The notes below the pieces were generated by a model. It was not told the DNA's origin. It ran no database searches and saw only the letters and a program-made list of their open reading frames with translations. A stretch of DNA of 64,000 nucleotides from Candidatus Magasanikbacteria bacterium RIFOXYC2_FULL_42_28 (GTDB taxonomy: Bacteria > Patescibacteriota > Patescibacteriia > Magasanikbacterales > GWA2-37-8). Made by a program: the position numbers and the translations under genes. How positions within the stretch are numbered: the first letter of the stretch is position 1; each line of letters starts with the position of its first letter. Below, in pieces: positions 1 to 64,000 of the stretch. Location of the stretch: the NCBI GenBank assembly GCA_001784435.1, contig MFQZ01000010.1, positions 169,960-233,959 of the forward strand, given 5' to 3'.

Positions 1-1715
1 ATGAGACGTGGAAGCAAAGTTTTCGCGGCGATCTATTTGGTGCCGGTCAACAAGCGATAGCATGGAGGATGACTGATACTTTAGGTTACGCAGAGCTTGC
101 CGGATTGGAAAATATTTCTCCAGACAGTTTATCATTTTTCTCTTCTGGTCCTTATGTTGATACAAGTATAGGCGAAAATTATCGCGATTATATTAACTAC
201 GAACCTTCAGTTTGCGCTGATAATGAAACAGACGGCGAAGATGATTGGCACGGAGTAATGGCGTATTTTGACCCGGATGCCAAACAATTAGTTGGTTACT
301 GGATGTATTATTGTGACCATTCTGGCGGTAATGGTCATATATCATATAATATTACAATCAAATTACGCAATTCTTGTCAGGGGGTGGCTGAAACTACTTT
401 TGACGCAACCGGCCGATCGGCCGGTTGGACTGATCGTTTATGGAAACGTAGTGATTTGACGACACAGGAAGGGCTGTCAGGCACTGTCGGATTTAATACT
501 TTATCCGCCCCGTTTGGTAGTATGCGTATAAAATCCGGTATAGATCCGTATGATAGTGCGAGCGTTTTTGGTAATTTAAGTAAATTACCGGTGTATCTGT
601 CACCTTCGTCTGGCGATAGTTTTCATTGTAACCCACTGGTGACTTCAGACCCGCCCGTAGGGTATAACGATTGTGTCTTTAATTATAGTTCAGCTTCTGT
701 GCCTCCGGCTACAGTTGGTTTGGCGTATGATAATATATTAGGTAGTCCATTATCAGGCGATTTGAATTTACGACAGGTTTTTGCTAAACCGTCATCTTAT
801 TATACATATAATTCTGGAAGTAGTTCTAATTATTATAAAGGTTATTCATCGTCAGCTCCTTTGTATAATGAAACTGGTACTGTTGGATCCGTCGATCGCG
901 CCCCCAAAATATATCCGGTAATAAATTGTGAATTGATTAATGGTGTGGAAAAATGTTTAGAAGGCGATATTGCCGGAGTTACCGTTAATAATAAATGGAG
1001 AAGCGGTGAAAATGCGGTAATCAACGCCAATCCGGCCGAAGCGTCTTTGCGTTTTTACGCTTTTGCTGATAGCAACCAAATGCCACTTCGGAGCGTAAGT
1101 ATTAATTGGGATGACGGGTCGCCAGTAGAGGCGCGCGGTTCTGGGTTTTATCGTAATCGGCGCGGGGCAGCAGACGGCGGATGTACTTATGTAAATAATA
1201 TCAGTGGCGTCGCGTCCAATTATTACTGTAGAAGGCCAGGTATATTTAAAAATCTGGACAATACTATAAATATTGATGCTCAATCTTTGGTAAGTGGGAG
1301 CGAAGGATGTGACAGTGACACTGATTGTCGTTATCTTTCTCAGTGTGTGGCCGAAGGCGCGACGCCACAGGATCCATTTGGCCCGCTTGAATTTGGTCGC
1401 ATTTTAAATCGGACCTGCGATAATAAATATTTTGAGTTTACCAATGTTTATGATTGTACGCGCGCTTCGGTTAATTATCGTCCGGCCACTGGTCGTGGTA
1501 CTACCGCTGGCGCGGATATTTGTGATGATAGCAGTATGACCAATGGTTGTTGTGAGTATACTCCCAAAGTTCAAGTTAAAGATAATTGGGGCTGGTGTAA
1601 CGGTGGGTTTTATGATGGTAATGATACTTCCGACGCAAGCGATGATAATTGTGCCATAAGTTCTGGCGCCTGGACACCATTCCGTGGTAAAATTTTAGTG
1701 CCACCCTCGCAATAA
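1..1715 (+). CDS. Cys/Gly/Asn/Tyr-rich hypothetical protein, 5'-truncated by window edge
   Basis: The ORF track starts at the first in-window ATG (69), but the same frame is open from nt 3 with no upstream stop, so the gene begins left of the window. Many Cys, no recognisable catalytic motif. Confidence 0.5.
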   Translation, partial: ETWKQSFRGDLFGAGQQAIAWRMTDTLGYAELAGLENISPDSLSFFSSGPYVDTSIGENYRDYINYEPSVCADNETDGEDDWHGVMAYFDPDAKQLVGYWMYYCDHSGGNGHISYNITIKLRNSCQGVAETTFDATGRSAGWTDRLWKRSDLTTQEGLSGTVGFNTLSAPFGSMRIKSGIDPYDSASVFGNLSKLPVYLSPSSGDSFHCNPLVTSDPPVGYNDCVFNYSSASVPPATVGLAYDNILGSPLSGDLNLRQVFAKPSSYYTYNSGSSSNYYKGYSSSAPLYNETGTVGSVDRAPKIYPVINCELINGVEKCLEGDIAGVTVNNKWRSGENAVINANPAEASLRFYAFADSNQMPLRSVSINWDDGSPVEARGSGFYRNRRGAADGGCTYVNNISGVASNYYCRRPGIFKNLDNTINIDAQSLVSGSEGCDSDTDCRYLSQCVAEGATPQDPFGPLEFGRILNRTCDNKYFEFTNVYDCTRASVNYRPATGRGTTAGADICDDSSMTNGCCEYTPKVQVKDNWGWCNGGFYDGNDTSDASDDNCAISSGAWTPFRGKILVPPSQ

Positions 1716-1765
1716 CCAATTTTATTTAATCACCAAAATCTGCTATAATTACTAAGGTTGAACCA

Positions 1766-1789
1766 ATGAAATTTTAATTTCATTGGCGA
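1766..1789. promoter_or_regulatory. perfect inverted repeat ccaatgaaat-ttta-atttcattgg between genes
   Basis: 10-bp perfect stem read directly. No T-run follows, so terminator versus operator is unresolved. Confidence 0.25.
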
Positions 1790-1883
1790 GACCTGACGTA
1801 ATTTCAAGCTACGCTTACAATACCCGCATGTTTAAGAGCTTATCATCAAAATTAAAATTCACTTAAATCACAGAAATATTTTT

Positions 1884-2273
1884 ATGCCCGAAGAAATTAT
1901 CACCACTAACGAAATTATGGATTTTTTGCGCGAAAATATGGTGATGCGCAAAGATTTTGATGGGTTGAAATCCGATTTTGAAATTGTTAAATCCGATGTG
2001 GCCATCTTGAAATCCGATGTGGCCACGCTTAAATCAGATGTGGCCATCTTGAAATCCGATGTCGCTGAATTGAAAGACAGTATTCGTGAAATAAATTCAC
2101 GTCTCGATCATATTGACAGTGAAATTACCGCAATAAAATCACGTTTAGACGCTTTAGAAAAATCAACTTTTGAAGACGCCAATGTTTATGCCAGCGATAT
2201 TTTGTTGTTAAAAAATAAAATGGCGTCATTAGAACAGCAGTTGGCGCGTCTGCAGGCGCAAGTAGCGCGGTAG
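1884..2273 (+). CDS. small coiled-coil protein with tandem heptad repeats (LKSDVAx)x5
   Basis: Translation shows LKSDFEIVKSDVAILKSDVATLKSDVAILKSDVAELK, encoded by 21-bp tandem DNA repeats. C-terminal region also heptad-like. No TM segment. Confidence 0.6.
   Translation: MPEEIITTNEIMDFLRENMVMRKDFDGLKSDFEIVKSDVAILKSDVATLKSDVAILKSDVAELKDSIREINSRLDHIDSEITAIKSRLDALEKSTFEDANVYASDILLLKNKMASLEQQLARLQAQVAR
1966..2090 (+). repeat. about 6 tandem 21-bp direct repeats (ttgaaatccgatgtggccatc-like) inside the CDS
   Basis: Read directly from sequence; in frame, giving heptad protein repeats. Confidence 0.8.
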
Positions 2274-2294
2274 GTAGTTGTATTCTATACCATC

Positions 2295-5200
2295 ATGAAA
2301 AGGAATTTATCACAAAAATTAAAATTCGCTTTCGCTTGGCTCGCCCCTCGTCGCAAATGGGGCATACTTAGCGTGTCCGCGCTGGCGGTTTTAATTTTTG
2401 CCGGCGTTATCCTTACCACCACTCCGGCCGCGGCGGATGTTCTGGATTATGTTAATCGGGCATTTGCTTGGATTAATTTTGCTGTTTCTCGGTTGTTTTT
2501 ATCACTCGCTCTCTTTTTGCTTACTTTTGTTATTCAAATTGCCGGCTATAACGGCTATATTGATTCGGTGGCGGTCAATGTCGGTTGGGTGATGGTGCGT
2601 GACTTGGTTAATATGGCGTTTGTAATATTTTTATTGGTTATCGCTTTTGGCACGATTTTGGGATTGGAACAATACGAATGGAAAAAGTTAATGGTCAAAT
2701 TTGTTTTGGCCGCTATTTTAGTGAATTTTTCCCGCGTGATTTGCGGACTGATGATAGACGTGGCGCAGGTGTTTATGACCACCTTTGTCAATGGCATCGC
2801 GGCCACGGCCGGCGGTAATTTGATAACGGCTTTTTCGGCTGACAAATTGTATAAATTTAACCCCGATACCAATGGCACCGAAATTAACGATACCGAGTCC
2901 TTTATCGCGAGCATCGCGGCGGTGATGTTCGCCGGCATGATGATGATGACGATGTTTGCCATCGCGGTGATGTTACTCGCGCGTTTGGTCGTGCTGTGGG
3001 TGTTGATTGTTTTGTCGCCCATGGCTTTTGCCTTAAATGTTATCCCCAAAACCGAAAAATACGCCCAAGAATGGTGGCAAGAATTTGGTCAAAATTTAGT
3101 CGCCGGTCCGATTTTAATATTTTTTATCTGGTTATCATTGGTAACCGTGGGCGGGGGCGATGTGGCCAAAGAAATTAGCGCGAACAATGTTGTTAAACAA
3201 GATAACAGCCAACAGCCCAAATCCGGCATTTCTGAAGTAATGGAATGGGAAAACATGGCCAGTTTCGCGATTGCCATCGGGATGTTGCTTGTCGGCGCGA
3301 AAATTACCCAGCAAATGTCCCCGCAAGGTGGACAGTTTGTCGGCAAAGCAGCGGAATTTGGGAAGAAGGTGGCAATGGTGGCGGCCGGAGCGACGACTGC
3401 GAAATGGGGGCTGAAAGCCGGTAAGGCAGCGGGTAAATTTGCTTTAATGGAAATACCTTATGGCGGAAATTTTTGGAAAGCGAAAGCAAAAACTGAATGG
3501 GAAAGCGCGAAAACCGCGATGTATGGTAAGGCCGCCGGTATAACCAAGGAAAGTACGGAATTGAATAATGCTGCTGGGGAAAAGCGAGAAAAAGCACAAT
3601 CATTGCGACAACTTGCGAAAACGGAGACCAATGACGTTAAGAAAAAGAAGTATGAAGAAGCAGCTGCTCTTGCTGAGAAAGAAATGGAAGATCTAGAAGC
3701 TCGGGCGCAAGAAGCAATGGCGCCGAGTCGTTTAAGCAAGCGCGGCAAGGCATTAAAGGCGCAAGCTGCCGCGAAGAAAAAAGAGTCCGAAGATTTGCGA
3801 CAACGGGCCGCGACGGCCACAACACCGGAAGCGCAAGCTGATTTGGAAGTCCAAGCCAAAGTCGCTGATACCGAAGCGACTGAATTGCGACGACAACAAG
3901 AAGAAGAAACCACTCGCGGTGGTGGCGGGATTGTTGGGGCAATAGTTAGACAACGCATCGGCTACATGAAGCAATTAAAAAAATCTGAAGGGCAAAGAGA
4001 AATTCGAGAGAAATTAGCTTTTAAAAGGGCATCTGGTGATTCCGGCGGCTGGATTTTTAATCGGTCGGATGGTCAAGTAAAAGATGCTTATCGTTACGAA
4101 AAAGGCATGTTGGAAGTTGAGGAAATGCGCAGTTCGGCCAAAGACAAAGAATATTCCGCGATTGGTAAATCCGGCGCGTTGGGTATGCGTCGCTATCGTG
4201 ATGGCCGTTTTTTGCCGGGTGCTACTATGGCCGAACAGATCGCTAAACATGGCCGTGGTAGCGCGAGAATGGAAAGTGTTTCCAAAACCATTCAAGCGGC
4301 GACCGAGCTAAAGATTGATTTGGCAGCCAAAGCGAAAATTGATGAAGTTGATGTCGCCAAAGCGGCCTTGGATGTTGGTTTGCAAACAACAGCAGAAAAA
4401 GAATTATTAGCGAAAAAAGCGCAAGCCGAAGAAGACGCGAAGACCGCTCAAGAAAGAATAGAAGCGGAATTCGCGCCGGCGATAACAGCGGCGCAGGTGG
4501 CTATTAATGATCCAAAAGCTGAGTTTAATAAAGATGTGGCAAAAGCGGAGGATGATTTAGTAGATTATAGAAAAAATAAAAAGGTAAACGATATATTGAC
4601 GACTGATGAGCAAACAAGGCAAGCTAATTTGGATAAAGAAGCGGCCGATTTGCAGACTGTTATCCAGAATAGTGAGCTTGCGATGCAAGAAGCATTTAAG
4701 AAATACCAGGAAGAACGTCGGGGAATAACTGACGCAGATGCGTTAAAAACAGCAGATGAAAAATTCAAAACAGACCATGGGAAAAGACAGAAAGAGGTTA
4801 ATGACAAAAAGAATGAACTAGAACAATTAGGTTCAAGGAGAAATAAGACAGCGGCAGAAGAAAAACTTGAGAAAAATTTAGAAGATGCTAAAACTGCCAG
4901 AGAGGCAAAAGGTGCCGAAAATGGGTATGATACTGTAAAAAAAGCTTTGGTAGATAAAGAAACAGAAAAACAAGAAAAATTTGAAAAAGCCAGGACCGGA
5001 ATAGTTGCTGCCCAAAAAGCGATCGATGCTTACACCAAAAAAGATCCAACAACAAAGAAGAGTATCCAAGATACTGACCGTGAAGCAGAATTTAAAGCCG
5101 ACCCGACCACCGGCTCTAAAGATTTTGCGACCAGAGAGGCCGAAGTAAAAGCTAGAAAAGCGGCTTTGGAAGCCAGTTTAAATACTGTTCCCGGCGCCGG

Positions 5201-7058
5201 TGATTTTATGGCCGCGGAACGCGCTACGGCAATGGAAGAACATGCCCACGCTGGTAAATTATCCATGCAAGGCGCGGCTTGGGGGTTAAAGGCAATGCAC
5301 GATGTGTTAACGGCGATTGATTTGGGCGAGCAAGGGAAAAAAGCCGGTGAAGAATTTATTAAAACTATCAAAGATAACCATTTAGCTAACTCTTTTAAAG
5401 CCGCGCGCAAAGAAATTGACGCGGTTATCGATAACTGGAAAAAAGCCGGAACCGGACAAATTAAATTTTTGGATGAAGAGGTGCGCCGTTTGAGTGCGCG
5501 CAATGCTTTTGTGGCCGCTTTGAATTATTCTGAAAAAAGCAAGATCACGGCTAAAGATAAAAACATGCGCGAAGCTCAAGCCGCTGATGTGGCTTCTAAC
5601 GCGGTTGTCAATATTCGCAAAGGCCGAGAATTACCGTCCGAAGCGATTGACGCGCTATATGAGGCCGAAGCCAAAGAATTAAGCGGTATGGAACGCGCGG
5701 ACGCGTCGGCCGCGGCCGCGGACACGATGTTTTATTTAATGGCGCAAAAAGAAGCCGGCCATGAATTATCGGCCGATGAAAAATCTTCGATTATGGGCGC
5801 GTGGACTAAGGTAGATTCAGAATCGTGGAATGATGATTTTGCGGATTATTTTATTCGTATGGTGGGTAGACACGAAAGTGGTGACAAGACCCTGACCGGT
5901 CAAAAAAAGGCCATTGCCGAACAGATGGCTAAATTTGCCAAAGATGCTAATTTGAAGTTTGAAAATGAAGTTGTTAATGGTGTAGAAACCGGCAGGAAAA
6001 AATTTGCCGGCGCGTATAATCGCGAAATGTCATCAATGTGGCAGACACTGGCCGCTACCGGTGGCGATACCAAATTATGGAACGCTCATAATGCCATTAA
6101 TCAAGAAGAAAAAGAAATGGGTAGCACCAAGTTTGATAGCAGTGGTGGCTATTGGGGGGCGGCCGAAAGATTGGCCGCGCGGGGTCAACTGGGTGGTTAT
6201 AGTTCAGTGGCTGAAATGGAAGCGGCTTATGGCCAAAATCAAGATGGTCTTAAATTTGCCGCTCGCAAATTTAAAGCCAATGGTATTGGCAATGGGCATT
6301 GGGAGTCGGTATTAAACCAAGAGTTTGATGATAGAAAAGGTATTTATCGGATTAATACCTTAAATACCGCTCAAGGCGGTTCAATTACGGAGATGGGTAA
6401 ACGCACCTTGAACGAATTACTGAAATTTCAGAATCATTCTGCCGGTGATTTTGATTTGACTACCGGGCTGATGCGCTCAATTGATTCTAATTTGTTCGGC
6501 GCGCTTACTGCCCAGATGAAAACTGAAAATGATGTTAAGTTTATGAATTTTCGTTCCATTATTAAATTGTTGGGTGGTCATGAATCTGAAACCGAACTGC
6601 GCACTTCCCGAGGCGGTAAAGATGGTGCTGATACCTATTATCATTTGGGCGGTGAAAAAATGTTGGGCACATTTATCGATAGGTTTGGAGATACCATGGA
6701 AGCGCGAGATAAAATGGATGAGCACCTGTTGGAGAATTTTATGGTTAAGGAGTTGTTGGGGAATAAAAGCGCGACGATGTTACTTTTACAGCGTACAATG
6801 AAATTGAATGATGATGACACAGCGCATGGAAATTTTAGAATTAAATTTGACGGTTCCATTGGTGAAGTTCAAGGTATTGAGGAATTAGTTAAAAAAGTAG
6901 AGGCGTTAAAAGCACAGGGTCGTCTTACTAGTGTTACTCCGGCAATGTTAAAACAGCTTCAAGATATGTTACCAGATTTTAAATCCGGTGTCATTGCCCA
7001 ATCAGGAGATCGTGGTGGCAAGAAAGACAAGAGTGACTCCACTGATTTTGGCGGATAA
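2295..7058 (+). CDS. giant (1587 aa) membrane protein: N-terminal signal/TM plus about 5-6 TM helices (first ~280 aa), then ~1300 aa highly charged Lys/Glu/Ala/Gln-rich predicted coiled coil and a C-terminal globular region; possibly VirB6/TrbL-like
   Basis: Hydrophobic segments visible in the first 280 residues of the translation; long low-complexity KEAQ-rich stretch. The VirB6/TrbL analogy rests on architecture and T4SS-like neighbours only. Confidence 0.45.
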   Translation: MKRNLSQKLKFAFAWLAPRRKWGILSVSALAVLIFAGVILTTTPAAADVLDYVNRAFAWINFAVSRLFLSLALFLLTFVIQIAGYNGYIDSVAVNVGWVMVRDLVNMAFVIFLLVIAFGTILGLEQYEWKKLMVKFVLAAILVNFSRVICGLMIDVAQVFMTTFVNGIAATAGGNLITAFSADKLYKFNPDTNGTEINDTESFIASIAAVMFAGMMMMTMFAIAVMLLARLVVLWVLIVLSPMAFALNVIPKTEKYAQEWWQEFGQNLVAGPILIFFIWLSLVTVGGGDVAKEISANNVVKQDNSQQPKSGISEVMEWENMASFAIAIGMLLVGAKITQQMSPQGGQFVGKAAEFGKKVAMVAAGATTAKWGLKAGKAAGKFALMEIPYGGNFWKAKAKTEWESAKTAMYGKAAGITKESTELNNAAGEKREKAQSLRQLAKTETNDVKKKKYEEAAALAEKEMEDLEARAQEAMAPSRLSKRGKALKAQAAAKKKESEDLRQRAATATTPEAQADLEVQAKVADTEATELRRQQEEETTRGGGGIVGAIVRQRIGYMKQLKKSEGQREIREKLAFKRASGDSGGWIFNRSDGQVKDAYRYEKGMLEVEEMRSSAKDKEYSAIGKSGALGMRRYRDGRFLPGATMAEQIAKHGRGSARMESVSKTIQAATELKIDLAAKAKIDEVDVAKAALDVGLQTTAEKELLAKKAQAEEDAKTAQERIEAEFAPAITAAQVAINDPKAEFNKDVAKAEDDLVDYRKNKKVNDILTTDEQTRQANLDKEAADLQTVIQNSELAMQEAFKKYQEERRGITDADALKTADEKFKTDHGKRQKEVNDKKNELEQLGSRRNKTAAEEKLEKNLEDAKTAREAKGAENGYDTVKKALVDKETEKQEKFEKARTGIVAAQKAIDAYTKKDPTTKKSIQDTDREAEFKADPTTGSKDFATREAEVKARKAALEASLNTVPGAGDFMAAERATAMEEHAHAGKLSMQGAAWGLKAMHDVLTAIDLGEQGKKAGEEFIKTIKDNHLANSFKAARKEIDAVIDNWKKAGTGQIKFLDEEVRRLSARNAFVAALNYSEKSKITAKDKNMREAQAADVASNAVVNIRKGRELPSEAIDALYEAEAKELSGMERADASAAAADTMFYLMAQKEAGHELSADEKSSIMGAWTKVDSESWNDDFADYFIRMVGRHESGDKTLTGQKKAIAEQMAKFAKDANLKFENEVVNGVETGRKKFAGAYNREMSSMWQTLAATGGDTKLWNAHNAINQEEKEMGSTKFDSSGGYWGAAERLAARGQLGGYSSVAEMEAAYGQNQDGLKFAARKFKANGIGNGHWESVLNQEFDDRKGIYRINTLNTAQGGSITEMGKRTLNELLKFQNHSAGDFDLTTGLMRSIDSNLFGALTAQMKTENDVKFMNFRSIIKLLGGHESETELRTSRGGKDGADTYYHLGGEKMLGTFIDRFGDTMEARDKMDEHLLENFMVKELLGNKSATMLLLQRTMKLNDDDTAHGNFRIKFDGSIGEVQGIEELVKKVEALKAQGRLTSVTPAMLKQLQDMLPDFKSGVIAQSGDRGGKKDKSDSTDFGG

Positions 7059-7085
7059 TAATTTAGATTTCTAGTCAATTTTAGT

Positions 7086-8540
7086 ATGAAAACAAAATTA
7101 TACAATTATCTGTATAATACCGGCGTGCCGATAAATGAGGTGTATACACCTTTATTGGCGTTGGCGAATAAATTTGCTTCGCCGTCGTCGAATAATTTTT
7201 GGCAAACCATTATTACTGTTTCTGATTATATGAAGGCGCGGTACCAAACAGAACAATGGTATCCGGAAAAGATTATTTTTGGTTTAGTAGAGTGGAAAAC
7301 CGCGAGTGATTTAGCCGCGTCTTTGGAGGCGATTGACCGTTTGCTCGCGCGTTCGGGCGTGTCGCTGGTGGACAACACTAAAACACGCGGTAAGTTTATT
7401 GGTTTAGAGTTGAATGATGCCACCTTAAAACATTGGGCCAGCGCTTATGATCTTGCCGATTCGGTTGTTAAAAATCGCGTTGATAGTGAGTTGCCGATAG
7501 CACTATCGCTTTTTGCGCGTCTTAACATTCAATTTCAAACCGTGGGCATGCTCATCAATTTACCGCTTGGCCCGGCTCTTTATTCTAAGGCAGAAGTGAA
7601 TAATTTTGTTAATGTTGGGGGGGCGGACTGTGATTTTGCTCGTTTGGTTTTCACTTTGCGGGAAATGTCAATTACCGATGCTCGCCACGAGGTCTATGTG
7701 ATTGTTAAAGAATTTTTATTAGCCGACCATTGTTTGAATAATGAAAATTTAGAATGGGAACAGGCGGTCTTATTGGTTTGGTCTTTGGGATTTATGTTTA
7801 ATGAATTTGAACGTTTGTCCTCCGAAGACCAGATTTGGTTAATCAATAATTATTATTATCGAGCGTTTGCGATTGGCGTGCCTTTAAAAATAATTTTACA
7901 ATCATACCTTCTATCATCGCGTTGGGTAGTTGAATATGTGCGGAAATGTTCGGCTTTAATTTTAAATATTGAGAATAATTCTGAAAATGTTTATTTTGGC
8001 GGTGAAGAAAATAATTCTGCCTTTGGTTTAATCAGCGCCGAATATCACCGTCGATTAGCGGACAAAATATCCGAGGGGCTGTCGGATCAAACTGTGGCCG
8101 AGGCCTTTGTTGCCGGTTTATTTGGCGGTGGATACGACGAGAGCGCGCCCACGTATTATCATTGGCTACAAGAAGCGTTAATAGTATACGTCGGCTTGAA
8201 AGAATCGACTTTGGTGGATTGGCTGAAAGATGGCGACTCACCGTTAAATTATGAAAATCGCGGAGAGTTGATCAAATTGTTGACTTATTTTGTTTATGGC
8301 GGAGAGTTTGTCAAGTTGGTGGAATATTTCCAAGATAAAAAATCAAAAGTTCCATTTAAAATATTTTTAAATTATATAAAAGACGCTGTTGATTTGTCGG
8401 TTGACGTGATTATTCAGAATTGTCTAGCGTTTGCCGAAGTGATGCGCGACAATGGTTTGCTATCTTCGGACGATGACCTAATCGAATATCACCAGGAGGA
8501 TGGCCAATTTTATTGGAATAAAAAATTGTTAAAACAGTAA
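7086..8540 (+). CDS. hypothetical soluble protein, paralog of the next gene
   Basis: Shared segments: LSSEDQIWLINNYYYRAFAIGVPLKIIL here versus LSSETQIELIKKFTLKALCWGVPLDKVL in the 8544 gene. Tightly linked, same strand. Confidence 0.5.
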   Translation: MKTKLYNYLYNTGVPINEVYTPLLALANKFASPSSNNFWQTIITVSDYMKARYQTEQWYPEKIIFGLVEWKTASDLAASLEAIDRLLARSGVSLVDNTKTRGKFIGLELNDATLKHWASAYDLADSVVKNRVDSELPIALSLFARLNIQFQTVGMLINLPLGPALYSKAEVNNFVNVGGADCDFARLVFTLREMSITDARHEVYVIVKEFLLADHCLNNENLEWEQAVLLVWSLGFMFNEFERLSSEDQIWLINNYYYRAFAIGVPLKIILQSYLLSSRWVVEYVRKCSALILNIENNSENVYFGGEENNSAFGLISAEYHRRLADKISEGLSDQTVAEAFVAGLFGGGYDESAPTYYHWLQEALIVYVGLKESTLVDWLKDGDSPLNYENRGELIKLLTYFVYGGEFVKLVEYFQDKKSKVPFKIFLNYIKDAVDLSVDVIIQNCLAFAEVMRDNGLLSSDDDLIEYHQEDGQFYWNKKLLKQ

Positions 8541-8543
8541 ATT

Positions 8544-9722
8544 ATGTCGGCATTTTATTTTTTACAATCATCTAGTCCGGAGACGTGGAAACAACGCGTC
8601 GATTTGTTGATAAGAATTGGGATGATAGCCGACGATTTATTTTTGGGGAAATGGGAGAATGATTCTGTCTGGGGCTGGTCAAAATTTTTAGTAGCTGATT
8701 TGGCAAAATTTAATAAAGAAAAGATTCCGTCTGATTGGCGGTATCAGTCGTTTTTTTACGCGTTGGTTGGTTTTTTGGATTTTTCTCTACTTGAAAAAAT
8801 TACCAATGAGTTGGATAAGTTGGCGCGTATTAAAATTGGCCCGGCATCAAAGGGGGCGACAATCATTAGTACTGTTTCTGAAGAATGGAACGCTTTGGGT
8901 GATTTTTTGGATTTGACACCAGCTGGCGGGGGTATTTTGAGGAACAAAGTAAGCGGATTAACGGCCGTTGAATTAGAAAAATTAACAGCCGATATGCGTG
9001 TGTTAGCGGATGATTATAATGATTTTCGCATTGTTTTTAAATTTGTGGCGACCGCGTTGCTTTATCATATTCCGCCCGTGCCGGCAGTTGATTTGGATGG
9101 TTTTAAATATGCTGTGTCGGTTCAAGCCGAACAGAAAAAAAATGATTTTAGTATTGATCACGGATTGCTTTGCACTAATTTTTTAGGGTGGTCGTTTTTA
9201 AAGCGGGATGAAAAAGTGATGCGTTGGGCCGCGGAATATCTGCGACAGTTTTCCGTCGAATCGATTAAATATGATAGTCCGTTTGATTTGATTTTTTTAA
9301 TTGGTATTTTACATTTAGCTTTTTATAATTTTACCGGATTATCATCTGAAACACAGATTGAGCTGATTAAAAAATTTACTCTGAAAGCGCTCTGTTGGGG
9401 GGTGCCGCTAGACAAAGTGTTGTTATCCAAGTCGGGCGAAGGATTGTCTGTCGCCACCGGCCCAAAAAATACGAGAGCGCTGTTTACTGCTTTAGAAAAT
9501 AGTGAGGAGACAATGAATTTTGGTTCTGATAAAGTTTTAATGAATGTTGGGCAATTTGTTAAGCAATTTTTATTGTCGGCTCATCGTGATTATGGGGGAT
9601 ACGCGCAGACCGAATATGTTGGAGACGCGATCAGAGAAAATCATTGGCCAGATGGCGCGCGTGTTTATTTATTCGCACTTTTAAAATGTTGTTTATATTT
9701 AAAAGCCGGCAGTTCCGCTTGA
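8544..9722 (+). CDS. hypothetical soluble protein, paralog of the 7086 gene
   Basis: See the previous feature; 4-nt intergenic gap. Confidence 0.5.
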   Translation: MSAFYFLQSSSPETWKQRVDLLIRIGMIADDLFLGKWENDSVWGWSKFLVADLAKFNKEKIPSDWRYQSFFYALVGFLDFSLLEKITNELDKLARIKIGPASKGATIISTVSEEWNALGDFLDLTPAGGGILRNKVSGLTAVELEKLTADMRVLADDYNDFRIVFKFVATALLYHIPPVPAVDLDGFKYAVSVQAEQKKNDFSIDHGLLCTNFLGWSFLKRDEKVMRWAAEYLRQFSVESIKYDSPFDLIFLIGILHLAFYNFTGLSSETQIELIKKFTLKALCWGVPLDKVLLSKSGEGLSVATGPKNTRALFTALENSEETMNFGSDKVLMNVGQFVKQFLLSAHRDYGGYAQTEYVGDAIRENHWPDGARVYLFALLKCCLYLKAGSSA

Positions 9723-9806
9723 AGTCAATTGGTGTTGTATCGCTTTAAAATATGGTAAACAGCAATTAGTCCGCTATTTTATTAAAAAAATCCACCCGCA
9801 CCATTT

Positions 9807-9899
9807 AAAACCTTTTAAGCATCCTTAAAAGGTTTTGTAAAAATAGGGTATGGCAGACGCGATTAGATACTTGACAGCGATGTGGTTAAATGTTACAAT
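9807..9899 (+). promoter_or_regulatory. copy 1 of palindrome+promoter element: aaaaccttttaag-catc-cttaaaaggtttt inverted repeat followed by TTGACA-N17-TACAAT
   Basis: Inverted repeat at 9807-9838; -35 TTGACA at 9871-9876 and -10 TACAAT at 9894-9899, read directly. Related copies at 11341 and 13074. Confidence 0.5.
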
Positions 9900-9932
9900 A
9901 ATAGGTATATATATACTTATAAATGTAAACTT

Positions 9933-11330
9933 ATGGAAATCTCGCTTATTTTAGAGGAAATTACTCGACAGAATAAGTTCTGGGCGCGAGAAAAACAGCG
10001 TGATTTTTTTGGTAATAATACGTTTAAACGTGAATTGTACCCACGGCTTGTCGCTTTACTGACCGATCGGCTAATTATTTCGATCGTTGGATTGCGACGT
10101 GTTGGTAAAACAGTTTTACTCAAACAATTAATTGGGCATTTGATAGATAATGACAAAGTTGAACCGCGCAATATTTTATTTTTAAGTTTTGATGAAGCGA
10201 TGCTGAGTTCGGCTGTCAAACTCGACGATTACTTGCGGATTTATTTAAGCCATTTTCAGGCGCGACGCACCGGGCGTTTGTATATTTTTTTAGATGAAAT
10301 TCAATATGCGCCCGAGTGGCAACATATTTTAAAACGATTTTATGACACCGAACCGAATATTAAATTTATTATTTCCGGTTCGTCCTCGCTTTTTTTAAAA
10401 AAGAAAGCGACCGAAAGTTTAGTTGGTCGGATTTATGAATTTAATTTACCGGTATTAAGCTTTGTGGAATATTTGGAATTGGCCCAAGTTTTTTCCGCCA
10501 ACTTGTCAATTTTTAAATCTTTGCTATGTGATATCAAGGCGGGATCGAAAGATTGGTTGAAATTAGACGTCGCCAGAAAGATTTTTTTGTCCGAGCATTC
10601 ACTTTGGTTGGCCGGACAATTTGATGAATATTTACTACGTGGACAATTTCCCGAAGTGGTAGGCGAAAAAGATATTGTTAAAATTGAAAGATATTTACGT
10701 GAATCAGTTTATAAAAAAACCATTGAATTTGATATCCCACGGTTATTTGGCGCTGATAAGGTTGGTGATTTAAAATTTATTTTTCAAGTCCTGGTTAACG
10801 AAACAGGTAATCAGTTTGAAGTTGGCAATCTGGCCCAAGAGGCGCAGATCGATCAAAAAACTCTTACTCGCTATTTATCTTTTTTTGAAGAAAGTTTGTT
10901 GGCGCGGATTTTATATAACTATTCGCGCTCATTGCGTAAAACCCATCGCCAGCCCAAGAAGATTTATATTAGTAGTACTAATTTTTATCCGTTGGACTTG
11001 GCTACGCCGCTTGAAACCCGCGGTGCAATTTTGGGGCATTTAGCTGAAACGCATGCCTGCAATTTATTGCGAGCGCGTTTTGATAATTTATCATTTTATC
11101 GTGTGCGGAAACAGGAAGTTGATTTTATTGGAGCGGACAACTGGTTGGATCGGTCATCCTATCGCTTAATTGAAGTAAAATATCGGTCTGATGTCAGTCG
11201 ACAAAGGTTTGTGTTTTTGGAAAATACCGCTAAGCGTTTTGGTGTTGGTCGGTTGCCGGTGGTTTTAACAAAATATGAATTTGGCGTTTCAGAAAAATTA
11301 GCGTTGGTGCCGTTATTTATGATAAAGTAA
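9933..11330 (+). CDS. AAA+ ATPase of the COG1373/DUF4143 type (Walker A GLRRVGKT, Walker B IFLDEIQ)
   Basis: Motifs visible in the translation. Start moved from the track's 9882 to the ATG at 9933 (MEISLILEE) because the promoter -10 ends at 9899. Confidence 0.6.
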   Translation: MEISLILEEITRQNKFWAREKQRDFFGNNTFKRELYPRLVALLTDRLIISIVGLRRVGKTVLLKQLIGHLIDNDKVEPRNILFLSFDEAMLSSAVKLDDYLRIYLSHFQARRTGRLYIFLDEIQYAPEWQHILKRFYDTEPNIKFIISGSSSLFLKKKATESLVGRIYEFNLPVLSFVEYLELAQVFSANLSIFKSLLCDIKAGSKDWLKLDVARKIFLSEHSLWLAGQFDEYLLRGQFPEVVGEKDIVKIERYLRESVYKKTIEFDIPRLFGADKVGDLKFIFQVLVNETGNQFEVGNLAQEAQIDQKTLTRYLSFFEESLLARILYNYSRSLRKTHRQPKKIYISSTNFYPLDLATPLETRGAILGHLAETHACNLLRARFDNLSFYRVRKQEVDFIGADNWLDRSSYRLIEVKYRSDVSRQRFVFLENTAKRFGVGRLPVVLTKYEFGVSEKLALVPLFMIK

Positions 11331-11340
11331 TACTAAGTGT

Positions 11341-11451
11341 TTTTAAGTACATTTAAAAGGTTTTGAAAAAATAGGGGAGTTTTTGGGCATAAAGAGTTAT
11401 CCACAGAGGTAGTTTGACATTTTTAACTGTTTTAAGTATACTTAAAACATA
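11341..11451 (+). promoter_or_regulatory. copy 2 of palindrome+promoter element (degenerate palindrome, TTATCCACAG box, TTGACA-N17-TATACT, palindromic ttttaagtatacttaaaa over the -10)
   Basis: TTATCCACAG at 11397-11406, -35 at 11414-11419, -10 at 11437-11442. The perfect palindrome ttttaagtatacttaaaa at 11431-11448 is a candidate operator. Confidence 0.5.
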
Positions 11452-11477
11452 GCATAAAAATATGAAATGTTTTAAGT

Positions 11478-12692
11478 ATGTTTAAAGAATATATCAAAAG
11501 AGAGGTTTATGTTAATAAAATTCGTCCTTTTATCGGCAAGGATATTATTAAGGTTTTAGTTGGCCATAGACGGGTCGGTAAGAGTTATTTGTTGTATCAG
11601 ATAATGGATGAAGTCAAAAACCAAGATTCAAAAATAGAGATTGTGTATATTAATAAGGAGTTAAATGATTTTGCCGATATTGTTGATCATCAGAGCTTGC
11701 TTAAATATATTGATTTAAAAAAAAATAAAAATAGTGGCGGAAAAACCGCGCTATTTATCGACGAAGTGCAGGACATTATTAATTTTGAAAAGGCCCTGCG
11801 TCACCTAAACGCCTCCGGGCAGTTTGATATTTATTGTACAGGCAGTAATGCTAAATTGTTATCAGGCGAGTTGGCGACTTTTTTGTCCGGTCGGTATATA
11901 GAAGTTGAAGTGCGCGGTTTGTCGTACAATGAATTCTTGGAATTTCATAAATTGGCAAAAGGTAAAGAATCTCTATTTCGTTATATTAAATATGGCGGTT
12001 TACCATATTTAATTAATTTACCACCGGAAGACGATGCCGTGTATGATTATTTGCGCAACATTTATAACACTATCGTTTTAAAAGATGTGGTCGAGCGTTT
12101 TAGATTAAGGAATGTAAATTTGCTGGAAAGATTGATTGAATATCTTGCGGATAATGTTGGTAGTTTGGTTTCAGCCAATAATATCAGTGATTTTTTAAAA
12201 TCGCAAAAAATTAAAATTTCACCGAATACCATTTTAAATTATCTGTCATATTTGGCGGCGAGTTATTTTATTTATAAAGTTCCGCGGCTAGATATTGTGG
12301 GAAAGAAAATTTTTGAGGTTAATGATAAATTTTATTTTGAGGATTTAGGATTAAGGCATGTGGTGGTTAATTACAAACAATCGGATATTAATAAAATTTT
12401 AGAAAATTTAGTGTTTTCGCATTTGAAATATATTGGTTATGAGGTTAAGGTCGGCCAATTGGGCCAGCAGGAAATTGATTTTGTAGCAAGCCGGGGTGAG
12501 GCGCGGGTTTATGTGCAAGTGGCTTACTTGCTAAATAGCGAGGCGGTCAAGCAACGAGAGTTTGGCAATTTATTAAAAATTGATGATAATTATAAAAAAA
12601 TAGTGGTGAGTATGGATGATTTTGGCGGGGGGAATGTTAGCGGTATCGAGCAGTGGAATGTCGTAGATTTTTTATGTGATTTTCTCGGGTAG
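11478..12692 (+). CDS. second AAA+ ATPase of the COG1373/DUF4143 type (Walker A GHRRVGKS, Walker B LFIDEVQ)
   Basis: Motifs in the translation; paralogous architecture to the 9933 gene. Confidence 0.6.
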   Translation: MFKEYIKREVYVNKIRPFIGKDIIKVLVGHRRVGKSYLLYQIMDEVKNQDSKIEIVYINKELNDFADIVDHQSLLKYIDLKKNKNSGGKTALFIDEVQDIINFEKALRHLNASGQFDIYCTGSNAKLLSGELATFLSGRYIEVEVRGLSYNEFLEFHKLAKGKESLFRYIKYGGLPYLINLPPEDDAVYDYLRNIYNTIVLKDVVERFRLRNVNLLERLIEYLADNVGSLVSANNISDFLKSQKIKISPNTILNYLSYLAASYFIYKVPRLDIVGKKIFEVNDKFYFEDLGLRHVVVNYKQSDINKILENLVFSHLKYIGYEVKVGQLGQQEIDFVASRGEARVYVQVAYLLNSEAVKQREFGNLLKIDDNYKKIVVSMDDFGGGNVSGIEQWNVVDFLCDFLG

Positions 12693-12716
12693 AATTAAAA
12701 TAATTATGAATTTATT

Positions 12717-12962
12717 ATGAAAACTATAATAGAAATAGACCGAAAGCAAGATGAAGTAATCCGCCTTCACTTATCCAATGACGACTATGATGATTTTGGC
12801 TGGATAGACATGTGGACGACCAAAGAAAAAGAGGGGGATGAGCCGGAGCAGAGTGAAACCGTGAATTTTTTCATTGACGATTTACGCGCGGCTCTAGAAG
12901 GATTTGTGGCGCAAAGAGAGTTGCAACATAAGCGAGATCAGATGTTGAAAGAAAATGAGTAG
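12717..12962 (+). CDS. small acidic hypothetical protein (81 aa)
   Basis: ORF only; no motif recognised. Confidence 0.35.
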   Translation: MKTIIEIDRKQDEVIRLHLSNDDYDDFGWIDMWTTKEKEGDEPEQSETVNFFIDDLRAALEGFVAQRELQHKRDQMLKENE

Positions 12963-12989
12963 ACAAGTTGATAATTTTGAGATTTAATT

Positions 12990-13075
12990 TTTGGCAATAC
13001 TGTGCTATAATATATCCATGACCAATAATGCTTCACCGACAATTTTAGTCAAAAAATCCGACGGCACGTTCACAA
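12990..13075 (+). repeat. about 85-bp duplicate of the promoter and first ~20 codons of the gene at 14619 (copy at 14610-14695)
   Basis: gctataatatatccatgaccaataatgcttcaccgacaattttagtcaaaaaatccgacggcac versus ggtataatatacctatggacaataataccaaacaaccaacaattttagtcaaaaaatccgacggcac, read directly. The upstream copy runs into the palindromic element and a stop. Confidence 0.75.
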
Positions 13076-13178
13076 AACCTTTTAAGCACCCTTAAAAGGT
13101 TTTGTAAAAATAGGGGAAATTTTAAGTATAAAGTTATCCACAGCACCGTTTGACTTATCAGTGTTATTTTGGTAAATT
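13074..13178 (+). promoter_or_regulatory. copy 3 of palindrome+promoter element (perfect aaaaccttttaag-cacc-cttaaaaggtttt, TTATCCACAG, TTGACT-N17-TAAATT)
   Basis: Palindrome at 13074-13105; TTATCCACAG at 13134-13143; -35 at 13150-13155. Confidence 0.5.
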
Positions 13179-13197
13179 AGCACAATATACTAATTTT

Positions 13198-13782
13198 ATG
13201 AAATGGATTGATTTTGAGAAAAGTATTAAAGATAAAGATATTAAGTTATTTACACCGCGCGATGTAAGTGTTTTTTTGGGTCGCTCAACAATTGCTGTGC
13301 GATTTTTAATGCATCGCCTAAAACAAAACGGACAAATTATGGGGGTTAAGCGCGGTCTTTATAAATTATCCGGTCAACTCGTACCTGATTATTATTTGGC
13401 TAATAGAATTTACGCTCCCTCCTATATTTCTTTAGAATCGGCGTTGTCATATTATGGTGTTATTCCGGAAACCGTATATGAAATTACGTCAGTAACTTCT
13501 AAAATTACTCGTCGTTTTGAAACCGCCGGAAAAATTTTTTCTTATCATAAAATTAAACAATCTGCTTTTACCGGTTATGGTATAGCGCACCAAGACGGAG
13601 CAAATTTTTATTTGGCTGACGCGGAAAAAGCGTTTATAGATGTGTGTTATCTGCGGTTATTGGCGGGCCGAGAGTCGATATCTCGTTTTGACAAAACAAA
13701 GCTTAATAAGGAGAAAACTTTAAGTTATGCTGATTTGTATAAAAATAAAAAATTAGTTGCGACTATTCGTAAATTATTATGA
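13198..13782 (+). CDS. abiEi: AbiEi-like antitoxin/transcriptional regulator (type IV TA, COG5340-like)
   Basis: About 195 aa with an N-terminal wHTH-like region and SLESALSYYGVI segment. It overlaps the downstream AbiEii-like gene by 4 nt. Start taken at 13198, downstream of the promoter; the track gives TTG at 13150. Confidence 0.5.
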   Translation: MKWIDFEKSIKDKDIKLFTPRDVSVFLGRSTIAVRFLMHRLKQNGQIMGVKRGLYKLSGQLVPDYYLANRIYAPSYISLESALSYYGVIPETVYEITSVTSKITRRFETAGKIFSYHKIKQSAFTGYGIAHQDGANFYLADAEKAFIDVCYLRLLAGRESISRFDKTKLNKEKTLSYADLYKNKKLVATIRKLL

Positions 13783-14540
13783 TTACCAAAGATTATATTG
13801 AGAAATTAGCAAAGCTTGGCCATGTTGCAACATTTCCAAATATCGCGAGAGAGTATTTTCAGCATGTTTTTTTGTCAAATTTAAGTCAGATTCCTGGTGG
13901 GGAAAAGTTATTGTTTAAGGGTGGTACGGCCTTGCGAATAGTTTATGGTAGTCCGCGTTTTTCCGAAGATTTAGACTTTTCTTTGTTCGGCGTCTCGCAC
14001 TCGCTCGTTAATAAATTTGTGGAAGATATTTTTCTGAAGATTTTATCTGAAATTGAAAGGACTGGGATTAAGGTTGAATTGGGTAAAAAAAGCGGAGAAA
14101 CAAGCGGCGGATATTTTGGTGTGGCATCGTTTCGGTTCTATGATTATCCTTTGATTGGCGTTGAGATCAATGTATCCGCGCGAGGAACCAAGCAGTTGGC
14201 CGGGGAAGCAGATAGTATCGTTAGCGATTTTGCGCCGGCGTATTCGTTATTGCATTTACCGCAAATTGTTTTGGTTGAAGAAAAAATATTTGGCGCTTTA
14301 CTGGAACGCAAAAAACCACGTGATTTTTATGATTTGTATTTTATTATGCGCAAAGGAATGCTAACGAATGAGCAGAAACAGCGATTATCAACGGTCAAAA
14401 ATAAAATAATCGCGAGTGCCAAGAAGATCGATTTTCGATATGAACTCGGTGTTTTTTTACCTTCTGACCAGCAATTGATTGTACGGGATTTTTCAGCAGT
14501 TTTAGAGCGGGAGTTAAATAGACAATTAGCAAAAATCTGA
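13779..14540 (+). CDS. abiEii: AbiEii-like nucleotidyltransferase toxin (DUF1814 family)
   Basis: N-terminal LLFKGGTALRIVYGSPRFSEDLDFS matches the family's conserved GGTAL / RFSEDxDF signature as I recall it. Size about 250 aa; operon overlap with the upstream antitoxin. Confidence 0.65.
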   Translation: MITKDYIEKLAKLGHVATFPNIAREYFQHVFLSNLSQIPGGEKLLFKGGTALRIVYGSPRFSEDLDFSLFGVSHSLVNKFVEDIFLKILSEIERTGIKVELGKKSGETSGGYFGVASFRFYDYPLIGVEINVSARGTKQLAGEADSIVSDFAPAYSLLHLPQIVLVEEKIFGALLERKKPRDFYDLYFIMRKGMLTNEQKQRLSTVKNKIIASAKKIDFRYELGVFLPSDQQLIVRDFSAVLERELNRQLAKI

Positions 14541-14618
14541 TGATTTTATAATTTTTGCAATTAAGTAAAATAATATTCGCACCGGCACCAAATATTTGAT
14601 TAGGTAATTGCGTCTATT

Positions 14619-15665
14619 TTGTGGTATAATATACCTATGGACAATAATACCAAACAACCAACAATTTTAGTCAAAAAATCCGACGGCACCTTCGCGCGGA
14701 TGTCTTTGGGGGAGATAAAAAAGATGAAAGTGGGTAAAATTACAGCACCGTCGTCTGTCATCCTGAATGAAATGAAGGATCCCTTGAAGTTGGCAGTAAG
14801 GGATTCTTCGGTCGCTACGCTTCCTCAGAATGACAATAACAAAAAAGTCGGAATGACAGGTAAAGACGCCAAGTCGCTTTTAGAAGAAGACAAATTGGTA
14901 GCCCCGGGCACGAGCGTTGCCGTTGGCCGAAATAATCAGGTGGACACGGTAATTAAAAAACTATCATTTTCCGTCGCGTCTAATTTTTTCAATCGTTTGC
15001 GGAGCGCGATTCAGTTGCGTTTAAAAGATGTACGCGGGGAAAAAGAAACACGCGCCACGGTGTTGCGTTCTATAAAAGACGGGGGACTGGGCTTGACTGA
15101 AACCCAAGCCAACGAATTGGAGCAAGTGTGCGCGACGGTGGGTAATTTATTGGCGCGACCACCGGCTAAAAGTAAAACTGATTTAATGGTTGAAGATCAA
15201 ATTTTACCGCAAACGTTTCACAAAATGCCTGTGCCGGCGAAAATGGCTCCACATAACGCGTTTGTGCATGAGGAATTTTTAAAAAAAGAAGAAAAATTTA
15301 AAATTAGTCCAGTGGCTGTTAGCCGACCGGCGATGAAGGATGTGGTTGCCGCCGCCGCGCCGGTCGGGCCGGTGGAGGAAATTAAATTTTTTACCCTAAC
15401 TGATTTTCGGCGTTTGGCCCAAGACCCTAACCAAGCCACCAAACGTTTGGCGCAAAAATTTATTAATTTGCGTGAAGAATCAGTTTTGTTATTTTGGCAG
15501 GCCTTGGATGCCTGGAAGCAAAGCCCGTTATTTGCCGACTATGTTGGTGTATTAAATCGAGTTTTTATCGGTAAAGTCGCGTCTGATCAGCAAAAAACGA
15601 GTGACCAGATAACCGATGTTGAGATAAAGGCGCTTATCGCGATGGAAAAAGATTTGGTAATCTGA
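14619..15665 (+). CDS. hypothetical protein (348 aa); its promoter and 5' end are duplicated upstream of the AbiE cassette
   Basis: ORF only; no motif recognised. Confidence 0.4.
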   Translation: MWYNIPMDNNTKQPTILVKKSDGTFARMSLGEIKKMKVGKITAPSSVILNEMKDPLKLAVRDSSVATLPQNDNNKKVGMTGKDAKSLLEEDKLVAPGTSVAVGRNNQVDTVIKKLSFSVASNFFNRLRSAIQLRLKDVRGEKETRATVLRSIKDGGLGLTETQANELEQVCATVGNLLARPPAKSKTDLMVEDQILPQTFHKMPVPAKMAPHNAFVHEEFLKKEEKFKISPVAVSRPAMKDVVAAAAPVGPVEEIKFFTLTDFRRLAQDPNQATKRLAQKFINLREESVLLFWQALDAWKQSPLFADYVGVLNRVFIGKVASDQQKTSDQITDVEIKALIAMEKDLVI

Positions 15666-15677
15666 TATAATAATGTT

Positions 15678-16106
15678 ATGGAGCAATTTACCGTCCCACA
15701 ATTTTTAGATGTTGAAGATAAAATTTTTGGCCCGATTACCACGCGCCAATTTGTGATTTTGCTCGCCACCGGTTTATTTCTGTTTATTGCTTACAAATTG
15801 GCTGATTTTGCGTTGTTTATCACTCTGTTCGTATTTATTGGCGGATTTGCCGTAATTTTGGCGTTTGTTAAAATTAACGGCCAGACCTTCCATTATTTTT
15901 TACTGAATATAATTCAAACCATGCGTCGCCCCAGCCGCCGGTTGTGGCAGAAACGTTATACCGACCAAGAATTAAAAGCAATGGCCGCCGGACCGAAAAA
16001 AGAAATGTTAGAGGCGCCGTCTCCTATTCCCAATCTTTCCAATAGCCGCATTCGCGCCTTGTCGCTCGTCGTTAATACCGGTGGATATTTTAAATATGAA
16101 GAATAA
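15678..16106 (+). CDS. small 2-TM membrane protein, PrgI/VirB3-like candidate
   Basis: 142 aa with two hydrophobic helices (LLATGLFLFIAYKL..., LFITLFVFIGGFAVILAFV). Sits immediately upstream of a VirB4-like ATPase, as PrgI/TcpE do in Gram-positive T4SS. Assignment is by context and architecture. Confidence 0.35.
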   Translation: MEQFTVPQFLDVEDKIFGPITTRQFVILLATGLFLFIAYKLADFALFITLFVFIGGFAVILAFVKINGQTFHYFLLNIIQTMRRPSRRLWQKRYTDQELKAMAAGPKKEMLEAPSPIPNLSNSRIRALSLVVNTGGYFKYEE

Positions 16107-16782
16107 AGCTGTCGCCAAAAAGAAAGTCGCTTTGATATCCGCGCAAAAACATTTGTTTATCGCGGAAATTAAGCAAGATACGGTGATTTTAAAAGACGGC
16201 ACTTTGCGCGCGGTTTTAATGGTGTCCAGTTTGAACTTTGCGTTGAAAAATGAAGACGAGCAAACCGCGATTGTCTCATCGTATGTTGGCTTTTTAAATT
16301 CACTTGATCATCCTTTGCAAATTTTAATTCAGTCACGCGAACTTTATATTAAACCGTATTTAGACGATTTAGCCAAACATGAACATGAACAAACTAACGA
16401 ACTATTGCGCACGCAAATCGCCGATTATCGGTCATTTGTGTCGGAGTTGGTTGAGCTCGGACAAATTACCAGCAAACAATTTTATGTGGTTGTGCCCTAT
16501 GATCCTTTGAGTAATAAAAAACGCAGTTTTTGGTCGCGGGCACAGGAAGTATTGAATCCGATTTCGGCCGTAAAATTAAAAGATGAGAAATTTTTACAAC
16601 GCAAATATGATTTAGATCAGCGAGTGCGTTTGGTAGAGTCAGGGTTGTCCAGTATGGGGTTGGAAGTGAAACGGCTTGATACCCAAACTTTGATTGAATT
16701 GTATTTTTCGTCGTATAATCCGGATATTGCTTTAAGTGAACATTTGCCGGAAATTAATAAAATTCAGGTAGAAGAAGAATAG
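16081..16782 (+). CDS. hypothetical soluble protein in the T4SS-like operon (possibly a split-off N-terminal VirB4 domain)
   Basis: Overlaps the upstream gene and ends 1 nt before the ATPase gene. The VirB4-like ATPase downstream lacks the long N-terminal domain of canonical VirB4. Confidence 0.3.
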   Translation: MDILNMKNKAVAKKKVALISAQKHLFIAEIKQDTVILKDGTLRAVLMVSSLNFALKNEDEQTAIVSSYVGFLNSLDHPLQILIQSRELYIKPYLDDLAKHEHEQTNELLRTQIADYRSFVSELVELGQITSKQFYVVVPYDPLSNKKRSFWSRAQEVLNPISAVKLKDEKFLQRKYDLDQRVRLVESGLSSMGLEVKRLDTQTLIELYFSSYNPDIALSEHLPEINKIQVEEE

Positions 16783-16783
16783 T

Positions 16784-18646
16784 ATGGCCTTCAAACCAGT
16801 ATTCACCAATAAACCGGCGCTAGATAAAGCCAAAATTGCTCTGGAGCAAAAGACCGAAGCGGAGTTGATTACGCTTGAAGAAGAGCGGATTTATCGCGAG
16901 GGCGTGGTTTCAATTAAGGATTTAATTGCTCCGGCGGCTTTTAATGTTGAAAAAGATCATTTGGAATTGGGCACGACATATTGCCGCACCATGTTTATTG
17001 TCAGTTACCCACGTTATATCAGCGTCGGTTGGAGCTCGCCGGTAATAAATTTGTCCGTCAATATGGACATCACCATGTTCTTTTATCCGGTTAAATCAGC
17101 TATTATTTTGAAACAGTTAAGAAATAAAACCGGCGCTTTGCAAGCTCAAATTACCGCTGATTCGGAAAAGGGCGCCCCGCGCGACCCACTCCGTGAAACG
17201 GCTTTGCGCGATGTGGAAGAATTACGCGACAGTTTGACGCAGGGCACGGAACATTTTTTTCAATTTGCTTTTTACGTTACGATTTATACCCAAGACAAAA
17301 CCCGTTTGGATCAATTGTCCGAAGATATCGAAAACATGTTCGGCAGTAAATTAATTACGAGTCGTAAAGTTTTATACCAAGCCGAACAGGGTTTTAATTC
17401 TACCTTACCGCTTTGCAATGACGAACTGATGATCGCGTTCAACATGAATTCCAGTCCGATCGCCGCTTCCTTTCCGTTTATTTCGGCCGAACTTACCTCG
17501 GATGATGGTATTTTATACGGCATTAATCGCCACAACAACAGTTTGATTTTGTTTGACCGGTTTTCGCTTCAAAACGCCAATATGGTGGTGTTTGCCACTT
17601 CCGGCGCGGGTAAAAGCTATGCCATCAAATTGGAAATTTTGCGCTCGATGATGCTTGGCGTGGAAGTGATTGTGATTGATCCGGAAATGGAATATAAACA
17701 TTTGTCCGACGCGGTGGGTGGGACTTACATTAATATTTCGCTTTCGTCAGAAAGTAAAATCAATCCTTTTGATTTGCCACGGCCACGCGAACGCGACACG
17801 CCCGTGTCTGATATTATTCGGGGCGCGGTTATCACTGTCAAAGGTTTGCTTCGGATTATGTTGGGCGGTTTTACTACTCAAGAGGACTCCATTATTGACC
17901 GCGCTTTGATTGAAACCTACGCCAAAAAAGATATTACGCCGGAAGCGGATCTGTCGGCTGTCAAACCACCGATAATGCAGGATTTGCAAGAAATTTTAGA
18001 AGGCATGACCGGCGCGGATGAATTGGTTTTAAAATTGCAAAAATATACCGAAGGCACTTTTGCCGGGTTATTTAATTCGCCCACGAATGTTGACACTAAA
18101 AATCAATTAGTGGTATTTTCCGTGCGTGATTTGGAAGATGAATTGCGCCCGATGGCGATTTACGCCATTGTTAATTACATTTGGAATACGGTGCGGTCGG
18201 AGCGTAAAAAACGTTTGTTAATTATTGACGAGGCCTGGTGGCTCATGATGCACGAAGACAGCGCTCGTTTTATTCACGCGCTGGTTAAACGTTGTCGCAA
18301 ATATTTTTTGGGTGTTACAACCATTACCCAAGATGTGAATGACTTTTTGGGTTCTAAATACGGACAGGCGATTGTTACTAACTCGGCTTTGCAGTTGCTT
18401 TTGCGTCAATCGCCCGCGGCTATTGATAACATTCAAAAAACATTTTTGCTTACGGACAGCGAAAAATATCTGTTGCTGGAATCAGGTCCGGGTGAGGGGA
18501 TATTTTTTGCTGGCTTGAAACACGCGGCGATAAAAGTGGTGGCGTCGTATACCGAAGATCAAATAGTTACCACTAATCCGGAACAGTTATTACAAATTGA
18601 ACAGTCCAAAAAAGAATTTGAACAGATGAATAAAATTCCGAGTTAA
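16784..18646 (+). CDS. VirB4/TraC/PrgJ-like conjugative/T4SS ATPase
   Basis: Walker A FATSGAGKSY and Walker B RLLIIDEAWWL in the translation. The C-terminal ATPase domain arrangement is typical of the VirB4 family. Confidence 0.6.
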   Translation: MAFKPVFTNKPALDKAKIALEQKTEAELITLEEERIYREGVVSIKDLIAPAAFNVEKDHLELGTTYCRTMFIVSYPRYISVGWSSPVINLSVNMDITMFFYPVKSAIILKQLRNKTGALQAQITADSEKGAPRDPLRETALRDVEELRDSLTQGTEHFFQFAFYVTIYTQDKTRLDQLSEDIENMFGSKLITSRKVLYQAEQGFNSTLPLCNDELMIAFNMNSSPIAASFPFISAELTSDDGILYGINRHNNSLILFDRFSLQNANMVVFATSGAGKSYAIKLEILRSMMLGVEVIVIDPEMEYKHLSDAVGGTYINISLSSESKINPFDLPRPRERDTPVSDIIRGAVITVKGLLRIMLGGFTTQEDSIIDRALIETYAKKDITPEADLSAVKPPIMQDLQEILEGMTGADELVLKLQKYTEGTFAGLFNSPTNVDTKNQLVVFSVRDLEDELRPMAIYAIVNYIWNTVRSERKKRLLIIDEAWWLMMHEDSARFIHALVKRCRKYFLGVTTITQDVNDFLGSKYGQAIVTNSALQLLLRQSPAAIDNIQKTFLLTDSEKYLLLESGPGEGIFFAGLKHAAIKVVASYTEDQIVTTNPEQLLQIEQSKKEFEQMNKIPS

Positions 18647-18661
18647 ATTAATTAAAATTTT

Positions 18662-19261
18662 ATGCTTCCACTTCGCACCCGCATTTTCATAATCATCAGT
18701 TTAGTGGTTCTGGTAGTTCTGGGTATTAGTGTGTTGGTCTCGGTTTTAAGTAACCGTGAACCATCGGCGCCCACGACCGAGACGCCCGATTCGGTCGTTG
18801 ATTTGCCGGCCGGGACAGTGCTGTATAATGGTGCACCAGTGGTAGTGTCCCCAATAGAAAACGGTTTAACTCCACCGCCCGCACTCACTACTTTAGAGGC
18901 CGAACAAAACAGCGTCCGTCAATTGGCGCGGATTTTTACCATTCGTTATAATTCTTATTCCACGGATGCTAATTATCAAAATATTCGTGAAGTGCAGAGT
19001 TTGGTAACGGACAATTTATGGGCGCAAATTAGCAAACCACTCGCCGGTAACAGCGTTAGCGCCAATTTTTTGGGCGTTACTACCAATGTTATTGGCACGG
19101 AATTATTGTCCTGGGGAAGTGACGTCGCGGTTGTGGCCGTAAAAACCACTTCGGTGCAAGATAAAAATGGAGTAGAAAGTAATTTAGCGCGTAGTGGCAC
19201 GGTGAATTTGGTTAAGACCGACGGTCAATGGTTGGTAGATAAATTTGCATGGGAGAAATGA
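18662..19261 (+). CDS. bitopic membrane protein (N-terminal TM plus ~150-aa extracytoplasmic domain), VirB8-like candidate
   Basis: N-terminal IFIIISLVVLVVLGISVLVSVL helix. Its size and topology match VirB8-type proteins, but no motif was verified. Confidence 0.25.
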   Translation: MLPLRTRIFIIISLVVLVVLGISVLVSVLSNREPSAPTTETPDSVVDLPAGTVLYNGAPVVVSPIENGLTPPPALTTLEAEQNSVRQLARIFTIRYNSYSTDANYQNIREVQSLVTDNLWAQISKPLAGNSVSANFLGVTTNVIGTELLSWGSDVAVVAVKTTSVQDKNGVESNLARSGTVNLVKTDGQWLVDKFAWEK

Positions 19262-19273
19262 CATTCGATTCGT

Positions 19274-19309
19274 TTGTCATTCCCGTGAAAATGGGAATCC
19301 AGTCGTCAA
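19274..19309. repeat. TGTCATT-family palindromic element (ttgtcattcccgtgaaaatgggaatccagtcgtcaa)
   Basis: Near-identical copy at 61844-61879: ctgtcattcccgcgaaagcgggaatccagtcgtcaa. It overlaps the likely comFC start codon. Confidence 0.7.
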
Positions 19310-20007
19310 TTAAAGACAATCTATTTCCCATTTTTTGCGTGGACTGCGGACGGGAAGGGGAGACGTGGTGTGAAAACTGCCGGCGACAATTTGATGTTGC
19401 CGGTATTTTATTTTGTCCGGTTTGTTCTTTGCAGGCAGACAATGGCAAGACCCATTCCACTTGCGCGCGCGCCAATTGGCATTTGGACGGTTTGGTATCT
19501 TTGGTGCCTTATCGCGACAATTCGCCTTTGACACGGTTAATTAAACAATTAAAATATCATTTTGTTTCTGATAACGCCGATTGGATGGCGGATATTTTAC
19601 GAATTTGGTTGGCGTTTAATAGCGAGCGCGTTAAATTTATTTTTAATAATCGGATAATTGTGCCGGTACCGTTACACCGTCGTCGTTTGCGCGAGCGGGG
19701 ATTTAATCAGGCCGAATTAATCGCGGAAGCGTTAAGATTAGTTTTGTCAGAGCGCGGAATTGAAGATAATGTCAGCACTAAATTAGAACGCAGTCGTTAT
19801 ACTAGCGCGCAAGCGCGACTACACGAAGAAGCGAGAGAAAAAAATATGCTCTCTGCTTTTAAATGGCCGGATCAAGAGGTTTGCCCGCGCGCGGTGGTTT
19901 TGGTTGACGATGTTTACACTACCGGCGCCACGATGAATATGGCCGCTGGCGCGCTTAAAGCCGTGGGCGCGCAATCGGTGTGGGGGTTTACTTTATTGCG
20001 TGGGTAA
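19291..20007 (+). CDS. comFC: ComF/ComFC-family phosphoribosyltransferase-like competence protein
   Basis: N-terminal Cys4 zinc-finger (CVDCG...CENC, CPVCS) and C-terminal PRTase motif VVLVDDVYTTGATM. Start could be 19249 (track) or the ATG at 19291. Confidence 0.65.
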   Translation: MGIQSSIKDNLFPIFCVDCGREGETWCENCRRQFDVAGILFCPVCSLQADNGKTHSTCARANWHLDGLVSLVPYRDNSPLTRLIKQLKYHFVSDNADWMADILRIWLAFNSERVKFIFNNRIIVPVPLHRRRLRERGFNQAELIAEALRLVLSERGIEDNVSTKLERSRYTSAQARLHEEAREKNMLSAFKWPDQEVCPRAVVLVDDVYTTGATMNMAAGALKAVGAQSVWGFTLLRG

Positions 20008-20049
20008 TTGACTTTTATTGTTTATTTGATATAATTATAGGCGCAATAC

Positions 20050-20143
20050 GGAGAGGTGGCTGAGCGGTCGAAAGCGGCAGGTTGCTAACCTGTTATACGG
20101 TTGTAAAGCCGTATCGAGGGTTCAAATCCCTCCCTCTCCGCCA
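20050..20143 (+). tRNA. tRNA-Ser (anticodon GCU)
   Basis: Cloverleaf folded by hand: acceptor GGAGAGG/CCTCTCC, anticodon loop TTGCTAA, long variable arm, T-loop TTCAAAT, encoded CCA. Confidence 0.8.
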
Positions 20144-20145
20144 AA

Positions 20146-20186
20146 AATAATAACCCACAAGTGTGGGTTATTATTATTTTTGGATA
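20146..20186. terminator. bidirectional rho-independent terminator (aataacccacaagtgtgggttatt with flanking A/T runs)
   Basis: Perfect stem cccacaagtgtggg, with T-runs on both strands. Sits between convergent tRNA-Ser and the minus-strand beta-helix gene. Confidence 0.7.
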
Positions 20187-20191
20187 ATTTT

Positions 20192-21919
20192 TTATTTCCA
20201 CTCATCCGCCCCAATATCATAAGCACTGCCTTGCGGGCGAGTTTGTCCATCAATATCATTAGTGACAGCGCCAATTGTTTTGCCGGCATCAACTACGCCG
20301 GCAATATTTTGTTTTAGACGTAAATTGCCTGATTGATAATCGACAAACATATCAGCTGTAGCTTGCGAGTGGTTATTTGATAAATCAGCCGAGCCATTAT
20401 CGCGCTTGGCGATTGATTTGTTAACCAAATTATTATAAATTTCCACATTTTTTGTGTCAGCGAATCGATATTCAATCGCCGCCCAATAATTATTTTCCAT
20501 GAAAATGGTATTATTGTAAACTTTCGCGTCCGGAGCGTTCCAAAGGCCAATGCCAACATCGCCGGCAGTGGCGTTGTGGTAAATCATATTATTGCGAATT
20601 ATGCCACCGGTGTGTCTGTTGCTTAAGCCAAAGCCAATGCCACGATCGCTGTTAATGATGGTATTTCGTTCCACGAGCGTGCCTTCGGAATCATTCCAAA
20701 AATGAATAGCGTATTCCGCGATAGTTGAATTGGGGCTACGGATATTTTTAAAGGTATTCCCGCGGATTATCCAATTGACTGAATTGTGCGCGTCAATTCC
20801 GCCGATGTAATTTTGTGGTCCAATGCCGGCGGTGTATTCAAACAGCGAACATTCCACAATGCTATTTTCCGATTTGATTTCTTTGTGTTTATTATCCACC
20901 GATACTTTTAATAATTGTTCGTAGGCGTCAAATAGTCGGACATTGTGGACCAATAAATTATCCGCGTCTTTTTCACCAAATACTTGGATGACATGATTGG
21001 CCACTTGGCCGATGCTCATATCGGCAATAGTAACATTGTCGCCGATGACGCCAAAAATATGGCTGGCCCCACCTTTCATTTTTGGACTTTTGATAAGGAC
21101 TTTATTACGGTCGCCGGACGCGCTTCTAATCGTAACGTTATTTTGGTAGATAAACAGAAAATGTTCGGCCAAATATTCGCCATCATTAAGAAGTATGGTC
21201 ACATTACCGCTGTTGTCATTGGCATTTTTTACCGCGGTTCTTAGTTCTTTCCAGTTAGAAACAGTGACAGTGGCACCGGTTGGGGGCGGAAGTGCCGCGC
21301 AGGCCGAAGATGCCAATACTGGTGTTGGTGGATTGGGGGTTGGCGTTGGAGTTGGTGCTGGCGCAGGAGGCAGAGGTGGTGTAGGTGTTGGTGTAGGCGC
21401 TGGTGCGGGTACGGATGCCGGAGTAGACGCAGGATTGGGTTTAGCCGTTGATTTAGGCGCAACGACCTTAGCTATTTTAGTGGTTATTTTTTTCGGTGCC
21501 ACCGGGGCAGTGGCGTTTTTTAAAATTTTTTCTGGGAAATTAGTGATGATAATTAATCCGCCTAAATAATATTCCGGTCGGGTGGGGTGAAAGCCGACAA
21601 AAACAACCACCTTACTGTCGGTTTTTAAATTTGCAGATTTAGCCGGGACAAGTTTTGTTCCGCTTATCGCCAACACCGGCGTTTTATCTTTATAAATAAT
21701 TTTATCACGTCCGTCTTTGGTTTTTGGAATGGTAATAACTTTGTTGGCCGTGTCTATTTTTTTGATAACGGTTTGGATCATCAGCGGTTTGTCCGGCGCG
21801 CCGATGGTTTGGGCTTGAACACTGCCGGTATTAGTGAGAGATGAATGTTTAATAAATAAAAAAACCAAGACCGTGATCACGGCGCCAACTAAAATTAAAT
21901 TTATTTTATGTTTAAACAT
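20192..21919 (-). CDS. secreted/membrane-anchored protein with Pro/Thr/Ala-rich linker and right-handed parallel beta-helix (pectate-lyase-like) repeats
   Basis: N-terminal hydrophobic anchor; PAPAPTPTPTP linker; repeated N-x-(V/I)-x-I-x-N-N segments typical of beta-helix repeats. Confidence 0.5.
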   Translation of the reverse strand: MFKHKINLILVGAVITVLVFLFIKHSSLTNTGSVQAQTIGAPDKPLMIQTVIKKIDTANKVITIPKTKDGRDKIIYKDKTPVLAISGTKLVPAKSANLKTDSKVVVFVGFHPTRPEYYLGGLIIITNFPEKILKNATAPVAPKKITTKIAKVVAPKSTAKPNPASTPASVPAPAPTPTPTPPLPPAPAPTPTPTPNPPTPVLASSACAALPPPTGATVTVSNWKELRTAVKNANDNSGNVTILLNDGEYLAEHFLFIYQNNVTIRSASGDRNKVLIKSPKMKGGASHIFGVIGDNVTIADMSIGQVANHVIQVFGEKDADNLLVHNVRLFDAYEQLLKVSVDNKHKEIKSENSIVECSLFEYTAGIGPQNYIGGIDAHNSVNWIIRGNTFKNIRSPNSTIAEYAIHFWNDSEGTLVERNTIINSDRGIGFGLSNRHTGGIIRNNMIYHNATAGDVGIGLWNAPDAKVYNNTIFMENNYWAAIEYRFADTKNVEIYNNLVNKSIAKRDNGSADLSNNHSQATADMFVDYQSGNLRLKQNIAGVVDAGKTIGAVTNDIDGQTRPQGSAYDIGADEWK

Positions 21920-21954
21920 ATTTCTATCCTAACACGGATTTTGGCCTTTGGCAA

Positions 21955-21990
21955 ATAAAAAACCGCTCATACAGTATATGAGCGGTATCA
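21955..21990 (-). terminator. rho-independent terminator for the 22002-22310 minus-strand gene
   Basis: 9-bp perfect stem ccgctcata/tatgagcgg, followed on the minus strand by TTTTTTT. Confidence 0.6.
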
Positions 21991-22001
21991 CGATTAATTT
22001 T

Positions 22002-22310
22002 TTAAGCCGCCAAGCCATCTTCTTCCCGCAGTGCCTTTTCTTCTTTTTCTATTTCTGCGAGCATTTGTTGCCTTTTTAGCGCTGTTTGAAAAGCAGTAAG
22101 ATCATCAACTTCTACCCCCTTTATTTCGTCCGGATCAAGTGGTATGGCGCCAATATCCGTTATTTCTTCTAAATTATTCAAACTACGATCAATATCTGCT
22201 TCACGAATATCGTCGAGCACCGTCCCGCGTTGGCTTTTTTTCGGGTTAAGAAATTCTTTGGCTAATTTTTCACTATCGGGGATGCCCATTTCTGTTTCTC
22301 TTAAATTCAT
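22002..22310 (-). CDS. small acidic hypothetical protein (102 aa)
   Basis: ORF with a matching downstream terminator; no motif recognised. Confidence 0.4.
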   Translation of the reverse strand: MNLRETEMGIPDSEKLAKEFLNPKKSQRGTVLDDIREADIDRSLNNLEEITDIGAIPLDPDEIKGVEVDDLTAFQTALKRQQMLAEIEKEEKALREEDGLAA

Positions 22311-22397
22311 ATAATTTTTTTATTAAATTTTCGCTAATGTTAGCGTAAAACAATGGTATTATAGCACATTTTAGCATTTTTGTCAATACCCCCACTC

Positions 22398-22425
22398 TTG
22401 ACATATTTTTTAAACCTGATATAAT
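22398..22425 (+). promoter_or_regulatory. sigma70-like promoter TTGACA-N16-TATAAT for rplJ-rplL
   Basis: Hexamers read directly. Confidence 0.5.
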
Positions 22426-22434
22426 GCTTTTAAC

Positions 22435-22651
22435 CATAGACAGCAGGGGCTCAAAAAGCTTAATCATCCTGCCGAGGTGCAAAAGTGATTTATCACTTCA
22501 ATTGTCGATTTGCGCTTATAGGTCTGTGGAAAACACAGATTTTTTATTTACTGGCTTGAAAATTTTGATCCGCCTCGGGCGGAGAAAAAATTTTCACTAG
22601 CAGTAATTATCCCGGCCTTGGCCGGGATAATCCATAGTAATATAGGATAGT
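22435..22651 (+). promoter_or_regulatory. long structured 5' leader of rplJ (L10-leader-like autoregulatory region)
   Basis: Hairpins ctgtggaaaacacag, ccgcctcgggcgg and ttatcccggccttggccgggataa directly upstream of rplJ. The L10(L12)4 complex is known to regulate via such leaders. Confidence 0.45.
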
Positions 22652-23179
22652 ATGCCTAAATCAAAACAACAAAAAGAAACCAGTATCCAGTCGCTCGTGG
22701 CCGGTATTAAATCCGCCAAGACGACTGTATTCGCCAACTTTCAAGGCGTGAAGGTGAAGGACTCCGAAAAATTGCGCCGTGATTGTCGCGCTGGTAATAT
22801 TACCGTGCTGGCCACCAAAAAAACTCTTTTACGTCGGGCTCTTTCCGAAGTGGGCGTACAAGATGTTGATACGAAAATATTTTCCGGCGGTGTGGCCGTA
22901 TATATGGGCCAAGATGAAATTTCCGCGCCCAAGGCCGTGGCAAATTTTGCCAAAACCAACGAGTTGTCCGCTATCTTTGGTGGATTGTTTGAAGGGAAAT
23001 TTGTCAATGCGTCGCAGATCAAAGCATTGGCGTCACTCCCAACCAAACAGCAATTACTCGGTCAATTGGTTGGCACCTTAAATGCGCCGATATCCGGCTT
23101 TGTCAATGTGTTAGCCGGCAATTTACGTGGACTTGTTTCTGTTCTTAATAATATTTCCGAGGCGAAAGCCAAAGTATAG
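22652..23179 (+). CDS. rplJ: 50S ribosomal protein L10
   Basis: Characteristic L10 sequence; followed by rplL. Confidence 0.85.
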   Translation: MPKSKQQKETSIQSLVAGIKSAKTTVFANFQGVKVKDSEKLRRDCRAGNITVLATKKTLLRRALSEVGVQDVDTKIFSGGVAVYMGQDEISAPKAVANFAKTNELSAIFGGLFEGKFVNASQIKALASLPTKQQLLGQLVGTLNAPISGFVNVLAGNLRGLVSVLNNISEAKAKV

Positions 23180-23232
23180 CCCTGAAGTAAAAAATCATTT
23201 TCTACTTCACGAGTTTAATTTAATATAAATAT

Positions 23233-23637
23233 ATGACTGACGAACAAAAAGTAGTTGAGGTGCCGGCCAAGTTCCAGGCCCTCGTAAGCGAGATTGAAAA
23301 GATGTCTGTTTTGGATCTTTCCGAATTAGTTAAAGTGTTAGAAGATAAATTTGGCGTTTCCGCCGCCGCTCCAGCCATGATGATGGCCGCCGCTCCGGCC
23401 GCTGGTGGCGCTGCCGCCGAAGAGAAAACCGAATTTAACGTTGAGTTGACTGAAGCCGGTGCACAAAAAATCAACGTCATTAAGGCCGTCAAAGAATTGA
23501 CCGGCTTGGGCTTGGCTGATGCCAAAGCGATCGTTGACGCCGCTCCGAAGATGATTAAAGAAGGTGTTAAAAAAGAAGACGCCGAAGCGATGAAGAAGAA
23601 AATTGAAGAAGCGGGCGGTAAGGTGACGTTAAAGTAA
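23233..23637 (+). CDS. rplL: 50S ribosomal protein L7/L12
   Basis: Ala-rich hinge and conserved C-terminal domain (KEAKDLVE-like; EAGGKVTLK end). Confidence 0.9.
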
Positions 23638-23653
23638 TTACAGCGTAATTAAA

Positions 23654-23690
23654 AAAATCCCATGATGTAAATTCGTGGGATTTTTTTGTT
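23654..23690. terminator. bidirectional terminator after rplL (aaaatccca...tgggatttttttg)
   Basis: 9-bp stem plus T-run; the convergent minus-strand gene ends at 23690. Confidence 0.55.
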
Positions 23691-25954
23691 TATGGCAAAT
23701 TCACTTGATATAATTTGCCGTCATCGGCGATAAACGCGCGTTTGTTGGCTTCTTCCACTATTAGTCCTTCCGGATTTTTCCAATCTTGATGCTCAATTTG
23801 CGCTACTAAACGGCCGTCTTTATTAACTATAATTAACCGTTTGCCAACTGAATCCAAAATATATAAATTATTTATATCATTGTAAGTCCAAAGTTCGCTG
23901 GCCGAAAAGAGTAGGGGGTATAATCCCTGCAAAGCAAATGTTTGTTTGGCACCTCCGGCCCATTTGCCAATTTCGCCACTGCTGTGAGATAGATACAGAT
24001 CACCATCAATCGTTAGGTCAAAGGCGTCGGACAAAGAGTCCTGATCGGATTTTGACCATTGTTGACCCGGTCCAAAACCGTTGGTGATACTGTCGTGGCG
24101 ATAAATTTGACGGCTCGTAGCGTCCACGCTGTATAAGCGTCGGTTATACACCACCACTGTTGTTATTTTGGGATTATCGCCCGGGAAATCACTGTTGATT
24201 TTTTTTACCAGATTTTCGCCTGGCAGATATTGCGCCAAAGATGATTCATTATATAAAAGAACGGCATAGTCGTTTTCTTTGGGCACCGCCACGTCGTTAA
24301 ATCCCGGTAAACCGGTGTCGATCAGGTTGGTTTCTTTGGTTGATAGATCATAAAGGTACAATGAGGGCGACGACGAGGAATAAAGCGCGAGAGTGTTTTT
24401 AATTTTAAATAAGCGATTGGCGCCGGTATCGGGCCATTCTGACAAAATTACGGCGTTAGCGGCTGATATTTTGCGTAAACGCGCGAGTAATTCATCGGTC
24501 TGTTCGTTTAAAGCCAAGCATTGTTGTTTTTGGATTTTTGTTTCGCAATTCATCGTGTCTAAAATATTTTTAGCAGTAGCCAGTTCGGTCAGCGCGGCAT
24601 TGTCATCGCCGTAAACCAAGGCGCTTTCGGCACTATCTTTTTTAACAGTAACAGCGGAAAGATTGTCGTTAAAAATTTTTGCCTGTTCTTTTTCCAGGCG
24701 ACGAGTATTAAGATAAAAAATACTAATAATAAATATGACAACGATGAGAGTCGCCGCGACAAACAGCAGTTTGGTTATTTTGGGCATTTGATTGAAATAG
24801 AGCCGGATATTTTGAATTTGTCGACGCCAGTCGTTTAAGGTATTTTGCCGGCGATTTTGAAAATTGGTGGCGACGAAAAATAGTGTCATTATAAATCGGC
24901 CGATTTCGATAATTAATTTCGCGATTAATACTAAGAACCACCAGATGCCCAAGACCGTCAAGCGGATTGCTTTGGCGATATAGGCCAAAGCAATTTTAAT
25001 TCCGGCGGTGGAATTGTTTGGTTCGCGTCCGGCGACGGATTGGTGGCGCGAATGCAAATGAGTGGAATTTATTTGGGTGGGGGTGTTAGCCGGCGCGACT
25101 CGGCGCAACGGTTCGTTTTGTGGTTGTCCGTGGAGCGCGGTTTGGACGCGTTCATTCAAACCCGGGAATAGTGAAGGTGCCAATGTGCTGGCAGTGCGTT
25201 TTTCAGTGGAAAAGAGATTTTTTAAAGACCGTTCCGATTGCCCTTTATTTGGGTTGGGCGGGTTATCTTTGCCTACGGCCAGGGTAGCGACAGTGTCGGT
25301 TAAGTGCAAGATGATACCACCAAACGATAAATTATTGCGTAACTCTCCCAAAACTTTTTCTAAATGTTGCGCGCTTTGACGGGGCGGGCGAGCGGTGATG
25401 ATTTTTTGGAGACGGTCGCCGTTAAAATAGCGCAAAACATTTGGCGTACTGACAAACATAAAATCGTTGGGGCTGATTTTGCCTTGGATCAGTTGTGAAA
25501 ATAATGGTGGCTCCTCGTCATTTTCTTCCGCGCCCGATTCGGTTAAATCCATTCGTTCGTATGATCCGGCGCGATTATTGTAAAATAGAAAAATTTGCGG
25601 TTGTCCATGGAAAGAAAAAGACGCTTCTTTTTGGCGGATAACTCCAATCGCGCAATGCAGGCCGTCGGTGGTTGTTAATACCCAGCGTTCGCGGTTGATT
25701 TTTTTGAGAACTGTTTCCAAGCCGTGTTCTCCATCTGTTTCCGTTAAATTATAATATTCGCTTTCCGCGTCTTCAATTATTTTTTGAACAGCCACAATGT
25801 CGCGCTCCGAAGCGTTGTTCATTTCACAGACGGCAAAAAAATTACCCTTGGACATTTCTTCGGGCGTGGACGGTTCGGTGATGTGCAGGAGCACGTGCGA
25901 TTGTCGGGGTTTACCGCCCTCGACAAAAAATTCTTGTAATTGCAAACTTTCCAT
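23690..25954 (-). CDS. large membrane protein (754 aa): N-terminal soluble domain, central TM helices, coiled coil, C-terminal repeat-rich (propeller-like) domain
   Basis: Hydrophobic segments IWWFLVLIAKLIIEIGRFIMTLFFV and LLFVAATLIVVIFIISIFYL in mid-protein. Function unknown. Confidence 0.45.
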   Translation of the reverse strand: MESLQLQEFFVEGGKPRQSHVLLHITEPSTPEEMSKGNFFAVCEMNNASERDIVAVQKIIEDAESEYYNLTETDGEHGLETVLKKINRERWVLTTTDGLHCAIGVIRQKEASFSFHGQPQIFLFYNNRAGSYERMDLTESGAEENDEEPPLFSQLIQGKISPNDFMFVSTPNVLRYFNGDRLQKIITARPPRQSAQHLEKVLGELRNNLSFGGIILHLTDTVATLAVGKDNPPNPNKGQSERSLKNLFSTEKRTASTLAPSLFPGLNERVQTALHGQPQNEPLRRVAPANTPTQINSTHLHSRHQSVAGREPNNSTAGIKIALAYIAKAIRLTVLGIWWFLVLIAKLIIEIGRFIMTLFFVATNFQNRRQNTLNDWRRQIQNIRLYFNQMPKITKLLFVAATLIVVIFIISIFYLNTRRLEKEQAKIFNDNLSAVTVKKDSAESALVYGDDNAALTELATAKNILDTMNCETKIQKQQCLALNEQTDELLARLRKISAANAVILSEWPDTGANRLFKIKNTLALYSSSSPSLYLYDLSTKETNLIDTGLPGFNDVAVPKENDYAVLLYNESSLAQYLPGENLVKKINSDFPGDNPKITTVVVYNRRLYSVDATSRQIYRHDSITNGFGPGQQWSKSDQDSLSDAFDLTIDGDLYLSHSSGEIGKWAGGAKQTFALQGLYPLLFSASELWTYNDINNLYILDSVGKRLIIVNKDGRLVAQIEHQDWKNPEGLIVEEANKRAFIADDGKLYQVNLP

Positions 25955-25974
25955 AAGTAGATAGAGGACTAATT

Positions 25975-26003
25975 TTGACTTTTAACCACATAATTAGTAT
26001 ACT
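25975..26003 (+). promoter_or_regulatory. sigma70-like promoter TTGACT-N17-TATACT driving the 26100 gene
   Basis: Hexamers read directly in the divergent intergenic region. Confidence 0.45.
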
Positions 26004-26099
26004 ATATCTATCAAGAAAAACCAAGCCCCGACGAACAAGAGGTGTTGTTGGGGCAGGGAGTTTTCCCCAGTTGAATTAACACTTAATTTAAGACAAAAT

Positions 26100-26696
26100 A
26101 TGCTTGAACACATTATTGGTTCAACCACGCGTTTGAAATTATTACAGATTTTTTTTAACGCTCCGGATCGTTCTTTTTTTGTGCGGGAATTATCCCGTTT
26201 GGCCGACACTCAATTAAACGGGGTACGGCGAGAATTGGCGAATTTTGAAGATATTGAATTGGTTAAACAAGTGGAGGCCGACAAGACCTCGGTAGATGAA
26301 TTGGGCACGGAACGTTCCAAGTATTATCGCCTTAATCCGGATTTTTATTTGTTGGAAGAATTAAAGGCCTTGTTACTAAAAGCGCGCGTTTTAGAAGAAC
26401 AGCATTATGTTGATTTAATCAAGAATCGCGCGGGTGAAATTAAACTTTTTTTGTTGATGGGGCGTTTTACCGGCAATGTTGGCGCGTCTACGGATATGTT
26501 TATTGTCGGCAAAATTAAGCCGGTGGCTCTGGCTAAAATTATTCGCGATTTTGAAAAATTTTTGGGCCAACCGTTGCGTTACACTTTAATGGAAGCCAAA
26601 GAATACGCGGACCGACGGGAAATCGGCGATAAGTTTTTGTATAGTGTTTTTGAATCCCGCTACCGAGTGGTAGTGGACGAAGGAATGTTGCGATAG
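26100..26696 (+). CDS. winged-helix (ArsR-like) domain protein, function unknown
   Basis: N-terminal RLKLLQIFFNAPDRSFFVRELSRLADTQLNGVRRELANFEDIELV resembles a wHTH domain. Confidence 0.35.
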   Translation: MLEHIIGSTTRLKLLQIFFNAPDRSFFVRELSRLADTQLNGVRRELANFEDIELVKQVEADKTSVDELGTERSKYYRLNPDFYLLEELKALLLKARVLEEQHYVDLIKNRAGEIKLFLLMGRFTGNVGASTDMFIVGKIKPVALAKIIRDFEKFLGQPLRYTLMEAKEYADRREIGDKFLYSVFESRYRVVVDEGMLR

Positions 26697-26700
26697 TAAT

Positions 26701-27072
26701 ATGTTTTTAGTAATTGATTCTTCCGCGCCCGACCAGGTAAATTTATCATTATGGTTGAATACCGTTTGGGTTCACGGTTACTTTTTGGCATCCGCGCCCC
26801 TGCTCGTAAGTATTGACAAGTTTTTAAAACAACAACAAAAGACCGTGGCGGATTTAAAAGGGGTAGTCGTTGTGGTTGGGCGCGGTCGATTTACGGCTAC
26901 GCGTGTGGCTACTACCGTTGCCAATACTTTGGCTTACGTTTTAAATATCACTGTGATCGCGGTTACCGAAATTGATTGGGAAAAATTGCCGGAACAAATT
27001 AGGTCCGCGCCGACTAACCAATATGCGAGCGCGCTATATAGTGGTGAAGCGCATATCGGCCGGAAAAAGTAA
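26701..27072 (+). CDS. short TsaB/YeaZ-like protein (t6A biosynthesis partner of TsaD), truncated form
   Basis: N-terminal MFLVIDSSAPDQVNLSL matches the MxILxIDTS...ALxL pattern. VVVGRGRFTATRVATTVANTLAYVL matches the GPGSFTGxRIGvaxAkGLA segment. Only 123 aa. Confidence 0.4.
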   Translation: MFLVIDSSAPDQVNLSLWLNTVWVHGYFLASAPLLVSIDKFLKQQQKTVADLKGVVVVVGRGRFTATRVATTVANTLAYVLNITVIAVTEIDWEKLPEQIRSAPTNQYASALYSGEAHIGRKK

Positions 27073-27075
27073 TTT

Positions 27076-28560
27076 ATGCTTTCTAATTATCAGCGCTATC
27101 GGTTATACGAAATTTTACCAGGGGCTTCTATTTGGGCGACTTTGATTATTAGTGTTGTTTTGTCATTTGTCAAACCACTCTGGATGATTTACGCGGTGCT
27201 GGTATTTGACGTTTATTGGGTTTTGCGCGTGGCTTATTTTAGTTTGTATTTGATATTATCTTGGCGGCGATTTCGACGGGCACTCCAAATTGATTGGTTC
27301 GCGAAGCTCGGCGCTACTTTTCCTAATTGGGAAAAACGTCAGAATGTTATTTTTTTACCACTGTATAATGAAGATTGGCCGGTAGTTGACGAGACCTTAA
27401 AAGCGCTGTCTGCTTCCACTTATCCGGCGGGAAAATTGTTTGTGGTTATTTCCGGCGAGGCACGCCAACAAGCGCATTGGGATAAAATTCAGATTTTAAT
27501 TAACAATAATTACGCGGGCCAGTTTGCCGATTTGATTTTTTATACTCACCCGGATGGTTTAATAAATGAAATACCGGGCAAAGGTTCTAATATCCATTTT
27601 GCCGAGAAAGAATTTAAGAAATACGCCGATAGTCGCGGTTGGCAATATGGCGATATAGTCGTTTCGGTTTTTGACATTGATACCGTGGTCCATCCGCAGT
27701 ATTTCGCTCACCTCACTTTTCTATACTGCTCTCACCCCAATCCCGCCAAGAGCTCTTTTCAGCCGGTAACTTTATATAATAATAATTTGTGGGAGTCGCC
27801 TTCAATTCTGCGCGTGATGGCGTTTGGCACTACTTTTTGGATGCTTTTTTCCGTGGCGCGTTTGGATAATCTGGTCACTTTTTCTTCGCACAGCATGAGT
27901 TTTCAGGCGATTGTTGATTGTGGCGGACACGCGGCTGATATTGTGAGCGAGGACTCGCGCATATTTTATCAATGTTGGTTAAAAAATAATGGCAACTACG
28001 AAGTAACGCCGATGTATATTCCGGTTTCGATGGATACCGTGCGCGCCGATAATTGGTTCAAAAGTTTAAAAAATTTATATTTGCAACAACGGCGTTGGGC
28101 GTGGGGAGCGGAAAATATCCCGTATCTTTTGTACCAGTTTAAAAAGCACCAAGAAATTCCTTGGTTTAAAAAGTTTATAATTTTATTTCACGAATGGGAA
28201 GGTAAGTGGAGTTGGGCGGTCGTTACAATTTTGATTACGGTTTTGGGGCGATTACCACTCTGGCTCGCGAGTGATGATGTTAGACGGAGCGCTTTATTTT
28301 TTAATACCCCGTATGTTTTGGAAAGTTTGATGACCATTGCCATGCTTGGGTTATTGATTTCCGCCGCGATGGGGATGTTGTTATTACCGCCCCGTCCCGT
28401 TCATCACGGCCACCACAAATATTTGTTTATGTTGGCGCAATGGCTATTGGTGCCGGTTTCACTTATTTTGTTTTCCGCGTGGCCCTGTTTGGATGCTGTT
28501 ACGCACCTAATGTTTGGCAAGTATTTGGGGTTCAATGTTTCCCAAAAGAGCCGGGCGTGA
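27076..28560 (+). CDS. GT2-family processive glycosyltransferase (cellulose/chitin-synthase-like) with flanking TM helices
   Basis: QQRRW motif (LQQRRWAWG) and N- and C-terminal hydrophobic helices in the translation. Confidence 0.6.
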   Translation: MLSNYQRYRLYEILPGASIWATLIISVVLSFVKPLWMIYAVLVFDVYWVLRVAYFSLYLILSWRRFRRALQIDWFAKLGATFPNWEKRQNVIFLPLYNEDWPVVDETLKALSASTYPAGKLFVVISGEARQQAHWDKIQILINNNYAGQFADLIFYTHPDGLINEIPGKGSNIHFAEKEFKKYADSRGWQYGDIVVSVFDIDTVVHPQYFAHLTFLYCSHPNPAKSSFQPVTLYNNNLWESPSILRVMAFGTTFWMLFSVARLDNLVTFSSHSMSFQAIVDCGGHAADIVSEDSRIFYQCWLKNNGNYEVTPMYIPVSMDTVRADNWFKSLKNLYLQQRRWAWGAENIPYLLYQFKKHQEIPWFKKFIILFHEWEGKWSWAVVTILITVLGRLPLWLASDDVRRSALFFNTPYVLESLMTIAMLGLLISAAMGMLLLPPRPVHHGHHKYLFMLAQWLLVPVSLILFSAWPCLDAVTHLMFGKYLGFNVSQKSRA

Positions 28561-28577
28561 TATGATATTGAGGTGAT

Positions 28578-28700
28578 AATGTCAAATTTCCAATTTCCAA
28601 TGTCAAATCAAGCCCAAAATCCAAAACCCAAATTACAAATTGACATTTGAGCTTTGATCTTGATTTGAAATTGGAAATTTGGATTTTGAAATTTTAAGTT
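28578..28700. repeat. MITE-like intergenic element, family A copy 1 (terminal inverted repeats tcaaatttccaatttccaa / ttggaaatttggattttga)
   Basis: Second copy at 32293-32402 sharing about 30 nt at each end. Core atttgagctttga is shared with family B. Confidence 0.7.
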
Positions 28701-28705
28701 TAATT

Positions 28706-30082
28706 ATGAGATTACTCAAGATTTCAGTAATAATATTTATTCTGGCATTAAGCGCTACCGTATTTGCCGGCTATTTTTGGTTGAAAAATACTTCTCCGGA
28801 AAAAATTGTTTTAAACGTTGGTAAAACAATCGGTGTTTCTCTAACCAACGGAACTAATTTAGAAAAAGTGCTGGGATTTGATAAGTCCAAGACCTATTTG
28901 ATTTTGTTTTTAAATAATACGGAATTACGGCCGGGCGGGGGATTTATCGGCGCTTACGCGGTGGTGCGGGCGAATAAAGGGGTGCCGGAAATTTTAAAAA
29001 TTGAAGGGAGCGAGCGCCTGGACAATAGCGCGGCCACTTTTGTTGATAATCCACCGGAGCCGATTAGCCGGCGGTTAAAAGTTAAACATTGGTATTTCCG
29101 CGATAGTAATTGGTCACCGGATTTCGCTCTTTCAGCCGAGCGCGCGCTTCAAATTTATCAAACAGAAAATGGCATAGGCGCGGCGGATATTGACGCGGTG
29201 ATTGGGTTTACCCCGACTGTTATTGAAGAATTATTGGAAATTATCGGTCCAATTACCGCCGAAGGGATGGAATTTAACGCGAAAAATTTTACGGAAAAAT
29301 TAGAATACGAAGTTGAATATGGTTACAAAGATCGCGGTGAACAATTTAATGACCGTAAAAATTTATTAGAAGATGTCGGGCTGGCCATAATCGCCAAAGC
29401 GCGGGAAAATTTATTATGGCGTTTGCAAAAATATATCACACTTGGCAAAAAAATATTGGCCGAAAAACAAGTGGCGATTTACGCGGTTGATAAAACTAAC
29501 CAAGAATTGCTCCGTCAAATTAATTGGACCGGTGAGATGCGTCAGCGGAGTGGTGATTATTTAATGTGGGTGGACGCGAACTTGGCCGCGCTTAAAACTG
29601 ACGCTGCGATTACGCGTTCGCTGGAATATCGGATTATCTCAACTAGTACCGGATATTTGGCCAGCGCGTCAATGAAATATAATCATACGGGAAAATACGA
29701 TTGGCGCACGAGCCGTTATTTGTCATACACACGCGTATTTGTTCCGATCGGAAGTAAATTAGTAAAAGTAACCGGTGCTATCACCAAAGACAGCCAAGGT
29801 GATTTATCAATTGGACAAGGAACAGAAAACGGTCGGCAGTGGTTTGGGGCATATATAAATATCGCGCCCGGCACAACTGATACGCTTACGTTTGAATATT
29901 TATTGCCGGAAACAGTAGTTAAGCAAATTGCGGATAAACAATATAATTTATTAGTCCAAAAACAAATTGGCACGAATGATGTGGGGTTGACGTTGGATTT
30001 ATTTTTTGCTAAAAATACTAATTTAAATACTAATTTAAATAAGTATTTAAATACTGATAAAGAATTTAAGATTAATAATTAA
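28706..30082 (+). CDS. membrane-anchored hypothetical protein (signal-anchor plus large extracytoplasmic domain)
   Basis: Start moved to the ATG at 28706 (MRLLKISVIIFILAL) because the track start lies inside the repeat element. Ends with the TAATG overlap into mreB. Confidence 0.45.
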   Translation: MRLLKISVIIFILALSATVFAGYFWLKNTSPEKIVLNVGKTIGVSLTNGTNLEKVLGFDKSKTYLILFLNNTELRPGGGFIGAYAVVRANKGVPEILKIEGSERLDNSAATFVDNPPEPISRRLKVKHWYFRDSNWSPDFALSAERALQIYQTENGIGAADIDAVIGFTPTVIEELLEIIGPITAEGMEFNAKNFTEKLEYEVEYGYKDRGEQFNDRKNLLEDVGLAIIAKARENLLWRLQKYITLGKKILAEKQVAIYAVDKTNQELLRQINWTGEMRQRSGDYLMWVDANLAALKTDAAITRSLEYRIISTSTGYLASASMKYNHTGKYDWRTSRYLSYTRVFVPIGSKLVKVTGAITKDSQGDLSIGQGTENGRQWFGAYINIAPGTTDTLTFEYLLPETVVKQIADKQYNLLVQKQIGTNDVGLTLDLFFAKNTNLNTNLNKYLNTDKEFKINN

Positions 30083-31104
30083 TGATTCGTGGTTCTATGT
30101 TTATCAAAAAAATCGGTATTGATCTGGGCACGACAAATGTGCTTGTGTACGTCCCCAAAAAAGGGATTATTATTAACGAACCATCGGTAGTCGCTGTTTC
30201 TAAAGCCGATGGTAAAATTTTGGCAGTTGGTTTGGAAGCGAAAGATATGATCGGGCGCACGCCGGATAGCATTATTGCCGAGCGTCCGCTGAAAGATGGC
30301 GTTATCGCCAATTATCACACTACCGAAGCGATGATGCGGTATTTTATTAATAAAGCATTAGGTGGTATGCGTTTGTTTCGGCCGGAAGTGATGGTGGCGG
30401 TGCCGGCTGGGATTACGTCTACCGAACGACGCGCGGTAATTGACGCGGCATTGGCCGCGGGCGCGCGGGCGGCTTACATTATTAAAGAACCGATTGTGGC
30501 AGCGATTGGCGCCGACATTCCGATTGGCGCGGCGTCTGGGCACATGATTATTGATATTGGTGGCGGAACGGCGGAGATTGCCGTTATTTCGCTTGGTGGG
30601 ATTGTGGCGTCGGGTTCAGTGCGTATTGGCGGTAATAAATTTGATTCGGCCATTGCCGAATATGTGCGTCATAAATATAATTTGGCGATTGGCGAAAGTA
30701 TGGCGGAAAGATTAAAAATTGCCGTTGGTTCGGCTATTTATATGGATAAGCCCTTAACTATGGAAGTAAAAGGGCGCGATATGATTACCGGCTTGCCACG
30801 CACGGTAACGGTTAATTCCGATGATACCACCGAAGCGCTACAACATGATTTGGAATTATTAGTGGAAGCGATTAAAGAGGTCTTACAGCGCACTCCGCCG
30901 GAATTATCGGCTGATGTAATTGAAAAAGGTATTATTTTGTCCGGCGGTTCGGCCTTGCTTCGGAATTTAGATGATTTAATCGCGCAAGCGACCGGTGTGT
31001 CCACTTATGTGGCCGAGGAGCCGTTGTTGTGCGTGGCGAAGGGGACGGGGATTGCTTTGGATAATTTGGATAATTATAAACGGAGTATTTTGGCGACGAA
31101 GTAA
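30082..31104 (+). CDS. mreB: rod shape-determining actin homolog MreB
   Basis: IGIDLGTTN phosphate-1 motif and overall actin-fold sequence. Confidence 0.85.
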   Translation: MIRGSMFIKKIGIDLGTTNVLVYVPKKGIIINEPSVVAVSKADGKILAVGLEAKDMIGRTPDSIIAERPLKDGVIANYHTTEAMMRYFINKALGGMRLFRPEVMVAVPAGITSTERRAVIDAALAAGARAAYIIKEPIVAAIGADIPIGAASGHMIIDIGGGTAEIAVISLGGIVASGSVRIGGNKFDSAIAEYVRHKYNLAIGESMAERLKIAVGSAIYMDKPLTMEVKGRDMITGLPRTVTVNSDDTTEALQHDLELLVEAIKEVLQRTPPELSADVIEKGIILSGGSALLRNLDDLIAQATGVSTYVAEEPLLCVAKGTGIALDNLDNYKRSILATK

Positions 31105-31120
31105 GTGTAAAATTTAAAAA

Positions 31121-31157
31121 TCTCCGCCATAGGCGGACCCGCCTCTGGCGGGAAAAT
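31121..31157 (+). terminator. twin GC-rich hairpins (ccgccataggcgg, cccgcctctggcggg) after mreB
   Basis: GC hairpins in AT-rich context; weak T-run. The same cccgcctcgggcggg motif recurs at 22570 and 34585. Confidence 0.35.
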
Positions 31158-31168
31158 TACAATGCATT

Positions 31169-32263
31169 ATGGTCATTGGGATAGAAGCCAGCCATGCTGT
31201 TAAACTGCCGCGCACCGGCGTAGAAGAAGCGTGCTGGCAAATGATTGAAAATCTCAAATCAACTCTACCGGCGGACACGCGGGTTATTTTGTATTCACAT
31301 ATTTTACCGACCGATCAGTTGAAAGATTTACCGCCGAACTGGAAGTGGAAAATTTTAAATTGGCCGTTGAAAAAATTATGGAGTCAATTACGATTATCTT
31401 ATGAATTATTTAAAAATCCACCTGATATATTTTTCGCGCTCGGACAACTTTTGCCGTTTTTTTTACCAAAAAAAATTAAAGTAGTCACTTTTGTGCATGA
31501 CAGCGCGTTTGAGGCCGAACCCGAAGTGTATAGTTTTTTAGGGAAAATTTATTTGAAATTAATGAATCGCCGCATCACGCGCCGAAGCGATAAAATTATC
31601 ACTTCCACCGAATTTAATAAACAAGAATTACAAAAGTATTATGGAGTAGCGTCGGAAAAAACTATCGTCGTCCCGCTCGCGTATGATAAAAATGTTTTTT
31701 GTATAGGCTCGGTAGTAACACTGTCGGTAATTTCTAAACCATATTTTATTTTTCTTGGTCGTTTGGAAGAAAAAAAGAATACTCCACTTTTGGTGCGCGC
31801 GTTTAATCAAGTCCGGCACGATGGTGTTGATTGCCAATTATTGTTAATCGGCAAGCCCGGCCATGGATTTGAACAAGTTCAATTTGGAATTGAAAATAGT
31901 CCATACCAAAACGACATCATTCGCCCCGGCTATGTTGATACCAAAGATTTGCCCGGCATAATTCGCGGAGCGCGCGCGCTAATTTTACCATCGCGCTACG
32001 AAGGTTTTGGCATGCCAATTTTGGAAGGAATGGCTTGTGGCACGCCGGTAATCGCGAGTGATATTCTGGCTTTACGAGAGGTTGGGGGAGATGCTGTGGC
32101 CTATATTCGCCCTACAGTGCCTGATTTGGCGACGATAATGGCCACGGCGGTGAAAGATTCCATTTGGCGACAAAACCACATCCAGGCCGGTTTAGAACAG
32201 GTTAAAAATTTCAGTTGGGTCAAAACTTCCGCTAAAATTGGCCAAGTGATTGCCAATATTTGA
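31169..32263 (+). CDS. GT4 (GT1-fold) glycosyltransferase
   Basis: C-terminal EGFGMPILEGMACGTPVIASD motif typical of GT4 retaining glycosyltransferases. Confidence 0.7.
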   Translation: MVIGIEASHAVKLPRTGVEEACWQMIENLKSTLPADTRVILYSHILPTDQLKDLPPNWKWKILNWPLKKLWSQLRLSYELFKNPPDIFFALGQLLPFFLPKKIKVVTFVHDSAFEAEPEVYSFLGKIYLKLMNRRITRRSDKIITSTEFNKQELQKYYGVASEKTIVVPLAYDKNVFCIGSVVTLSVISKPYFIFLGRLEEKKNTPLLVRAFNQVRHDGVDCQLLLIGKPGHGFEQVQFGIENSPYQNDIIRPGYVDTKDLPGIIRGARALILPSRYEGFGMPILEGMACGTPVIASDILALREVGGDAVAYIRPTVPDLATIMATAVKDSIWRQNHIQAGLEQVKNFSWVKTSAKIGQVIANI

Positions 32264-32292
32264 TATTTTTGTTATACTAACTGGTGTAAATA

Positions 32293-32402
32293 ATGTCCAA
32301 TTTCCAATTTCCAATGTCAAATCAATGTCAAAGCTCAAACGTTAAATTTGATATTTGGATTTTGGATTTGATTTGACATTGGTAATTTGGATTTTGACAT
32401 TA
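32293..32402. repeat. MITE-like intergenic element, family A copy 2
   Basis: aatgtccaatttccaatttccaatgtcaaatcaa ... ttggtaatttggattttgacatt; see the 28578 copy. Confidence 0.7.
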
Positions 32403-32446
32403 TCAAAATTATTGATAGCTATTTTGATAATAGCAGACATTACGTT

Positions 32447-33361
32447 ATGTGCAATTTTATTGGTAATACCAAAATTCACCAGTATTTTTCTAAAATTGAT
32501 GGTAATAGTCAACTTGGTCATGCTTATGGATTTGCCGGATTAAATCAGGTGGGCAAACTCACTTTGGCAAAAATTGCCGCCGCGAAATTGTTGGGCGTCA
32601 CAATAGAAAAATTAGCGAGTAGTCCGGATTTTTATTTTGTGGAACGAGCTGTTGATGAAAAAACCGGTAAATTAAAACAAGACATTTCCGTTGAACAAGC
32701 GCGTGATGTCAAAGATATTTTGTTGCGCCGGCCGTGGTTAGGCGGATATCAAGTTGTAATAATTGACGAGATTGAACATTTGAATAAGGCCTCGGCCAAT
32801 TCCTTGTTAAAATTTTTAGAAGAACCGGCCAGTAAGAGTATTATTTTTATTATTACCGAAGACGAAAGTAAATTATTGCCGACCGTGCGTTCGCGGTGCC
32901 AATGGTGGCGGTTTAATCCGGTGGCGGAAGCGGAAATTGCGACTGGATTGCGTGAGCGCGGTATTGACGCGAGTGTCGCGAGCGAAGTTGCGGTTTTGGC
33001 CTCGGGACGGCCGGGGCGCGCTTTGGATTTGGCGCAGAGTCCGGAAAAATTAGCGTTAATTAAAGCCGAAGTGGTTCGTTACGAGAATTTGCGAATTGCG
33101 CCGGTACACGAACGATTTAAAACCATAGAAAGTTTAGCCGGAGAAAAAAAGGGTGCTACGCGTGGTAAAGATGAGTTAGATGAAATTTTACAAATTTGGA
33201 CAACGATAGAGCGAAAAAAAATGTTGCTCGCGATCGGGGCGTCTCAAAACCAATCTGTTAAAGTAATTGACGGTCTGACCAAATTACGCGAGTATTTAGG
33301 GAAGAATATTCATCCGCGTTTAGCGTTAGAAGAATTCTCATTAAATTTACCAATTAATTAA
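32447..33361 (+). CDS. holB: DNA polymerase III delta' subunit
   Basis: AAA+ clamp-loader motifs GHAYGFAGLNQVGK and TVRSRCQ. Start taken at the ATG 32447, because the track start lies inside the repeat element. Confidence 0.7.
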   Translation: MCNFIGNTKIHQYFSKIDGNSQLGHAYGFAGLNQVGKLTLAKIAAAKLLGVTIEKLASSPDFYFVERAVDEKTGKLKQDISVEQARDVKDILLRRPWLGGYQVVIIDEIEHLNKASANSLLKFLEEPASKSIIFIITEDESKLLPTVRSRCQWWRFNPVAEAEIATGLRERGIDASVASEVAVLASGRPGRALDLAQSPEKLALIKAEVVRYENLRIAPVHERFKTIESLAGEKKGATRGKDELDEILQIWTTIERKKMLLAIGASQNQSVKVIDGLTKLREYLGKNIHPRLALEEFSLNLPIN

Positions 33362-33365
33362 ATAT

Positions 33366-33480
33366 TAAATTCTAAACTCTAAATTCTAAACAAATCCAAA
33401 AATTAAAATTCAAATACTAAAATTTGAGCTTTGAAAAATTTGAACTTGTTTAGAGTTTAGAAATTAGAGTTTAGAATTTT
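33366..33480. repeat. MITE-like intergenic element, family B copy 1 (TIRs aaattctaaactctaaattctaaacaa / ttgtttagagtttagaaattagagtttagaattt)
   Basis: Second copy at 58118-58236. Central atttgagctttga core is shared with family A. Confidence 0.7.
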
Positions 33481-33494
33481 TATAAAATAATTCT

Positions 33495-34568
33495 ATGCGT
33501 AAAATATTCTATCTATTACCACTCGTAGTTTTAATTCTCACCGGCGCCGGTTGTCTTTCGTTTGGCAGTAGCACCGCCGGACCGATGGGCGTGTTTACGT
33601 CCGCTGATAAAGGTGAGACCTGGGCCGAGTCCAATGTCTATCCGACGGTGAAAGGCGTCCAAAGTGTCGCTGGCGCTAGAATATTCCGTTTACATACCGA
33701 CCCGTCCGATCCCAACGCAATTTATATGGCCACGCGCGGGCAAGGATTGTTTTATTCTTATAATAACGGTGGCTCTTGGCAGACATTTTCCGCTTTGGCC
33801 GGTAAATTTATTTATGGTTTTACGGTCGCGCCTCAAGATAAATGCGTGATGTACGCGAGCGATGGCCAACATATTTATAAAACCGATGATTGTGGCCGGA
33901 AATGGAATTTGTCTTACACCGAAGAACGCCCGAGCGAACATGTTACCGCGCTCGCGGTTGATTATGGTAATATCAATATAGTTTACGGTACCTTGATTGG
34001 CGGTGATTTTATGTTAAGTGAAGATGGCGGTCGCAGTTGGAAGGTGACAGCTCGTTTTGGTTTTGAAACGCAATATATGGTGGCTGATCAATTTCGCCCC
34101 AAGCGCGTGTATGTGGCCACGCAACGCAATGGCCTGCAACGTTCTGATGACGGTGGGCGCACTTTTCAAGATTTAAGCGAAGGCCTTGATAATTTTAGTG
34201 ATAGTTCTAACTTTTATCGTTTAGCGTTAAATCCAAAGACCCCGGGTGGTTTGTTTTGGATTTCTAAATATGGCATTTTAGAGTCCAATGACGCGGGCGT
34301 AACCTGGAGCGAGTTGAAATTGTTGACTCCGCCGGGCGGGGTGAATATTTACGCTTTCGCGATTAACCCCGGGAATTTAAATGAGATTTATTATACCGGC
34401 ACGATTTTGGGGCAAAAAAATGAGCATGTTCGTTCCACGTTTTATAAAACCACGGACGGCGGTAAAAGTTGGGTGACCAAAAAGTTGCCCACTAATTCTA
34501 TCCCCGTGTCGTTATTAATCAGCCCCAATAATGATAAACGGTTGTTCCTTGGGTTTACTAGCTTGTAA
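33495..34568 (+). CDS. lipoprotein with BNR/Asp-box repeat beta-propeller
   Basis: Signal peptide with lipobox (LTGAGC). Seven S-x-D-x-G-x-(T/S)-W repeats (SADKGETW, SYNNGGSW, TDDCGRKW, SEDGGRSW, SDDGGRTF, SNDAGVTW, TTDGGKSW). Confidence 0.65.
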   Translation: MRKIFYLLPLVVLILTGAGCLSFGSSTAGPMGVFTSADKGETWAESNVYPTVKGVQSVAGARIFRLHTDPSDPNAIYMATRGQGLFYSYNNGGSWQTFSALAGKFIYGFTVAPQDKCVMYASDGQHIYKTDDCGRKWNLSYTEERPSEHVTALAVDYGNINIVYGTLIGGDFMLSEDGGRSWKVTARFGFETQYMVADQFRPKRVYVATQRNGLQRSDDGGRTFQDLSEGLDNFSDSSNFYRLALNPKTPGGLFWISKYGILESNDAGVTWSELKLLTPPGGVNIYAFAINPGNLNEIYYTGTILGQKNEHVRSTFYKTTDGGKSWVTKKLPTNSIPVSLLISPNNDKRLFLGFTSL

Positions 34569-34572
34569 TTTT

Positions 34573-34614
34573 TTGTCATTGCGAGGACCCGCCTCGGGCG
34601 GGGACGCGGCAATC
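34573..34614. repeat. TGTCATT-family GC-rich palindromic element (ttgtcattgcgaggacccgcctcgggcggggacgcggcaatc)
   Basis: Shares the TGTCATT(G/C)CGAGG head with the secA-internal element at 60966, and the cccgcctcgggcggg hairpin with 22570 and 31140. Confidence 0.6.
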
Positions 34615-34647
34615 TCTTCAATTATTAAAAAATAAAATAAACACAAT

Positions 34648-35196
34648 ATGAACATCAACGATTTTAAAGAAGATTTTGGTAAGGCCATCGAGTTTTTCAA
34701 AACCGATATTGCCGGTCTGCGCACCGGTCGCGCCACGAGTGCGATGGTAGAAAATGTTACCGTGGAGGCCTACGGGATTAGACAGCCACTTAAAGCCGTG
34801 GCGTCTATTTCTATTATGGATCCAAAGACATTGATGTTAGACCCGTGGGACAAAACTATTTTAGCAGCGGTGGAAAAAGGAATTCGCGATGCCAATATCG
34901 GAATTAATCCGGTTAATGACGGACGGGGAATTCGCCTGTCTTTGCCGGAATTAACCGTGGAACGTCGCCAAGAATTAATTAAAATTTTACGCGAGCGCAC
35001 TGAAGGTGTCCGAATCGCCATTCGTAAAATTCGCGAAGATATCAAAGACATGATTTTGGCCGAGCAGGAAGATAATAATATTGCCGAAGATGAAAAATTC
35101 CGTTTGATGGACGAGCTGGAAAAAGCGGTGAAGGATTATAATGAAGAGATTAAAGAGATTGCAAATAAAAAGGAGGAGGAAATTAGTACGGTGTAG
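34648..35196 (+). CDS. frr: ribosome recycling factor
   Basis: Characteristic RRF sequence (IAGLRTGRA...). Confidence 0.85.
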   Translation: MNINDFKEDFGKAIEFFKTDIAGLRTGRATSAMVENVTVEAYGIRQPLKAVASISIMDPKTLMLDPWDKTILAAVEKGIRDANIGINPVNDGRGIRLSLPELTVERRQELIKILRERTEGVRIAIRKIREDIKDMILAEQEDNNIAEDEKFRLMDELEKAVKDYNEEIKEIANKKEEEISTV

Positions 35197-35228
35197 TTGG
35201 TTCATAGCCAATAGTTCACAGCCAATAG

Positions 35229-36626
35229 ATGAGTGAGCGAATTGGGGAATTTTATAAATTTATGCCAGAAAAAAATGATCTAATGGAAAAAGTAATTTCA
35301 CTTTGCAAACGTCGTGGTTTTATTTTCCCCGGTTCGGAAATTTATGGCGGGTTGGCCAATAGTTGGGATTATGGTCCACTCGGCCACCAGTTGAAACAAA
35401 ATATCAAAACTTTGTGGTGGAAATTTTTTGTGACCAGTCGCGAGGATATGGTACCAATGGATACGGCTATTATTATGAATCCGCGCGTGTGGGAGGCATC
35501 CGGGCATTTACAAAATTTTTCGGACGCGCTCGTGGAATGCAAAGTTTGCCACAAACGTTTTCGTGCCGATCATTTACTCGAAGCCAAAGGTATTGTTCCG
35601 CGTTACGCTAAAGAAGAATTGCAGGATTTGGATCAAATTAATTGTCCGGAATGTGCTGGGGATTTAACCGCGCCGAAGAATTTTAATTTGATGTTTAAGA
35701 CTGCGTTTGGCATAAATGACGCGACTGCCTTGGATGTTTATTTGCGCCCGGAAACTGCTGGCGGCATGTTTGTAAATTTTAAAAATATCTTAAATGTAAC
35801 GCGCAAGCGTTTGCCGTTTGGAATCGCCCAAGTTGGTAAATGTTTTCGTAACGAAATTACGCCCGGGAATTTTATTTTTCGCACGCGTGAATTTGAAATC
35901 GGCGAGTTTGAATATTTTATTAAGCCCGGGGAATGGGAAAAGGTTTTTGAAATGTGGCTCGGCGAAATCAAACGCTGGTGGCAAGACGCGATGAAAATAA
36001 ATATGGATAATTTGGTGTGGCATGAAATTCCGGAGACAGAGCGCGCGCATTATAGCAAGCGCACGGTGGATATTGAATACAAATATCCGTTTGGCGTGAA
36101 AGAATTGCACGGCATTGCCTACCGCACGGATTTTGATTTGAGTCGTCACGAAAAAGTGAGTGGTCAAGATTTACATTATACTGATCCGGAAACTAACGAG
36201 AAATTTCTGCCACACGTGATTGAGCCGACATTTGGTATTGATCGGATGTTACTGGTGGCGCTTTTGGAAGCGTATCATGAAGAAGAAGTTGATAATGAAG
36301 TTCGTGTTGTTATGAAATTTCCGAAATATTTGGCACCGATTCAAGTTGCGGTTTTGCCCTTGTCTAAAAAAGACGAATTATCCGGTCCAGCCAAAGAGTT
36401 GGCCGCCGATTTGCGTAAGAATTTTGTCGTGGATTATGATGAAACCCAATCAATCGGCAAACGCTATCGCCGTCAAGACGAAGTGGGAACGCCGTATTGC
36501 GTTACGATGGATTTTGATTCTTTGGAAGATAAAAAAGTGACAGTGCGGGATCGTGATACGATGGTGCAAGAGAGAGTTGAAATTGTAGAATTAACAAATT
36601 ATTTAAAAGAAAAATTTAATTTTTAA
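35229..36626 (+). CDS. glyQS: glycyl-tRNA synthetase, dimeric class II type
   Basis: KRRGFIFPGSEIYGGLANSWDYGPLG N-terminal signature. True start may be a downstream Met (35283). Confidence 0.8.
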   Translation: MSERIGEFYKFMPEKNDLMEKVISLCKRRGFIFPGSEIYGGLANSWDYGPLGHQLKQNIKTLWWKFFVTSREDMVPMDTAIIMNPRVWEASGHLQNFSDALVECKVCHKRFRADHLLEAKGIVPRYAKEELQDLDQINCPECAGDLTAPKNFNLMFKTAFGINDATALDVYLRPETAGGMFVNFKNILNVTRKRLPFGIAQVGKCFRNEITPGNFIFRTREFEIGEFEYFIKPGEWEKVFEMWLGEIKRWWQDAMKINMDNLVWHEIPETERAHYSKRTVDIEYKYPFGVKELHGIAYRTDFDLSRHEKVSGQDLHYTDPETNEKFLPHVIEPTFGIDRMLLVALLEAYHEEEVDNEVRVVMKFPKYLAPIQVAVLPLSKKDELSGPAKELAADLRKNFVVDYDETQSIGKRYRRQDEVGTPYCVTMDFDSLEDKKVTVRDRDTMVQERVEIVELTNYLKEKFNF

Positions 36627-36637
36627 TATTTATAAAT

Positions 36638-36943
36638 ATGCCAGAAGATTTTGTCGCGGAGATGGAAAAAGCGCGTCACGCTGAAGCGCTTAGTGAATAT
36701 CAGCAGGTAGTTGCTAGAATAGAATCGGTTTATAAGCGTCCAGTATTACGCATTGGTTTGAATGGTGATTTTACGTTTGCTCCGACTGAAATCGTGGCAG
36801 AGATGGACGAGGATGCTGAACTAGTTGAAGCGGATAGGGCGCCTTTTGTAGCGGATTTGGCAGCGTTAGTCGCCAAGCATCAATGGATTCCACCAGAATA
36901 TGAACATGCGTCAGTATCTGGTACGTTGTCTGATAAAATTTAA
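36638..36943 (+). CDS. small acidic hypothetical protein (101 aa)
   Basis: ORF only. Confidence 0.35.
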   Translation: MPEDFVAEMEKARHAEALSEYQQVVARIESVYKRPVLRIGLNGDFTFAPTEIVAEMDEDAELVEADRAPFVADLAALVAKHQWIPPEYEHASVSGTLSDKI

Positions 36944-36949
36944 TTTATT

Positions 36950-38218
36950 ATGCACGAAATAAAAAAACTAAAAAACGGTTTACAATACATTTACATTCCA
37001 AACTCCGGTACGAGCGCCGTGACCGTTTTGCTTTTGTTCCCAATTGGGTCGCGCTATGAAACCCCTAAGACCTCCGGCATTTCGCATTTTTTGGAGCACA
37101 TGCTTTTTAAAGGCACCAAAAAGCGTAAAGATTATTTAGCGGTGTCGCGCGAATTAGATGCGGCCGGTGCCGAATACAACGCCTTCACTTCCAAAGATTA
37201 TACCGGTTATTATGTAAAAATTGGCGCCGAACTCGCGGACGAGGCGTTTGATATGATTTCGGATATTGCGTTTAATTCCACGATGCCGGCGAAAGAAATT
37301 GAGAAAGAAAAAGGGGTGATTGTGGAAGAATTGCGGATGTATGAAGATAATCCAATGATGGCGGTGGATTTGCTTTTTGACCGCACGATGTTTGCCAATC
37401 ATCCGCTCGGTTGGGATATTGGTGGTTCACCCGAAACTGTCCGCAATATGACACGGGAGGAATTATTAAATTATTATCACGATCATTATCATCCGCAGAA
37501 CGCGGTTTTGGTGGTATCGGGAAATTTAAGTAAAAAGGATTTTGCCAAACATTTGAAAAAATTTGCGAGTGGCAATAAAAAGAATCTGGCGGAGACCCAA
37601 TACTTAACATATAAACACAAAAGTAATCAGGCACTGGCCGACCGAGTAGCGGTGAAAGAACGAAAAATTGACCAGGCGCAAATTATTTTGGGTTTTCCGG
37701 GTTTGGCGCATGATGACAAACGTGCTTACGTAGCCGCGGTATTGCTAACAATTTTAGGCGGTGGCATGAGTTCGCGGTTGTTTGTGGAAGTGCGTGAAAA
37801 GCGTGGGCTATGTTATATGGTGCGGGCCGGCTCATCGTCTTATCGCGACACGGGTGTGGTATCTGTCCAAGCCGGCTTGGATCCGGCCAGAATGGGTGAG
37901 GCAATTAAAACCATTAAAACTGAATTAAAAAAGATTTCTACCAAACCGGTCAGCAAAAAAGAATTGGCTGATGCCAAAACCAATTTAATCGGACGGATGG
38001 AATTGGCTATGGAAGATTCGTCCACGGTGGCGGAAAAAGCCGCCAAGCAATTTATTTTTGTTAATCACGCCGACACGCCGGCTGAAACCACCGCCAAAAT
38101 TAAAAAAGTAACCGCGAGCGAAGTTAGAGCCGTGGCCAAGGTGTTATTTATTGAAAAAGAAATGCGTTTGGCGGTGATTGGCCCGATTACGAAAGAAAAA
38201 GTTTTAAAATTATTGTAA
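36950..38218 (+). CDS. M16-family (insulinase/pitrilysin-like) zinc peptidase
   Basis: Inverted zinc motif HFLEH plus a downstream Glu-rich region. Confidence 0.7.
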   Translation: MHEIKKLKNGLQYIYIPNSGTSAVTVLLLFPIGSRYETPKTSGISHFLEHMLFKGTKKRKDYLAVSRELDAAGAEYNAFTSKDYTGYYVKIGAELADEAFDMISDIAFNSTMPAKEIEKEKGVIVEELRMYEDNPMMAVDLLFDRTMFANHPLGWDIGGSPETVRNMTREELLNYYHDHYHPQNAVLVVSGNLSKKDFAKHLKKFASGNKKNLAETQYLTYKHKSNQALADRVAVKERKIDQAQIILGFPGLAHDDKRAYVAAVLLTILGGGMSSRLFVEVREKRGLCYMVRAGSSSYRDTGVVSVQAGLDPARMGEAIKTIKTELKKISTKPVSKKELADAKTNLIGRMELAMEDSSTVAEKAAKQFIFVNHADTPAETTAKIKKVTASEVRAVAKVLFIEKEMRLAVIGPITKEKVLKLL

Positions 38219-38224
38219 AATTTT

Positions 38225-39004
38225 ATGTCCACCCATAATAACCAATTTTACTTTTTCGCTAACTGGAAAATGTATTTGGATTTTAACGAAGCCAATATTT
38301 TAGCGCACGCGATTGCTAGTGAACACAAGCAGTTTTCGGCTAATGTTAAAATGGCAATTTTTCCAAACGCGCTGTCACTTTACACTGCCGGTCAGACGCT
38401 AAAAGACGTAGGCATTGCCGTGGGCGGACAAAATGTTTTTTGGGAAGATAAAGGGGGATACACCGGTGAAATTTCCGCGACCATGTATCAAGCGGCCGGA
38501 TGTGATTACGCGCTCGTGGGGCATTCGGAGCGTCGCCATCAATTCCACGAAACCAATCACGAAGTGCGACAAAAAATGCAAGCGGTTTTGGAGTCGGGTT
38601 TGACTCCGGTATTGTGCGTGGGGGAGACGCTTAAAGAAAGAGAAGATGGCAAGACCGAAGAAGTTGTCGAAATTCAATTGCGTAGTGCCTTGCAAGATAT
38701 TGTTTGGCCGACTGATCGAGAATTAATAATTGCGTATGAGCCGGTGTGGGCGATTAGTAAAGGTGCTGGGGCAAATGAAGCTGGAAAACATTGCGATGAC
38801 GTTGAGGCCGAAAGAGTGCATAAAATGATAAGAGAATTTTCTGCGGGTTTAATAAAATTAGACCCAGTAGTTTTGTTTGGTGGTAGTGTTCGACCACCCA
38901 CTACTGATTATTATTTGCGGCAGCTAAATGTAAATGGAATTTTGGTAGGTGCGGCCTCAACCCAATTGGAAAGTTTTATGGGTATTTTATCCAATATTAA
39001 ATAG
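38225..39004 (+). CDS. tpiA: triosephosphate isomerase
   Basis: IIAYEPVWAIS-G active-site region and overall TIM sequence. Confidence 0.75.
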   Translation: MSTHNNQFYFFANWKMYLDFNEANILAHAIASEHKQFSANVKMAIFPNALSLYTAGQTLKDVGIAVGGQNVFWEDKGGYTGEISATMYQAAGCDYALVGHSERRHQFHETNHEVRQKMQAVLESGLTPVLCVGETLKEREDGKTEEVVEIQLRSALQDIVWPTDRELIIAYEPVWAISKGAGANEAGKHCDDVEAERVHKMIREFSAGLIKLDPVVLFGGSVRPPTTDYYLRQLNVNGILVGAASTQLESFMGILSNIK

Positions 39005-39005
39005 T

Positions 39006-39902
39006 ATGCTAGATTGGATTTTTGGGATTATTATTATTTTGTGCCTCGGTGGAGCCATTTTTATTATTAGTCGGAAATTGCCGGAATTGTCCGCGTTAGA
39101 TGTTCACACTTTGCCGGAAGAAAAATCCGGTAAAAAGAAAAAAGAAATTATTGGTAAACGGATTGACGCGCGTCGGCAAAAAATTAAAGAAAATTCTAAA
39201 AAATATTTAACGCCGTTTCGGCGCCAGTGGGGACAATGGCAGTTAAAATTTCGGATTTATGTCGGGAAGATTGAGCGGTTGATGTTGCACGAGCAGGCGG
39301 CCGGCAAAAAAACGGAAATAAAAATTATGGATTTGGAGACAGAGGCGCGCCTGAAAAAATTGGTGGATGAAGGCGGGCAATATTTAACGCAAAATAATTT
39401 AGAGCGAGCCGAAGAAAAATTTATTGCCGCCATTAAATTGGACACTCATGCCGCGAGTGCTTACCGCGGTTTGGCCGACACCTACTTTGCCAAAAAATCT
39501 TTGGAAGAGGCGCGCGCCACTTATCAATTTGTTTTGCAATTAGACAAGGAGGACGATAGTGTCATGGTAAAATTGGCGGAAATTGCCGAAAGTCAGGGTG
39601 ATTTGGAAGAAGCGATAGAGTATTATCAGCAGGCCGTGGTGATTAATGATTCGCTTTCTCCCCGTTTTGTGCATTTGGCGGAATTGTTGTTGCGCGTGGG
39701 CCAACCGCTCGTGGCTCGCGAGGCGATTGAGGCGGCGGTGGAATTAGAACCCCAAAACCCCAAATATCTTGACTTACTGACAGAAACTGCTATACTATGT
39801 CAAGATAAAACTTTGGCCCTTAAGGTTTATAGCACTTTGTGCTTGGTAAATCCGGAAAACAAAAAATTACCGGATTTAAAACAGCGAATAGATTTATTAT
39901 AA
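39006..39902 (+). CDS. TPR-repeat protein with N-terminal TM anchor
   Basis: Start at the ATG 39006 (MLDWIFGIIIILCLGG); TPR-like AxxYxxLG repeats downstream. Confidence 0.5.
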   Translation: MLDWIFGIIIILCLGGAIFIISRKLPELSALDVHTLPEEKSGKKKKEIIGKRIDARRQKIKENSKKYLTPFRRQWGQWQLKFRIYVGKIERLMLHEQAAGKKTEIKIMDLETEARLKKLVDEGGQYLTQNNLERAEEKFIAAIKLDTHAASAYRGLADTYFAKKSLEEARATYQFVLQLDKEDDSVMVKLAEIAESQGDLEEAIEYYQQAVVINDSLSPRFVHLAELLLRVGQPLVAREAIEAAVELEPQNPKYLDLLTETAILCQDKTLALKVYSTLCLVNPENKKLPDLKQRIDLL

Positions 39903-39935
39903 CGCTTGCCTGGCGTAGCCGTCAGGCGAAGACAG

Positions 39936-40008
39936 GCCGATGTAGCTCAGTTGGTAGAGCACCTCCATGGTAAGGAGGTGGTCAGCGGTTCAAATCCGCT
40001 CATCGGCT
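39936..40008 (+). tRNA. tRNA-Thr (anticodon GGU)
   Basis: Hand-folded: acceptor GCCGATG/CATCGGC, anticodon loop ATGGTAA, T-loop TTCAAAT; no encoded CCA. Confidence 0.7.
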
Positions 40009-40017
40009 CGGAGTATT

Positions 40018-40093
40018 GCCGTCTTAGCTCAGTTGGTAGAGCAACGGTTTTGTAAACCGTAGGTCCAGGGTTCAAATCCCTGAGACGGCTCCA
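40018..40093 (+). tRNA. tRNA-Thr (anticodon UGU)
   Basis: Acceptor GCCGTCT/AGACGGC, anticodon loop TTTGTAA, encoded CCA. Confidence 0.7.
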
Positions 40094-40113
40094 GTCGGCA
40101 TTAGTTCTTTAAT

Positions 40114-40195
40114 GGGCAGGTACCGAAGCGGTCAAACGGGGTAGACTGTAAATCTACTGGCTCTGCCTTCCAAGGTTCGAATCCTTGCCTGCCCA
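40114..40195 (+). tRNA. tRNA-Tyr (anticodon GUA)
   Basis: Acceptor GGGCAGG/CCTGCCC, anticodon loop CTGTAAA, long variable arm, T-loop TTCGAAT. Confidence 0.65.
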
Positions 40196-40226
40196 CATGG
40201 TAAATTAAAAATTAATTTAATATTCT

Positions 40227-40379
40227 ATGTCCCAAGACAATTTGGCAAAATTGCAGTGTTCAACCTGCAAAACCGTCACGCATTTTACCACGCGCAACAA
40301 ACACATCAAAGAGCGCTTGGCTCTTTCCAAATTTTGCAAAAAGTGCAAAAAGCATACCGATCACAAAGAAACCAAATAA
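40227..40379 (+). CDS. rpmG: 50S ribosomal protein L33 (50 aa), absent from the ORF track because it is under 60 aa
   Basis: MSQDNLAKLQCSTCKTVTHFTTRNKHIKERLALSKFCKKCKKHTDHKETK has L33-like Cys pairs and a KHxxHKE tail. Confidence 0.7.
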   Translation: MSQDNLAKLQCSTCKTVTHFTTRNKHIKERLALSKFCKKCKKHTDHKETK

Positions 40380-40393
40380 TAATTTAAAATTAT

Positions 40394-41203
40394 ATGTGGT
40401 TTTTCAATTCATTCGTCAAAAGTTTGTATGATTTGAATTGGTTGCGAGGCACTCGCAAAGATCTAGGCAAGGCTTTTAGCTATTTTTGCTTATTTCTTTT
40501 TTTATATGTCGGTTTAACCATGGTGCCGGTATTCGTGAATATGATGAAAGGCGATACGGTCGCCGCGCTTAAAACTGGTTTGGCGCAGAAAGTTCCTGAT
40601 TTCACCGCAACTGTAAAAGATGGCGAATTGTCAGTTGTTGGTGTGGATCAGCCATATATTTTTAGAGATGGGGAATTTATCTTAGTGGTGGATACTATAA
40701 CTACTTCCACCTTAACTCTTGGTACTTATCTTGACGATAAAATTAATGCGGGACTACTTATCACTAGAAGTAAAGGTGAAATGTACGATGGCGACAAAGG
40801 ACAGTCTCGTTCGCAGGTGTGGAAAGATGTTGGGAATGTCAGTGTTAATCGGGCGCAATTAATAAATTTAGCAAATAAATTTTTATCCAAGCCGATGATG
40901 TTTGTGTATTTTCTGTTTATTTTGGTGTTCGTGTATATGTTTCTAGGCGTTGGTAAATTACTTTCCGTTTTAATTGTTTCTGCAATAATATTAGCAATAA
41001 CAAAAATTGCTAAAAAGCAATGGTTATTTAAAGAAATTTTTACAGTGGGATTATTCGCTGTGACGCTTACAACGATCATTATTGAGGCGATGGAAGGGCT
41101 TGGTATCGGATTTATTTTTTCAGGGATAATTATTTTCTTAATCTGGCTTGGAGTGATAGTGTTGTTAGATAAGCCGGCGCCAGTTGAAGAAATTAAATCA
41201 TAA
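40394..41203 (+). CDS. polytopic membrane protein, function unknown
   Basis: Several hydrophobic helices. It occupies the position where secE/nusG are often found, but is too large for SecE. Confidence 0.4.
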   Translation: MWFFNSFVKSLYDLNWLRGTRKDLGKAFSYFCLFLFLYVGLTMVPVFVNMMKGDTVAALKTGLAQKVPDFTATVKDGELSVVGVDQPYIFRDGEFILVVDTITTSTLTLGTYLDDKINAGLLITRSKGEMYDGDKGQSRSQVWKDVGNVSVNRAQLINLANKFLSKPMMFVYFLFILVFVYMFLGVGKLLSVLIVSAIILAITKIAKKQWLFKEIFTVGLFAVTLTTIIIEAMEGLGIGFIFSGIIIFLIWLGVIVLLDKPAPVEEIKS

Positions 41204-41207
41204 CAAC

Positions 41208-41232
41208 AAACAAATCCCGACTAAGTCGGGAT
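41208..41232 (+). terminator. perfect hairpin aaatcccgac-taa-gtcgggattt
   Basis: 10-bp stem flanked by A/T. Confidence 0.5.
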
Positions 41233-41238
41233 TTTAAT

Positions 41239-41309
41239 AGGGGGTTCGTATAATGGTAGTACGTTGCTCTCCAAAAGCAAACGCGCGGGTTCGATTCCTG
41301 CACCCCCTG
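41239..41309 (+). tRNA. tRNA-Trp (anticodon CCA)
   Basis: Acceptor AGGGGGT/ACCCCCT, anticodon loop CTCCAAA, T-loop TTCGATT. Confidence 0.65.
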
Positions 41310-41444
41310 CGATTTAGCCAAATTTATTTGGCTAAATTTATTTAGGAATCGAACGGGAAAGGGAGAAAACGGGAGTTTTCTCTTTGCTGAGGAAAGTACA
41401 CGAAAACCCGAAGGTTTTCGTGAGAGCCCCAAAGGGGCGAGTGA

Positions 41445-41463
41445 GCATTCTTGCACCCCCTGC
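41445..41463 (+). repeat. direct repeat of the tRNA-Trp 3' end (attcttgcaccccctgc versus attcctgcaccccctgc)
   Basis: 17/18 identity, about 135 bp downstream of the tRNA; the intervening DNA is full of hairpins. Confidence 0.6.
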
Positions 41464-41502
41464 AAAAAATGGGTATTTTCTATTTATCATCTATAAAAAT
41501 TT

Positions 41503-42543
41503 ATGTCGATAGAAATACCCGCTCAACCTCAAAAAAGATATCTGGAAATTGACTTTCTGCGTGGCAGCGCTGTTTTTTTGATGCTTGTCGCTCACATTAA
41601 TTTTGTTTTTACAAAAAATTACAATTTTATTCTCGATACCCTAACTTGGTTCGGGGCGACAATTTGCTTTAGCGTTTTTATATTTTGCTTTGCTTTTTCT
41701 TACGGTTTAAAATTATCCGATAATAAAAAGTTAAATTTAAAAAAAGAAACCAAAAGATTTTTCAGGTTACTTTTTGTTTATTACGGGTCGGCTTTCTGCG
41801 CGCAATATTTTATTTTTAGTAATATATCAATAGAAAAATTATATCTTATTTTAACTTTCCAATACTTGCCTGTTTTTACCGAGTTTATAATCCCATTTTT
41901 TCTTTATGTTATATTAATTTTAATTTTTTTTCCAGTATTTAAAAAATTATTAAAATATCCGATACTATTTATTTCAATTTCTCTCGCTATTTATTTTTTT
42001 GGTCAATGGCTTTATCCGCTTGATGGGGGCGGTAATTTTTTAAATGTAATTAAAACTTTACTCGTCGGCAACGGCGATGTTCACGCTTTCGGCGTTCTAT
42101 CTTATCTCCCCATTTTTGTGCTTGGTTTAATTGTGGGCGAGTCGCAATCCGATAAAAAAGGGGAATTGGCGGTCGTCGTTATTTTTGTCACTGCCGTAAT
42201 TTTATTTGCCTTCTTGAAAATTTTAGGATTTTCTGTTTGGCACAGATTCCCACCGTCCGTCTTATTTTTACTCTATGGAGTTATTTATAGTTTTGGAGTA
42301 CTATTGTTATATCGGTATCTCAAAAAAATTATTCCTTTAGACAAGTTCTTCATATTTTTAAGTAAAAAAACCTTATTTATTTTCTTTATAAGCATTTTGA
42401 TAATTCTAGGATCGTCTAATCTTTTAAATAAGGCAAAATTTGAATCAACGACAGTTTGGTTAATACATTTTTTGATCATAGCCGGTATATCTTTGTTAAG
42501 TTATTCTTATGGCAAATTGGTTGAGATTTTGGAAAAAAGATAA
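41503..42543 (+). CDS. polytopic membrane protein, acyltransferase-3 (OafA/DUF1624)-like
   Basis: N-terminal RYLEIDFLRGSAVFLMLVAH resembles the IDxLRG...H start of acyltransferase-3 family proteins; about 10 TM helices. Confidence 0.4.
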   Translation: MSIEIPAQPQKRYLEIDFLRGSAVFLMLVAHINFVFTKNYNFILDTLTWFGATICFSVFIFCFAFSYGLKLSDNKKLNLKKETKRFFRLLFVYYGSAFCAQYFIFSNISIEKLYLILTFQYLPVFTEFIIPFFLYVILILIFFPVFKKLLKYPILFISISLAIYFFGQWLYPLDGGGNFLNVIKTLLVGNGDVHAFGVLSYLPIFVLGLIVGESQSDKKGELAVVVIFVTAVILFAFLKILGFSVWHRFPPSVLFLLYGVIYSFGVLLLYRYLKKIIPLDKFFIFLSKKTLFIFFISILIILGSSNLLNKAKFESTTVWLIHFLIIAGISLLSYSYGKLVEILEKR

Positions 42544-44092
42544 GCCAAAACCCCACTTTTTTATTTTTATTGTATTGGGCTCGCTTTTGTTATTTAGTAT
42601 TTTTGTGATATTTTTTTTCAGTGTTAAACCTGAAAATGGTGGTATTTTTTTGACGGGGCTGGATGGGGTTAATAAAATTTTTGGTAATGAAGAGTGGTAT
42701 TGCGATGCGTTTGGATATGAAGCCGGCGGACTCATAAAACTCGCGGAGCCGGGTAGAAAATGGATTTTGATTGGTAACGAATTTCCCGAAGAAAACAAAA
42801 TGATAAATTTAAAAGTACAACTTGCCCAAAGAGCTAGAAAATATTTTGAGCAACCAAACTCGGTAAAAATATTTTATGAATTAACAAATGCTAGCAGTGA
42901 ACAGGTAACGAGTAGTATCCTTGGCGCTTACTTTTCCACTAGCTCTTTAAAAAATTCCGACGAACTTCTTTTTGAGGAAAAAATAAATCTGAGTGGACTC
43001 GCGGTTGGTAAATATAAAATTAAGGTAAAAGTTGAGTTTGACTGTGGTGAGGCGACGACATTACCCCAAGATATTTTTGTGTCCCACCCCCTGTATGTTG
43101 TTTGGAGTTTTGATTGGGAGGGTTATAATGTAAAAGACAAATATTTACAGAGTATCGACGAGCTTGCTTCCAAGCATGATAATTTTCCCCTTACCCATTT
43201 AATAAATCCTAGGTTATTTATTACGAAAACTATTCCTCAAGCCAATAGAGATCGCGTCCGAGATTGGTTGGTGGAGAAAAAAAATAAGCGCGGGGATAGT
43301 CTGGGGTTGCACCTGCATCTGTTTTATGAAAATTTTGAAGCCGCTGGTTTAGATATTCCCGAAAAAGACAGCGCTGAACTTGAAAAAATCTTTTTTACTA
43401 CCAATGGGTCTATGGTTACGAGTACTGCCAGCACTACCGTTGCGTTTGATAAAAGTAAATTAAAAAAGAAACAAATTTATGACTTAACCTACTGGGGCTA
43501 TGGTCGTGATGATGGTTATGATATACCGATAACTAACCTTAGTGATGCTGAATTTGATAAAATACTAAAATGGTCCAAAGCCACCTTTGGCGTTCTTGGT
43601 TTTGGTACGCCCGTCACCTATCGTTCCGGGGGTTGGTTTGCCAATCTTGCCACCCTGCAGGTTTTAGAAGAAAATGGTTTCGTAGTAGATTCTTCCGGTC
43701 GAACAAAATATAATTTTGGCGATAGTAAACTCCCCGGATTTTGGGATTTAGCAACTACTTCGCAACCTTATCAACCAAATATCCATAACCAAAACTCGGC
43801 TTTGAAGCCAACTATGAAAATATGGGAATTCCCCAACAACGGAGCGGATTCGTGGTGGTATAGCGCCAAAGAAATGATTGAGCGCTTTAATTTAAATTGG
43901 GGGGCAGTGGGGGGTCCGCTTGAAAAAAGCACGGTGGTAGTTTTTTTAAGTCATCCGGATTGGTTTGAAGTAGACATACCAAAAGTTGACGAGCTTTTCA
44001 ATTACACCGATACGTATTTAAATTCCAAAGACGGGGGACCGGTAATATATCAAAATTTAGAAAATTTACATAAAATTTGGGAAGCTAATTAA
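42509..44092 (+). CDS. membrane-anchored extracytoplasmic protein, possibly carbohydrate-esterase-like
   Basis: N-terminal TM anchor. DWEGYN and LHLHLFY segments are faintly reminiscent of polysaccharide deacetylase motifs; weak. Confidence 0.3.
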   Translation: MANWLRFWKKDKPKPHFFIFIVLGSLLLFSIFVIFFFSVKPENGGIFLTGLDGVNKIFGNEEWYCDAFGYEAGGLIKLAEPGRKWILIGNEFPEENKMINLKVQLAQRARKYFEQPNSVKIFYELTNASSEQVTSSILGAYFSTSSLKNSDELLFEEKINLSGLAVGKYKIKVKVEFDCGEATTLPQDIFVSHPLYVVWSFDWEGYNVKDKYLQSIDELASKHDNFPLTHLINPRLFITKTIPQANRDRVRDWLVEKKNKRGDSLGLHLHLFYENFEAAGLDIPEKDSAELEKIFFTTNGSMVTSTASTTVAFDKSKLKKKQIYDLTYWGYGRDDGYDIPITNLSDAEFDKILKWSKATFGVLGFGTPVTYRSGGWFANLATLQVLEENGFVVDSSGRTKYNFGDSKLPGFWDLATTSQPYQPNIHNQNSALKPTMKIWEFPNNGADSWWYSAKEMIERFNLNWGAVGGPLEKSTVVVFLSHPDWFEVDIPKVDELFNYTDTYLNSKDGGPVIYQNLENLHKIWEAN

Positions 44093-44097
44093 AAAAT

Positions 44098-46041
44098 ATG
44101 AGTTTTTTGATAAATTTTGGCATCGAAAATTTCCGAACGCGCCTGGCGGTTATTTTTATTTTTGTTTTTATTCTGGTTGTTTTTAATTTAGGTATTTTTA
44201 TTTTAAAACAATTTAAAACAGAATTTAACCGGCGGATTTTGTTCTATTTAAATATTATCCTGTTATTTTTTATTGGCCTTTTTCTTTCCACGGCTTTGTT
44301 TCTAAAGCCTTTTGCTCAATTAGAAACCTTGTCCGCAGGGGGGTATTTAGCAGAAGCGCATCAGCCAATTGAAATATCTTTTACTGTTCCCGTTCGACCG
44401 GAAAACTTATCTCTTTATATTTCCCCGGAAGTAGACGGTGAATGGGTTTTTAGAGATGTCTTACCATTTTTTTCTAACGGTTATAAGGATCGGGCAACTT
44501 TTATCCCCAAAGAATCTTTTTATCCGGAAAGTAAAATTGTGGTTTATATTGTTGGTTTAAAAAGATTGTTTCCGGTAGGAGAAAAACACGAACAATCCCT
44601 TGAGTTTTTTGCTCCCCGTCTGCCAAATATAACAGAAACCTATCCCAAAGATAACCAAGATAATGTCAGTGTCAACGATAATTTTACCGCAACCTTTGAC
44701 GCGCCTAGCGGAGAATTTATAAAATGGTTTTACGAGATAACGCCACCGATTGGTTTTGTCGTAAATGAATCAAATAAAAATAAAAATGAGATAGTTTTTA
44801 ACAAACCACTTCGGCAGGATAGTGAATATAGTGTGGCGATTTTCCGTACTGGACGATCTTATAATGTCACTGATTTTTCTGACGTTGAGTTAGGGGATTC
44901 GCAATTGATTAAAACAGTTGTATTTAATACTGTGCGGTCTCCAAAAATTAAATCATACGATCCTTATGGAGCGGGTGCTAGGGTAGATCTCCCGATAAAA
45001 ATAGTTTTTGAAGAGCCCATGAATCAGGCGAGCGTGGCCGAAAAATTCTCCCTAAGCCCAACCACTACCGGTAAGATAAGCTGGGAAGATGAAAAAACAT
45101 TTGTTTTTTTACCGGATCAAATTTTGGAAAAAGGAGCTGATTATAGGATTAATTTTTTGAGTGGGATAGAAGATGGCTCTGGTGGAAAAACCAGACAGGA
45201 TATAGTGCTAAATTTTAGCACGGCGGGAAAAGTAAAGATTTTGTCCACCTACCCCAAAAGTGGAGCAACTGGCTTAAGCCCGGATTTAGCCGGCGTGGTT
45301 ATTAATTTTGACCAAGAAGTGGATCATGTCTCCGCGGAAAATTATTTTTCTATTTTTCCAAATGTACGCGGGTCTTTTTCTTGGAATGGCGATAAACTGA
45401 CATTCTCTTTCAAAACTCCTTTGGCTTACGCCACAAAATATACGGTAAGTTTTAAAAAAGGCATCAAAGCTGTTTACGGACTAGAATTGGATCAAGATTA
45501 CGCTTATTCATTTACGACAAAAAATAAAAGTTTTTCTTTGAATGTTCCGCTGTATTATCAAAGTGAAACTTTTACCTGTAATATCGCCACTGCCAGAATG
45601 GCACTTGCTTACCGCGGTGATAATCTTTCCGAAAGTTTTATTAAAGCTGAAGTTGGCGAAGGAGAAGATCCGAATGTAAGTTGGGTGGCCGGTTATGGCG
45701 CTCACTGGAAGCCGATTTATAATTTTATTAGCAGATATAGAAAAGCATCTATTAAAACCGGTTGGAACATCGCCGAATTGGTAAAAGAAGTTAATGCTGG
45801 CAATCCGGTAATCATTTGGTGGCATAATCAATATAGCACGACCGGTTCGTTTACCTTAGATTCCGGAGCCACCGGTTATCGGGGGATGCATTCAGTGGTA
45901 GTAAAAGGATATGTCGGGAGCGTAGAAAACCCTATTTCTATTATTGTCAACGATTCTTGGCGGGGACCAAAAACATACAGCATCTCCAGTTTTAAAAGTA
46001 TTTGGGCGTATCTTAATTATACCGCTATTGTAGTTTATTAA
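44098..46041 (+). CDS. membrane-anchored protein with Ig-like (SbsA-type) repeats and C-terminal C39-like (YvpB-type) papain-fold peptidase domain
   Basis: Candidate catalytic Cys (TFTCNIATARMAL) and His (GMHSVVVKGY) in the last ~170 aa; repeated about 90-aa modules before it. Confidence 0.45.
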   Translation: MSFLINFGIENFRTRLAVIFIFVFILVVFNLGIFILKQFKTEFNRRILFYLNIILLFFIGLFLSTALFLKPFAQLETLSAGGYLAEAHQPIEISFTVPVRPENLSLYISPEVDGEWVFRDVLPFFSNGYKDRATFIPKESFYPESKIVVYIVGLKRLFPVGEKHEQSLEFFAPRLPNITETYPKDNQDNVSVNDNFTATFDAPSGEFIKWFYEITPPIGFVVNESNKNKNEIVFNKPLRQDSEYSVAIFRTGRSYNVTDFSDVELGDSQLIKTVVFNTVRSPKIKSYDPYGAGARVDLPIKIVFEEPMNQASVAEKFSLSPTTTGKISWEDEKTFVFLPDQILEKGADYRINFLSGIEDGSGGKTRQDIVLNFSTAGKVKILSTYPKSGATGLSPDLAGVVINFDQEVDHVSAENYFSIFPNVRGSFSWNGDKLTFSFKTPLAYATKYTVSFKKGIKAVYGLELDQDYAYSFTTKNKSFSLNVPLYYQSETFTCNIATARMALAYRGDNLSESFIKAEVGEGEDPNVSWVAGYGAHWKPIYNFISRYRKASIKTGWNIAELVKEVNAGNPVIIWWHNQYSTTGSFTLDSGATGYRGMHSVVVKGYVGSVENPISIIVNDSWRGPKTYSISSFKSIWAYLNYTAIVVY

Positions 46042-46092
46042 AATAATTTTATATAACAAAAATCGTATTAGCGGTCATCCACAACCGCTCTC

Positions 46093-46121
46093 TTGACAAA
46101 ACACCCAAAATGTGCTATACT
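46093..46121 (+). promoter_or_regulatory. sigma70-like promoter TTGACA-N17-TATACT
   Basis: Hexamers read directly; followed by about 95 nt of hairpin-rich leader. Confidence 0.5.
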
Positions 46122-46218
46122 GGTGTATTCTAATTAATCCTGACCTCGAAAAGGTCAGCGACTCGACTCTTTTGTGTCATTATGTGACCCAGCGGAAATT
46201 CGGGTCACAACAAAATAT

Positions 46219-47484
46219 ATGACACAAAAAAACACTACTGTGTCTAGTTTTAACACACTAGGCATCTCGGCGCCAATTCTAGCGATTTTAAATCAACTGG
46301 AATTCGCCACCCCGACCCCAATTCAACACCAGTGCATTCCGGCGGCGTTTGATGGGAAGGATATCGTGGGTATTGCCCAGACCGGTACGGGCAAGACCTT
46401 GGCTTTTGGTATTCCAATGATTCAATTGTTGGAGCAAAACCGTGGGCAAGGTTTGATTTTACTTCCGACCCGAGAATTAGCTTTGCAAGTTGATGAAGTT
46501 TTGCGTTCAATTGGTGGCAAGCTTGGATTGCGCACCGCTGTTTTAATCGGAGGCGCGTCTTCGTATCAACAAATTCAAGCGATTCGTCGCAACCCACATA
46601 TTTTCATTTCCACCCCCGGCCGTTTAATTGATCATTTGCAACAAAAAAATCTTTCCCTCGCGCGCATTAAAATGATTGTTTTAGATGAGGCCGACCGCAT
46701 GTTTGACATCGGGTTTGCTCCCCAAATTAAACAGATTTTAAATTACGCGCCGGCTGATCGCCAAACATTAATGTTTTCCGCGACCATGCCGAAAGAAATC
46801 GCCGAAATGGCCAATCGCTATATGCGCACGCCATGGAGAATTGAAGTCGCGCCGGCTGGCACAACGGTCGCGCAAATTGAACAAGAAATTTTTATCGTCA
46901 GCAAAGAATTACGTCCGCAGCTTTTGGATAAATTATTGGCTGACACAAAAGGCACGGTCTTGGTTTTTTCACGCACCAAACGGGGTGCTAAAAAAATTAC
47001 CGGGTTGATTCGGGACATGGGACACGCTGCCACCGAGATTCATTCGGACCGGTCTTTGGCGCAACGTCAAGCCGCGATGGTTGGATTTAAAACCGGAAAA
47101 TTTCGTGTGCTCGTGGCGACTGATATTGCTGCGCGCGGAATTGATGTGGACAATATTGAACTGGTCGTCAACTATGATTTACCGGATAATCCGGAAGATT
47201 ATGTGCATCGTGTTGGTCGTACCGGGCGCGCCGGTTTAACCGGTAAAGCGGTTTCATTTGTTGGCCCGGAACAAAGACGCGACATTCAAACAATTGAACA
47301 CTTGATTAAAAAATATTTACCAGTGGCGCCGTTGCCAGTGTTGCCACCGCGCCGTCCGATGGGCATTCGTCCGAAAGAAAATGATTTCGGCGGACATTAT
47401 CGCGGTGGCCGTCCGCAATTTGGTGGCAGACCTTCATTTGGTGGCGGTCGTCGCCCTGCGCCATATACGCGTAAGAAATGGTAA
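46219..47484 (+). CDS. DEAD-box ATP-dependent RNA helicase with C-terminal RGG-rich tail
   Basis: Q-motif, AQTGTGKT, DEAD (VLDEADRM), SAT, HRVGRTGRAG motifs; GGRPQFGGRPSFGGGRR tail. Start taken at the ATG 46219. Confidence 0.85.
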   Translation: MTQKNTTVSSFNTLGISAPILAILNQLEFATPTPIQHQCIPAAFDGKDIVGIAQTGTGKTLAFGIPMIQLLEQNRGQGLILLPTRELALQVDEVLRSIGGKLGLRTAVLIGGASSYQQIQAIRRNPHIFISTPGRLIDHLQQKNLSLARIKMIVLDEADRMFDIGFAPQIKQILNYAPADRQTLMFSATMPKEIAEMANRYMRTPWRIEVAPAGTTVAQIEQEIFIVSKELRPQLLDKLLADTKGTVLVFSRTKRGAKKITGLIRDMGHAATEIHSDRSLAQRQAAMVGFKTGKFRVLVATDIAARGIDVDNIELVVNYDLPDNPEDYVHRVGRTGRAGLTGKAVSFVGPEQRRDIQTIEHLIKKYLPVAPLPVLPPRRPMGIRPKENDFGGHYRGGRPQFGGRPSFGGGRRPAPYTRKKW

Positions 47485-47555
47485 AAATTTAATAAATTTA
47501 AAGCAATCTGTCGTTAGGCGGGTTGTTTTTTTGTAGAATAAAATAGTGTTGTAAT

Positions 47556-47584
47556 TTGACGGTTGGTTGTAAAAATCGTATAAT
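47556..47584 (+). promoter_or_regulatory. sigma70-like promoter TTGACG-N17-TATAAT
   Basis: Read directly. Confidence 0.45.
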
Positions 47585-47599
47585 ATAGAGACGTAAAAT

Positions 47600-48241
47600 A
47601 TGGATTTAGAATCATTTAAAGGAAAATATTATTTGTTTAATCCTGAACAATTCGGGAATATTTTTGTGTTTGTGGATTTTGGTAATGTTCGTCCGTGGGC
47701 TAAAGATTTTTGGCCAAAAGAAAATAAGTTTAGATTTTGTAAAGAAATAGATATAGCCAAATTGGCCGATGTTTGCAATTGGATTAACCCCAAGAAAAAA
47801 TTTTTTTATTATGGACATTTTAAATCGCGATTAGATTTGTTTAAAAATCATCCGGAAAATATCAAAAGTCGTAATTCAATTTTTCGTTTAGATAAAGCGA
47901 GAGGGTGTGGTTTTTTGGTTAAAACAAAAGAAATAAAAATGGTTCCACACCACGATGAAGATGGTTTATTCGTAGGTAAAGCTCCCAAGTGTAATTTTGA
48001 TGTTGAGATTACTATGGATTTGCTTACCAAAATTCATAAATATGACACCGTAGTATTGTTTTCCGGGGACAGTGATTTTAGTGGCCTATTGAGTTATTTA
48101 AAAAATAGAAATAAAAAAATAGTAGTAGTGTGTACTCGCGCTCGTATGAGCAAAGAATTGCAGGAAGTGGCCGACAAATTTATTCCGGCGGAGTCATTAA
48201 AAGAATTTTTAGTATATATAAAAAACACTCCGCCCGATTAG
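47600..48241 (+). CDS. NYN/LabA-like domain protein
   Basis: FVDFGNV near the N-terminus and VVLFSGDSDF match the conserved acidic motifs of NYN (LabA/DUF88) nucleases. Confidence 0.45.
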   Translation: MDLESFKGKYYLFNPEQFGNIFVFVDFGNVRPWAKDFWPKENKFRFCKEIDIAKLADVCNWINPKKKFFYYGHFKSRLDLFKNHPENIKSRNSIFRLDKARGCGFLVKTKEIKMVPHHDEDGLFVGKAPKCNFDVEITMDLLTKIHKYDTVVLFSGDSDFSGLLSYLKNRNKKIVVVCTRARMSKELQEVADKFIPAESLKEFLVYIKNTPPD

Positions 48242-48337
48242 GGGCGGAGGAATGGAATACGATCCTGGTATCGTTCAGGCGACGGTGCTTTTCAACACAA
48301 ATACACTATACCACACAAAAGTCATTTTTGTCAATGT

Positions 48338-48347
48338 TTATCCACAG
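48338..48347 (+). promoter_or_regulatory. TTATCCACAG box upstream of the RM gene
   Basis: One of four identical 10-mers (11397, 13134, 48338, 51469), all upstream of plus-strand genes. Confidence 0.3.
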
Positions 48348-48370
48348 GTGGTAAAATTTCAAAAAAACAG

Positions 48371-51300
48371 ATGAATTATATTAAAATTATGAAAAATGAT
48401 TTGGTAAATGAATACATAAAATCAATCACCGAAAAATATCAGTCCGGCCAAGCCAAAGAACATGCCTATCGTCCGGCATTACAAAAATTGTTTACCGACA
48501 TTACCGGTCTGAATGTCATCAACGATCCCAAACGAAGCGAATACGGCGCGCCGGATTTTTTGTTTATGAAAGGAAAAGTCGCCGCCGCTTACGCCGAAGC
48601 CAAAGATATTGGCGTATCGCTTGACGAAACCGAAAAAGGCGAACAACTTGCTCGCTATTTTGGCTATTCCAATTTAATTTTAACCGACTGTTTAGAGTTT
48701 AGATTTTTTCGTAATGGGCAAAAATATGAGGCGGTAAAAATTGCCGAAATTAAAAATGGCGAAATAGTCGCTGACGAAAACAATTTCGCGCATTTGGAAG
48801 ATACCATAAAAGAATTTATCAATGAAGCCAAAGAGCCGATAAAATCCGGTGCGGTGCTCGCTAAAGTGATGGCTGGCAAAGCGCGTCGTATTCGCGATAA
48901 TATCAAGAAATTTTTACATGACGGGGACACGCAAACCAATGAGAGTTTGTTGTCGGTGTATAATGTGATAAAAAAATTGTTGCTGGCCGATTTGGATTAT
49001 GACAAATTTGCCGATATGTACGCGCAAACAGTCGTGTATGGATTATTCGCGGCGCGTTATCATGATGAAACGCCCGACACTTTTTCCCGCCAAGAAGCGC
49101 GCGATTTGGTGCCGGTTTCAAATCCATTTTTGAGGCACTTTTTTGACCATGTGGCCGGACCGTCTTTTGACAAGCGCATTGAGTTTATTGTCAACGAACT
49201 TTGTGAGGAATTTGTCCACGCCGATGTGCAGGCGATTGTTCATGATTATTACAAAGTGGAAAAAGACGATAGCCGTGATCCGATTATTCATTTTTATGAA
49301 GATTTTTTGCAAGAATATGATTCGGCGGAACGCAAAAAGATGGGCGTATTTTATACTCCCTTACCGGTAGTGCGTTTTATCGTGCGCGCGTTAGATGATG
49401 TTCTCAAAAAAGAGTTTGGTTTAAATGGTCTGGCGGATTCTGCTAAAATTGAAATTAATAGTGTGAGCCAAGGCAAAAAGTTTAAACAGAGCGTTCACAA
49501 AGTTCAAATTTTGGATCCGGCCACCGGCACCGGAACATTTTTGAATGAAGTTATTTCGCATATTAAAAAATCTTTTGACGGCCAAGAAGGCCGTTGGGCG
49601 AATTACGCGCGCGAAGAATTATTGCCGCGTTTGCACGGGTTTGAAATTATGATGGCGTCATACACGATTGCCCATCTTAAACTGACGACTACGCTTAAAG
49701 AAAGTGGCGTAGATATTAACAGGGGGCGACTCGGAGTATATCTTACCAATAGTTTGGAAAAAGCTGAAAGCTACGATGATACTTTATTCGCAGGTTTAGG
49801 TTTGGGGCAGGCGATTACCGATGAGTCCATCGCGGCGAATAAAGTAAAAAATGATTTGCCAATTATGGTGGTGTTAGGGAACCCGCCGTATAATGTTAGT
49901 TCGCAAAATAAAGGCGAGTGGATTGGCGAGCTGATAAAAGATTATAAAAAAGATTTAAATGAGAGAAATATTCAACCTCTGTCGGATGATTATATTAAAT
50001 TTATTCGTTTTTCACAGTATCTGATAGATAAAAATGGCGAGGGAGTTATCGGGATGATAACCAACAATTCGTATATAGACGGCATTACCCACCGGCAAAT
50101 GCGCAAGTCGCTGTTAGAATCGTTTGACAGTATTTATATCTTGGATTTACATGGTAATGCCAAGAAAAAAGAAGTCGCGCCGGATGGTAGCGCCGATCAA
50201 AATGTATTTAGTATTATGCAAGGCGTATCCATCGCAATTTTTGTGAAAAAATCCGCCAAGAAAAAAACGCTCGGTGTGGTTTATCACGCCGAAATGTTTG
50301 GTAAACAAAAAAATAAATATGAAGCGTTAGATAATTCTGATTTTGAGAAAATGAAGTGGAACAAGATTAAGTATGAAGCGCCGTATTATTTCTTTGTGCC
50401 CAAGGATTTTGGGGCGAGCGAAGAATATGAAAGCGGATTTAAGTTAGACGATTTCTTTAGTATAAAGGCAGCGGGAATTAAAACTCATCACGATGATATT
50501 GTGATTGCATTTTCTGAAGATAATCTTAAAAAACAGATTTTGAATTATTGTGATAGCTCTAATTTCATATTTGATGTTGAAAAAATTAAAAAAATTTGTT
50601 ATAGGCCATTCGACGAGAGATTTTTGTATTATGACACAAAGATTGTCGTAAGACATAGAAAGGAGCAAATGAAACACTCTTTTTATTCTAATTTATCTCT
50701 TTTGGCTGGTAGGCAATCAAAATCAGATCAAATAAGTCATTTTTTTATTACCAATTTATTGTCTGAAATGAAAACAGCGGAAAGTACTACTGGATCTTAT
50801 CATTTTCCACTTTATCTCTACGCTGACGACGGCACCAAAATCCCAAATCTTAAAAAAGAAATCGTCCAAGAAATAGAGAAAATTACCGGCCCGATAACGC
50901 CAGAAAATATTTTGGATTATATTTACGCGGTTTTACACAGTCCTAATTATCGCGAAAAATATAAGGAGTTTTTAAAAATAGATTTTCCGCGCGTGCCGTA
51001 TCCAAAAGACAAAAATCAATTTTTTGCGTTAGCTAAGTTAGGCGAAGAATTACGCTATCTGCATCTGTTAGAAAGTCCAAAAGTAAATAGTTTTATTACC
51101 ACTTATCCGGTGGTGGGGGACAATATGGTAGAAAAAATTATTTACGAAAACGAAAAAGTATTTATCAATAAAACCCAATACTTTGGCGGTGTGCCCAAAT
51201 TGGCCTGGGATTTTTACATAGGTGGCTATCAGCCAGCTCAAAAATGGCTCAAAGACCGCAAAGGCCGAAAACTTACCAATGCTGATATAGAGCATTATCA

Positions 51301-51373
51301 AAAAATTATTGTGGTGTTGGTGGAAACGGGGCGGATCATGGGAGAGATTGATGGCGTGGGATTGATATTTTAA
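48371..51373 (+). CDS. single-chain Type IIL/IIG restriction-modification enzyme, MmeI-like (N-terminal PD-ExK nuclease plus gamma-class N6-adenine methyltransferase plus TRD)
   Basis: N-terminal D...EAK nuclease motif (PDFLF...AEAKD), methyltransferase motif I ILDPATGTGTFL and motif IV NPPY (VVLGNPPYN). 1000 aa. Confidence 0.6.
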   Translation: MNYIKIMKNDLVNEYIKSITEKYQSGQAKEHAYRPALQKLFTDITGLNVINDPKRSEYGAPDFLFMKGKVAAAYAEAKDIGVSLDETEKGEQLARYFGYSNLILTDCLEFRFFRNGQKYEAVKIAEIKNGEIVADENNFAHLEDTIKEFINEAKEPIKSGAVLAKVMAGKARRIRDNIKKFLHDGDTQTNESLLSVYNVIKKLLLADLDYDKFADMYAQTVVYGLFAARYHDETPDTFSRQEARDLVPVSNPFLRHFFDHVAGPSFDKRIEFIVNELCEEFVHADVQAIVHDYYKVEKDDSRDPIIHFYEDFLQEYDSAERKKMGVFYTPLPVVRFIVRALDDVLKKEFGLNGLADSAKIEINSVSQGKKFKQSVHKVQILDPATGTGTFLNEVISHIKKSFDGQEGRWANYAREELLPRLHGFEIMMASYTIAHLKLTTTLKESGVDINRGRLGVYLTNSLEKAESYDDTLFAGLGLGQAITDESIAANKVKNDLPIMVVLGNPPYNVSSQNKGEWIGELIKDYKKDLNERNIQPLSDDYIKFIRFSQYLIDKNGEGVIGMITNNSYIDGITHRQMRKSLLESFDSIYILDLHGNAKKKEVAPDGSADQNVFSIMQGVSIAIFVKKSAKKKTLGVVYHAEMFGKQKNKYEALDNSDFEKMKWNKIKYEAPYYFFVPKDFGASEEYESGFKLDDFFSIKAAGIKTHHDDIVIAFSEDNLKKQILNYCDSSNFIFDVEKIKKICYRPFDERFLYYDTKIVVRHRKEQMKHSFYSNLSLLAGRQSKSDQISHFFITNLLSEMKTAESTTGSYHFPLYLYADDGTKIPNLKKEIVQEIEKITGPITPENILDYIYAVLHSPNYREKYKEFLKIDFPRVPYPKDKNQFFALAKLGEELRYLHLLESPKVNSFITTYPVVGDNMVEKIIYENEKVFINKTQYFGGVPKLAWDFYIGGYQPAQKWLKDRKGRKLTNADIEHYQKIIVVLVETGRIMGEIDGVGLIF

Positions 51374-51468
51374 AGCGGAAGAGGTTGTATTTTTTGATCC
51401 ACAAAAGACACTAAAAGAGTGGAATGAGGGACTGGGTATATAGTGGGTTAGGTGATTGCCAAAAAAAC

Positions 51469-51478
51469 TTATCCACAG
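51469..51478 (+). promoter_or_regulatory. TTATCCACAG box upstream of hup
   Basis: See the 48338 feature. Confidence 0.3.
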
Positions 51479-51579
51479 GCCGATTTTATTAGGGATTTCC
51501 CTTATTTTCAAAAGAGTGTATACTATTACTGTGTATATCACAAGGTTTCATAACCTTTTTTATTCTTAACATTAAGTCT

Positions 51580-51861
51580 ATGGCAGGCATGACCAAGTCA
51601 GCCCTGTTGGCCGCTTTGGCGGAACAAACAGGTTTAGCGAAGAAGGATGTCGTCACCCTCACGGAGGCGATGACCGAATTGGCCTATAAAGAGGTCAAGA
51701 AATCAGGCGTATTCGTAGTCCCAGGTTTGGGCAAATTGGTAAAGGTGCACCGCAACGCGCGCGTCGGACGCAATCCAGCGACCGGAGCCACCATCCAGAT
51801 CCCGGCCAAGACCGTGGTGAAATTCCGCGTGGCCAAAGCTGCCAAAGAAGCGGTATTGTAA
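51580..51861 (+). CDS. hup: HU/IHF-family DNA-binding protein
   Basis: Typical HU sequence including the RNPxTGxxIxIPA arm region. Confidence 0.85.
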   Translation: MAGMTKSALLAALAEQTGLAKKDVVTLTEAMTELAYKEVKKSGVFVVPGLGKLVKVHRNARVGRNPATGATIQIPAKTVVKFRVAKAAKEAVL

Positions 51862-51879
51862 TTTTTCAGACAAAATAAA

Positions 51880-51910
51880 AATCTTCCGTAGACGTACGGA
51901 AGATTTTTTT
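51880..51910. terminator. bidirectional rho-independent terminator atcttccgta-gac-gtacggaagat plus T9
   Basis: 10-bp stem and T-run; the convergent minus-strand gene ends at 51910. Confidence 0.75.
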
Positions 51911-52950
51911 TACGCAAAAATTTTGGTAAGTTTCCAAAGGAAGGCGAGCAGGGCGAGGCCGGAAAGTAATAACGCCCAGGGGGTTTTAAAAATAAAGGCC
52001 AAGATCGCTATCACGCGGTATTGGATTTGCGCGCCGGATGGCAATATTTTGGCGATACCTTCAGCCGGTGGATATTTTTCTGATAATTTACTAAGTGTCT
52101 GCCAGAAAATCGGTTCATTGTTTTGGCCGGATTCGATAATTTTTTTTGTTTCAGCGCGTTTTTCTTCTAACACGGCCGCCACTTGTCCGATGACGCCGGT
52201 GTTAATGGGGGAGGTGGCAAAGGAAATTTTGTCGGCAATTGTGGACGGCAGAAATGATTTTGTCGGTTCGCTTGTTTCTGTTTCGTTAGCGGTTTGTTTA
52301 GTATTTTGGAAAATGTCAGTAATTTTTTGCGTGATATTTTCTACCGCGGTTTCTGCTATTTTTGTTTCAATTATATTTTCAACTGATTTTTCTTCGTCAG
52401 TAACTAACGGATCAGTGCCATTTTTTATTTCTTCTATATCACTTACGCGGTCATTGTCATCGTCTGGATCGGTGGCGTTGCCAATTTTGTCGTCGTCCGT
52501 GTCATGGTCAATTTCCTGGGCGTTGGTTATTGACTGCGCCGAAGGTGGCAATTCGATTGGTTCCGGTGTTTTTCCCGGCAGAGATTTTTTAGCATCAACT
52601 ATTTTTACTTTAATATTATGGTTTCCCGCTTCCACTTTCCAATCTGTCCATTTTTGGATTAATTGGCCACCGATTGACTCAAAATTTGTTTCCGAAATTA
52701 TTTTATCATTATCTGAAAATTGAATTTTACCGATTAAATCAAAGCCGGAATTATTTTGAAAAGCCGTATAGATCCGGATATTATCATTGGCGAAAAATTG
52801 ACTCTGTGAATACCAGATTCCATTGACAAAACCGGCGTTAACAGGCGTGGTTTCCGCATTAGCGGGGGAGACATGCACCCCTAAAAATATCACGCCGAGT
52901 ATCAGAATGAAAATTTTTTTGTTAATAGTTTTTGTTTGCGGAAAAAACAT
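51910..52950 (-). CDS. secreted protein with Asp-rich calcium-binding-like repeats and C-terminal TM anchor
   Basis: N-terminal signal peptide, DxDxDDD repeats (DHDTDDDKIGNATDPDDDNDRVSD), C-terminal hydrophobic helix. Confidence 0.45.
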   Translation of the reverse strand: MFFPQTKTINKKIFILILGVIFLGVHVSPANAETTPVNAGFVNGIWYSQSQFFANDNIRIYTAFQNNSGFDLIGKIQFSDNDKIISETNFESIGGQLIQKWTDWKVEAGNHNIKVKIVDAKKSLPGKTPEPIELPPSAQSITNAQEIDHDTDDDKIGNATDPDDDNDRVSDIEEIKNGTDPLVTDEEKSVENIIETKIAETAVENITQKITDIFQNTKQTANETETSEPTKSFLPSTIADKISFATSPINTGVIGQVAAVLEEKRAETKKIIESGQNNEPIFWQTLSKLSEKYPPAEGIAKILPSGAQIQYRVIAILAFIFKTPWALLLSGLALLAFLWKLTKIFA

Positions 52951-53091
52951 AAGTAAAGCATGGATATTATACTAAAATTATCTGTTTGGGTCAATTTTTG
53001 CGCTATTGTTATTGGTGGGTTTAACTGTTAAAATACGAGGAATAAGGGGCGATATGAAATATTTTTGAGTTTATCATTGTAATATAATTAT

Positions 53092-53637
53092 ATGGCAGTA
53101 TCCACGAAATTGAATGACGAGGAATTGGCAGTGGCAGTGCGCGCGCGCGATAAGGAATTATACGCGGAAATTATTTTGCGCTATGAAACGAAATTGGCGC
53201 ATTATTTGCGTAAATATATTCGTAGTGGCGATGAGTTGGACGATGTTTTACAAGAGACCTTTATTAAGGCCTATCGCAACCTATTTGATTTTGACGAAAA
53301 TAGAAGATTTTCACCTTGGATTTATCGCATCGCGCATAATGAGGCAATTAATCATCTAAAAAAATACCGCAAAGAAATAATTTCTATTGAGCCGGAAGAA
53401 TTGGAGATTGTTGATAGTAAATTAAATTTAGCAGAAAAAGTGGATGGGGTTTTGGCAAAAGAAAAAATTGAGCGCGCGCTGTCGCAGTTAAAAAATAAAT
53501 ATCGCGATCCGCTAGTGTTGTATTTTTTTGAACAGAAATCTTACGAGGAAATTAGCGACATTTTACATTTACCGATTTCTACCGTGGGGGTGTTGATAAT
53601 GCGCGGCAAAGAAATTTTGAAAAAGTATTTAATTTAA
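53092..53637 (+). CDS. ECF-type sigma-70 family RNA polymerase sigma factor
   Basis: Region 2 (FSPWIYRIAHNEAINHLKK) and region 4 HTH visible. Confidence 0.7.
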   Translation: MAVSTKLNDEELAVAVRARDKELYAEIILRYETKLAHYLRKYIRSGDELDDVLQETFIKAYRNLFDFDENRRFSPWIYRIAHNEAINHLKKYRKEIISIEPEELEIVDSKLNLAEKVDGVLAKEKIERALSQLKNKYRDPLVLYFFEQKSYEEISDILHLPISTVGVLIMRGKEILKKYLI

Positions 53638-53642
53638 ATTGT

Positions 53643-54422
53643 ATGGTAGAAAAAAATGACGTCGCCAACAAAGTAATGGAAAAAATTAAAGGTGGTAGCG
53701 TTAAATTGCGTTCCAAGTATGTTTTTATTTTGGAAAAGTTAAGCGCCAACGGCGCGCTGGTGTTAGTAGTCGCGCTCGCGGCGCTATTTTTTTGTCTGGT
53801 GATTTTTTATTTAAAAACTTCGGATAATTTAGCATATTTGTCTTTTGGTAGACGCGGGTTTAATCCGTTTATGCAGTCATTTCCCTATTTACTGTGTGGG
53901 GCTTTCGTTGGTTTGATTGGCGCGGGTGTTTATATTTTCAAAAAAAGCGCGACGGGTTTTCAGTATCCGGTAAAATATGTGATTACCGCTTTGGTGGTTG
54001 TAGTGGTCGCGGTGGGCGCGCTATTGGCATATATTGATGTCGGTGAACGTTTTGAGCGGCGCGTGTTTGAAAAGCGTGATTTTGGCGGGCGGATGTTTCG
54101 GCCGTTTTTACGTTCGGGATTAGACGAGCGCGCGGGTGGAATCGCGGGGAGAGTCGTGCAAGTTCGCGAAGGCGGGGCGTTAATTCAAACACCGCGAGGA
54201 GAAGAAACTGTTGATTTAACAAAATTAGAAAATTCTTTGTCGGAAAATTTATCTGATGGAATGTTTATCGTGGCGGTGGGTGACAGACGGGGAAAATTAT
54301 TTTTAGCGCGCGCGGCGAGAATAATCACCGCGGACGAAATGCCGATGATTGGACGCGGGGTCAATCGTCGTTTTGGGCCGATACCATCACCACGTTGCGG
54401 GAAAAGCAATCTTGGTTTTTAA
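53643..54422 (+). CDS. membrane protein downstream of the ECF sigma (anti-sigma factor candidate)
   Basis: Three hydrophobic helices; the position is typical of anti-sigma factors. No motif verified. Confidence 0.3.
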   Translation: MVEKNDVANKVMEKIKGGSVKLRSKYVFILEKLSANGALVLVVALAALFFCLVIFYLKTSDNLAYLSFGRRGFNPFMQSFPYLLCGAFVGLIGAGVYIFKKSATGFQYPVKYVITALVVVVVAVGALLAYIDVGERFERRVFEKRDFGGRMFRPFLRSGLDERAGGIAGRVVQVREGGALIQTPRGEETVDLTKLENSLSENLSDGMFIVAVGDRRGKLFLARAARIITADEMPMIGRGVNRRFGPIPSPRCGKSNLGF

Positions 54423-54433
54423 TAATTATTTGT

Positions 54434-56197
54434 ATGCAAAAAATATTTGGTTGGATGTTACGACACAAATTGCGCGTTGGGTTAATAATTTTAGTAATTG
54501 GCGTGATTGGTTATTTTGGTTGGAATAAATTTTTTCCGCCGACTGTGACTATTCGCTATGTGGAAGGTGTGATTGAGCGCGGGGTGTTGTCCACGACCGT
54601 GAGCGGGAGCGGGCAGGTTTCGGCCACGAGTCAAGTAGATTTAAAACCAAAAGCGTCCGGCGATGTCATCGCGGTAAATGTTAAAGTCGGTCAAGAAGTT
54701 AAAGTCGGTACTTTACTTTTGTCGTTAAACGCGCGGGACGCGTTAAAAGCGGTGCGTGACGCGCAGGATAGTTTGGAAACGGCGCAATTGAGCTTGGCAA
54801 AATTAAAAGCGCCAACGGACGCGTTATCTTTATTACAGTCGGAAAATTCTTTAGCCCAGGCCAAAGAGTCACTTCTGTCTTATCAAAATAGTTTAATAAA
54901 ATCCTATGAAGATGGTTTTAACACAGTAACGAACGCGTTTTTAGATCTGCCGACTTTGATTACCGGTTTAGATGGTTTGTTGTTGGATTATGATTTTGAA
55001 AATTATTCCAATGTCAACAATGCGGATTGGTATTTAAATGGTGGTATTAATTCTGATCGTGAAAATGAATACAAAATGCGAGCTTATCATGATGATGTTT
55101 TTACGTCTTATACCAAAGCGCGTACCGCCTATGAAGCCAGTTTTGCAAATTACAAGACCACTTCGCGCGCTTCCAGTACTTCTACGATTGAAGCGCTGAT
55201 TTTAGAGACGTATGAAACGACCAAATTAATCGCTGACGCGGTAAAAAATTATAGTAATTTTATTGACGCGGTGAAAGATAGTATCCAAAATAACAGTAAT
55301 TTTTCTGTCCCAGCGACTGTCGGTACCCACCAAACTACGCTTAGTGGTTATACCGGCAAAACCAATTCGCATTTAAGCAACTTATTATCAATTAAAAGTG
55401 CCATTGAAACCGCGAAGAATAATATTGTGAATACCACGCGCGGTATCGCGGAAAAAACTATTTCTTTCGCTGATTTACAAACCGGTCCGGACGCGTTGGA
55501 TTTGCGCACGCAAGAAATTTCCGTGAAACAAAAACAAAACGCGCTGTTGGACGCGCAAATAAATTTATCGGATTATTCCGTACGGGCGCCGTTTAGTGGC
55601 GTGATCGCGGCCCTAACCGCCAAAAAGGGCGATTCAATTTCGTCCGGTTCTTCGGTGGGCACTTTAATTACCACCCAACAGCAGGCAATTATCGCGTTTA
55701 ATGAAATTGATGTAGCAAAAGTTAAAGTCGGGCAAAAGGCCTCGCTTACTTTTGACGCGGTGGAGGCATTGACAATTACGGGTGAAGTGGCGGAGGTGGA
55801 TACAATTGGCGCGGTTACCCAAGGAGTTGTGAGTTATAACGTAAAAATTGTTTTTGATGTGCAAGATGAGCGCGTTAAGCCGGGCATGACAGTAAGCGTT
55901 AATATAATTTTAGCCAGTAAGCCGGATGTTTTGCTTGTTTCCAGTGGCGCGGTAAAATTTGGTGGTGGTAAAAATTATGTGGAACAATTAGACGCAACGG
56001 GCGCGTCGGTAAAAAAAGAGGTGGTGATTGGCGAAAGCAATGATACTCAAACTGAAATTGTGAGTGGGTTAAATGAAGGTGACAAAATTATTACACAAAC
56101 AATTAGTTTGGCGGTAACGACTGCGCCCACAGCGACCGGTGGCGGTGGATTTGGTGGTAGTAACGCGGCCGGGGCGGCGTTTCGTGTTTTGCGTTAA
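54434..56197 (+). CDS. HlyD/MacA-type periplasmic adaptor (membrane fusion protein)
   Basis: N-terminal TM anchor, lipoyl-like hairpins (VKVGQEVKVGTLLLSL), long coiled-coil. Start taken at the ATG 54434; the track gives TTG at 54395. Confidence 0.6.
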   Translation: MQKIFGWMLRHKLRVGLIILVIGVIGYFGWNKFFPPTVTIRYVEGVIERGVLSTTVSGSGQVSATSQVDLKPKASGDVIAVNVKVGQEVKVGTLLLSLNARDALKAVRDAQDSLETAQLSLAKLKAPTDALSLLQSENSLAQAKESLLSYQNSLIKSYEDGFNTVTNAFLDLPTLITGLDGLLLDYDFENYSNVNNADWYLNGGINSDRENEYKMRAYHDDVFTSYTKARTAYEASFANYKTTSRASSTSTIEALILETYETTKLIADAVKNYSNFIDAVKDSIQNNSNFSVPATVGTHQTTLSGYTGKTNSHLSNLLSIKSAIETAKNNIVNTTRGIAEKTISFADLQTGPDALDLRTQEISVKQKQNALLDAQINLSDYSVRAPFSGVIAALTAKKGDSISSGSSVGTLITTQQQAIIAFNEIDVAKVKVGQKASLTFDAVEALTITGEVAEVDTIGAVTQGVVSYNVKIVFDVQDERVKPGMTVSVNIILASKPDVLLVSSGAVKFGGGKNYVEQLDATGASVKKEVVIGESNDTQTEIVSGLNEGDKIITQTISLAVTTAPTATGGGGFGGSNAAGAAFRVLR

Positions 56198-56198
56198 T

Positions 56199-56882
56199 AT
56201 GATTGAATTAGAAAAACTAACAAAAACTTATAATCTCGGCGGTAATCCACTCACAGTTTTACGTGATGTTAGTTTTAAAATTGACAAAGGGCAATTCGTG
56301 GCGATCATCGGGCCGTCGGGTTCGGGCAAATCAACCCTGATGCATATTTTGGGCGCGTTGGATCGGCCATCCACTGGCAAATATATTTTAGATGGTCAAG
56401 ATATTTCTACTTTAAGTGATGATGAACTCGCGGATATTCGTTCCAAGAAAATTGGTTTTGTTTTTCAATCATTTAATTTGTTGTCGCGCGCGACGGTTTT
56501 GCGCAATGTTACTTTGCCGTTTATTTATGACAAACGGGTGACACGCGCCGAACGTTTGGAAAAAGCGGTGAAGGCATTAACTGATGTTGGTTTGGAAAAA
56601 GAGCGTTGGAATCACTTGTCCAATCAATTATCGGGCGGACAAATGCAACGGGTGGCAATCGCGCGGTCGCTCGTAAATAATCCGGGTATATTACTGGCCG
56701 ATGAACCAACCGGAAATTTGGATTCAAAAATCGGTCAAGTGGTTTTGGAAACTTTTCAAAAATTAAATCGCGATCATGGCCATACGATTGTGTTAATTAC
56801 GCACGACCCGAGTGTGGCCACGGCCGCGCGTAGAATTATTGAAATTAAAGATGGTCAAATTGTTTCGGACAAATTAAAGTAA
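56199..56882 (+). CDS. ABC transporter ATP-binding protein (MacB/LolD-like)
   Basis: Walker A GPSGSGKST, signature LSGGQMQR, Walker B LLADEPT. Start at the ATG 56199. Confidence 0.85.
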   Translation: MIELEKLTKTYNLGGNPLTVLRDVSFKIDKGQFVAIIGPSGSGKSTLMHILGALDRPSTGKYILDGQDISTLSDDELADIRSKKIGFVFQSFNLLSRATVLRNVTLPFIYDKRVTRAERLEKAVKALTDVGLEKERWNHLSNQLSGGQMQRVAIARSLVNNPGILLADEPTGNLDSKIGQVVLETFQKLNRDHGHTIVLITHDPSVATAARRIIEIKDGQIVSDKLK

Positions 56883-56886
56883 GAGT

Positions 56887-58110
56887 ATGTTATTTCAAGA
56901 TTTGATGGAAGAAACATTTTTTTCCGTGACCGCGAATAAATCGCGATCGGCTTTGACAATTCTCGGGATTGTAATTGGTATTAGCTCGGTGATTGCGATG
57001 ATTTCGGTGGGGCAGGGTGCGAGTCAAGATATCGCCAGTAGAATTTCCGCGTTGGGCACAAATTTATTAGTGGTGACGCCGGGCAATGCTCGTCAAAGTG
57101 GAGGAAATTTAGTGCGCAGTGGTAGTGGTTCGGCTACTAGTTTGACTTTGGAAGATGCCATTGCGGTCAAAAGCGTGTCCGGTGCTAAAATTGTCGCGCC
57201 CACTATTTCGGCGCGCAAACAAGTGACTGCGAAAGGTAAAAATACCAACACCAGTATCAACGGCATCGATGATCAATATTTTATTGTAAAAAATATTAAT
57301 TTAGCGCAAGGAATTGGAATTACGAGTGGGCAGGTGACAGCACGTTCCAAAGTGGCGGTGCTCGGGCCGACGACGCGCGATGATTTGTTCGGTGTGGACG
57401 CGAGCGTGGTTGGATTAAAAATTCGCATTGGCAGTCAAGAATATTCAGTGGTGGGTGTTACCGAAGCCAAAGGCGGGACGGGTTTTGGGAGTTCGGATGA
57501 TTTGATTTATATTCCGATTAGCACGGCGGCCCAATATTTAACCGGTTCACAATCAGTCAGCAATATTAACATTGAAGCTACGACCGCCGAGGAGATGACA
57601 ATGGTGCAGGCGGAAGTGATGGCGCTTTTGATGGCACGGCATCGGATTTCCGATCCACTATTAGCGGATTTTTCAATTTTAAATCAAGAAGATTTATTGT
57701 CTTCGGCATCATCGGTGGCCGGCACGATGACAATGTTACTCGGCGCGATCGCGGGAATTTCTTTGTTGGTTGGCGGTATTGGTATTATGAATATGATGTT
57801 AACAACCGTCACGGAACGCACCCGCGAAATTGGTTTGCGTAAATCACTGGGCGCGAAAAATCATGACATCAGCGCGCAATTTTTAGCCGAGGCCGTGGCG
57901 TTTACTTTTACCGGCGGGATTATTGGAATAATTTTAGGGTGGCTCGCGTCTTTGGCAATTCACCAGTTTTCCGGTTTAACCACAGTAGTAAATTGGGCGT
58001 CAGTTTCTTTATCGTTTGGAATCGCCGCCGTAGTTGGTTTGGTGTTTGGATATTATCCGGCCAAGCGCGCGGCGAAATTGGATCCGATTGAGGCGCTAAG
58101 ATATCAATAA
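56887..58110 (+). CDS. ABC transporter permease with FtsX-like domain (MacB-type)
   Basis: N-terminal TM, large periplasmic domain, C-terminal 3-TM FtsX-like region. Confidence 0.7.
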   Translation: MLFQDLMEETFFSVTANKSRSALTILGIVIGISSVIAMISVGQGASQDIASRISALGTNLLVVTPGNARQSGGNLVRSGSGSATSLTLEDAIAVKSVSGAKIVAPTISARKQVTAKGKNTNTSINGIDDQYFIVKNINLAQGIGITSGQVTARSKVAVLGPTTRDDLFGVDASVVGLKIRIGSQEYSVVGVTEAKGGTGFGSSDDLIYIPISTAAQYLTGSQSVSNINIEATTAEEMTMVQAEVMALLMARHRISDPLLADFSILNQEDLLSSASSVAGTMTMLLGAIAGISLLVGGIGIMNMMLTTVTERTREIGLRKSLGAKNHDISAQFLAEAVAFTFTGGIIGIILGWLASLAIHQFSGLTTVVNWASVSLSFGIAAVVGLVFGYYPAKRAAKLDPIEALRYQ

Positions 58111-58117
58111 GTTAAAA

Positions 58118-58236
58118 CTATAAATACTAAACTCTAAATTCTAAACAAATTCAAATTATTCAAATCCAAAATTTAAACATTTGAATTTTATGTTTTGAAC
58201 TTGTTTAGAGTTTAGTATTTCGTGTTTAGTATTTAA
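58118..58236. repeat. MITE-like intergenic element, family B copy 2
   Basis: aaactctaaattctaaacaaat ... gaacttgtttagagtttag matches the 33366 copy. Confidence 0.7.
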
Positions 58237-58246
58237 AATTAAGTAT

Positions 58247-58810
58247 ATGTCCAAACTATTAACAATATTTTCTGTCGGTGCAATTTTGGTTTTTACTTCC
58301 GGCTGTGGCAATACAAAACAACCAGACAACAACACTGCGCCAACTGATTTTACCGCGCGTCGAAATGTTTCTACCACACCGTTTGGCGCGGATTTTCCTA
58401 TTGGCACGACCACTGATTTGGCAATTGGTAAAAAAGTTATGGTGGTGGGTTCGGCTGGGTCAGATGGAATTGTCAGCGCCGCGCAAATTGTGGTTGGTGA
58501 ATTTAATTTTGGTATGGGTTTTGACGGTGCTCGATTCGCGACCGACACACCGACCGGACAACAAAGGCAGCGTCCAAATTTTAACGGCCAAGGTGGTGGC
58601 GGCCAAGGTGGTGGAAATTTCGCCGGACGAGCAGGCGACAGTAGGGGAATGACGCGAGTAGTTGGCGAAATTATCAAAATGGACAATACCAGTTTGGTGG
58701 TAAAAACCAATGATGGTGGCTCAAAAATCGTTTTTTATTCAGCAAATGTCAAGATTTTGCTGCCACCCATCGCGATTACGCCTGTGAAAACTGCCAGCAC
58801 TACGCCATAA
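58247..58810 (+). CDS. Gly-rich lipoprotein, function unknown
   Basis: Signal peptide with lipobox FTSGC; GQGGGGQGGGNFAGRAGD low-complexity stretch. Confidence 0.45.
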   Translation: MSKLLTIFSVGAILVFTSGCGNTKQPDNNTAPTDFTARRNVSTTPFGADFPIGTTTDLAIGKKVMVVGSAGSDGIVSAAQIVVGEFNFGMGFDGARFATDTPTGQQRQRPNFNGQGGGGQGGGNFAGRAGDSRGMTRVVGEIIKMDNTSLVVKTNDGGSKIVFYSANVKILLPPIAITPVKTASTTP

Positions 58811-58859
58811 TTTTGGCTGATTTAAGGCATTTTGCAACTATTGCTATTTAAGCGGAATA

Positions 58860-58899
58860 ATGATAAAATACTGTCGTTTTTAAGGCAGTATTTTATCAT
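58860..58899 (+). promoter_or_regulatory. perfect 14-bp inverted repeat atgataaaatactg-N12-cagtattttatcat 8 nt upstream of the secA start
   Basis: Read directly; candidate operator or translational-control hairpin. Confidence 0.4.
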
Positions 58900-58906
58900 A
58901 TAAATT

Positions 58907-61783
58907 ATGAGTTTTTTAACCAAAATTTTCGGTGATCCGAACGCCAAGGTAATCAAGGAAATTCAGCCGATTGTAGATAAAATTAATAGTTTAGAAAGCG
59001 ATTTAAAGGCGTTAAGCGATGAAGCGCTCAAAGCCAAGACCGCCGAATTTAAAGACCGCCTCTCAAAAGGCGAAACTTTGAATGATATTTTACCAGAATC
59101 GTTTGCGGTTGTGCGCGAAGCATCTCGGCGCGCGACCGGTATGCGTCATTTTGATGTTCAACTTATTGGTGGTGTCGCTTTGCATCGCGGACAAATTTCG
59201 GAAATGCGCACGGGTGAAGGTAAAACGCTTGTGGCCACGTTACCGATATATTTAAATGCTTTGGCTGGCAAAGGTGTCCATCTCGTTACTGTCAATGATT
59301 ACTTGGCCAAACGTGATGCCGTGTGGATGGGCAAAATTTATGATTTCTTGGGAATGAGTGTGGGGATTATTCAACAGCTTGGTGCTTCATTTAAATATAG
59401 AAGTGCGCTCGCGAACGCTCCCACCTCACCCTCGCCCTCTCCTCGGGCAGGAGAGGGGGCGACAGACGCGGACGCGACTGTAATTGGTAAAATTAAAGTT
59501 GGGGATGAAGAGGTTGAACAGTGCACGCGTCGCGAGGCCTATGCTTGCGACATTACTTATGGCACGAACAACGAATTTGGGTTTGATTATTTGCGCGATA
59601 ATATGGCGCCGTCACTTTCGGAAATGGTGCAAAGGCCATTTTATTACGCTATTGTTGATGAGGTTGACTCCATTTTAGTTGATGAGGCGCGCACGCCTTT
59701 GATTATTTCCGCTCCGGCCGAAGAGGCGGCGGATTTGTATTATAAATTCGCGGATTTGGTAAAGCGTTTAAAAGAAAATGAGGACTTTAATATTGATGAA
59801 AAAATGCGCTCAAGCACTTTAACGGACGCGGGTTTGAAAAAAATGGAGGACTGGCTTGGGATTGGCAATATTTATGCCGAGGGCGGGATGACGATGGTGC
59901 ACCATGTGGAGCAGGCCTTGCGCGCGCACGCGTTGTTTAAACGTGATCGTGATTACGTGGTTGATAACGGAGAAGTGGTGATTGTGGATGAATTTACCGG
60001 ACGTAAAATGCCCGGTCGACGTTATAGCGAAGGTTTGCACCAAGCGATTGAAGCGCAAGAAGGCGTAAAAATTCAGCGCGAGAGTCGAACTTTGGCAACG
60101 GTCACATTTCAAAATTATTTCCGTTTGTATGAAAAATTATCCGGTATGACCGGCACGGCGGTAACCGAGGCGGAAGAATTTGGCAAAATTTATAATTTAG
60201 AAGTGGTCGTTATTCCGACCAACCACCCTAATAAACGCGCGGATCGGCCGGATCGAATTTATCGCACCGAAGAAGCAAAATGGCAGGCGATCGCGAAAGA
60301 AGTTAAAGAATTGCAAACCAAAGGCCAGCCGGTTTTGATCGGCACGATTTCGGTGGAAAAAAATGAGGCGTTGAGCTTGTATTTGGATCGCGAAGGAATC
60401 AAGCATGAAATTTTAAACGCCAAAAATCACGAACGAGAAGGTGAAATTATCGCGCAAGCCGGTCGGCCGGGTGCGGTAACTTTGGCTACCAATATGGCGG
60501 GACGTGGCGTGGATATTATTTTAGGTGGTAATCCACCGGAAGTTGAAGCGCGTGATAAAGTTTTGAATGCCGATGGTTTGTTTGTAATTGGTACCGAGCG
60601 CCACGAATCGCGTCGTATTGATAATCAGTTGCGTGGTCGTGCCGGTCGCCAAGGAGATCCGGGCGCTACTCAATTTTATTTATCCACCGATGATGATTTG
60701 ATGCGAATTTTTGCGGGTGACAGAATCAAATCAGTCATGCAAACTTTGAAAGTGCCGGATGATATGCCGATTGAAAACAAAGGCATTACGAGAATTATTG
60801 AATCCGCCCAACGCAAAGTGGAAGGATTTCATTTTGATACGCGCAAGCATTTGTTGGAATACGACGATGTGTTGAACCGTCATCGTGAAGTTGTTTATGG
60901 CAAACGCCGAAATGTCTTGGATATTTTTGAGCAAGAAAAAAATGCGCTGTTTGGCGCGTCGTCAACTGTCATTCCGAGCGAGGCTCGCGCCGACGAGGAA
61001 TCTCCATTACAACGGGATGGAGATTTCTCACCCACTGCGACGGGGATTCGAAATGACAGTGATGTGATGGTTCCTCGCAATGACAACAAAACTCTGCGCG
61101 ATATTATTTTTGAAATGTTAGAGCAAGAAATCGAACAGGTAGTTTCCTTTCATACCAACGCCGAAGAACGACGCGAATGGAATATGGCAGAAATTAAAGA
61201 AACTGTGGTGACAATTTTCCCGTTGAACAGTGCGGAGCAAGAGCAATTATTGCACATGAGCAACGGTGGGACAGAAAAATTACAAGCCGTAGAAGCGCGG
61301 ACAAAAATTATTGAATATTTATTTGAACTGGCCAAGAAAAAATACGATGAGATGCTGGTGTCAGTCGTGCCGGATAAAGCAATGTTAATTGAAATTGAAA
61401 AGCAGGTGTTATTGCGTTCCATTGATAATTTGTGGGTTGAGCATTTGGTCGCGGTAGATTATTTGCGTACCGGCATTGGTCTGCGCGGTTATGGCCAGCG
61501 TGACCCACTTGTGGAATACAAAAAAGAAACTTATCGGATGTTTAATGAATTGTTAAGTTTGATTCAGAAAGAGGTTGTTTACACGATTTACAAAGTGAGC
61601 GCCGGCATTGCTTTGGCACCATCGGTGATGGCTAAAGGAAATATGATTTTAAGTGGGGCAGGCAAAGAAATGGCGGTTACTAAAACTGCCACTAAAGACG
61701 CCGAAGGCCACAAAATCGGGCGCAACGACCCATGTTATTGCGGGAGTGGTAAGAAATTTAAACGTTGTCATGGCGCTGAATAA
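58907..61783 (+). CDS. secA: preprotein translocase ATPase SecA (with two GC-rich in-frame inserts and C-terminal zinc-finger tail)
   Basis: Canonical SecA motifs (e.g. TNNEFGFDYLRDNM, GRQGDPG), CYCGSGKKFKRCHG tail. Confidence 0.9.
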   Translation: MSFLTKIFGDPNAKVIKEIQPIVDKINSLESDLKALSDEALKAKTAEFKDRLSKGETLNDILPESFAVVREASRRATGMRHFDVQLIGGVALHRGQISEMRTGEGKTLVATLPIYLNALAGKGVHLVTVNDYLAKRDAVWMGKIYDFLGMSVGIIQQLGASFKYRSALANAPTSPSPSPRAGEGATDADATVIGKIKVGDEEVEQCTRREAYACDITYGTNNEFGFDYLRDNMAPSLSEMVQRPFYYAIVDEVDSILVDEARTPLIISAPAEEAADLYYKFADLVKRLKENEDFNIDEKMRSSTLTDAGLKKMEDWLGIGNIYAEGGMTMVHHVEQALRAHALFKRDRDYVVDNGEVVIVDEFTGRKMPGRRYSEGLHQAIEAQEGVKIQRESRTLATVTFQNYFRLYEKLSGMTGTAVTEAEEFGKIYNLEVVVIPTNHPNKRADRPDRIYRTEEAKWQAIAKEVKELQTKGQPVLIGTISVEKNEALSLYLDREGIKHEILNAKNHEREGEIIAQAGRPGAVTLATNMAGRGVDIILGGNPPEVEARDKVLNADGLFVIGTERHESRRIDNQLRGRAGRQGDPGATQFYLSTDDDLMRIFAGDRIKSVMQTLKVPDDMPIENKGITRIIESAQRKVEGFHFDTRKHLLEYDDVLNRHREVVYGKRRNVLDIFEQEKNALFGASSTVIPSEARADEESPLQRDGDFSPTATGIRNDSDVMVPRNDNKTLRDIIFEMLEQEIEQVVSFHTNAEERREWNMAEIKETVVTIFPLNSAEQEQLLHMSNGGTEKLQAVEARTKIIEYLFELAKKKYDEMLVSVVPDKAMLIEIEKQVLLRSIDNLWVEHLVAVDYLRTGIGLRGYGQRDPLVEYKKETYRMFNELLSLIQKEVVYTIYKVSAGIALAPSVMAKGNMILSGAGKEMAVTKTATKDAEGHKIGRNDPCYCGSGKKFKRCHGAE
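59405..59478 (+). repeat. GC-rich palindromic insert inside secA (hairpin ccctctcctcgggcaggagaggg at 59435-59457), in frame, encoding ALANAPTSPSPSPRAGEGATDADAT
   Basis: Sharp GC jump versus surroundings. It expands a loop that has about 12 aa in E. coli SecA (between VGI and REAYAxDITYGT). Confidence 0.55.
60966..61059 (+). repeat. TGTCATT-family element inside secA, in frame (ctgtcattccgagcgagg ... cgaaatgacag inverted termini)
   Basis: Termini ctgtcattccg / cgaaatgacag are inverted repeats. The head matches the elements at 34573, 19274 and 61844; it encodes about 31 aa of a SecA loop. Confidence 0.6.
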
Positions 61784-61843
61784 CCCCCTTGCCAAAAAAA
61801 TGGTTTTAAGGTAAGATATTCACACTTTTACTTTTAACACTAT

Positions 61844-61918
61844 CTGTCATTCCCGCGAAAGCGGGAATCCAGTCGTCAAATTTAAAATTCTGGATCCCCG
61901 TTTTCACGGGGATGACAA
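61844..61918. repeat. two inverted copies of the TGTCATT-family element between secA and secD (ctgtcattcccgcgaaagcgggaatccagtcgtcaa ... ctggatccccgttttcacggggatgacaa)
   Basis: Read directly. Each copy contains a GNRA-type hairpin (cccgcGAAAgcggg); together they form a long hairpin. Confidence 0.7.
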
Positions 61919-61929
61919 TTAAATTAATT

Positions 61930-64000
61930 ATGGCCAATAAATATCATCAAGCCGTTGCAAAAAATTTAACTCGTTCTACCATTAGATGGCGTGTGGCCGG
62001 CGTGGCGATTTTGTTAGTCGCGTCGCTAACGGTCGTGTTGCCTAATTATGCCAATTCCGGAATCAATTGGATTAATTCCAAGACCAATATCGGCTTGCCA
62101 CAGTTGCCGGCCGGCGGTTTTAATTTAGGTTTGGATTTACAGGGTGGCGCGCATTTAATTTATGAGGCCAAAACCGACAATATCGCGGCGGCCGACCGCG
62201 CTGATTCCGTTGAGGGTGTGCGTGATGTGATTGAACGTCGTGTTCGTGGTGGTTTGGGTGTGGCCGAGCCGCTCGTCCAGACAACGCGCGTGGGTGAGAC
62301 CTATCGCGTGATTGTGGAGTTGCCGGGTGTTAAGGATGTTAATCAGGCGATCCAAATGATTGGCGGTACGCCGGTGTTGGAATTTAAAGAAGAAAATAAC
62401 GAGCCACCGCGCCCCTTGACCGCGACAGAACAAAAAGAATTAAAGGATTTTAATACCGCGGCGAAAAAGAAAGCGAACGAAGCATTGGTCGCGGCCAAAA
62501 CCGATTTTGCCGGAGCGGTAACAAAATATACCGAAGATGACCGCAGTAAAAATAACGGCGGGGATATCGGTTTTATTGACAGTCGAACCTTTCCTGAGAT
62601 TTTTGCTTGGGCCAAAACCGTTAAAGACGGTGAAATTGGCAAAAATTTAGTTGAAAGCGCCGAAGGTTATAGTGTCGTTAAACGCGTGGCTGAAAAAGAC
62701 GGCGAACGCTATGTCTCGGCTTCGCATATTTTAATTTGTTTCCTTGGCGCCGAGCGCTGTGATAATCCGCAATATACACGTGATCAAGCGACTGCTAAAA
62801 TTGCCGAATTAAAAACCAAAGCCACTCCACAGAATTTCGCGCAACTGGCGCGGGAAAATTCCACGGAACCGGGCGCGGCTGACCGCGAAGGGGACTTGGG
62901 TAAATTTAAAAAGGGCGAAATGGTGCCGGCTTTTGAAGCGGTGGCGTTTGACCTGCCCGTGGGGACAATTTCCGAACCGGTGGAGACCCAATTTGGTTTT
63001 CATTTAATTTATAAAACAAATGATGAAACGGAAAAGCAATATCAAGTAAGCAGAATTTTGGCGCGCACTAAAACTGAAATTGATATTGTGCCACCGGTAT
63101 CGCAGTGGAAGCCAACTGGTTTGTCCGGTAAGCAACTCGCGCGCGCGGAAGTTACTGAAGATTATCAGACCGGCCAAGTGCAAGTCAGTTTAAATTTTGA
63201 TGATGAAGGCGTTAAATTATTTTCGGAAATTACTACACGTAATGTTGGCAAGCCAGTGGCCATTCTGTTAGATGGTGAAGAAATCAGTGTGCCGACAGTT
63301 AATGAGCCGATTTTATCCGGCAGTGCCGTTATTTCCGGCGGGTTTACTTTAATGGAAGCGAAATTATTGGCGCAACGGCTTAATTCCGGCGCTCTGCCGG
63401 TGCCGGTTGAACTCGTAAGTCAACAGAGTGTGGGTGCGACGCTGGGATTTGATTCTTTAAATAAAAGTTTTAAAGCCGGTTTAATTGGTTTGGCAGTGGT
63501 TATATTATTCATGATTTTGTACTACCGCTTGTCGGGTATTCTCGCGGCTTTGAGTTTGGCGGTTTATGCGGCTTTGAGTTTGGCTATCTTTAAATTAGTC
63601 GGCGTTACCCTAACTCTTTCCGGTATCGCCGGTTTCGTTCTATCAATTGGTATGGCGGTGGACGCCAATGTGCTGGTATTTGAACGTCTTAAAGAAGAGT
63701 TGCGTTTGGGCAAAAGTTTGAAATCGGCCATGGAAGAGGCGTTTGTGCGCGCCTGGACATCAATTCGGGACAGCAACATCACCGGCCTTATCAGTTGTGT
63801 GTTTATGGTTTGGATGGGCGTGGGTTTTGTGCAGGGCTTTGCCGTTACTTTGGCTATTGGTATCCTGGTATCAATGTTTTCCGCCGTTATTATTACTCGC
63901 ACTTTGGCGCGTTGGATTTTTAGTTGGTTTAAAGAAGATGGCAATTGGTTATTTTTGGGACATCTTAAAAAAGACGCGTCTGCCAAGTCGGTCACCAATA
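61930..64000 (+). CDS. secD: SecD (or fused SecDF) with two parvulin-type PPIase domains inserted in the periplasmic head; 3'-truncated by window edge
   Basis: SecD P1 motifs (LGLDLQGG, VIVELPGV), then two PpiC-like domains (SKNNGGDIGFI...; REGDLGKFKKGEMVPAFEAVAFDLPVGTISEPVETQFGFHLI), then SecD TM bundle (LAAFVLSIGMAVDANVLVFERLKEE). Confidence 0.75.
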   Translation, partial: MANKYHQAVAKNLTRSTIRWRVAGVAILLVASLTVVLPNYANSGINWINSKTNIGLPQLPAGGFNLGLDLQGGAHLIYEAKTDNIAAADRADSVEGVRDVIERRVRGGLGVAEPLVQTTRVGETYRVIVELPGVKDVNQAIQMIGGTPVLEFKEENNEPPRPLTATEQKELKDFNTAAKKKANEALVAAKTDFAGAVTKYTEDDRSKNNGGDIGFIDSRTFPEIFAWAKTVKDGEIGKNLVESAEGYSVVKRVAEKDGERYVSASHILICFLGAERCDNPQYTRDQATAKIAELKTKATPQNFAQLARENSTEPGAADREGDLGKFKKGEMVPAFEAVAFDLPVGTISEPVETQFGFHLIYKTNDETEKQYQVSRILARTKTEIDIVPPVSQWKPTGLSGKQLARAEVTEDYQTGQVQVSLNFDDEGVKLFSEITTRNVGKPVAILLDGEEISVPTVNEPILSGSAVISGGFTLMEAKLLAQRLNSGALPVPVELVSQQSVGATLGFDSLNKSFKAGLIGLAVVILFMILYYRLSGILAALSLAVYAALSLAIFKLVGVTLTLSGIAGFVLSIGMAVDANVLVFERLKEELRLGKSLKSAMEEAFVRAWTSIRDSNITGLISCVFMVWMGVGFVQGFAVTLAIGILVSMFSAVIITRTLARWIFSWFKEDGNWLFLGHLKKDASAKSVTN

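Follow-up and report, generated by a model that had tools for sequence, protein, structure and literature searches.

Small gene cassettes sit in conserved gene ends of Patescibacteria, where the resident end is stranded as a stub and the same site is used again, and the copy of the gene end on the cassette side is an allelic one that rebuilds the gene, with a promoter included where a 5′ end is concerned. One case lies in the window described here (the whole stretch of DNA that was analysed, 64,000 nucleotides), where an AbiE cassette stands between two diverged copies of the 5′ end of a conserved gene, g342. Our preferred reading, held with moderate confidence, is recombination at the conserved gene end by a cassette that bears a replacement promoter and 5′ end. 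A narrowly constrained junction position is an observation that this reading does not predict.

Two copies of the g342 5′ end

The gene g342 (Table 1) is followed by PrgI (15678), TraC-like (16081) and VirB4-like ATPase (16784) genes, a 199-aa gene and a ComF-like gene (19249). A hypothetical protein deposited for Candidatus Magasanikbacteria RIFOXYC2_FULL_42 (Patescibacteria) is identical to the g342 product, and the neighbours are the same in all five contigs with the identical protein. The most conserved part of its homologues, which number at least 160, is the N-terminal motif PTILVKKxDGTFxRxxLxELKK. The protein has no Pfam, NCBIfam, PADLOC or PDB sequence match, and the 5′ block of the gene has no match in the viral contigs scanned.

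A repeat search over the 64-kb window identifies 12975/13001–13071 as a diverged direct copy of 14596/14620–14693. The repeat is made of two collinear segments, one of 29 nt (13001–13029 versus 14620–14648, 83%) and one of 37 nt (13035–13071 versus 14657–14693, 95%), separated by a single 3-nt in-frame indel. Fainter likeness reaches ~25 nt farther upstream, to ~12975 and ~14596, and the copies in the window span 71–97 nt. Within the second segment the 29-mer ACAATTTTAGTCAAAAAATCCGACGGCAC is found exactly at 13039–13067 and 14661–14689, its two occurrences in 64 kb, against a chance expectation of none (100 shuffles), and local alignment of 12963–13071 with 14541–14700 reaches a score of 80, the maximum over 500 shuffles being 31. 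An earlier note on this DNA, made from the letters alone, had described about 85 bp at 12990–13075 as a diverged copy of 14610–14695; the repeat search, the 29-mer and the alignment score all bear this out.

Both copies carry an extended −10 element (TGnTATAAT; in the downstream copy TGgTATAAT at 14622–14630) with the start codon 7 nt downstream, followed by 18 or 19 codons, and this spacing implies that both would yield leaderless transcripts. The fates of the two reading frames are those that the earlier note had read from them. The upstream copy reads MTNNASPTILVKKSDGTF and then runs into the 34-nt palindrome at 13072–13105 and a stop after 25 codons, so leaving a 25-codon stub (13018–13095, MTNNASPTILVKKSDGTFTKPFKHP and stop); the downstream copy heads an intact gene, of 348 aa when read from TTG at 14619 or 342 aa from ATG at 14637.

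Table 1. Features of the g342 insertion site in the 64-kb window, from left to right
Feature	Positions	Strand	Details and basis
Remnant 1, oldest decayed copy of the g342 5′ end (TAAAAT-ATG ... ATTTTATTAAAAAAATCCACCCGCACC)	9746–9804	+	
Palindrome A, terminator-like, left end of cassette 1	9805–9838	.	2 mismatches to palindrome C; 0 expected by chance
Cassette 1 cargo: promoter and AAA_14/DUF4143 ATPase gene (PADLOC candidate defence family PDC-S01)	9871–11330	+	
Site B, shortened left-end element of cassette 2	11345–11442	+	Alignment with site C, 22-mer match
Cassette 2 cargo: second AAA_14/DUF4143 ATPase and 81-aa ORF	11478–12962	+	Pfam, PADLOC
Remnant 2, displaced g342 promoter and first 18 codons	12975–13071	+	Extended −10 TGcTATAAT 13003–13011; ATG 13018; ORF to 13095; repeat search, alignments, shuffles
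Palindrome C, directly at the junction, left end of the AbiE cassette	13072–13105	.	34 nt, 15-nt perfect arms, 4-nt loop
AbiE left-end element (AAAAATAGGGGA, ATAAAG, GTTATCCACAG) common to site B, then AbiE promoter	13106–13197	+	
Cassette 3 cargo: AbiEi (13198–13782) and AbiEii (13779–14540)	13198–14540	+	PADLOC, Pfam
AbiE cassette right end: replacement promoter, ATG 14637 and 19 codons, in frame with the resident gene	14596–14693	+	
g342, conserved Patescibacteria protein, first gene of a T4SS-like cluster	14637–15665	+	Homologues, synteny

A three-cassette array in front of g342

The AbiE junction is one of three such junctions in an array of three cassettes, which together form a low-GC islet of 4.9 kb (~9746–14693; GC of 0.30–0.40 across 9800–14600, down from ~0.43–0.47). 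From left to right the array consists of remnant 1, a palindrome, a PDC-S01 cassette, a half palindrome, a cassette with PDC-S01 and the 81-aa ORF, remnant 2, a second full palindrome, the AbiE cassette, the functional promoter and 5′ end, and g342 itself. Remnant 1 sits ~25 nt past the stop of g392, where the native g342 start would be. It is 81% identical to both other copies over 26–27 nt at 9776–9802, the stretch to which its statistical support is limited (1–2 of 500 shuffles reach the score), it has decayed by an in-frame stop and changes in conserved codons, and it joins its palindrome at the same point as the 13071/13072 junction. The remnant that looks oldest is thus the one farthest from the gene, which fits serial insertion at the functional 5′ end, and the presence of a decayed third remnant at a second palindrome, together with the half palindrome, indicates that the cassettes would have arrived one after another.

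Palindrome C reads ACAAAACCTTTTAAG-CACC-CTTAAAAGGTTTTGT, or alternatively an A-tract, a 9-bp stem with 3 G-C pairs, a 4-nt loop and a T-tract. Its predicted fold has −22.1 kcal/mol on the minus strand (z = −5.0), and the hairpin is also present in the plus-strand centroid. Palindrome A begins exactly where the low-GC block starts and folds as RNA with −20.6 kcal/mol (z = −3.7), while the right half of the palindrome recurs at about 11345–11376, between the two ATPase genes; AAAAATAGGG follows all three copies. The palindrome, which adjoins the junction at 2 of 3 sites, could be a bidirectional terminator insulating each cassette, and this would also explain the need of g342 for an imported promoter. 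It was not called in a terminator consensus scan, since the A- and T-tracts pair together. The window holds its three occurrences, with none in the related loci, including L081, L097 and L098 discussed below, and neither the palindrome nor the leader matches an Rfam family at E ≤ 1. A 21-mer from the palindrome gave 10 matches in metagenome contigs, all rejected as unrelated chance contexts, and no match in viral contigs.

Site B contains the right half of the palindrome, AAAAAATAGGGGA, ATAAAG, GTTATCCACAG and a promoter at 11414–11442 (11/12 in the promoter scan). No g342 remnant was found at this site, where it has presumably been deleted, and no significant RNA fold either. Sites B (11345–11442) and C (13086–13178) have a further ~60 nt in common before the own promoter of each cargo. 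According to the promoter scan every cassette has a good promoter downstream of the palindrome, that of cassette 1 being TTGACA-17-TACAAT at 9871–9899 (11/12) and that of AbiE being TTGACT-17-TAAATT with TG at 13150–13178. Just past the AbiE −10 lies an inverted repeat, AAATTAG-n9-CTAATTT (13174–13196), which is conserved together with the promoter before the AbiEi homologues of L097 and L098; as a hint at negative autoregulation this is only suggestive.

The ATPase of cassette 1 (9933–11330), of low GC, matches Pfam AAA_14 (3e-35) and DUF4143 (1e-18) and PADLOC PDC-S01 (7e-56). That of cassette 2 (11478–12692) matches PDC-S01 with 2e-144 and has a 62% identical orthologue adjoining AbiE in L098; the 81-aa ORF behind it (12717–12962) has no family match. 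In cassette 3, the stop and start of the AbiEi and AbiEii genes overlap by 4 nt. PADLOC returns AbiEi with 3e-41 and AbiEii with 4e-23, Pfam returns AbiEii with 5e-24, and the NCBIfam match to AbiEi falls below the family cut-off; the adjacent AbiEi/AbiEii pair identifies the predicted product as an AbiE system.

The site in relatives and other genes with the same architecture

One genome per species was scanned for the g342 locus, which yielded 78 loci at species-level distance, the nearest g342 homologue being 60% identical. Gene order is the same in 78 of 78, namely g548, g1587, (a g484/g392-like gene), g342, PrgI, TraC-like, VirB4, g199 and ComF. The gene upstream of g342 has a characteristic C-terminus (...F.W... 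before the stop), shared by g484 of the window, and ends ≤30 nt from the g342 ATG in 45 of the 66 loci where the g342 start could be placed automatically. Among these 78 relatives there is no AbiE or AAA_14 gene before g342, no second copy of the g342 N-terminal motif and no duplicated g342 5′ end without a cassette. The earlier note had predicted a single copy in relatives lacking the cassette, and each of the 78 loci has one g342 5′ end; the arrangement that it named as contrary evidence, a duplication without a cassette, was looked for in the same loci and not seen. Its central proposal, insertion of the AbiE unit into the 5′ end of the gene or recombination there, is therefore supported, since relatives keep a single 5′ end and no cassette. 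Its term 'target-site-like duplication' needs refinement: the repeat is an insertion scar, but not a fill-in duplication of the target site, the copies being orthologous-like alleles with an in-frame 3-nt indel.

Other cargos occupy the g342 site in two further genomes. In L081, whose g342 homologue is 39% identical to that of the window, a 37-nt repeat (97%) encloses a 0.8-kb cassette whose only gene encodes a Bro-N domain. Of the two repeat copies, the left one is in its native place, 3 nt past the ...KFKWKD stop of the upstream gene, as in other relatives, whereas the right copy is preceded by TGTGGTATAATAT and has a different, longer N-terminal stretch of codons, similar to that in the window and L080; beyond the 37-nt block the sequences upstream of the two copies are unrelated. 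The right copy thus has a promoter and codons missing from the native left copy, from which it follows that the downstream 5′ end would have been imported with the cargo. The g342 junctions of the palindrome-led cassettes in the window and of the Bro-N cassette in L081 fall within ~4 nt of each other, and this near-coincidence for two different cargos suggests a site preference. In L080, the closest relative (60%), a different PDC-S01 gene ends ~20 nt before the same promoter module; L080 was considered as an empty site and rejected, this combination marking a filled one. Directly before g342, a −10 element with the start codon 7 nt downstream is confined to the three genomes that have an accessory gene ahead of g342, namely the window, L080 and L081. 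Taken alone, the motif is a strong −10 of generic use in these bacteria, and TGTGGTATAATAT and TTATCCACA were likewise rejected as cassette-specific signals, being generic promoter-region motifs in these genomes. A comparison of DNA identity between window and L080, module against gene body, as a sign of separate transfer of the module was uninformative, the block being the most conserved part of the gene. Three homologues with similar N-termini were also set aside: L094 has the native arrangement, and L095 and L096 have accessory genes upstream and no 5′ duplication, L095 having 3′-end remnants.

The stub of L081 ends with a stop codon that overlaps the cargo start (ATGTCTGA), and this promoterless cargo is probably expressed from the displaced start. 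An analogous role may be considered for the upstream copy in the window, whose promoter, 25-codon leaderless ORF and hairpin could have been co-opted as a leader, attenuator or insulator for the AbiE operon. There, both the extended −10 (TGcTATAAT) and the start codon have survived intact, and the hairpin follows the stub directly, with A- and T-tracts on both sides. We nevertheless consider such co-option improbable: AbiE is served by a conserved promoter and operator of its own, the leader has no Rfam match, and the stub is not maintained across the array, remnant 1 having decayed and site B being without a remnant. Co-option concerns present function and is compatible with an origin by insertion.

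The same architecture is found at unrelated genes. In L097, AbiEi and AbiEii genes whose products are 63–65% identical to those of the window are flanked by a 52-nt repeat (51/52 identical), which corresponds to codons 1–17 of the DegT-like aminotransferase gene that lies downstream. In L098/L099, a PDC-S01 ATPase and AbiE lie between a stub of the first 20 mutL codons and an intact mutL, with a carried-along fragment of a histidine-kinase C-terminus on the left side. Measured from the start codon of the stub, the junction lies at 54, ~54, 49, 52 and 60 nt in five cases at three target genes. In the pairs of the window, L081 and L098 the 5′ parts differ by conservative substitutions and an in-frame indel of 3 nt, and the 23–31 nt beside the junction match perfectly. 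Flanking repeats of other cassettes in related contigs range from 40 nt to ~1 kb and include gene 3′ ends. A PDC-S01 gene is flanked by a 76-nt repeat (L013), and a small toxin–antitoxin pair by a 138-nt exact repeat and a ~1 kb diverged duplication (L059); in L095 the 3′ end of a g484-like gene occurs four times, between Bro-N, unknown ORF and DUF3800 cassettes, and in L100–L103 that of a PEP-utilising enzyme gene likewise occurs four times, between AbiE pairs. No flanking repeat was detected around the AbiE homologues of L104 and L106.

The paired copies look like orthologous alleles exchanged in the most conserved block rather than a self-copy in decay. The repeats could also have arisen in situ, as a long target-site duplication from staggered nicks or as a tandem duplication into which AbiE came later, the upstream copy having decayed; the direct repeats on either side of the insert, the near-identity of the L097 pair (51/52 nt) and the larger number of unique changes in the upstream copy of the window, with L080 as outgroup, are what such an origin would leave. 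Known target-site duplications, however, measure 2–15 bp, have a fixed length and consist of copies that are identical at birth. The copies in the window span 71–97 nt with a 3-nt in-frame indel, and the L081 copies share just 37 nt, upstream of which a native operon junction on one side faces a promoter module and extra codons on the other. In 3 of 3 diverged pairs the indels keep the reading frame, and the substitutions are conservative, which argues against fill-in by a transposase. Moreover, there are no terminal inverted repeats and no transposase, and cassette-free duplication is seen in 0 of 78 relatives. A transposon was rejected on its own terms as well, no inverted repeat joining the cassette ends and the cargo being only AbiEi/AbiEii or PDC-S01 ATPases. 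Duplication in situ is accordingly very improbable, its transposase-type and simple tandem forms being largely excluded by L081 and the allelic differences.

Proposed homology-driven insertion and comparison with known systems

Under the preferred reading, recombination at a conserved gene end, 12975–13071 would be the displaced earlier 5′ end of g342, promoter plus 18 codons. The 1.55-kb AbiE cassette would have recombined into the most conserved 5′ coding stretch of the gene, just past codons D-G-T-F, bringing on its left end the terminator-like palindrome and then the AbiE promoter, and on its right end its own strong extended −10, a leaderless start and codons 1–19 from a g342 orthologue. 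Exchange inside the 29-nt identical block would have fused this imported 5′ end in frame to the body of the resident gene and left the resident 5′ end upstream as the 25-codon stub. The same process would have taken place at least three times at g342 in the window, the newest cassette being the one that adjoins the gene. We infer that the recombination was driven by homology and needed no cassette-encoded enzyme. It may have followed either of two routes: a Campbell-type single crossover of a circular piece with cargo plus gene end or, more simply, transfer of a ready-made insertion allele, for which the stub would be the left arm and the gene body the right arm. The incoming DNA would derive from related lineages and be taken up by competence, and selection in compact genomes would retain solely those insertions that include a gene end and so rebuild the gene.

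Several features agree with such an origin. In Campbell-type insertion-duplication the duplicated segment is the homologous segment on the incoming DNA, and the resulting copies are donor/recipient chimeras. Allele chimeras with a perfect 23–31-nt block on the junction side are found in the window, L081 and L098, and L081 combines a native left flank with an imported right flank. A related case is icd, to which phage 21 and e14 each bring a diverged replacement of the gene end. As in these precedents, insertion is harmless only when the segment includes the gene end, and the element-borne copy is diverged but functional. The differences are that the homology here is very short (23–52 nt identical, 50–100 nt in total), that there is no vector, phage or integrase, and that the junction lies at a near-constant 49–60 nt from the start. 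The variety of repeat lengths and the use of gene 3′ ends fit homology-based insertion-duplication, and the varied targets likewise fit a lack of site specificity.

The junction distance does not. It is 49–60 nt from the start codon in 4 of 4 independent 5′-end cases at three unrelated target genes, a narrow range that plain homologous recombination does not predict, and the identical blocks, of 23–52 nt, are barely long enough for RecA-type exchange. Homology-driven insertion also offers no explanation for the initial linkage between a cassette and the 5′ end of a new target gene. The narrow distance and the near-coincident g342 junctions keep alive a site-specific enzyme acting in trans or a ruler mechanism.

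Site-specific integration by a recombinase in trans would make the cassettes integrase-less att-flanked elements (CIME-like or integron-like), with the repeats as attL and attR, the 23–31-nt identical block as core and the palindrome as recombinase-binding site, the enzyme being supplied from another part of the genome or by a helper element. Besides the junction distance, the use of the same g342 position by unrelated cargos in different genera speaks for it, as do the palindrome at two of the three junctions and the tandem cassettes with gene-end remnants between them, which recall accretion at att sites (PMC5704250, PMC3146451). Against this, no integrase lies in or near any cassette examined, and a search for recombinases and transposases found none in the cassettes or anywhere in the 64-kb window, nor any tyrosine or serine recombinase in the flanks of the related loci examined. 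The targets comprise at least three unrelated genes, gene 3′ ends and intergenic sites, with a G+C-rich run as the sole common sequence, the repeats vary from 37 nt to ~1 kb, and the palindrome is missing from L081, L097 and L098 and was not found in public metagenome or viral contigs. We therefore judge trans-acting site-specific integration unlikely, but deserving of serious consideration.

Among the nearest described elements of this kind are the CIMEs of the ICESt1/ICESt3 family, which accrete in tandem at the fda 3′ end and have att sites at the gene end (PMC5704250). There too the element-side copy keeps the gene intact, and repeated insertions give tandem arrays parted by gene-end remnants. 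Site reuse of this sort is what the window shows, with three cassettes and two remnants, as do the other cargos at g342 in L080 and L081. Unlike CIMEs, the cassettes target a 5′ end and must therefore bring a promoter and start codon; the units are small (0.8–1.7 kb, one gene or operon each), their targets include several unrelated genes, a related element with an integrase was not seen, and the copies resemble diverged orthologous alleles rather than a short identical core.

Stacking at one conserved gene is also a property of the Dehalococcoides ssrA genomic islands, which target the tmRNA 3′ end (PMC3146451), and of Prochlorococcus tycheposons, which form arrays with partial tRNAs (bioRxiv 10.1101/2020.12.28.424599). 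The parallels are streamlined genomes with few classical mobile elements, partial gene-end copies between units, newer units nearest the gene and the absence of integration modules from some units. Those systems, however, use the 3′ ends of RNA genes (tmRNA, tRNA), have identified serine or tyrosine recombinases and carry repeats that are a constant 20 bp or part of a tRNA, features that were not found here.

Integron cassettes resemble the present ones in being small, single-function and without mobility genes, in stacking at one site with the newest nearest the recombination site, in having a palindromic element at cassette boundaries and, in the case of the L081 cargo, in lacking a promoter and apparently being read from a resident one. 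An integron was rejected for the window, which has no IntI or attI and no integrase family match, and whose palindrome lies 5′ of the genes and lacks the attC R″/R′ (GTTRRRY) boxes. Most cassettes here also differ from those of integrons in having their own promoters, and their boundaries are fragments of the target gene. Overall, the logic of a gene-end repeat, gene reconstitution and stacking is the same as in known systems; the points of difference are the targeting of 5′ ends with a promoter supplied, the cassette size, the several unrelated targets and the lack of an identified recombinase.

Candidate phyla radiation bacteria have tiny, tightly packed genomes with few recognisable mobile elements. 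Their density of defence genes is nonetheless high, and in groundwater bacteria AbiE ranks with the most common defence families (PMC12259885). On its own the AbiE junction is an insertion scar, and its interest comes from the three-cassette array and from the recurrence of the enzyme-less architecture in Patescibacteria. The locus is a concrete sequence-level example of one route by which defence genes may be acquired or swapped, in which cassettes settle into the few dozen best-conserved bases of a gene end, supply a substitute promoter and start, or a substitute gene end, and can stack into arrays without a cassette-encoded enzyme. Annotators of these genomes should be warned that short ORFs that look like N-terminal stubs, and internal promoters where none is expected, may be insertion scars. 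If the route is general, it would account for the tolerance of compact operons to insertions, gene-end stubs would provide a simple search signature for accessory and defence genes in uncultured lineages, and the cassettes would offer a testable design for gene delivery into the few transformable Patescibacteria. A bolder interpretation, which we find doubtful, is that small defence cassettes in Patescibacteria move by an undescribed integrase-free process that uses dedicated host machinery rather than chance homologous exchange, such as competence-linked recombination or an unrecognised nuclease or recombinase with a start-proximal ruler; the cassette would dock a fixed 17–20 codons into a conserved gene, strand its start and supply a promoter and gene start, and the host would thereby keep the gene at every insertion. 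Were this true, the arrays would be functional counterparts of integrons in a phylum that is regarded as having hardly any mobile elements.

The g342 gene and its neighbours

The conserved 342-aa gene g342, first in the T4SS-like cluster, carries in frame a palindromic repeat (gtcatcctgaatgaa...cctcagaatgac), translated as VILNEMKDP...LPQNDN, which is similar to short palindromic repeats dispersed in related genomes. Its homologues also contain translated short palindromic repeats, read as VIPAKAGIQ, SFRAEPQ and LRSAQDDN. The VirB4-like ATPase is encoded by two adjoining ORFs, a split that is kept in all relatives. Some related contigs have a free-standing GIY-YIG endonuclease gene beside the g342 homologue: in L081–L083 it overlaps the homologue's 3′ end, and in L096 it lies directly upstream. 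No PrgI gene is predicted in L081. In a further contig, L039, a 25-nt piece of the g342 5′ block (aaaccggatggaacttt[t/g]gccaaag) turns up again, in frame, within a large gene that lies upstream at a distance of 7.6 kb (96%, E = 5e-7).

Coordinates of genes, motifs and repeats in the window and in related contigs (L-numbers)
Feature	Sequence	Position	Strand	Remark
In-frame palindromic repeat of g342	window	~14770-14850		
VirB4-like ATPase	window	16081-18646		
TraC-like N-terminal part	window	16081-16782		
P-loop part	window	16784-18646		
GIY-YIG endonuclease gene	L081	2194-2571		
GIY-YIG endonuclease gene	L083	1210-1626		
GIY-YIG endonuclease gene	L096	4536-4832		
g342 5′ block piece	L039	2334-2358, 10034-10058		
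AAATTAG-n9-CTAATTT	window	13174-13196		
AAATTAG-n9-CTAATTT	L097	~1300-1325		
AAATTAG-n9-CTAATTT	L098	~4390-4415		
DnaA-box consensus TTATCCACA	window	11397-11405, 13134-13142, 48338-48346, 51469-51477	+	consensus match
Type ISP / IIG restriction-modification enzyme	window	48371-51373		1000 aa; Type_ISP_C 6e-80, N6_Mtase
76-nt direct repeat	L013	1434-1509, 3050-3125		95%
138-nt direct repeat	L059	1219-1356, 2861-2998		exact
27-nt direct repeat AATTTCCAATTTCCAATGTCAAATCAA	window	28585-28611, 32299-32325		exact
g484-like 3′-end copies	L095	26-70, 1081-1125, 1738-1780, 2539-2583		
PEP-utilising enzyme gene 3′-end copies	L100	2506-2691, 4221-4309, 8232-8324, 9630-9810		

Promoter-associated motifs

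An AAATTAG-n9-CTAATTT inverted repeat lies directly downstream of the AbiE −10 element and is kept upstream of AbiEi homologues (60-63% identical) in the contigs that carry AbiE at a DegT-like gene (L097) and at mutL (L098), making it a candidate AbiEi operator. The DnaA-box consensus TTATCCACA occurs four times in the window, against 0.43 expected, and all four copies share one strand and are promoter-proximal. Two are within the left-end elements of defence cassettes, one sits within the spacer of the promoter of a second defence gene of the window, that for the Type ISP restriction-modification enzyme, and the last lies upstream of the gene for HU. Relatives have the inverse motif TGTGGATAA ~45-50 nt upstream of the promoter of the operon of the g1587 homologue (g1587 being a conserved upstream gene), and the motif is possibly a general regulatory one in Magasanikbacteria.

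Repeats and gene-end arrays around cargo genes

Direct repeats also surround cargo in related contigs. In L013, they flank a PDC-S01-type ATPase gene located upstream of the g1587 promoter, and in L059 the repeat, together with a ~1 kb diverged duplication, encloses a small AbrB/RelE-like toxin–antitoxin pair. The window itself holds AATTTCCAATTTCCAATGTCAAATCAA in two intergenic copies, 3.7 kb apart, flanking DUF4012, MreB and glycosyltransferase genes.

Elsewhere the repeated unit is the 3′ end of a gene. In L095, four copies of the last ~14 codons of a gene like the conserved g484 (..LPTSQF[RH]WNEEALK*) set apart cassettes with Bro-N, a 138-aa ORF and DUF3800, all of them upstream of g484b-g342; the arrangement is the 3′-end counterpart of the window's array, in which cassettes are separated by stubs, the displaced gene-end copies stranded beside them. 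Likewise, in L100 (also L101-L103) four 3′-end copies of a PEP-utilising enzyme gene lie between two AbiE pairs and other genes. Four contigs contain an identical AbiEii protein (P0160) and differ in the genes downstream of it, a pattern suggestive of active shuffling of cassettes.

Follow-up and report, generated by a model that had tools for sequence, protein, structure and literature searches.

The Patescibacteria form a very large bacterial branch whose members, most of them uncultured, live attached to other microbes. A Patescibacteria clade of T4SS, with monophyletic VirB4 proteins nested in MPF-FATA, has been described by Quinonero-Coronel et al. (2025, Microb Genom; PMC12102498), in which TrsD is the most abundant component, VirB8 occurs mostly in ABY1, comF is found near virB4 in ABY1 and a relaxase is absent. 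The genome studied here, Ca. Magasanikbacteria RIFOXYC2_FULL_42_28 (GCA_001784435.1), is part of that dataset and is listed there as a VirB4-positive ABY1 member. Since both the type of system and this genome are already covered by the 2025 survey, our observation is correct but not new. Further relatives are known from plasmids. In the MPF-FATA systems of the pGO1/pSK41 type in staphylococci (TrsC, TrsD, TrsE), the VirB4 function is likewise shared by a small stand-alone TrsD/TraD protein and an ATPase, beside a VirB3-like small membrane protein, but these serve conjugation, are carried on plasmids and have a relaxase and a coupling protein. The stand-alone N-terminal piece of VirB4 is an already known family, TrsD. 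Among Firmicutes megaplasmids with CD1110-family clusters, the Pontibacillus sp. ALD_SL1 plasmid NZ_CP062975.1 encodes a 274-aa TrsD-like protein followed by a 621-aa VirB4, with a small PrgI-like protein of two transmembrane (TM) helices and a large membrane protein 5' of both. Helicobacter pylori ComB and archaeal Ced also combine a VirB4-family ATPase and small membrane partners without a relaxase.

The locus analysed here is a genuine T4SS cluster with a naturally split VirB4, located on the chromosome of an ultra-small Magasanikbacteria genome (Patescibacteria, class ABY1). It lies in a 64-kb window, by which we mean the whole stretch of DNA that was analysed. As in the described Patescibacteria clade, a chromosomal set of TrsD, PrgI/VirB3 and VirB4 is accompanied by a detectable VirB8 homologue and an adjoining comF, without a relaxase. 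The window differs in that neither a VirB2-like pilin array nor a VirB1-like hydrolase is found close to virB4, in an insertion of AAA_14/AbiE genes that breaks the cluster, and in a VirB8 assignment drawn from the predicted fold instead of profile-profile comparison; nothing fundamental differs. The Firmicutes CD1110 clusters are more distant. Their closest plasmid protein, the Pontibacillus VirB4, is 35% identical to the VirB4 of the window over the full length, and these plasmid-borne clusters encode a peptidoglycan endopeptidase and an Mbov_0395 pilin-like protein, but neither a VirB8-like gene nor comF follows downstream. With 54 bits on the CedB profile (cutoff 700), the VirB4 of the window is not a member of the Ced family. 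ComB is a diderm VirB2-10 type system. Import by the T4SS of the window is hypothetical.

The preliminary description had grouped four ORFs into a T4SS-like module, and all four are present, tightly packed on the + strand. They encode a PrgI family protein, the VirB3 analogue of monoderm T4SS (15678-16106, 142 aa), a TrsD/TraD-like protein (16096-16782, 228 aa), the VirB4-type ATPase of the CD1110 family (16784-18646, 620 aa) and a VirB8-like bitopic protein (18662-19261, 199 aa). The limits given to this module, 15678-19261, were too narrow, as synteny in 80 related loci extends the cluster in both directions, including a 348-aa gene (14637-15665, +), comF (19249-20007, +) and a gene for a giant polytopic membrane protein (2295-7058, +). 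The 348-aa gene opens the tightly packed core operon and comF (252 aa) closes it, with a tRNA-Ser gene (20050-20143) and, 3' of it, a strong terminator-like hairpin (20146-20175) behind. Gene junctions in the operon range from a 13-nt overlap, between the VirB8-like gene and comF, to a 15-nt gap; prgI and trsD overlap by 11 nt. In the relatives the order is giant polytopic protein, one or more genes of ~330-375 aa, 348-aa protein, PrgI, TrsD, VirB4, VirB8-like protein and ComF, and order and strand are kept in 70-78 of the 80 related species-level genomes. This conservation, together with profile matches over curated thresholds, places the T4SS cluster far above chance. It is embedded in a chromosomal housekeeping neighbourhood (L10 and L7/L12, MreB, RRF, ProRS, SecA). 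The product of the 348-aa gene is a lineage-specific soluble protein with no Pfam domain and no predicted TM helix; its 170 homologues are all annotated as hypothetical and confined to Magasanikbacteria or other Patescibacteria. The gene lies directly 5' of PrgI on the same strand in 73 of the 80 related loci. Its longest ORF begins at TTG 14619 (348 aa), while ATG 14637 yields 342 aa, the length in the public record.

The assignment of the 620-aa protein as a VirB4-like ATPase is strongly supported. It matches NCBIfam NF045971 (conju_CD1110) with 360 bits (cutoff 325) over residues 25-577, Pfam P-loop_TraG with 5e-29 and the solved VirB4 C-terminal domain (PDB 4ag5) with E 1.5e-45. The clear Walker motifs noticed earlier are both intact and located in the C-terminal domain, Walker A (ATSGAGKS) at aa 271-278 (nt 17594-17617) and Walker B (LLIIDE) at aa 478-483 (nt 18215-18232). 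VirB4 is 72-83% identical across the 80 related Magasanikbacteria/Patescibacteria genomes. With dN of 0.12-0.16 for VirB4 and about 0.2 for TrsD (dS is saturated), both genes are under strong purifying selection.

It had been suspected that the gene preceding this ATPase, read as 233 aa, supplies a missing N-terminal domain of VirB4, and collinear tiling and structural alignment confirm this split. The NF045971 match spans model positions 169-728 of 752, and the absent first ~168 positions are supplied by TrsD. Together, TrsD and the 620-aa protein give a non-overlapping, collinear cover of the CD1110 and VirB4_plasma models and tile a fused 754-aa VirB4 in the same manner, residues 12-605 of the 620-aa protein aligning to residues 133-750 of the fused one. 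Compared with full-length VirB4, the 620-aa protein lacks the N-terminal ~130-170 residues. The trsD gene, a separate ORF just 5' of virB4, is homologous to the VirB4 N-terminus, and the best structural match of its product, modelled at moderate confidence (pLDDT 63), is TrwK/VirB4. On the NCBIfam TrsD model the protein reaches 33 bits vs a family cutoff of 200. Since the latter half of the N-terminal domain of VirB4 is retained in the 620-aa protein, the split falls within this domain, and TrsD bears ~90 additional C-terminal residues beyond the VirB4 piece. The 233-aa ORF (16081-16782) exists, but translation most likely starts at ATG 16096 and not at 16081, which gives 228 aa; homologues of TrsD have 225-231 aa and the public record of the identical protein has 228 aa.

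The 142-aa membrane protein had been recognised as a PrgI-like VirB3 analogue, and in agreement with this it scores 44 bits (GA 27; E 3.4e-11) on Pfam PF12666, has two predicted TM helices (aa 20-38 and 46-64), adjoins the VirB4 genes and bears the UniRef name 'PrgI family protein'. It is present in 74 of the 80 related loci at a median identity of 63%. The VirB8 candidate stood on its predicted fold and bitopic topology but not in profile searches, where VirB8, PrgL and TcpC profiles gave no match to the 199-aa protein even at E<=1. A TM helix (aa 4-30) and a disordered linker (31-76) precede a predicted extracytoplasmic NTF2-like domain (77-197) that is closest to VirB8 structures, and a weak match to the NTF2-like CaMKII_AD profile (7.6e-4) was obtained. 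In view of the profile result, the protein is VirB8-like by modelled fold, topology and position, and membership in the sequence family is not demonstrable.

The preliminary description regarded the T4SS as minimal, which does not hold, since the giant protein, the 348-aa protein and ComF all belong to the conserved cluster. The giant protein (1587 aa) has six or seven predicted N-terminal TM helices (aa 23-286) and a hydrophilic, Ala/Lys/Glu-rich, coiled-coil-like C-terminal region of ~1150 aa, and a homologue lies directly 5' of the virB4 cluster in 51-53 of the 80 related loci. Extended VirB6 proteins are defined as polytopic with at least five TM helices, optionally with large hydrophilic domains, and encoded in a T4SS cluster (PMC12857230). 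In TM count, large hydrophilic region and location the giant protein fits this description. Profile matches of its family to VirB6-type models are weak but recurrent and below all curated thresholds: TrbL/VirB6 (PF04610) is matched by 8 of 23 family members (best E 0.0017), not including the copy in the window, and the NCBIfam CD3337/EF1877 mobilome membrane protein also by 8 of 23 (best 2e-7), the window copy reaching E 1.4e-4 and 21 bits vs a cutoff of 120. A PDB sequence search and tblastn against plasmids returned no match for the giant protein, and hhalign against its positional equivalent in Pontibacillus gave a probability of 6.5%. It is probably an extended VirB6-like channel subunit, a candidate with a weak assignment.

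Downstream of the giant gene follow a 484-aa gene (7086-8540, +) and a 392-aa gene (8544-9722, +), which have no assigned family; Pfam, NCBIfam and PHROG searches gave no match. They are distant paralogues sharing an 81-residue segment (33% identity, E 2e-8), occupy the slot that fast-evolving gene(s) of ~330-375 aa take between the giant and 348-aa genes in relatives, and are weakly matched (21-29% identity) by genes at the equivalent position of 9-12 related loci. Between them and the core operon lies an insertion of ~4.9 kb (9723-14618, +) that is not part of the T4SS. By Pfam it contains two AAA_14/DUF4143 ATPase genes (9882-11330 and 11478-12692), an AbiEi-like gene (13150-13782) and an AbiEii toxin gene (13779-14540), in addition to an 81-aa ORF (12717-12962), all on the + strand. 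These genes are absent from all 80 related loci, their GC content is 0.35-0.36 vs 0.41-0.46 in the flanks, and each junction carries a duplicated copy of the 5' end of the 348-aa gene and a recurring palindrome. The giant gene was ancestrally adjacent to the core, and a later insertion of defence/toxin-antitoxin genes parts them here.

ComF matches TIGR00201 (comF) over the full model length with E 1.1e-29 and 103.8 bits (cutoff 233.55) and GntX with 9.8e-30, also below the curated cutoff. DZR_2 (25.2 vs GA 27) and Pribosyltran (23.1 vs 26.3) remain slightly under the Pfam gathering scores. Judged from its sequence, the domain architecture, a zinc ribbon with a phosphoribosyltransferase-like domain, is consistent with ComF, although curated thresholds are not reached. 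In 70 of the 71 loci that have comF, the gene lies directly 3' of the VirB8-like gene on the same strand. This adjacency could be an accident of lineage-specific gene order.

By analogy with R388 and pCF10-type systems, PrgI and TrsD would dock a VirB4 hexamer onto the cytoplasmic membrane, a membrane translocon would be built from the VirB8-like and VirB6-like proteins, and VirB4 would power assembly and transport by hydrolysing ATP. The motor would consist of two polypeptides, TrsD providing the extreme N-terminal subdomain and the 620-aa protein the remaining N-terminal domain and the ATPase domain. Our tentative preference is that the system may import or handle host-derived nucleic acid, because ComF, a competence protein handling ssDNA, is translationally coupled to the operon throughout the lineage. 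In PMC9005727 and PMC13395361, H. pylori ComFC is reported to act in ssDNA transport and handling and to be required in the same transformation pathway in which DNA is taken up via the ComB T4SS. It is conceivable, though rather unlikely, that the T4SS and coupled ComF of Magasanikbacteria/ABY1 form a dedicated import route for host nucleic acid, a counterpart of archaeal Ced and H. pylori ComB, with the ~1150-aa coiled-coil extension of the giant protein serving as an extracellular conduit or adhesin in place of the VirB2 pilus, which is absent here.

An alternative to which we give not quite an even chance is that comF is adjacent by coincidence and that the same T4SS delivers effector proteins to the host bacterium, or else forms a pilus or conduit that contacts the host and serves attachment and the scavenging of nutrients. 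In the cultured Saccharibacterium Ca. Southlakia epibionticum, T4SS genes are essential for epibiotic growth (Wang et al. 2023, via PMC12857230); this extends to VirB2-like pilin arrays and is independent of comEC. Since the comEC competence pathway is dispensable there and the T4SS is not, the essentiality of the T4SS in Southlakia does not stem from ComEC-dependent transformation, which counts against the import idea. Tubular structures, possibly T4SS pili, were observed at a parasite-host interface (bioRxiv 10.64898/2026.06.21.733656), and the extracytoplasmic and accessory parts of the present system evolve fast (VirB8-like protein 39%, 348-aa protein 33-36% identity vs 80% for VirB4), as expected of host-facing components. 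However, the window contains no pilin gene and no recognisable effector, and a co-oriented comF that directly adjoins the cluster in 70 of 71 loci, with a 13-nt overlap into the VirB8-like gene, is hard to call an accident.

That the cluster belongs to an integrated conjugative element, still working or in decay, as its mating-pair-formation module, with relaxase and coupling protein outside the window, appears very improbable. VirB4 does fall in the CD1110 conjugal-transfer family, Firmicutes plasmids carry homologous clusters, and genes resembling VirD4 are frequent at other places in Patescibacteria genomes (PMC12102498). However, in agreement with what had been noted at first, family scans of all ORFs of at least 70 aa found no VirD4, relaxase or T4CP in the 64-kb window, which also contains no integrase. 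The chromosomal neighbourhood and gene order are the same in at least 70 species-level genomes, the GC content of the cluster equals that of the surrounding chromosome, and the ORFs are intact and under strong purifying selection. Only 103 of 3,035 Patescibacteria genomes have a relaxase, which rarely lies close to virB4 (PMC12102498), and the Firmicutes plasmids with the closest clusters are mostly typed as non-mobilizable. The missing relaxase and coupling protein nearby and the fixed chromosomal position argue against a conjugation apparatus, and the earlier non-conjugative reading fits them. A VirB2 pilin gene and a VirB1 hydrolase are likewise missing from the window, so that, with the T4CP missing as well, the set of components may not be complete or may be dispersed. 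For the 620-aa protein, an ATPase of the FtsK/HerA or partition type beside membrane proteins unrelated to it is practically out of the question, since the weak secondary matches of its P-loop region to DUF87/HerA (4.8e-8) and AAA_10 are by far surpassed by the VirB4 families and the solved VirB4 domain, and its neighbours are T4SS components in their own right, namely PrgI with a score above threshold, a protein of VirB8 fold, and TrsD.

We therefore consider it likely that the whole locus is a non-conjugative chromosomal T4SS with split VirB4, PrgI, a VirB8-like protein, ComF and a likely VirB6-like subunit. As a clean and typical example from class ABY1, it is a confirmation rather than a discovery. 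To the picture of the T4SS of Patescibacteria it adds backing for the VirB8 component at the level of the fold, direct evidence that a full VirB4 is made up by TrsD and a short VirB4, and a clearer view of what the conserved operon comprises, the giant polytopic protein and ComF among its members. According to PMC12857230, such a T4SS is essential for the host-attached lifestyle in Southlakia, the sole species tested.

All four open reading frames of the T4SS-like module proposed in the preliminary description were found on the + strand exactly where it had placed them. The first codes for PrgI (15678-16106, +; 142 aa, two predicted TM helices) and passes the Pfam threshold with 44 bits versus a GA of 27. 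It is followed by the gene for a soluble protein, TrsD, first given as 16081-16782 (+; 233 aa); the gene stands, but its start does not and was moved to the ATG at 16096, almost certainly the correct one, since homologues have 225-231 aa and the public record of the identical protein, like the corrected product, has 228 aa. The third protein (16784-18646, +; 620 aa) carries the Walker A (ATSGAGKS, aa 271-278) and Walker B (LLIIDE, aa 478-483) motifs noticed earlier and is a VirB4-like conjugal-transfer ATPase of the CD1110 family, scoring 360 bits versus a curated NCBIfam cutoff of 325, with only positions 169-728 of the 752 in the CD1110 model being matched. Against the solved VirB4 domain 4ag5, its C-terminal domain gave an E of 1.5e-45. 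Identity as an FtsK/HerA or partition ATPase, which would have spoken against a T4SS, does not apply here, since HerA/DUF87 matches are minor and restricted to the P-loop, while the CD1110 and 4ag5 matches dominate. For the fourth, bitopic protein (18662-19261, +; 199 aa, one predicted N-terminal TM helix) the putative VirB8 assignment gains fold-level evidence. Public names already in use are 'conjugal transfer protein TraC', 'TraC-like domain-containing protein' and 'PrgI family protein'.

The suggestion that the second gene supplies the missing N-terminal piece of a split VirB4 proved correct, with two refinements, by tiling on a fused VirB4. TrsD matches the TrsD/TraD model (4e-8) and also the N-termini of VirB4 models (CD1110 positions 18-147, VirB4_plasma positions 104-233), without overlap with the parts matched by the 620-aa protein. 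On the fused 754-aa VirB4 of a Carboxydocella plasmid, residues 11-129 align to TrsD residues 16-135 (E 2e-17) and residues 133-750 to residues 12-605 of the 620-aa protein (E 9e-68), a collinear tiling with zero overlap. The second half of the VirB4 N-terminal domain, however, stays in the 620-aa protein (PF03135 and PF11130 matches, residues 62-211), and ∼90 C-terminal residues of TrsD are without counterpart in the fused VirB4. A phmmer search of TrsD against PDB sequences gave zero matches. An assembly or frameshift artefact is rejected as the cause of the split, since stand-alone TrsD homologues with a corresponding length number more than 6500 and Firmicutes plasmids have the split as well. 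The definition of TrsD comes from pGO1-type plasmids (PMC12102498), and Firmicutes megaplasmids, e.g. of Pontibacillus, carry the same pair as the window, a TrsD-like protein and then a 621-aa VirB4. The VirB4 split is older than Patescibacteria. The homologous cluster of Pontibacillus sp. ALD_SL1 (locus L081; plasmid NZ_CP062975.1, 346553-365155) comprises a Mbov_0395 pilin-like gene, a 779-aa protein, a 116-aa PrgI-like protein, a 274-aa TrsD-like protein, the 621-aa CD1110 VirB4 and a peptidoglycan endopeptidase. Chemotaxis and flagellar genes lie on either side of this cluster; the megaplasmid is typed 'non-mobilizable', as were 19 of 25 plasmids with TrsD-like matches.

This T4SS has already been described, and GCA_001784435.1 is part of that description. 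In the survey of 3,035 Patescibacteria genomes by Quinonero-Coronel et al. 2025 (PMC12102498), VirB4 forms a monophyletic clade inside the monoderm MPF-FATA class, and its commonest accompanying component is TrsD, a remote homologue of the VirB4 N-terminus. PrgI/VirB3, VirB6 and VirB2-like pilins are widespread, relaxases are nearly absent, and the rare VirB8 homologues come almost all from class ABY1, in which comF, recG and radA lie close to the T4SS (PMC12102498). Table S1 lists GCA_001784435.1 as ABY1 and VirB4-positive, and in Table S3 another ABY1 genome has the same VirB8(PrgL-profile)-VirB4-TrsD adjacency (PMC12102498). The observation of the preliminary description is confirmed and its interpretation supported.

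The core genes at 15678-19261 were recognized correctly, but these boundaries are too narrow. With VirB4 as query, we obtained, in species-level genomes, 80 related loci (72-83% identity); wherever the title is informative, it names Magasanikbacteria or Patescibacteria. Mapping of the window proteins on these loci gave a conserved, co-oriented order of the giant polytopic protein (2295-7058, +; 1587 aa), one or two fast-evolving proteins of ∼330-480 aa, the 348-aa protein (longest ORF from TTG 14619; 342 aa from ATG 14637), PrgI, TrsD, VirB4, the VirB8-like protein and ComF (19249-20007, +). Homologues were present for TrsD in 78, PrgI in 74, the 348-aa protein in 73, the VirB8-like protein in 72, ComF in 71 (70 on the same strand) and the giant protein in 51-53 of the 80 loci. 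From 14637 to 20007 the genes of the window are tightly spaced, with junctions between 13 nt of overlap and a gap of 15 nt. The title 'uncultured Gammaproteobacteria bacterium' stands on many of these MAG records (L001, L002, L005-L007, L010 and many more), and 'Candidatus Udaeobacter sp.' on one (L066); their VirB4 is 75-83% identical to that of Magasanikbacteria and syntenic, and these titles are probably wrong taxonomic labels.

Several members of the cluster are without known domain, and PHROGs, Pfam and NCBIfam searches with the 548-, 484-, 392- and 348-aa proteins gave zero matches. The family of the 348-aa protein is restricted to the lineage and comprises 170 'hypothetical' proteins. 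The 484- and 392-aa proteins (7086-9722) have one conserved 81-residue segment in common (33% identity, E 2e-8), which identifies them, by sequence comparison, as distant paralogues; their family is among the fastest-evolving of the cluster (21-29% identity to relatives). A cysteine-rich 548-aa protein (69-1715) has no TM helix. In 25-27 related loci a homologue (22-40% identity, often longer with 560-935 aa) precedes the giant protein, so that the 548-aa protein may be a further cluster-associated, possibly secreted component; compared to these homologues, the window copy is perhaps truncated at the N-terminus. A promoter and terminator consensus scan gave counts no higher than shuffled expectation, the sole convincing terminator-like signal being a hairpin after tRNA-Ser. 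The operon is closely followed by a gene of opposite orientation (20192-21919, -), whose 575-aa product combines a signal-anchor and a Pro/Thr/Ala-rich linker with a choice-of-anchor Q domain at the C-terminus; this protein was not found in related loci.

The giant protein has six strong TM helices in the N-terminal 290 residues and then an Ala/Lys/Glu-rich stretch of ∼1150 residues. Its relatives have ∼900-1900 aa, most ∼1000-1100 aa, and 6-9 TM helices; the TM domain is conserved among them (L002-L078, 38-58% identity) and the Ala/Lys/Glu-rich coiled-coil C-terminal region differs in length. The only recurrent profile matches among 23 family members were TrbL/VirB6 (8 members, best E 0.0017) and CD3337/EF1877, a mobilome membrane protein of monoderm elements (8 members, best 2e-7, window copy 1.4e-4), all below curated thresholds. 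The TM-domain profile gave only noise against PDB sequences, tblastn against plasmids gave zero matches, and hhalign with the 779-aa positional equivalent of Pontibacillus aligned a single short motif (probability 6.5%). As these further tests were negative or weak, we regard the giant protein as a probable, unproven candidate for an extended VirB6-like subunit.

Between the start of this protein and virB4 downstream of it lie 14.5 kb in the window, versus a median of 6.9 kb in the relatives. Part of the difference is due to the longer giant protein and two genes of the ∼350-aa family, the rest to a block of ∼4.9 kb (9723-14618) that codes for two AAA_14/DUF4143 ATPases and an AbiEi/AbiEii pair and also contains an 81-aa ORF. 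All of these genes are missing from the 80 related loci, and the GC content of the block is 0.35-0.36 versus 0.41-0.46 around it; the block is an insertion that disrupts the conserved operon in this Magasanikbacteria genome. The 348-aa gene begins with a stretch of ∼73 nt (14620-14693) that comprises a -10 box, the ATG and ∼19 codons; a second copy of this stretch, 83-95% identical, lies at 13001-13071, and a third, degenerate one at 9769-9805. A palindrome, AAAACCTTTTAAG-N5-CTTAAAAGGTTTT, followed by GTAAAAATAGGGGA, precedes every inserted unit (9807-9841, 11341-11367, 13069-13103). The block looks as if built up one cassette after another at a single hotspot, and the duplicated 5' ends and palindromes suggest site-specific insertion of defence and toxin-antitoxin genes that regenerates the 5' end of the target gene.

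As claimed earlier, VirD4 and relaxase are absent: all ORFs of at least 70 aa in the 64 kb gave 0 matches to a relaxase or a VirD4/TcpA coupling protein, and likewise none to an integrase. No VirB2 pilin candidate was found near the cluster among small TM-containing ORFs of the intergenic space. The neighbours are ordinary chromosomal genes (L10, L7/L12, MreB, DNA polymerase III delta', RRF, ProRS, TIM, SecA, tRNAs); a 1000-aa Type ISP restriction-modification enzyme is encoded at 48371-51373 (+). Compared to ten relatives, non-synonymous divergence is low, with dN of 0.12-0.16 for VirB4, about 0.2 for TrsD, about 0.28 for PrgI and 0.45-0.7 for the 348-aa protein, the VirB8-like protein and ComF; dN alone is given because synonymous sites are saturated or dS is undefined. 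Synteny, composition and purifying selection lead us to reject a decaying ICE remnant. The cluster represents a chromosomal system that is under selection and inherited vertically, neither an ICE nor a remnant of one.

To the observed parts list, VirB4 split, operon structure, conservation and lack of nearby conjugation-specific genes, a mechanism can be added by analogy with established T4SS architecture. PrgI and TrsD would hold a VirB4 hexamer at the membrane, the VirB8-like and VirB6-like proteins would form the translocon, and VirB4 would supply the energy. Among possible functions we rank nucleic-acid import first, tentatively and well short of an even chance, because ComF has a fixed place at the operon end and is translationally coupled, and because ComFC of H. 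pylori, where DNA uptake uses a T4SS, is documented to act in the transport and handling of ssDNA (PMC9005727, PMC13395361). Export of effectors and the building of a contact structure, taken together, come close to an even chance. A simple competence role is disfavoured, since in Ca. Southlakia epibionticum, a cultured epibiotic Saccharibacterium, the T4SS is essential for epibiotic growth while comEC is dispensable (2025 review, PMC12857230). To the actively studied biology of the Patescibacteria T4SS our analysis adds, in a confirmatory way, fold-level evidence for VirB8, the split as demonstrated by tiling, the definition of the conserved operon with its giant member, and the disrupting insertion.

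Follow-up and report, generated by a model that had tools for sequence, protein, structure and literature searches.

Gene-less heptamer hairpins in a Candidatus Magasanikbacteria chromosome as probable derivatives of a small PF05635 cassette

Two copies of a short repeat lie in narrow intergenic spaces of a Candidatus Magasanikbacteria (CPR/Patescibacteria) chromosome, from an uncultivated organism of groundwater, and the question raised by this locus is what kind of element they represent and how they came to be there. A preliminary description of the stretch of DNA analysed here (64 kb, referred to as the window) had reported two copies with common ends that are inverted repeats of each other, and had proposed for them either a non-autonomous mobile element of the MITE type or a structured terminator or insulator. 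The repeat is present as claimed: the 27-mer AATTTCCAATTTCCAATGTCAAATCAA has two exact occurrences in the 64-kb window, at 28585 and 32299, both on the + strand, and none of 100 shuffles of the window gave a match (0/100). The two copies, here called A1 and A2 (family A; Table 1), are identical over 27 nt at the left end and conserved at the right end.

Table 1. Features of the window, with spacer lengths at three junctions compared with relatives (positions refer to the window).
Feature	Position	Strand	Description
Empty site for the gene-bearing form	16782-16784	+	1-nt spacer between TraC-like and VirB4-like genes
Promoter-like site before A1	28539-28566	+	TTCCCA-16-TATGAT with TG extension; ends 11 nt before A1
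A1 (family A copy 1)	28578-28693	+	116-nt ORF-less stem-loop; left arm 28578-28634, right arm 28637-28693
Vestigial reading frame, A1 left arm	28579-28650	+	MSNFQFPMSNQAQNPKPKLQIDI, then stop; 23 codons; matches the PF05635 N-terminus without the domain
Promoter-like site before A2	32250-32278	+	TTGCCA-17-TATACT with TG extension; ends 13 nt before A2
A2 (family A copy 2)	32292-32401	+	110-nt ORF-less stem-loop; arms 32290-32346 and 32347-32403
Vestigial reading frame, A2	32293-32376	+	MSNFQFPMSNQCQSSNVKFDIWILDLI, then stop; 27 codons; matches the PF05635 N-terminus
Family B copy 1 (B1)	33360-33479	+	takes up the holB-to-BNR spacer, with overlap of the holB stop codon; units AAATTCT / AAACTCT
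Family B copy 2	58101-58248	+	between a macB/ftsX-type permease gene (stop 58110) and a 187-aa ORF (ATG 58247)
Spacer, 494-aa gene to DUF4012			15-23 nt in relatives; 145 nt in the window (A1)
Spacer, GT4 to holB			39-44 nt in relatives; 183 nt in the window (A2)
Spacer, holB to BNR			17-57 nt in relatives; 133 nt in the window (family B copy 1)

Both copies are imperfect palindromes. The arms of A2 are 75% complementary, and those of A1 are 72% complementary when taken over 28567-28634 and 28637-28704, i.e., the extent of 28567-28704 that is reached with the weak pairing added by the flanks; in both copies the terminal inverted repeats form an extended stem with arms of 57-68 nt. The left arms of family A are composed of 7-nt units (AATGTCA, AATTTCC and AAATCCA) and the right arms of their complements, and in A1 as in A2 Tandem Repeats Finder detects arrays of period 7 in each arm. 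Two further hairpins of the window (family B) have the same architecture with another heptamer vocabulary, again as period-7 arrays detected by Tandem Repeats Finder. In all four hairpins the 5' arm is free of G and the 3' arm free of C on the + strand, and each of the four is situated between co-directional + strand genes. Folding of the full elements, suggested in the preliminary description, bears out their structured character: predicted RNA folds of the window hairpins have z-scores of -4.5 to -8.1 relative to shuffles on either strand, with both A1 and A2 well beyond the shuffles, and the antisense strand of A1 folds better than its sense strand. A search of the elements against Rfam returned sub-threshold matches only (22-30 bits against thresholds of 64-102), namely to eukaryotic miRNA precursor models, i.e., generic long hairpins; a known Rfam family was rejected on this ground, with no match reaching the gathering threshold. 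TIGR or CRISPR-like arrays were also considered and discarded, there being no tandem array and no associated gene nearby.

The genes around the hairpins are, in order, that for a 494-aa protein, [A1], DUF4012, mreB, a GT4 glycosyltransferase gene, [A2], holB, [B1], the gene for a BNR-repeat protein and frr. The holB product has 100% identity to a protein attributed to Candidatus Magasanikbacteria bacterium RIFOXYC2_FULL_42. It had been observed earlier that the starts of the genes downstream of A1 and A2 fall inside the elements in the ORF track. Such starts do exist, as TTG 28679 and TTG 32387 in the right arms, but both are artefacts, the real starts being ATG 28706 and ATG 32447 according to public gene calls and to N-terminal alignment with orthologues. 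Immediately upstream of the elements are promoter-like sites (Table 1), which are consensus matches only, of a sort that occurs at chance frequency across the region. A TTTTGnTAT(A/T) motif lies upstream of A2 and is retained at the matching position in the relatives L017-L020 (L numbers denote the loci compared). Because these promoter-like extended -10 sites are located just upstream, A1 and A2 would belong to 5' leaders and not to operon ends; if the predicted promoters are real, both elements would stand at the very start of those leaders. An outward promoter arising from the TTGACA words of the right arms was looked for by eye and set aside, with no suitably spaced -10 site. Both A1 and A2 have a Shine-Dalgarno-like motif upstream of the ATG of the element; among 35 copies such a motif was seen in 7, compared to 3 of 35 at the mirrored position and a background of 16%, which is not convincing.

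Several other features of the window were recorded. The mreB-to-GT4 spacer carries two adjacent short G+C-rich hairpins at 31121-31150, TCCGCCATAGGCGGA and CCCGCCTCTGGCGGG, and in the relative L019 the same spacer carries instead a different, heptamer-like A/T-rich hairpin, AAGATTAAGGAATGAAGATTG...CAATCTTCATTCTTTAATCTT. Four copies of a 54-nt repeat (TTTTAAGnnnnnTTAAAAGGTTTTGnAAAAATAGGG...; 9813-9866, 11341-11394, 11430-11483 and 13080-13133) lie near the two AAA_14/DUF4143 ATPase genes and the ORFs that come after them; the repeat could represent a promoter or operator that is shared, or else the scar of a duplication. At 1965-2069, within a 129-aa ORF (1884-2273), there are approximately 3.5-4 copies of a 21-nt tandem repeat (AAATCCGATGTGGCCATCTTG), which is in frame and is therefore a coding repeat. 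The cluster at 13779-18646, in which PrgI, TraC-like and VirB4-like (DUF87/TraG) genes come after a gene with an AbiEii toxin domain, is type IV secretion/conjugation-like. A gene for a 1000-aa restriction-modification protein of the MmeI/Eco57I type occupies 48371-51373. The L10 leader upstream of rplJ (22416-22554) is ordinary, as are the five tRNA genes, of which three are clustered (39936-40195; 20050-20140; 41239-41309).

To what extent the hairpins belong to the chromosome's ancestral layout can be judged from syntenic relatives, whose HolB proteins share 57-71% and whose DUF4012 proteins share 55-71% identity with those of the window. A1 is missing from the orthologous spacer in L107 and L108, A2 is missing from L017-L020 and L108, and the extra spacer length in the window equals the length of the element at A1, A2 and B1. 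Since syntenic relatives are without them, A1, A2 and family B copy 1 are insertions, and the insertion polymorphism that was to be anticipated for the mobile element originally proposed is thereby found, in the form of empty sites in relatives. Target-site duplication, another mark that the preliminary description had named, did not appear: there was none in a direct-repeat check of the flanks of 35 hairpin copies, and none at the three window junctions compared with empty sites, where the relatives are 55-71% identical in protein and a duplication of 1-2 nt is possible. In an independent short-read assembly, the contig L002 (Logan contig SRR2090171_46085) terminates within A2, in its left arm, a break of the sort that a dispersed repeat would be expected to cause.

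The family is indeed dispersed, as had been supposed, with its termini present in many CPR genomes and in metagenomes and not as two copies alone. The 27-mer was found in 14 loci of GTDB representative genomes, with record titles that include Moraniibacteriota, Falkowbacteria, Kuenenbacteria, Magasanikbacteria, Saccharibacteria and unclassified Patescibacteria, and its 22-mer core in at least 79 metagenome loci, many of them from groundwater; the family A 22-mer was absent from viral contigs. Short hairpins of 81-278 nt account for 35 of the 74 distinct copies, and several more score just below the cut-off. The right ends are conserved across loci (e.g., TTGGAAATTTGGATTTTGACATT) and do not complement the left end exactly, and the repetition of this asymmetry between loci argues for common descent over independent growth of simple repeats. 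With respect to neighbouring genes, 13 copies are co-directional, approximately 6 are opposite and 4 lie between convergent genes, so that orientation is biased and not fixed.

Some copies of the left-end sequence are not part of short hairpins. At L048/L060 and L011/L032, they face each other at a distance of 430-530 nt with one ORF between them, and this ORF starts within the arm, which reads A-ATG-TCA-AAT-TTC-CAA-TTT-CCA-ATG-TCA-AAT-CAA, i.e., MSNFQFPMSNQ. The encoded protein matches the Pfam family PF05635, "23S rRNA-intervening sequence protein" (E = 2e-15), and TIGR02436, "four helix bundle protein" (E = 6e-21). PF05635 genes are enclosed by the arms in L048/L060, L011/L032, L056, L068, L010, L067 and L109. 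Imperfect inverted arms of 40-125 nt, most of them 40-78 nt and with heptamer-like units, surround 9 of the 10 distinct PF05635 genes examined; the tenth, in L033, shows a weak 24-nt arm match only. The arm-flanked cassettes measure 427 nt in L109 and 455-611 nt elsewhere, and the full cassette can be described as a unit of approximately 430-610 nt with arms of approximately 40-70 nt and a gene for a protein of the four-helix-bundle type, 120-135 aa long (S23p, Avd family), whose start codon and first 17-20 codons are provided by the left arm. Among 5.8 billion proteins searched, 4708 relatives had E <= 1e-10. Of these, the 120 best mostly begin with M[ST]N[DF][KQ]FPM[ST]NQxQNPNxK.KYDL, i.e., the arm encoded by the heptamers, and their named sources are Moranbacteria, Magasanikbacteria, Falkowbacteria and Parcubacteria, together with one Dehalococcoidales and one Candidatus Subteraquimicrobiales MAG. 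In the approximately 700 kb of arm-carrying loci, PF05635 is the only recurrent cargo between paired arms (spacing approximately 410-530 nt), and no larger cargo or transposase was found between them. Neither the window nor any of 12 loci with a cassette gave an rRNA match. PF05635, reverse transcriptase, transposase and RNase III genes were sought in the 64-kb window and none was found. In the searchable literature, of which coverage is incomplete, we found no description of PF05635 cassettes or of their hairpin derivatives outside rRNA.

Exact family A arms and a cassette were also encountered in L006, L010, L011 and L016, from CAYHHR01 and CAZXFD01, two MAGs titled 'uncultured Gammaproteobacteria bacterium'. 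These carriers represent either a real spread beyond CPR or mis-binned or mis-labelled contigs. In L007, L009, L028, L058, L081 and L090, unrelated hairpin repeats, e.g., of the gtcatcc...ggatgac type and G+C-rich palindromes, are inserted at the apex of family A hairpins, and in L048 (12529-13139) the cassette itself is contained in a larger weak inverted repeat. By analogy with the tips of rRNA helices, the apex inserts suggest that hairpin tips may be preferred, or best-tolerated, insertion sites.

The relation of the window hairpins to these cassettes can be read from direct alignment. Positions 1-54 of A2 align to positions 1-54 of the L060 cassette and positions 55-110 to positions 417-472, with 86% identity, and the 362-nt gap in this alignment corresponds to the ORF core. 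Because A2 aligns end to end with the cassette except for the ORF core, the window copies are arm joined to arm without the gene. The ends of A1 likewise align to the ends of PF05635 cassettes, and by these alignments both ends of A1 and A2 are homologous to the ends of gene-bearing cassettes. In the short hairpins, the frame MSNFQFPMSNQxQ..N.K is retained by the left arms over a median of 23 codons, and vestigial frames of this kind are seen in A1 and A2 (Table 1). Taken together, we consider it probable that A1 and A2 were derived, as ORF-less forms, from a small selfish cassette of the IVS type (IVS, intervening sequence) that bears a PF05635 gene and is widespread in CPR/Patescibacteria outside rRNA. 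The derivation could have run either way: a cassette may have lost its ORF, or a hairpin that already existed may have acquired one. The non-autonomous mobile element of the preliminary description is thus upheld in one respect, a larger element with matching ends having the gene that the hairpins lack, but not in the other, as the partner encodes PF05635 and not a transposase.

The gene-bearing form is itself missing from the window at a site where a relative has it. In L109, a Magasanikbacteria contig, the 427-nt PF05635 cassette sits exactly at the junction of TraC-like and VirB4-like genes, and its ends are of the family A type (AATTCCAAATTTCCAATTCCCAATGCC... and ...TTGGAAATTAGGATTTTGACATT). 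The flanking proteins are 72% and 83% identical to the products of the window genes 16081-16782 and 16784-18646, between which the window has the empty site listed in Table 1. The gene-bearing cassette is therefore insertion-polymorphic within the same lineage. The same contig carries a second, divergent PF05635 gene (89-463), of which the start is not in an arm and the inverted arms of approximately 31 nt consist of GATATTG/GATATTA; from this gene it is seen that the arm vocabulary varies among cassettes.

Family B probably has the same origin, i.e., its hairpins are likewise ORF-less derivatives of such a cassette. They contain stop codons in all six frames, and for this reason their arm, unlike that of family A, cannot encode an N-terminus. 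Similar hairpins are found in L037/L047 and twice in L051, and none of the PF05635 genes among the loci examined is flanked by family B arms. In viral contigs, the family B 20-mer belongs to plain direct heptamer arrays or to coding sequence, with no hairpin.

We further analyzed the short hairpins for signals at the level of RNA. In 22 of 30 short hairpins, the RNA of the sense strand is predicted to fold more stably than that of the antisense strand (mean difference -3.0 kcal/mol; Wilcoxon p = 0.008), and the sense strand has more G-U pairs than the antisense strand. This bias in predicted folding is a weak indication of constraint on the hairpins at the RNA level. For co-evolution of the arms, pairing of each arm with its own partner was no better than pairing with the arms of other elements (inner segment, p = 0.92; overall, p = 0.83), and selection on the stem consequently receives no support from compensatory change; the outer 31 nt taken alone showed a small own-partner excess (19.7 compared to 19.0; p = 0.003).

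Three other readings of the hairpins were weighed. If they were classical MITEs, a transposase of the DDE or another type, encoded elsewhere, would recognise the heptamer inverted repeats and move the hairpins as well as the PF05635 versions, in which the PF05635 gene would be a passenger. Their heptamer-built ends resemble the multiple short repeats of transposon ends. Such repeats in transposon ends are typical transposase-binding sites. The hairpins are also small and non-coding with terminal inverted repeats, are present in several copies per genome and as a family in many lineages, and occupy orthologous sites in one genome that are empty in another. Against a transposase of this kind stand the lack of target-site duplication at the 35 hairpin copies and the three compared window junctions, the status of PF05635 as sole recurrent cargo with no transposase-sized element in the approximately 700 kb of arm-carrying loci, and the Pfam annotations of the window genes, which include no transposase; we regard this reading as unlikely. 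Independent expansion of slippage-prone A/T-rich heptamer arrays at many sites, i.e., a coincidence of low-complexity sequence, would accommodate the varying number of heptamers between copies and the plain direct arrays, without hairpin, in which the family B 20-mer occurs in viral contigs. It would leave without explanation that the exact 27-mer, the conserved and non-identical right end and the ordered heptamers recur in dozens of loci with the same layout, that the window shuffles never gave a match, and that the hairpin ends align with cassette ends across both arms, and we give it hardly any credence.

The alternative in which the hairpins are regulatory structures of the host, i.e., a terminator or attenuator, an mRNA stabiliser or a translational control in the 5' leader, has to be reconciled with relatives in which the genes and the -10 motif are retained and the hairpins are missing, and with identical ends of 27-34 nt in different CPR classes, where the neighbouring genes are unrelated. 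Several facts would suit such a role: every hairpin is intergenic and fills the space from stop to start, a promoter-like -10 site precedes A1 and A2 with the start codon after them, the stems are predicted to be stable, and folding of the sense strand is favoured. Yet the elements occur in both orientations relative to their neighbours, and the sequence of the arm is explained as the coding N-terminus of another gene family. As for a terminator or insulator, the second proposal of the preliminary description, no stem that is rich in G+C and joined to a T-run is seen in the elements, terminator-like matches fall in none of them, and this proposal is without support; an intrinsic terminator was rejected in particular, the stems being A/T-rich and approximately 50 bp long with no overlapping terminator-like site. 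A regulatory function for the host is accordingly improbable in our estimation.

On the preferred reading, that of ORF-less derivatives of PF05635 cassettes, a course of events can be proposed in which the elements would be co-transcribed with host genes, A1 and A2 probably within 5' leaders, and the transcript would fold into an A/U-rich stem of roughly 45-50 bp. The stem would extrude from the transcript and the flanking signals would stay adjacent, and RNase III may cut the stem, either clipping the element out or cutting the leader, as in rRNA IVSs. Stem extrusion and RNase III cleavage of this kind are proposed as the reason why insertions in spacers of 15-45 nt near promoters and starts are tolerated, in the way that the tips of rRNA helices tolerate IVSs. 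Stems of this sort are a natural RNase III substrate. Correia elements can be co-transcribed and fold into RNase III-sensitive hairpins.

What moves the cassettes is a separate matter. The IVSs of 23S rRNA have been known for >30 years, with their origin and the role of S23p unexplained; older ideas are that they are remnants of transposition and that the ORF encodes a component of mobility (PMC4990558). Avd, the accessory protein of diversity-generating retroelements, belongs to PF05635 (PMC10053308). We raise, tentatively and as rather doubtful, the idea that the Avd-like PF05635 protein could be the mobility factor of self-propagating cassettes beyond rRNA, with the ORF-less hairpins as its non-autonomous passengers. 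The protein might then bind the RNA or DNA of the stem and recruit a polymerase or a reverse transcriptase, like Avd in diversity-generating retroelements. If true, this would give a common function to the rRNA IVSs and to the large "four helix bundle protein" family.

The finding that the same kind of element occupies ordinary intergenic spacers of CPR, is polymorphic between close relatives and leaves gene-less hairpins behind would turn the IVS into one of the habitats open to a general mobile cassette, and it supplies many natural pairs of occupied and empty sites in which cassette movement can be studied. In practical terms, ORF tracks acquire false upstream start codons from the hairpins and short-read assemblies break in them, and the hairpins would put RNA stems of roughly 50 bp into the leaders of essential genes, e.g., holB.

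Among known systems, bacterial MITEs (Correia/NEMIS, RUP, Nezha; PMC3184786, PMC10969869) are like the window elements in being small, non-coding, intergenic, multi-copy and insertion-polymorphic with inverted repeats; the window elements differ by the lack of target-site duplication and by a larger partner that encodes a four-helix-bundle protein and not a transposase. REP/REPIN sequences with RAYT (PMC3116915, PMC3733652) share with them the extragenic palindromic hairpin and the lack of target-site duplication. REPs are 20-40 nt long and G+C-rich, have GTAG or CGTC heads and are associated with a Y1 transposase (PMC3116915, PMC3733652), and a REP/REPIN identity was rejected, given that the window elements are A/T-rich, 110-116 nt long and without GTAG/CGTC heads, and that the window Pfam annotations include no Y1 transposase domain. 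The cyanobacterial STRR and the TAACTGA repeats of Beggiatoaceae (PMC4679880) are likewise intergenic arrays of 7-nt units found across distant lineages. Compared by description, these are direct tandem arrays of other words, whereas the window elements are paired inverted arms, and the passages of PMC4679880 on STRR/TAACTGA report no link to PF05635.

The nearest parallels come from rRNA. The short ORF-less IVSs of 23S rRNA (Salmonella, Yersinia, Campylobacter; PMC4990558) are gene-less extended stem-loops on a scale of roughly 100 nt, as the window elements are, and they are tolerated as the stem extrudes and RNase III removes it (PMC4990558). The likeness is one of description: the 23S IVSs replace the tetraloops of rRNA helices, and the window elements are in mRNA leaders or spacers. 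The ORF-containing IVS of Coxiella burnetii, in helix 45 of 23S rRNA, is a 428-nt selfish element with inverted repeats that form a stem cleaved by RNase III and with two or three tandem heptamers (GACAGAT) directly before the start of S23p; its ORF is decaying in some strains, and AuQ01 has a 176-bp deletion in it (PMC4990558). Relative to the ORF-containing IVSs of Coxiella and Leptospira, the window copies and the cassettes lie between protein genes and not in rRNA helices 9, 25 or 45, and the window copies are without the whole ORF core, which makes them derivatives and not full members. The heptamer words are AATGTCA / AATTTCC here and GACAGAT in Coxiella, translation of the arm in the CPR cassettes, unlike in Coxiella, yields the N-terminus of the protein, and excision by RNase III is reported for the Coxiella IVS and proposed for the window elements. 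What the two have in common is an inverted-repeat stem with heptamers of the 5' arm at the ORF start, both of which are found in A1 and A2, a PF05635 (S23p, four-helix-bundle) ORF in the loop of the CPR cassettes, an ORF that is dispensable or decaying in some copies, and a sporadic distribution that suggests horizontal transfer.
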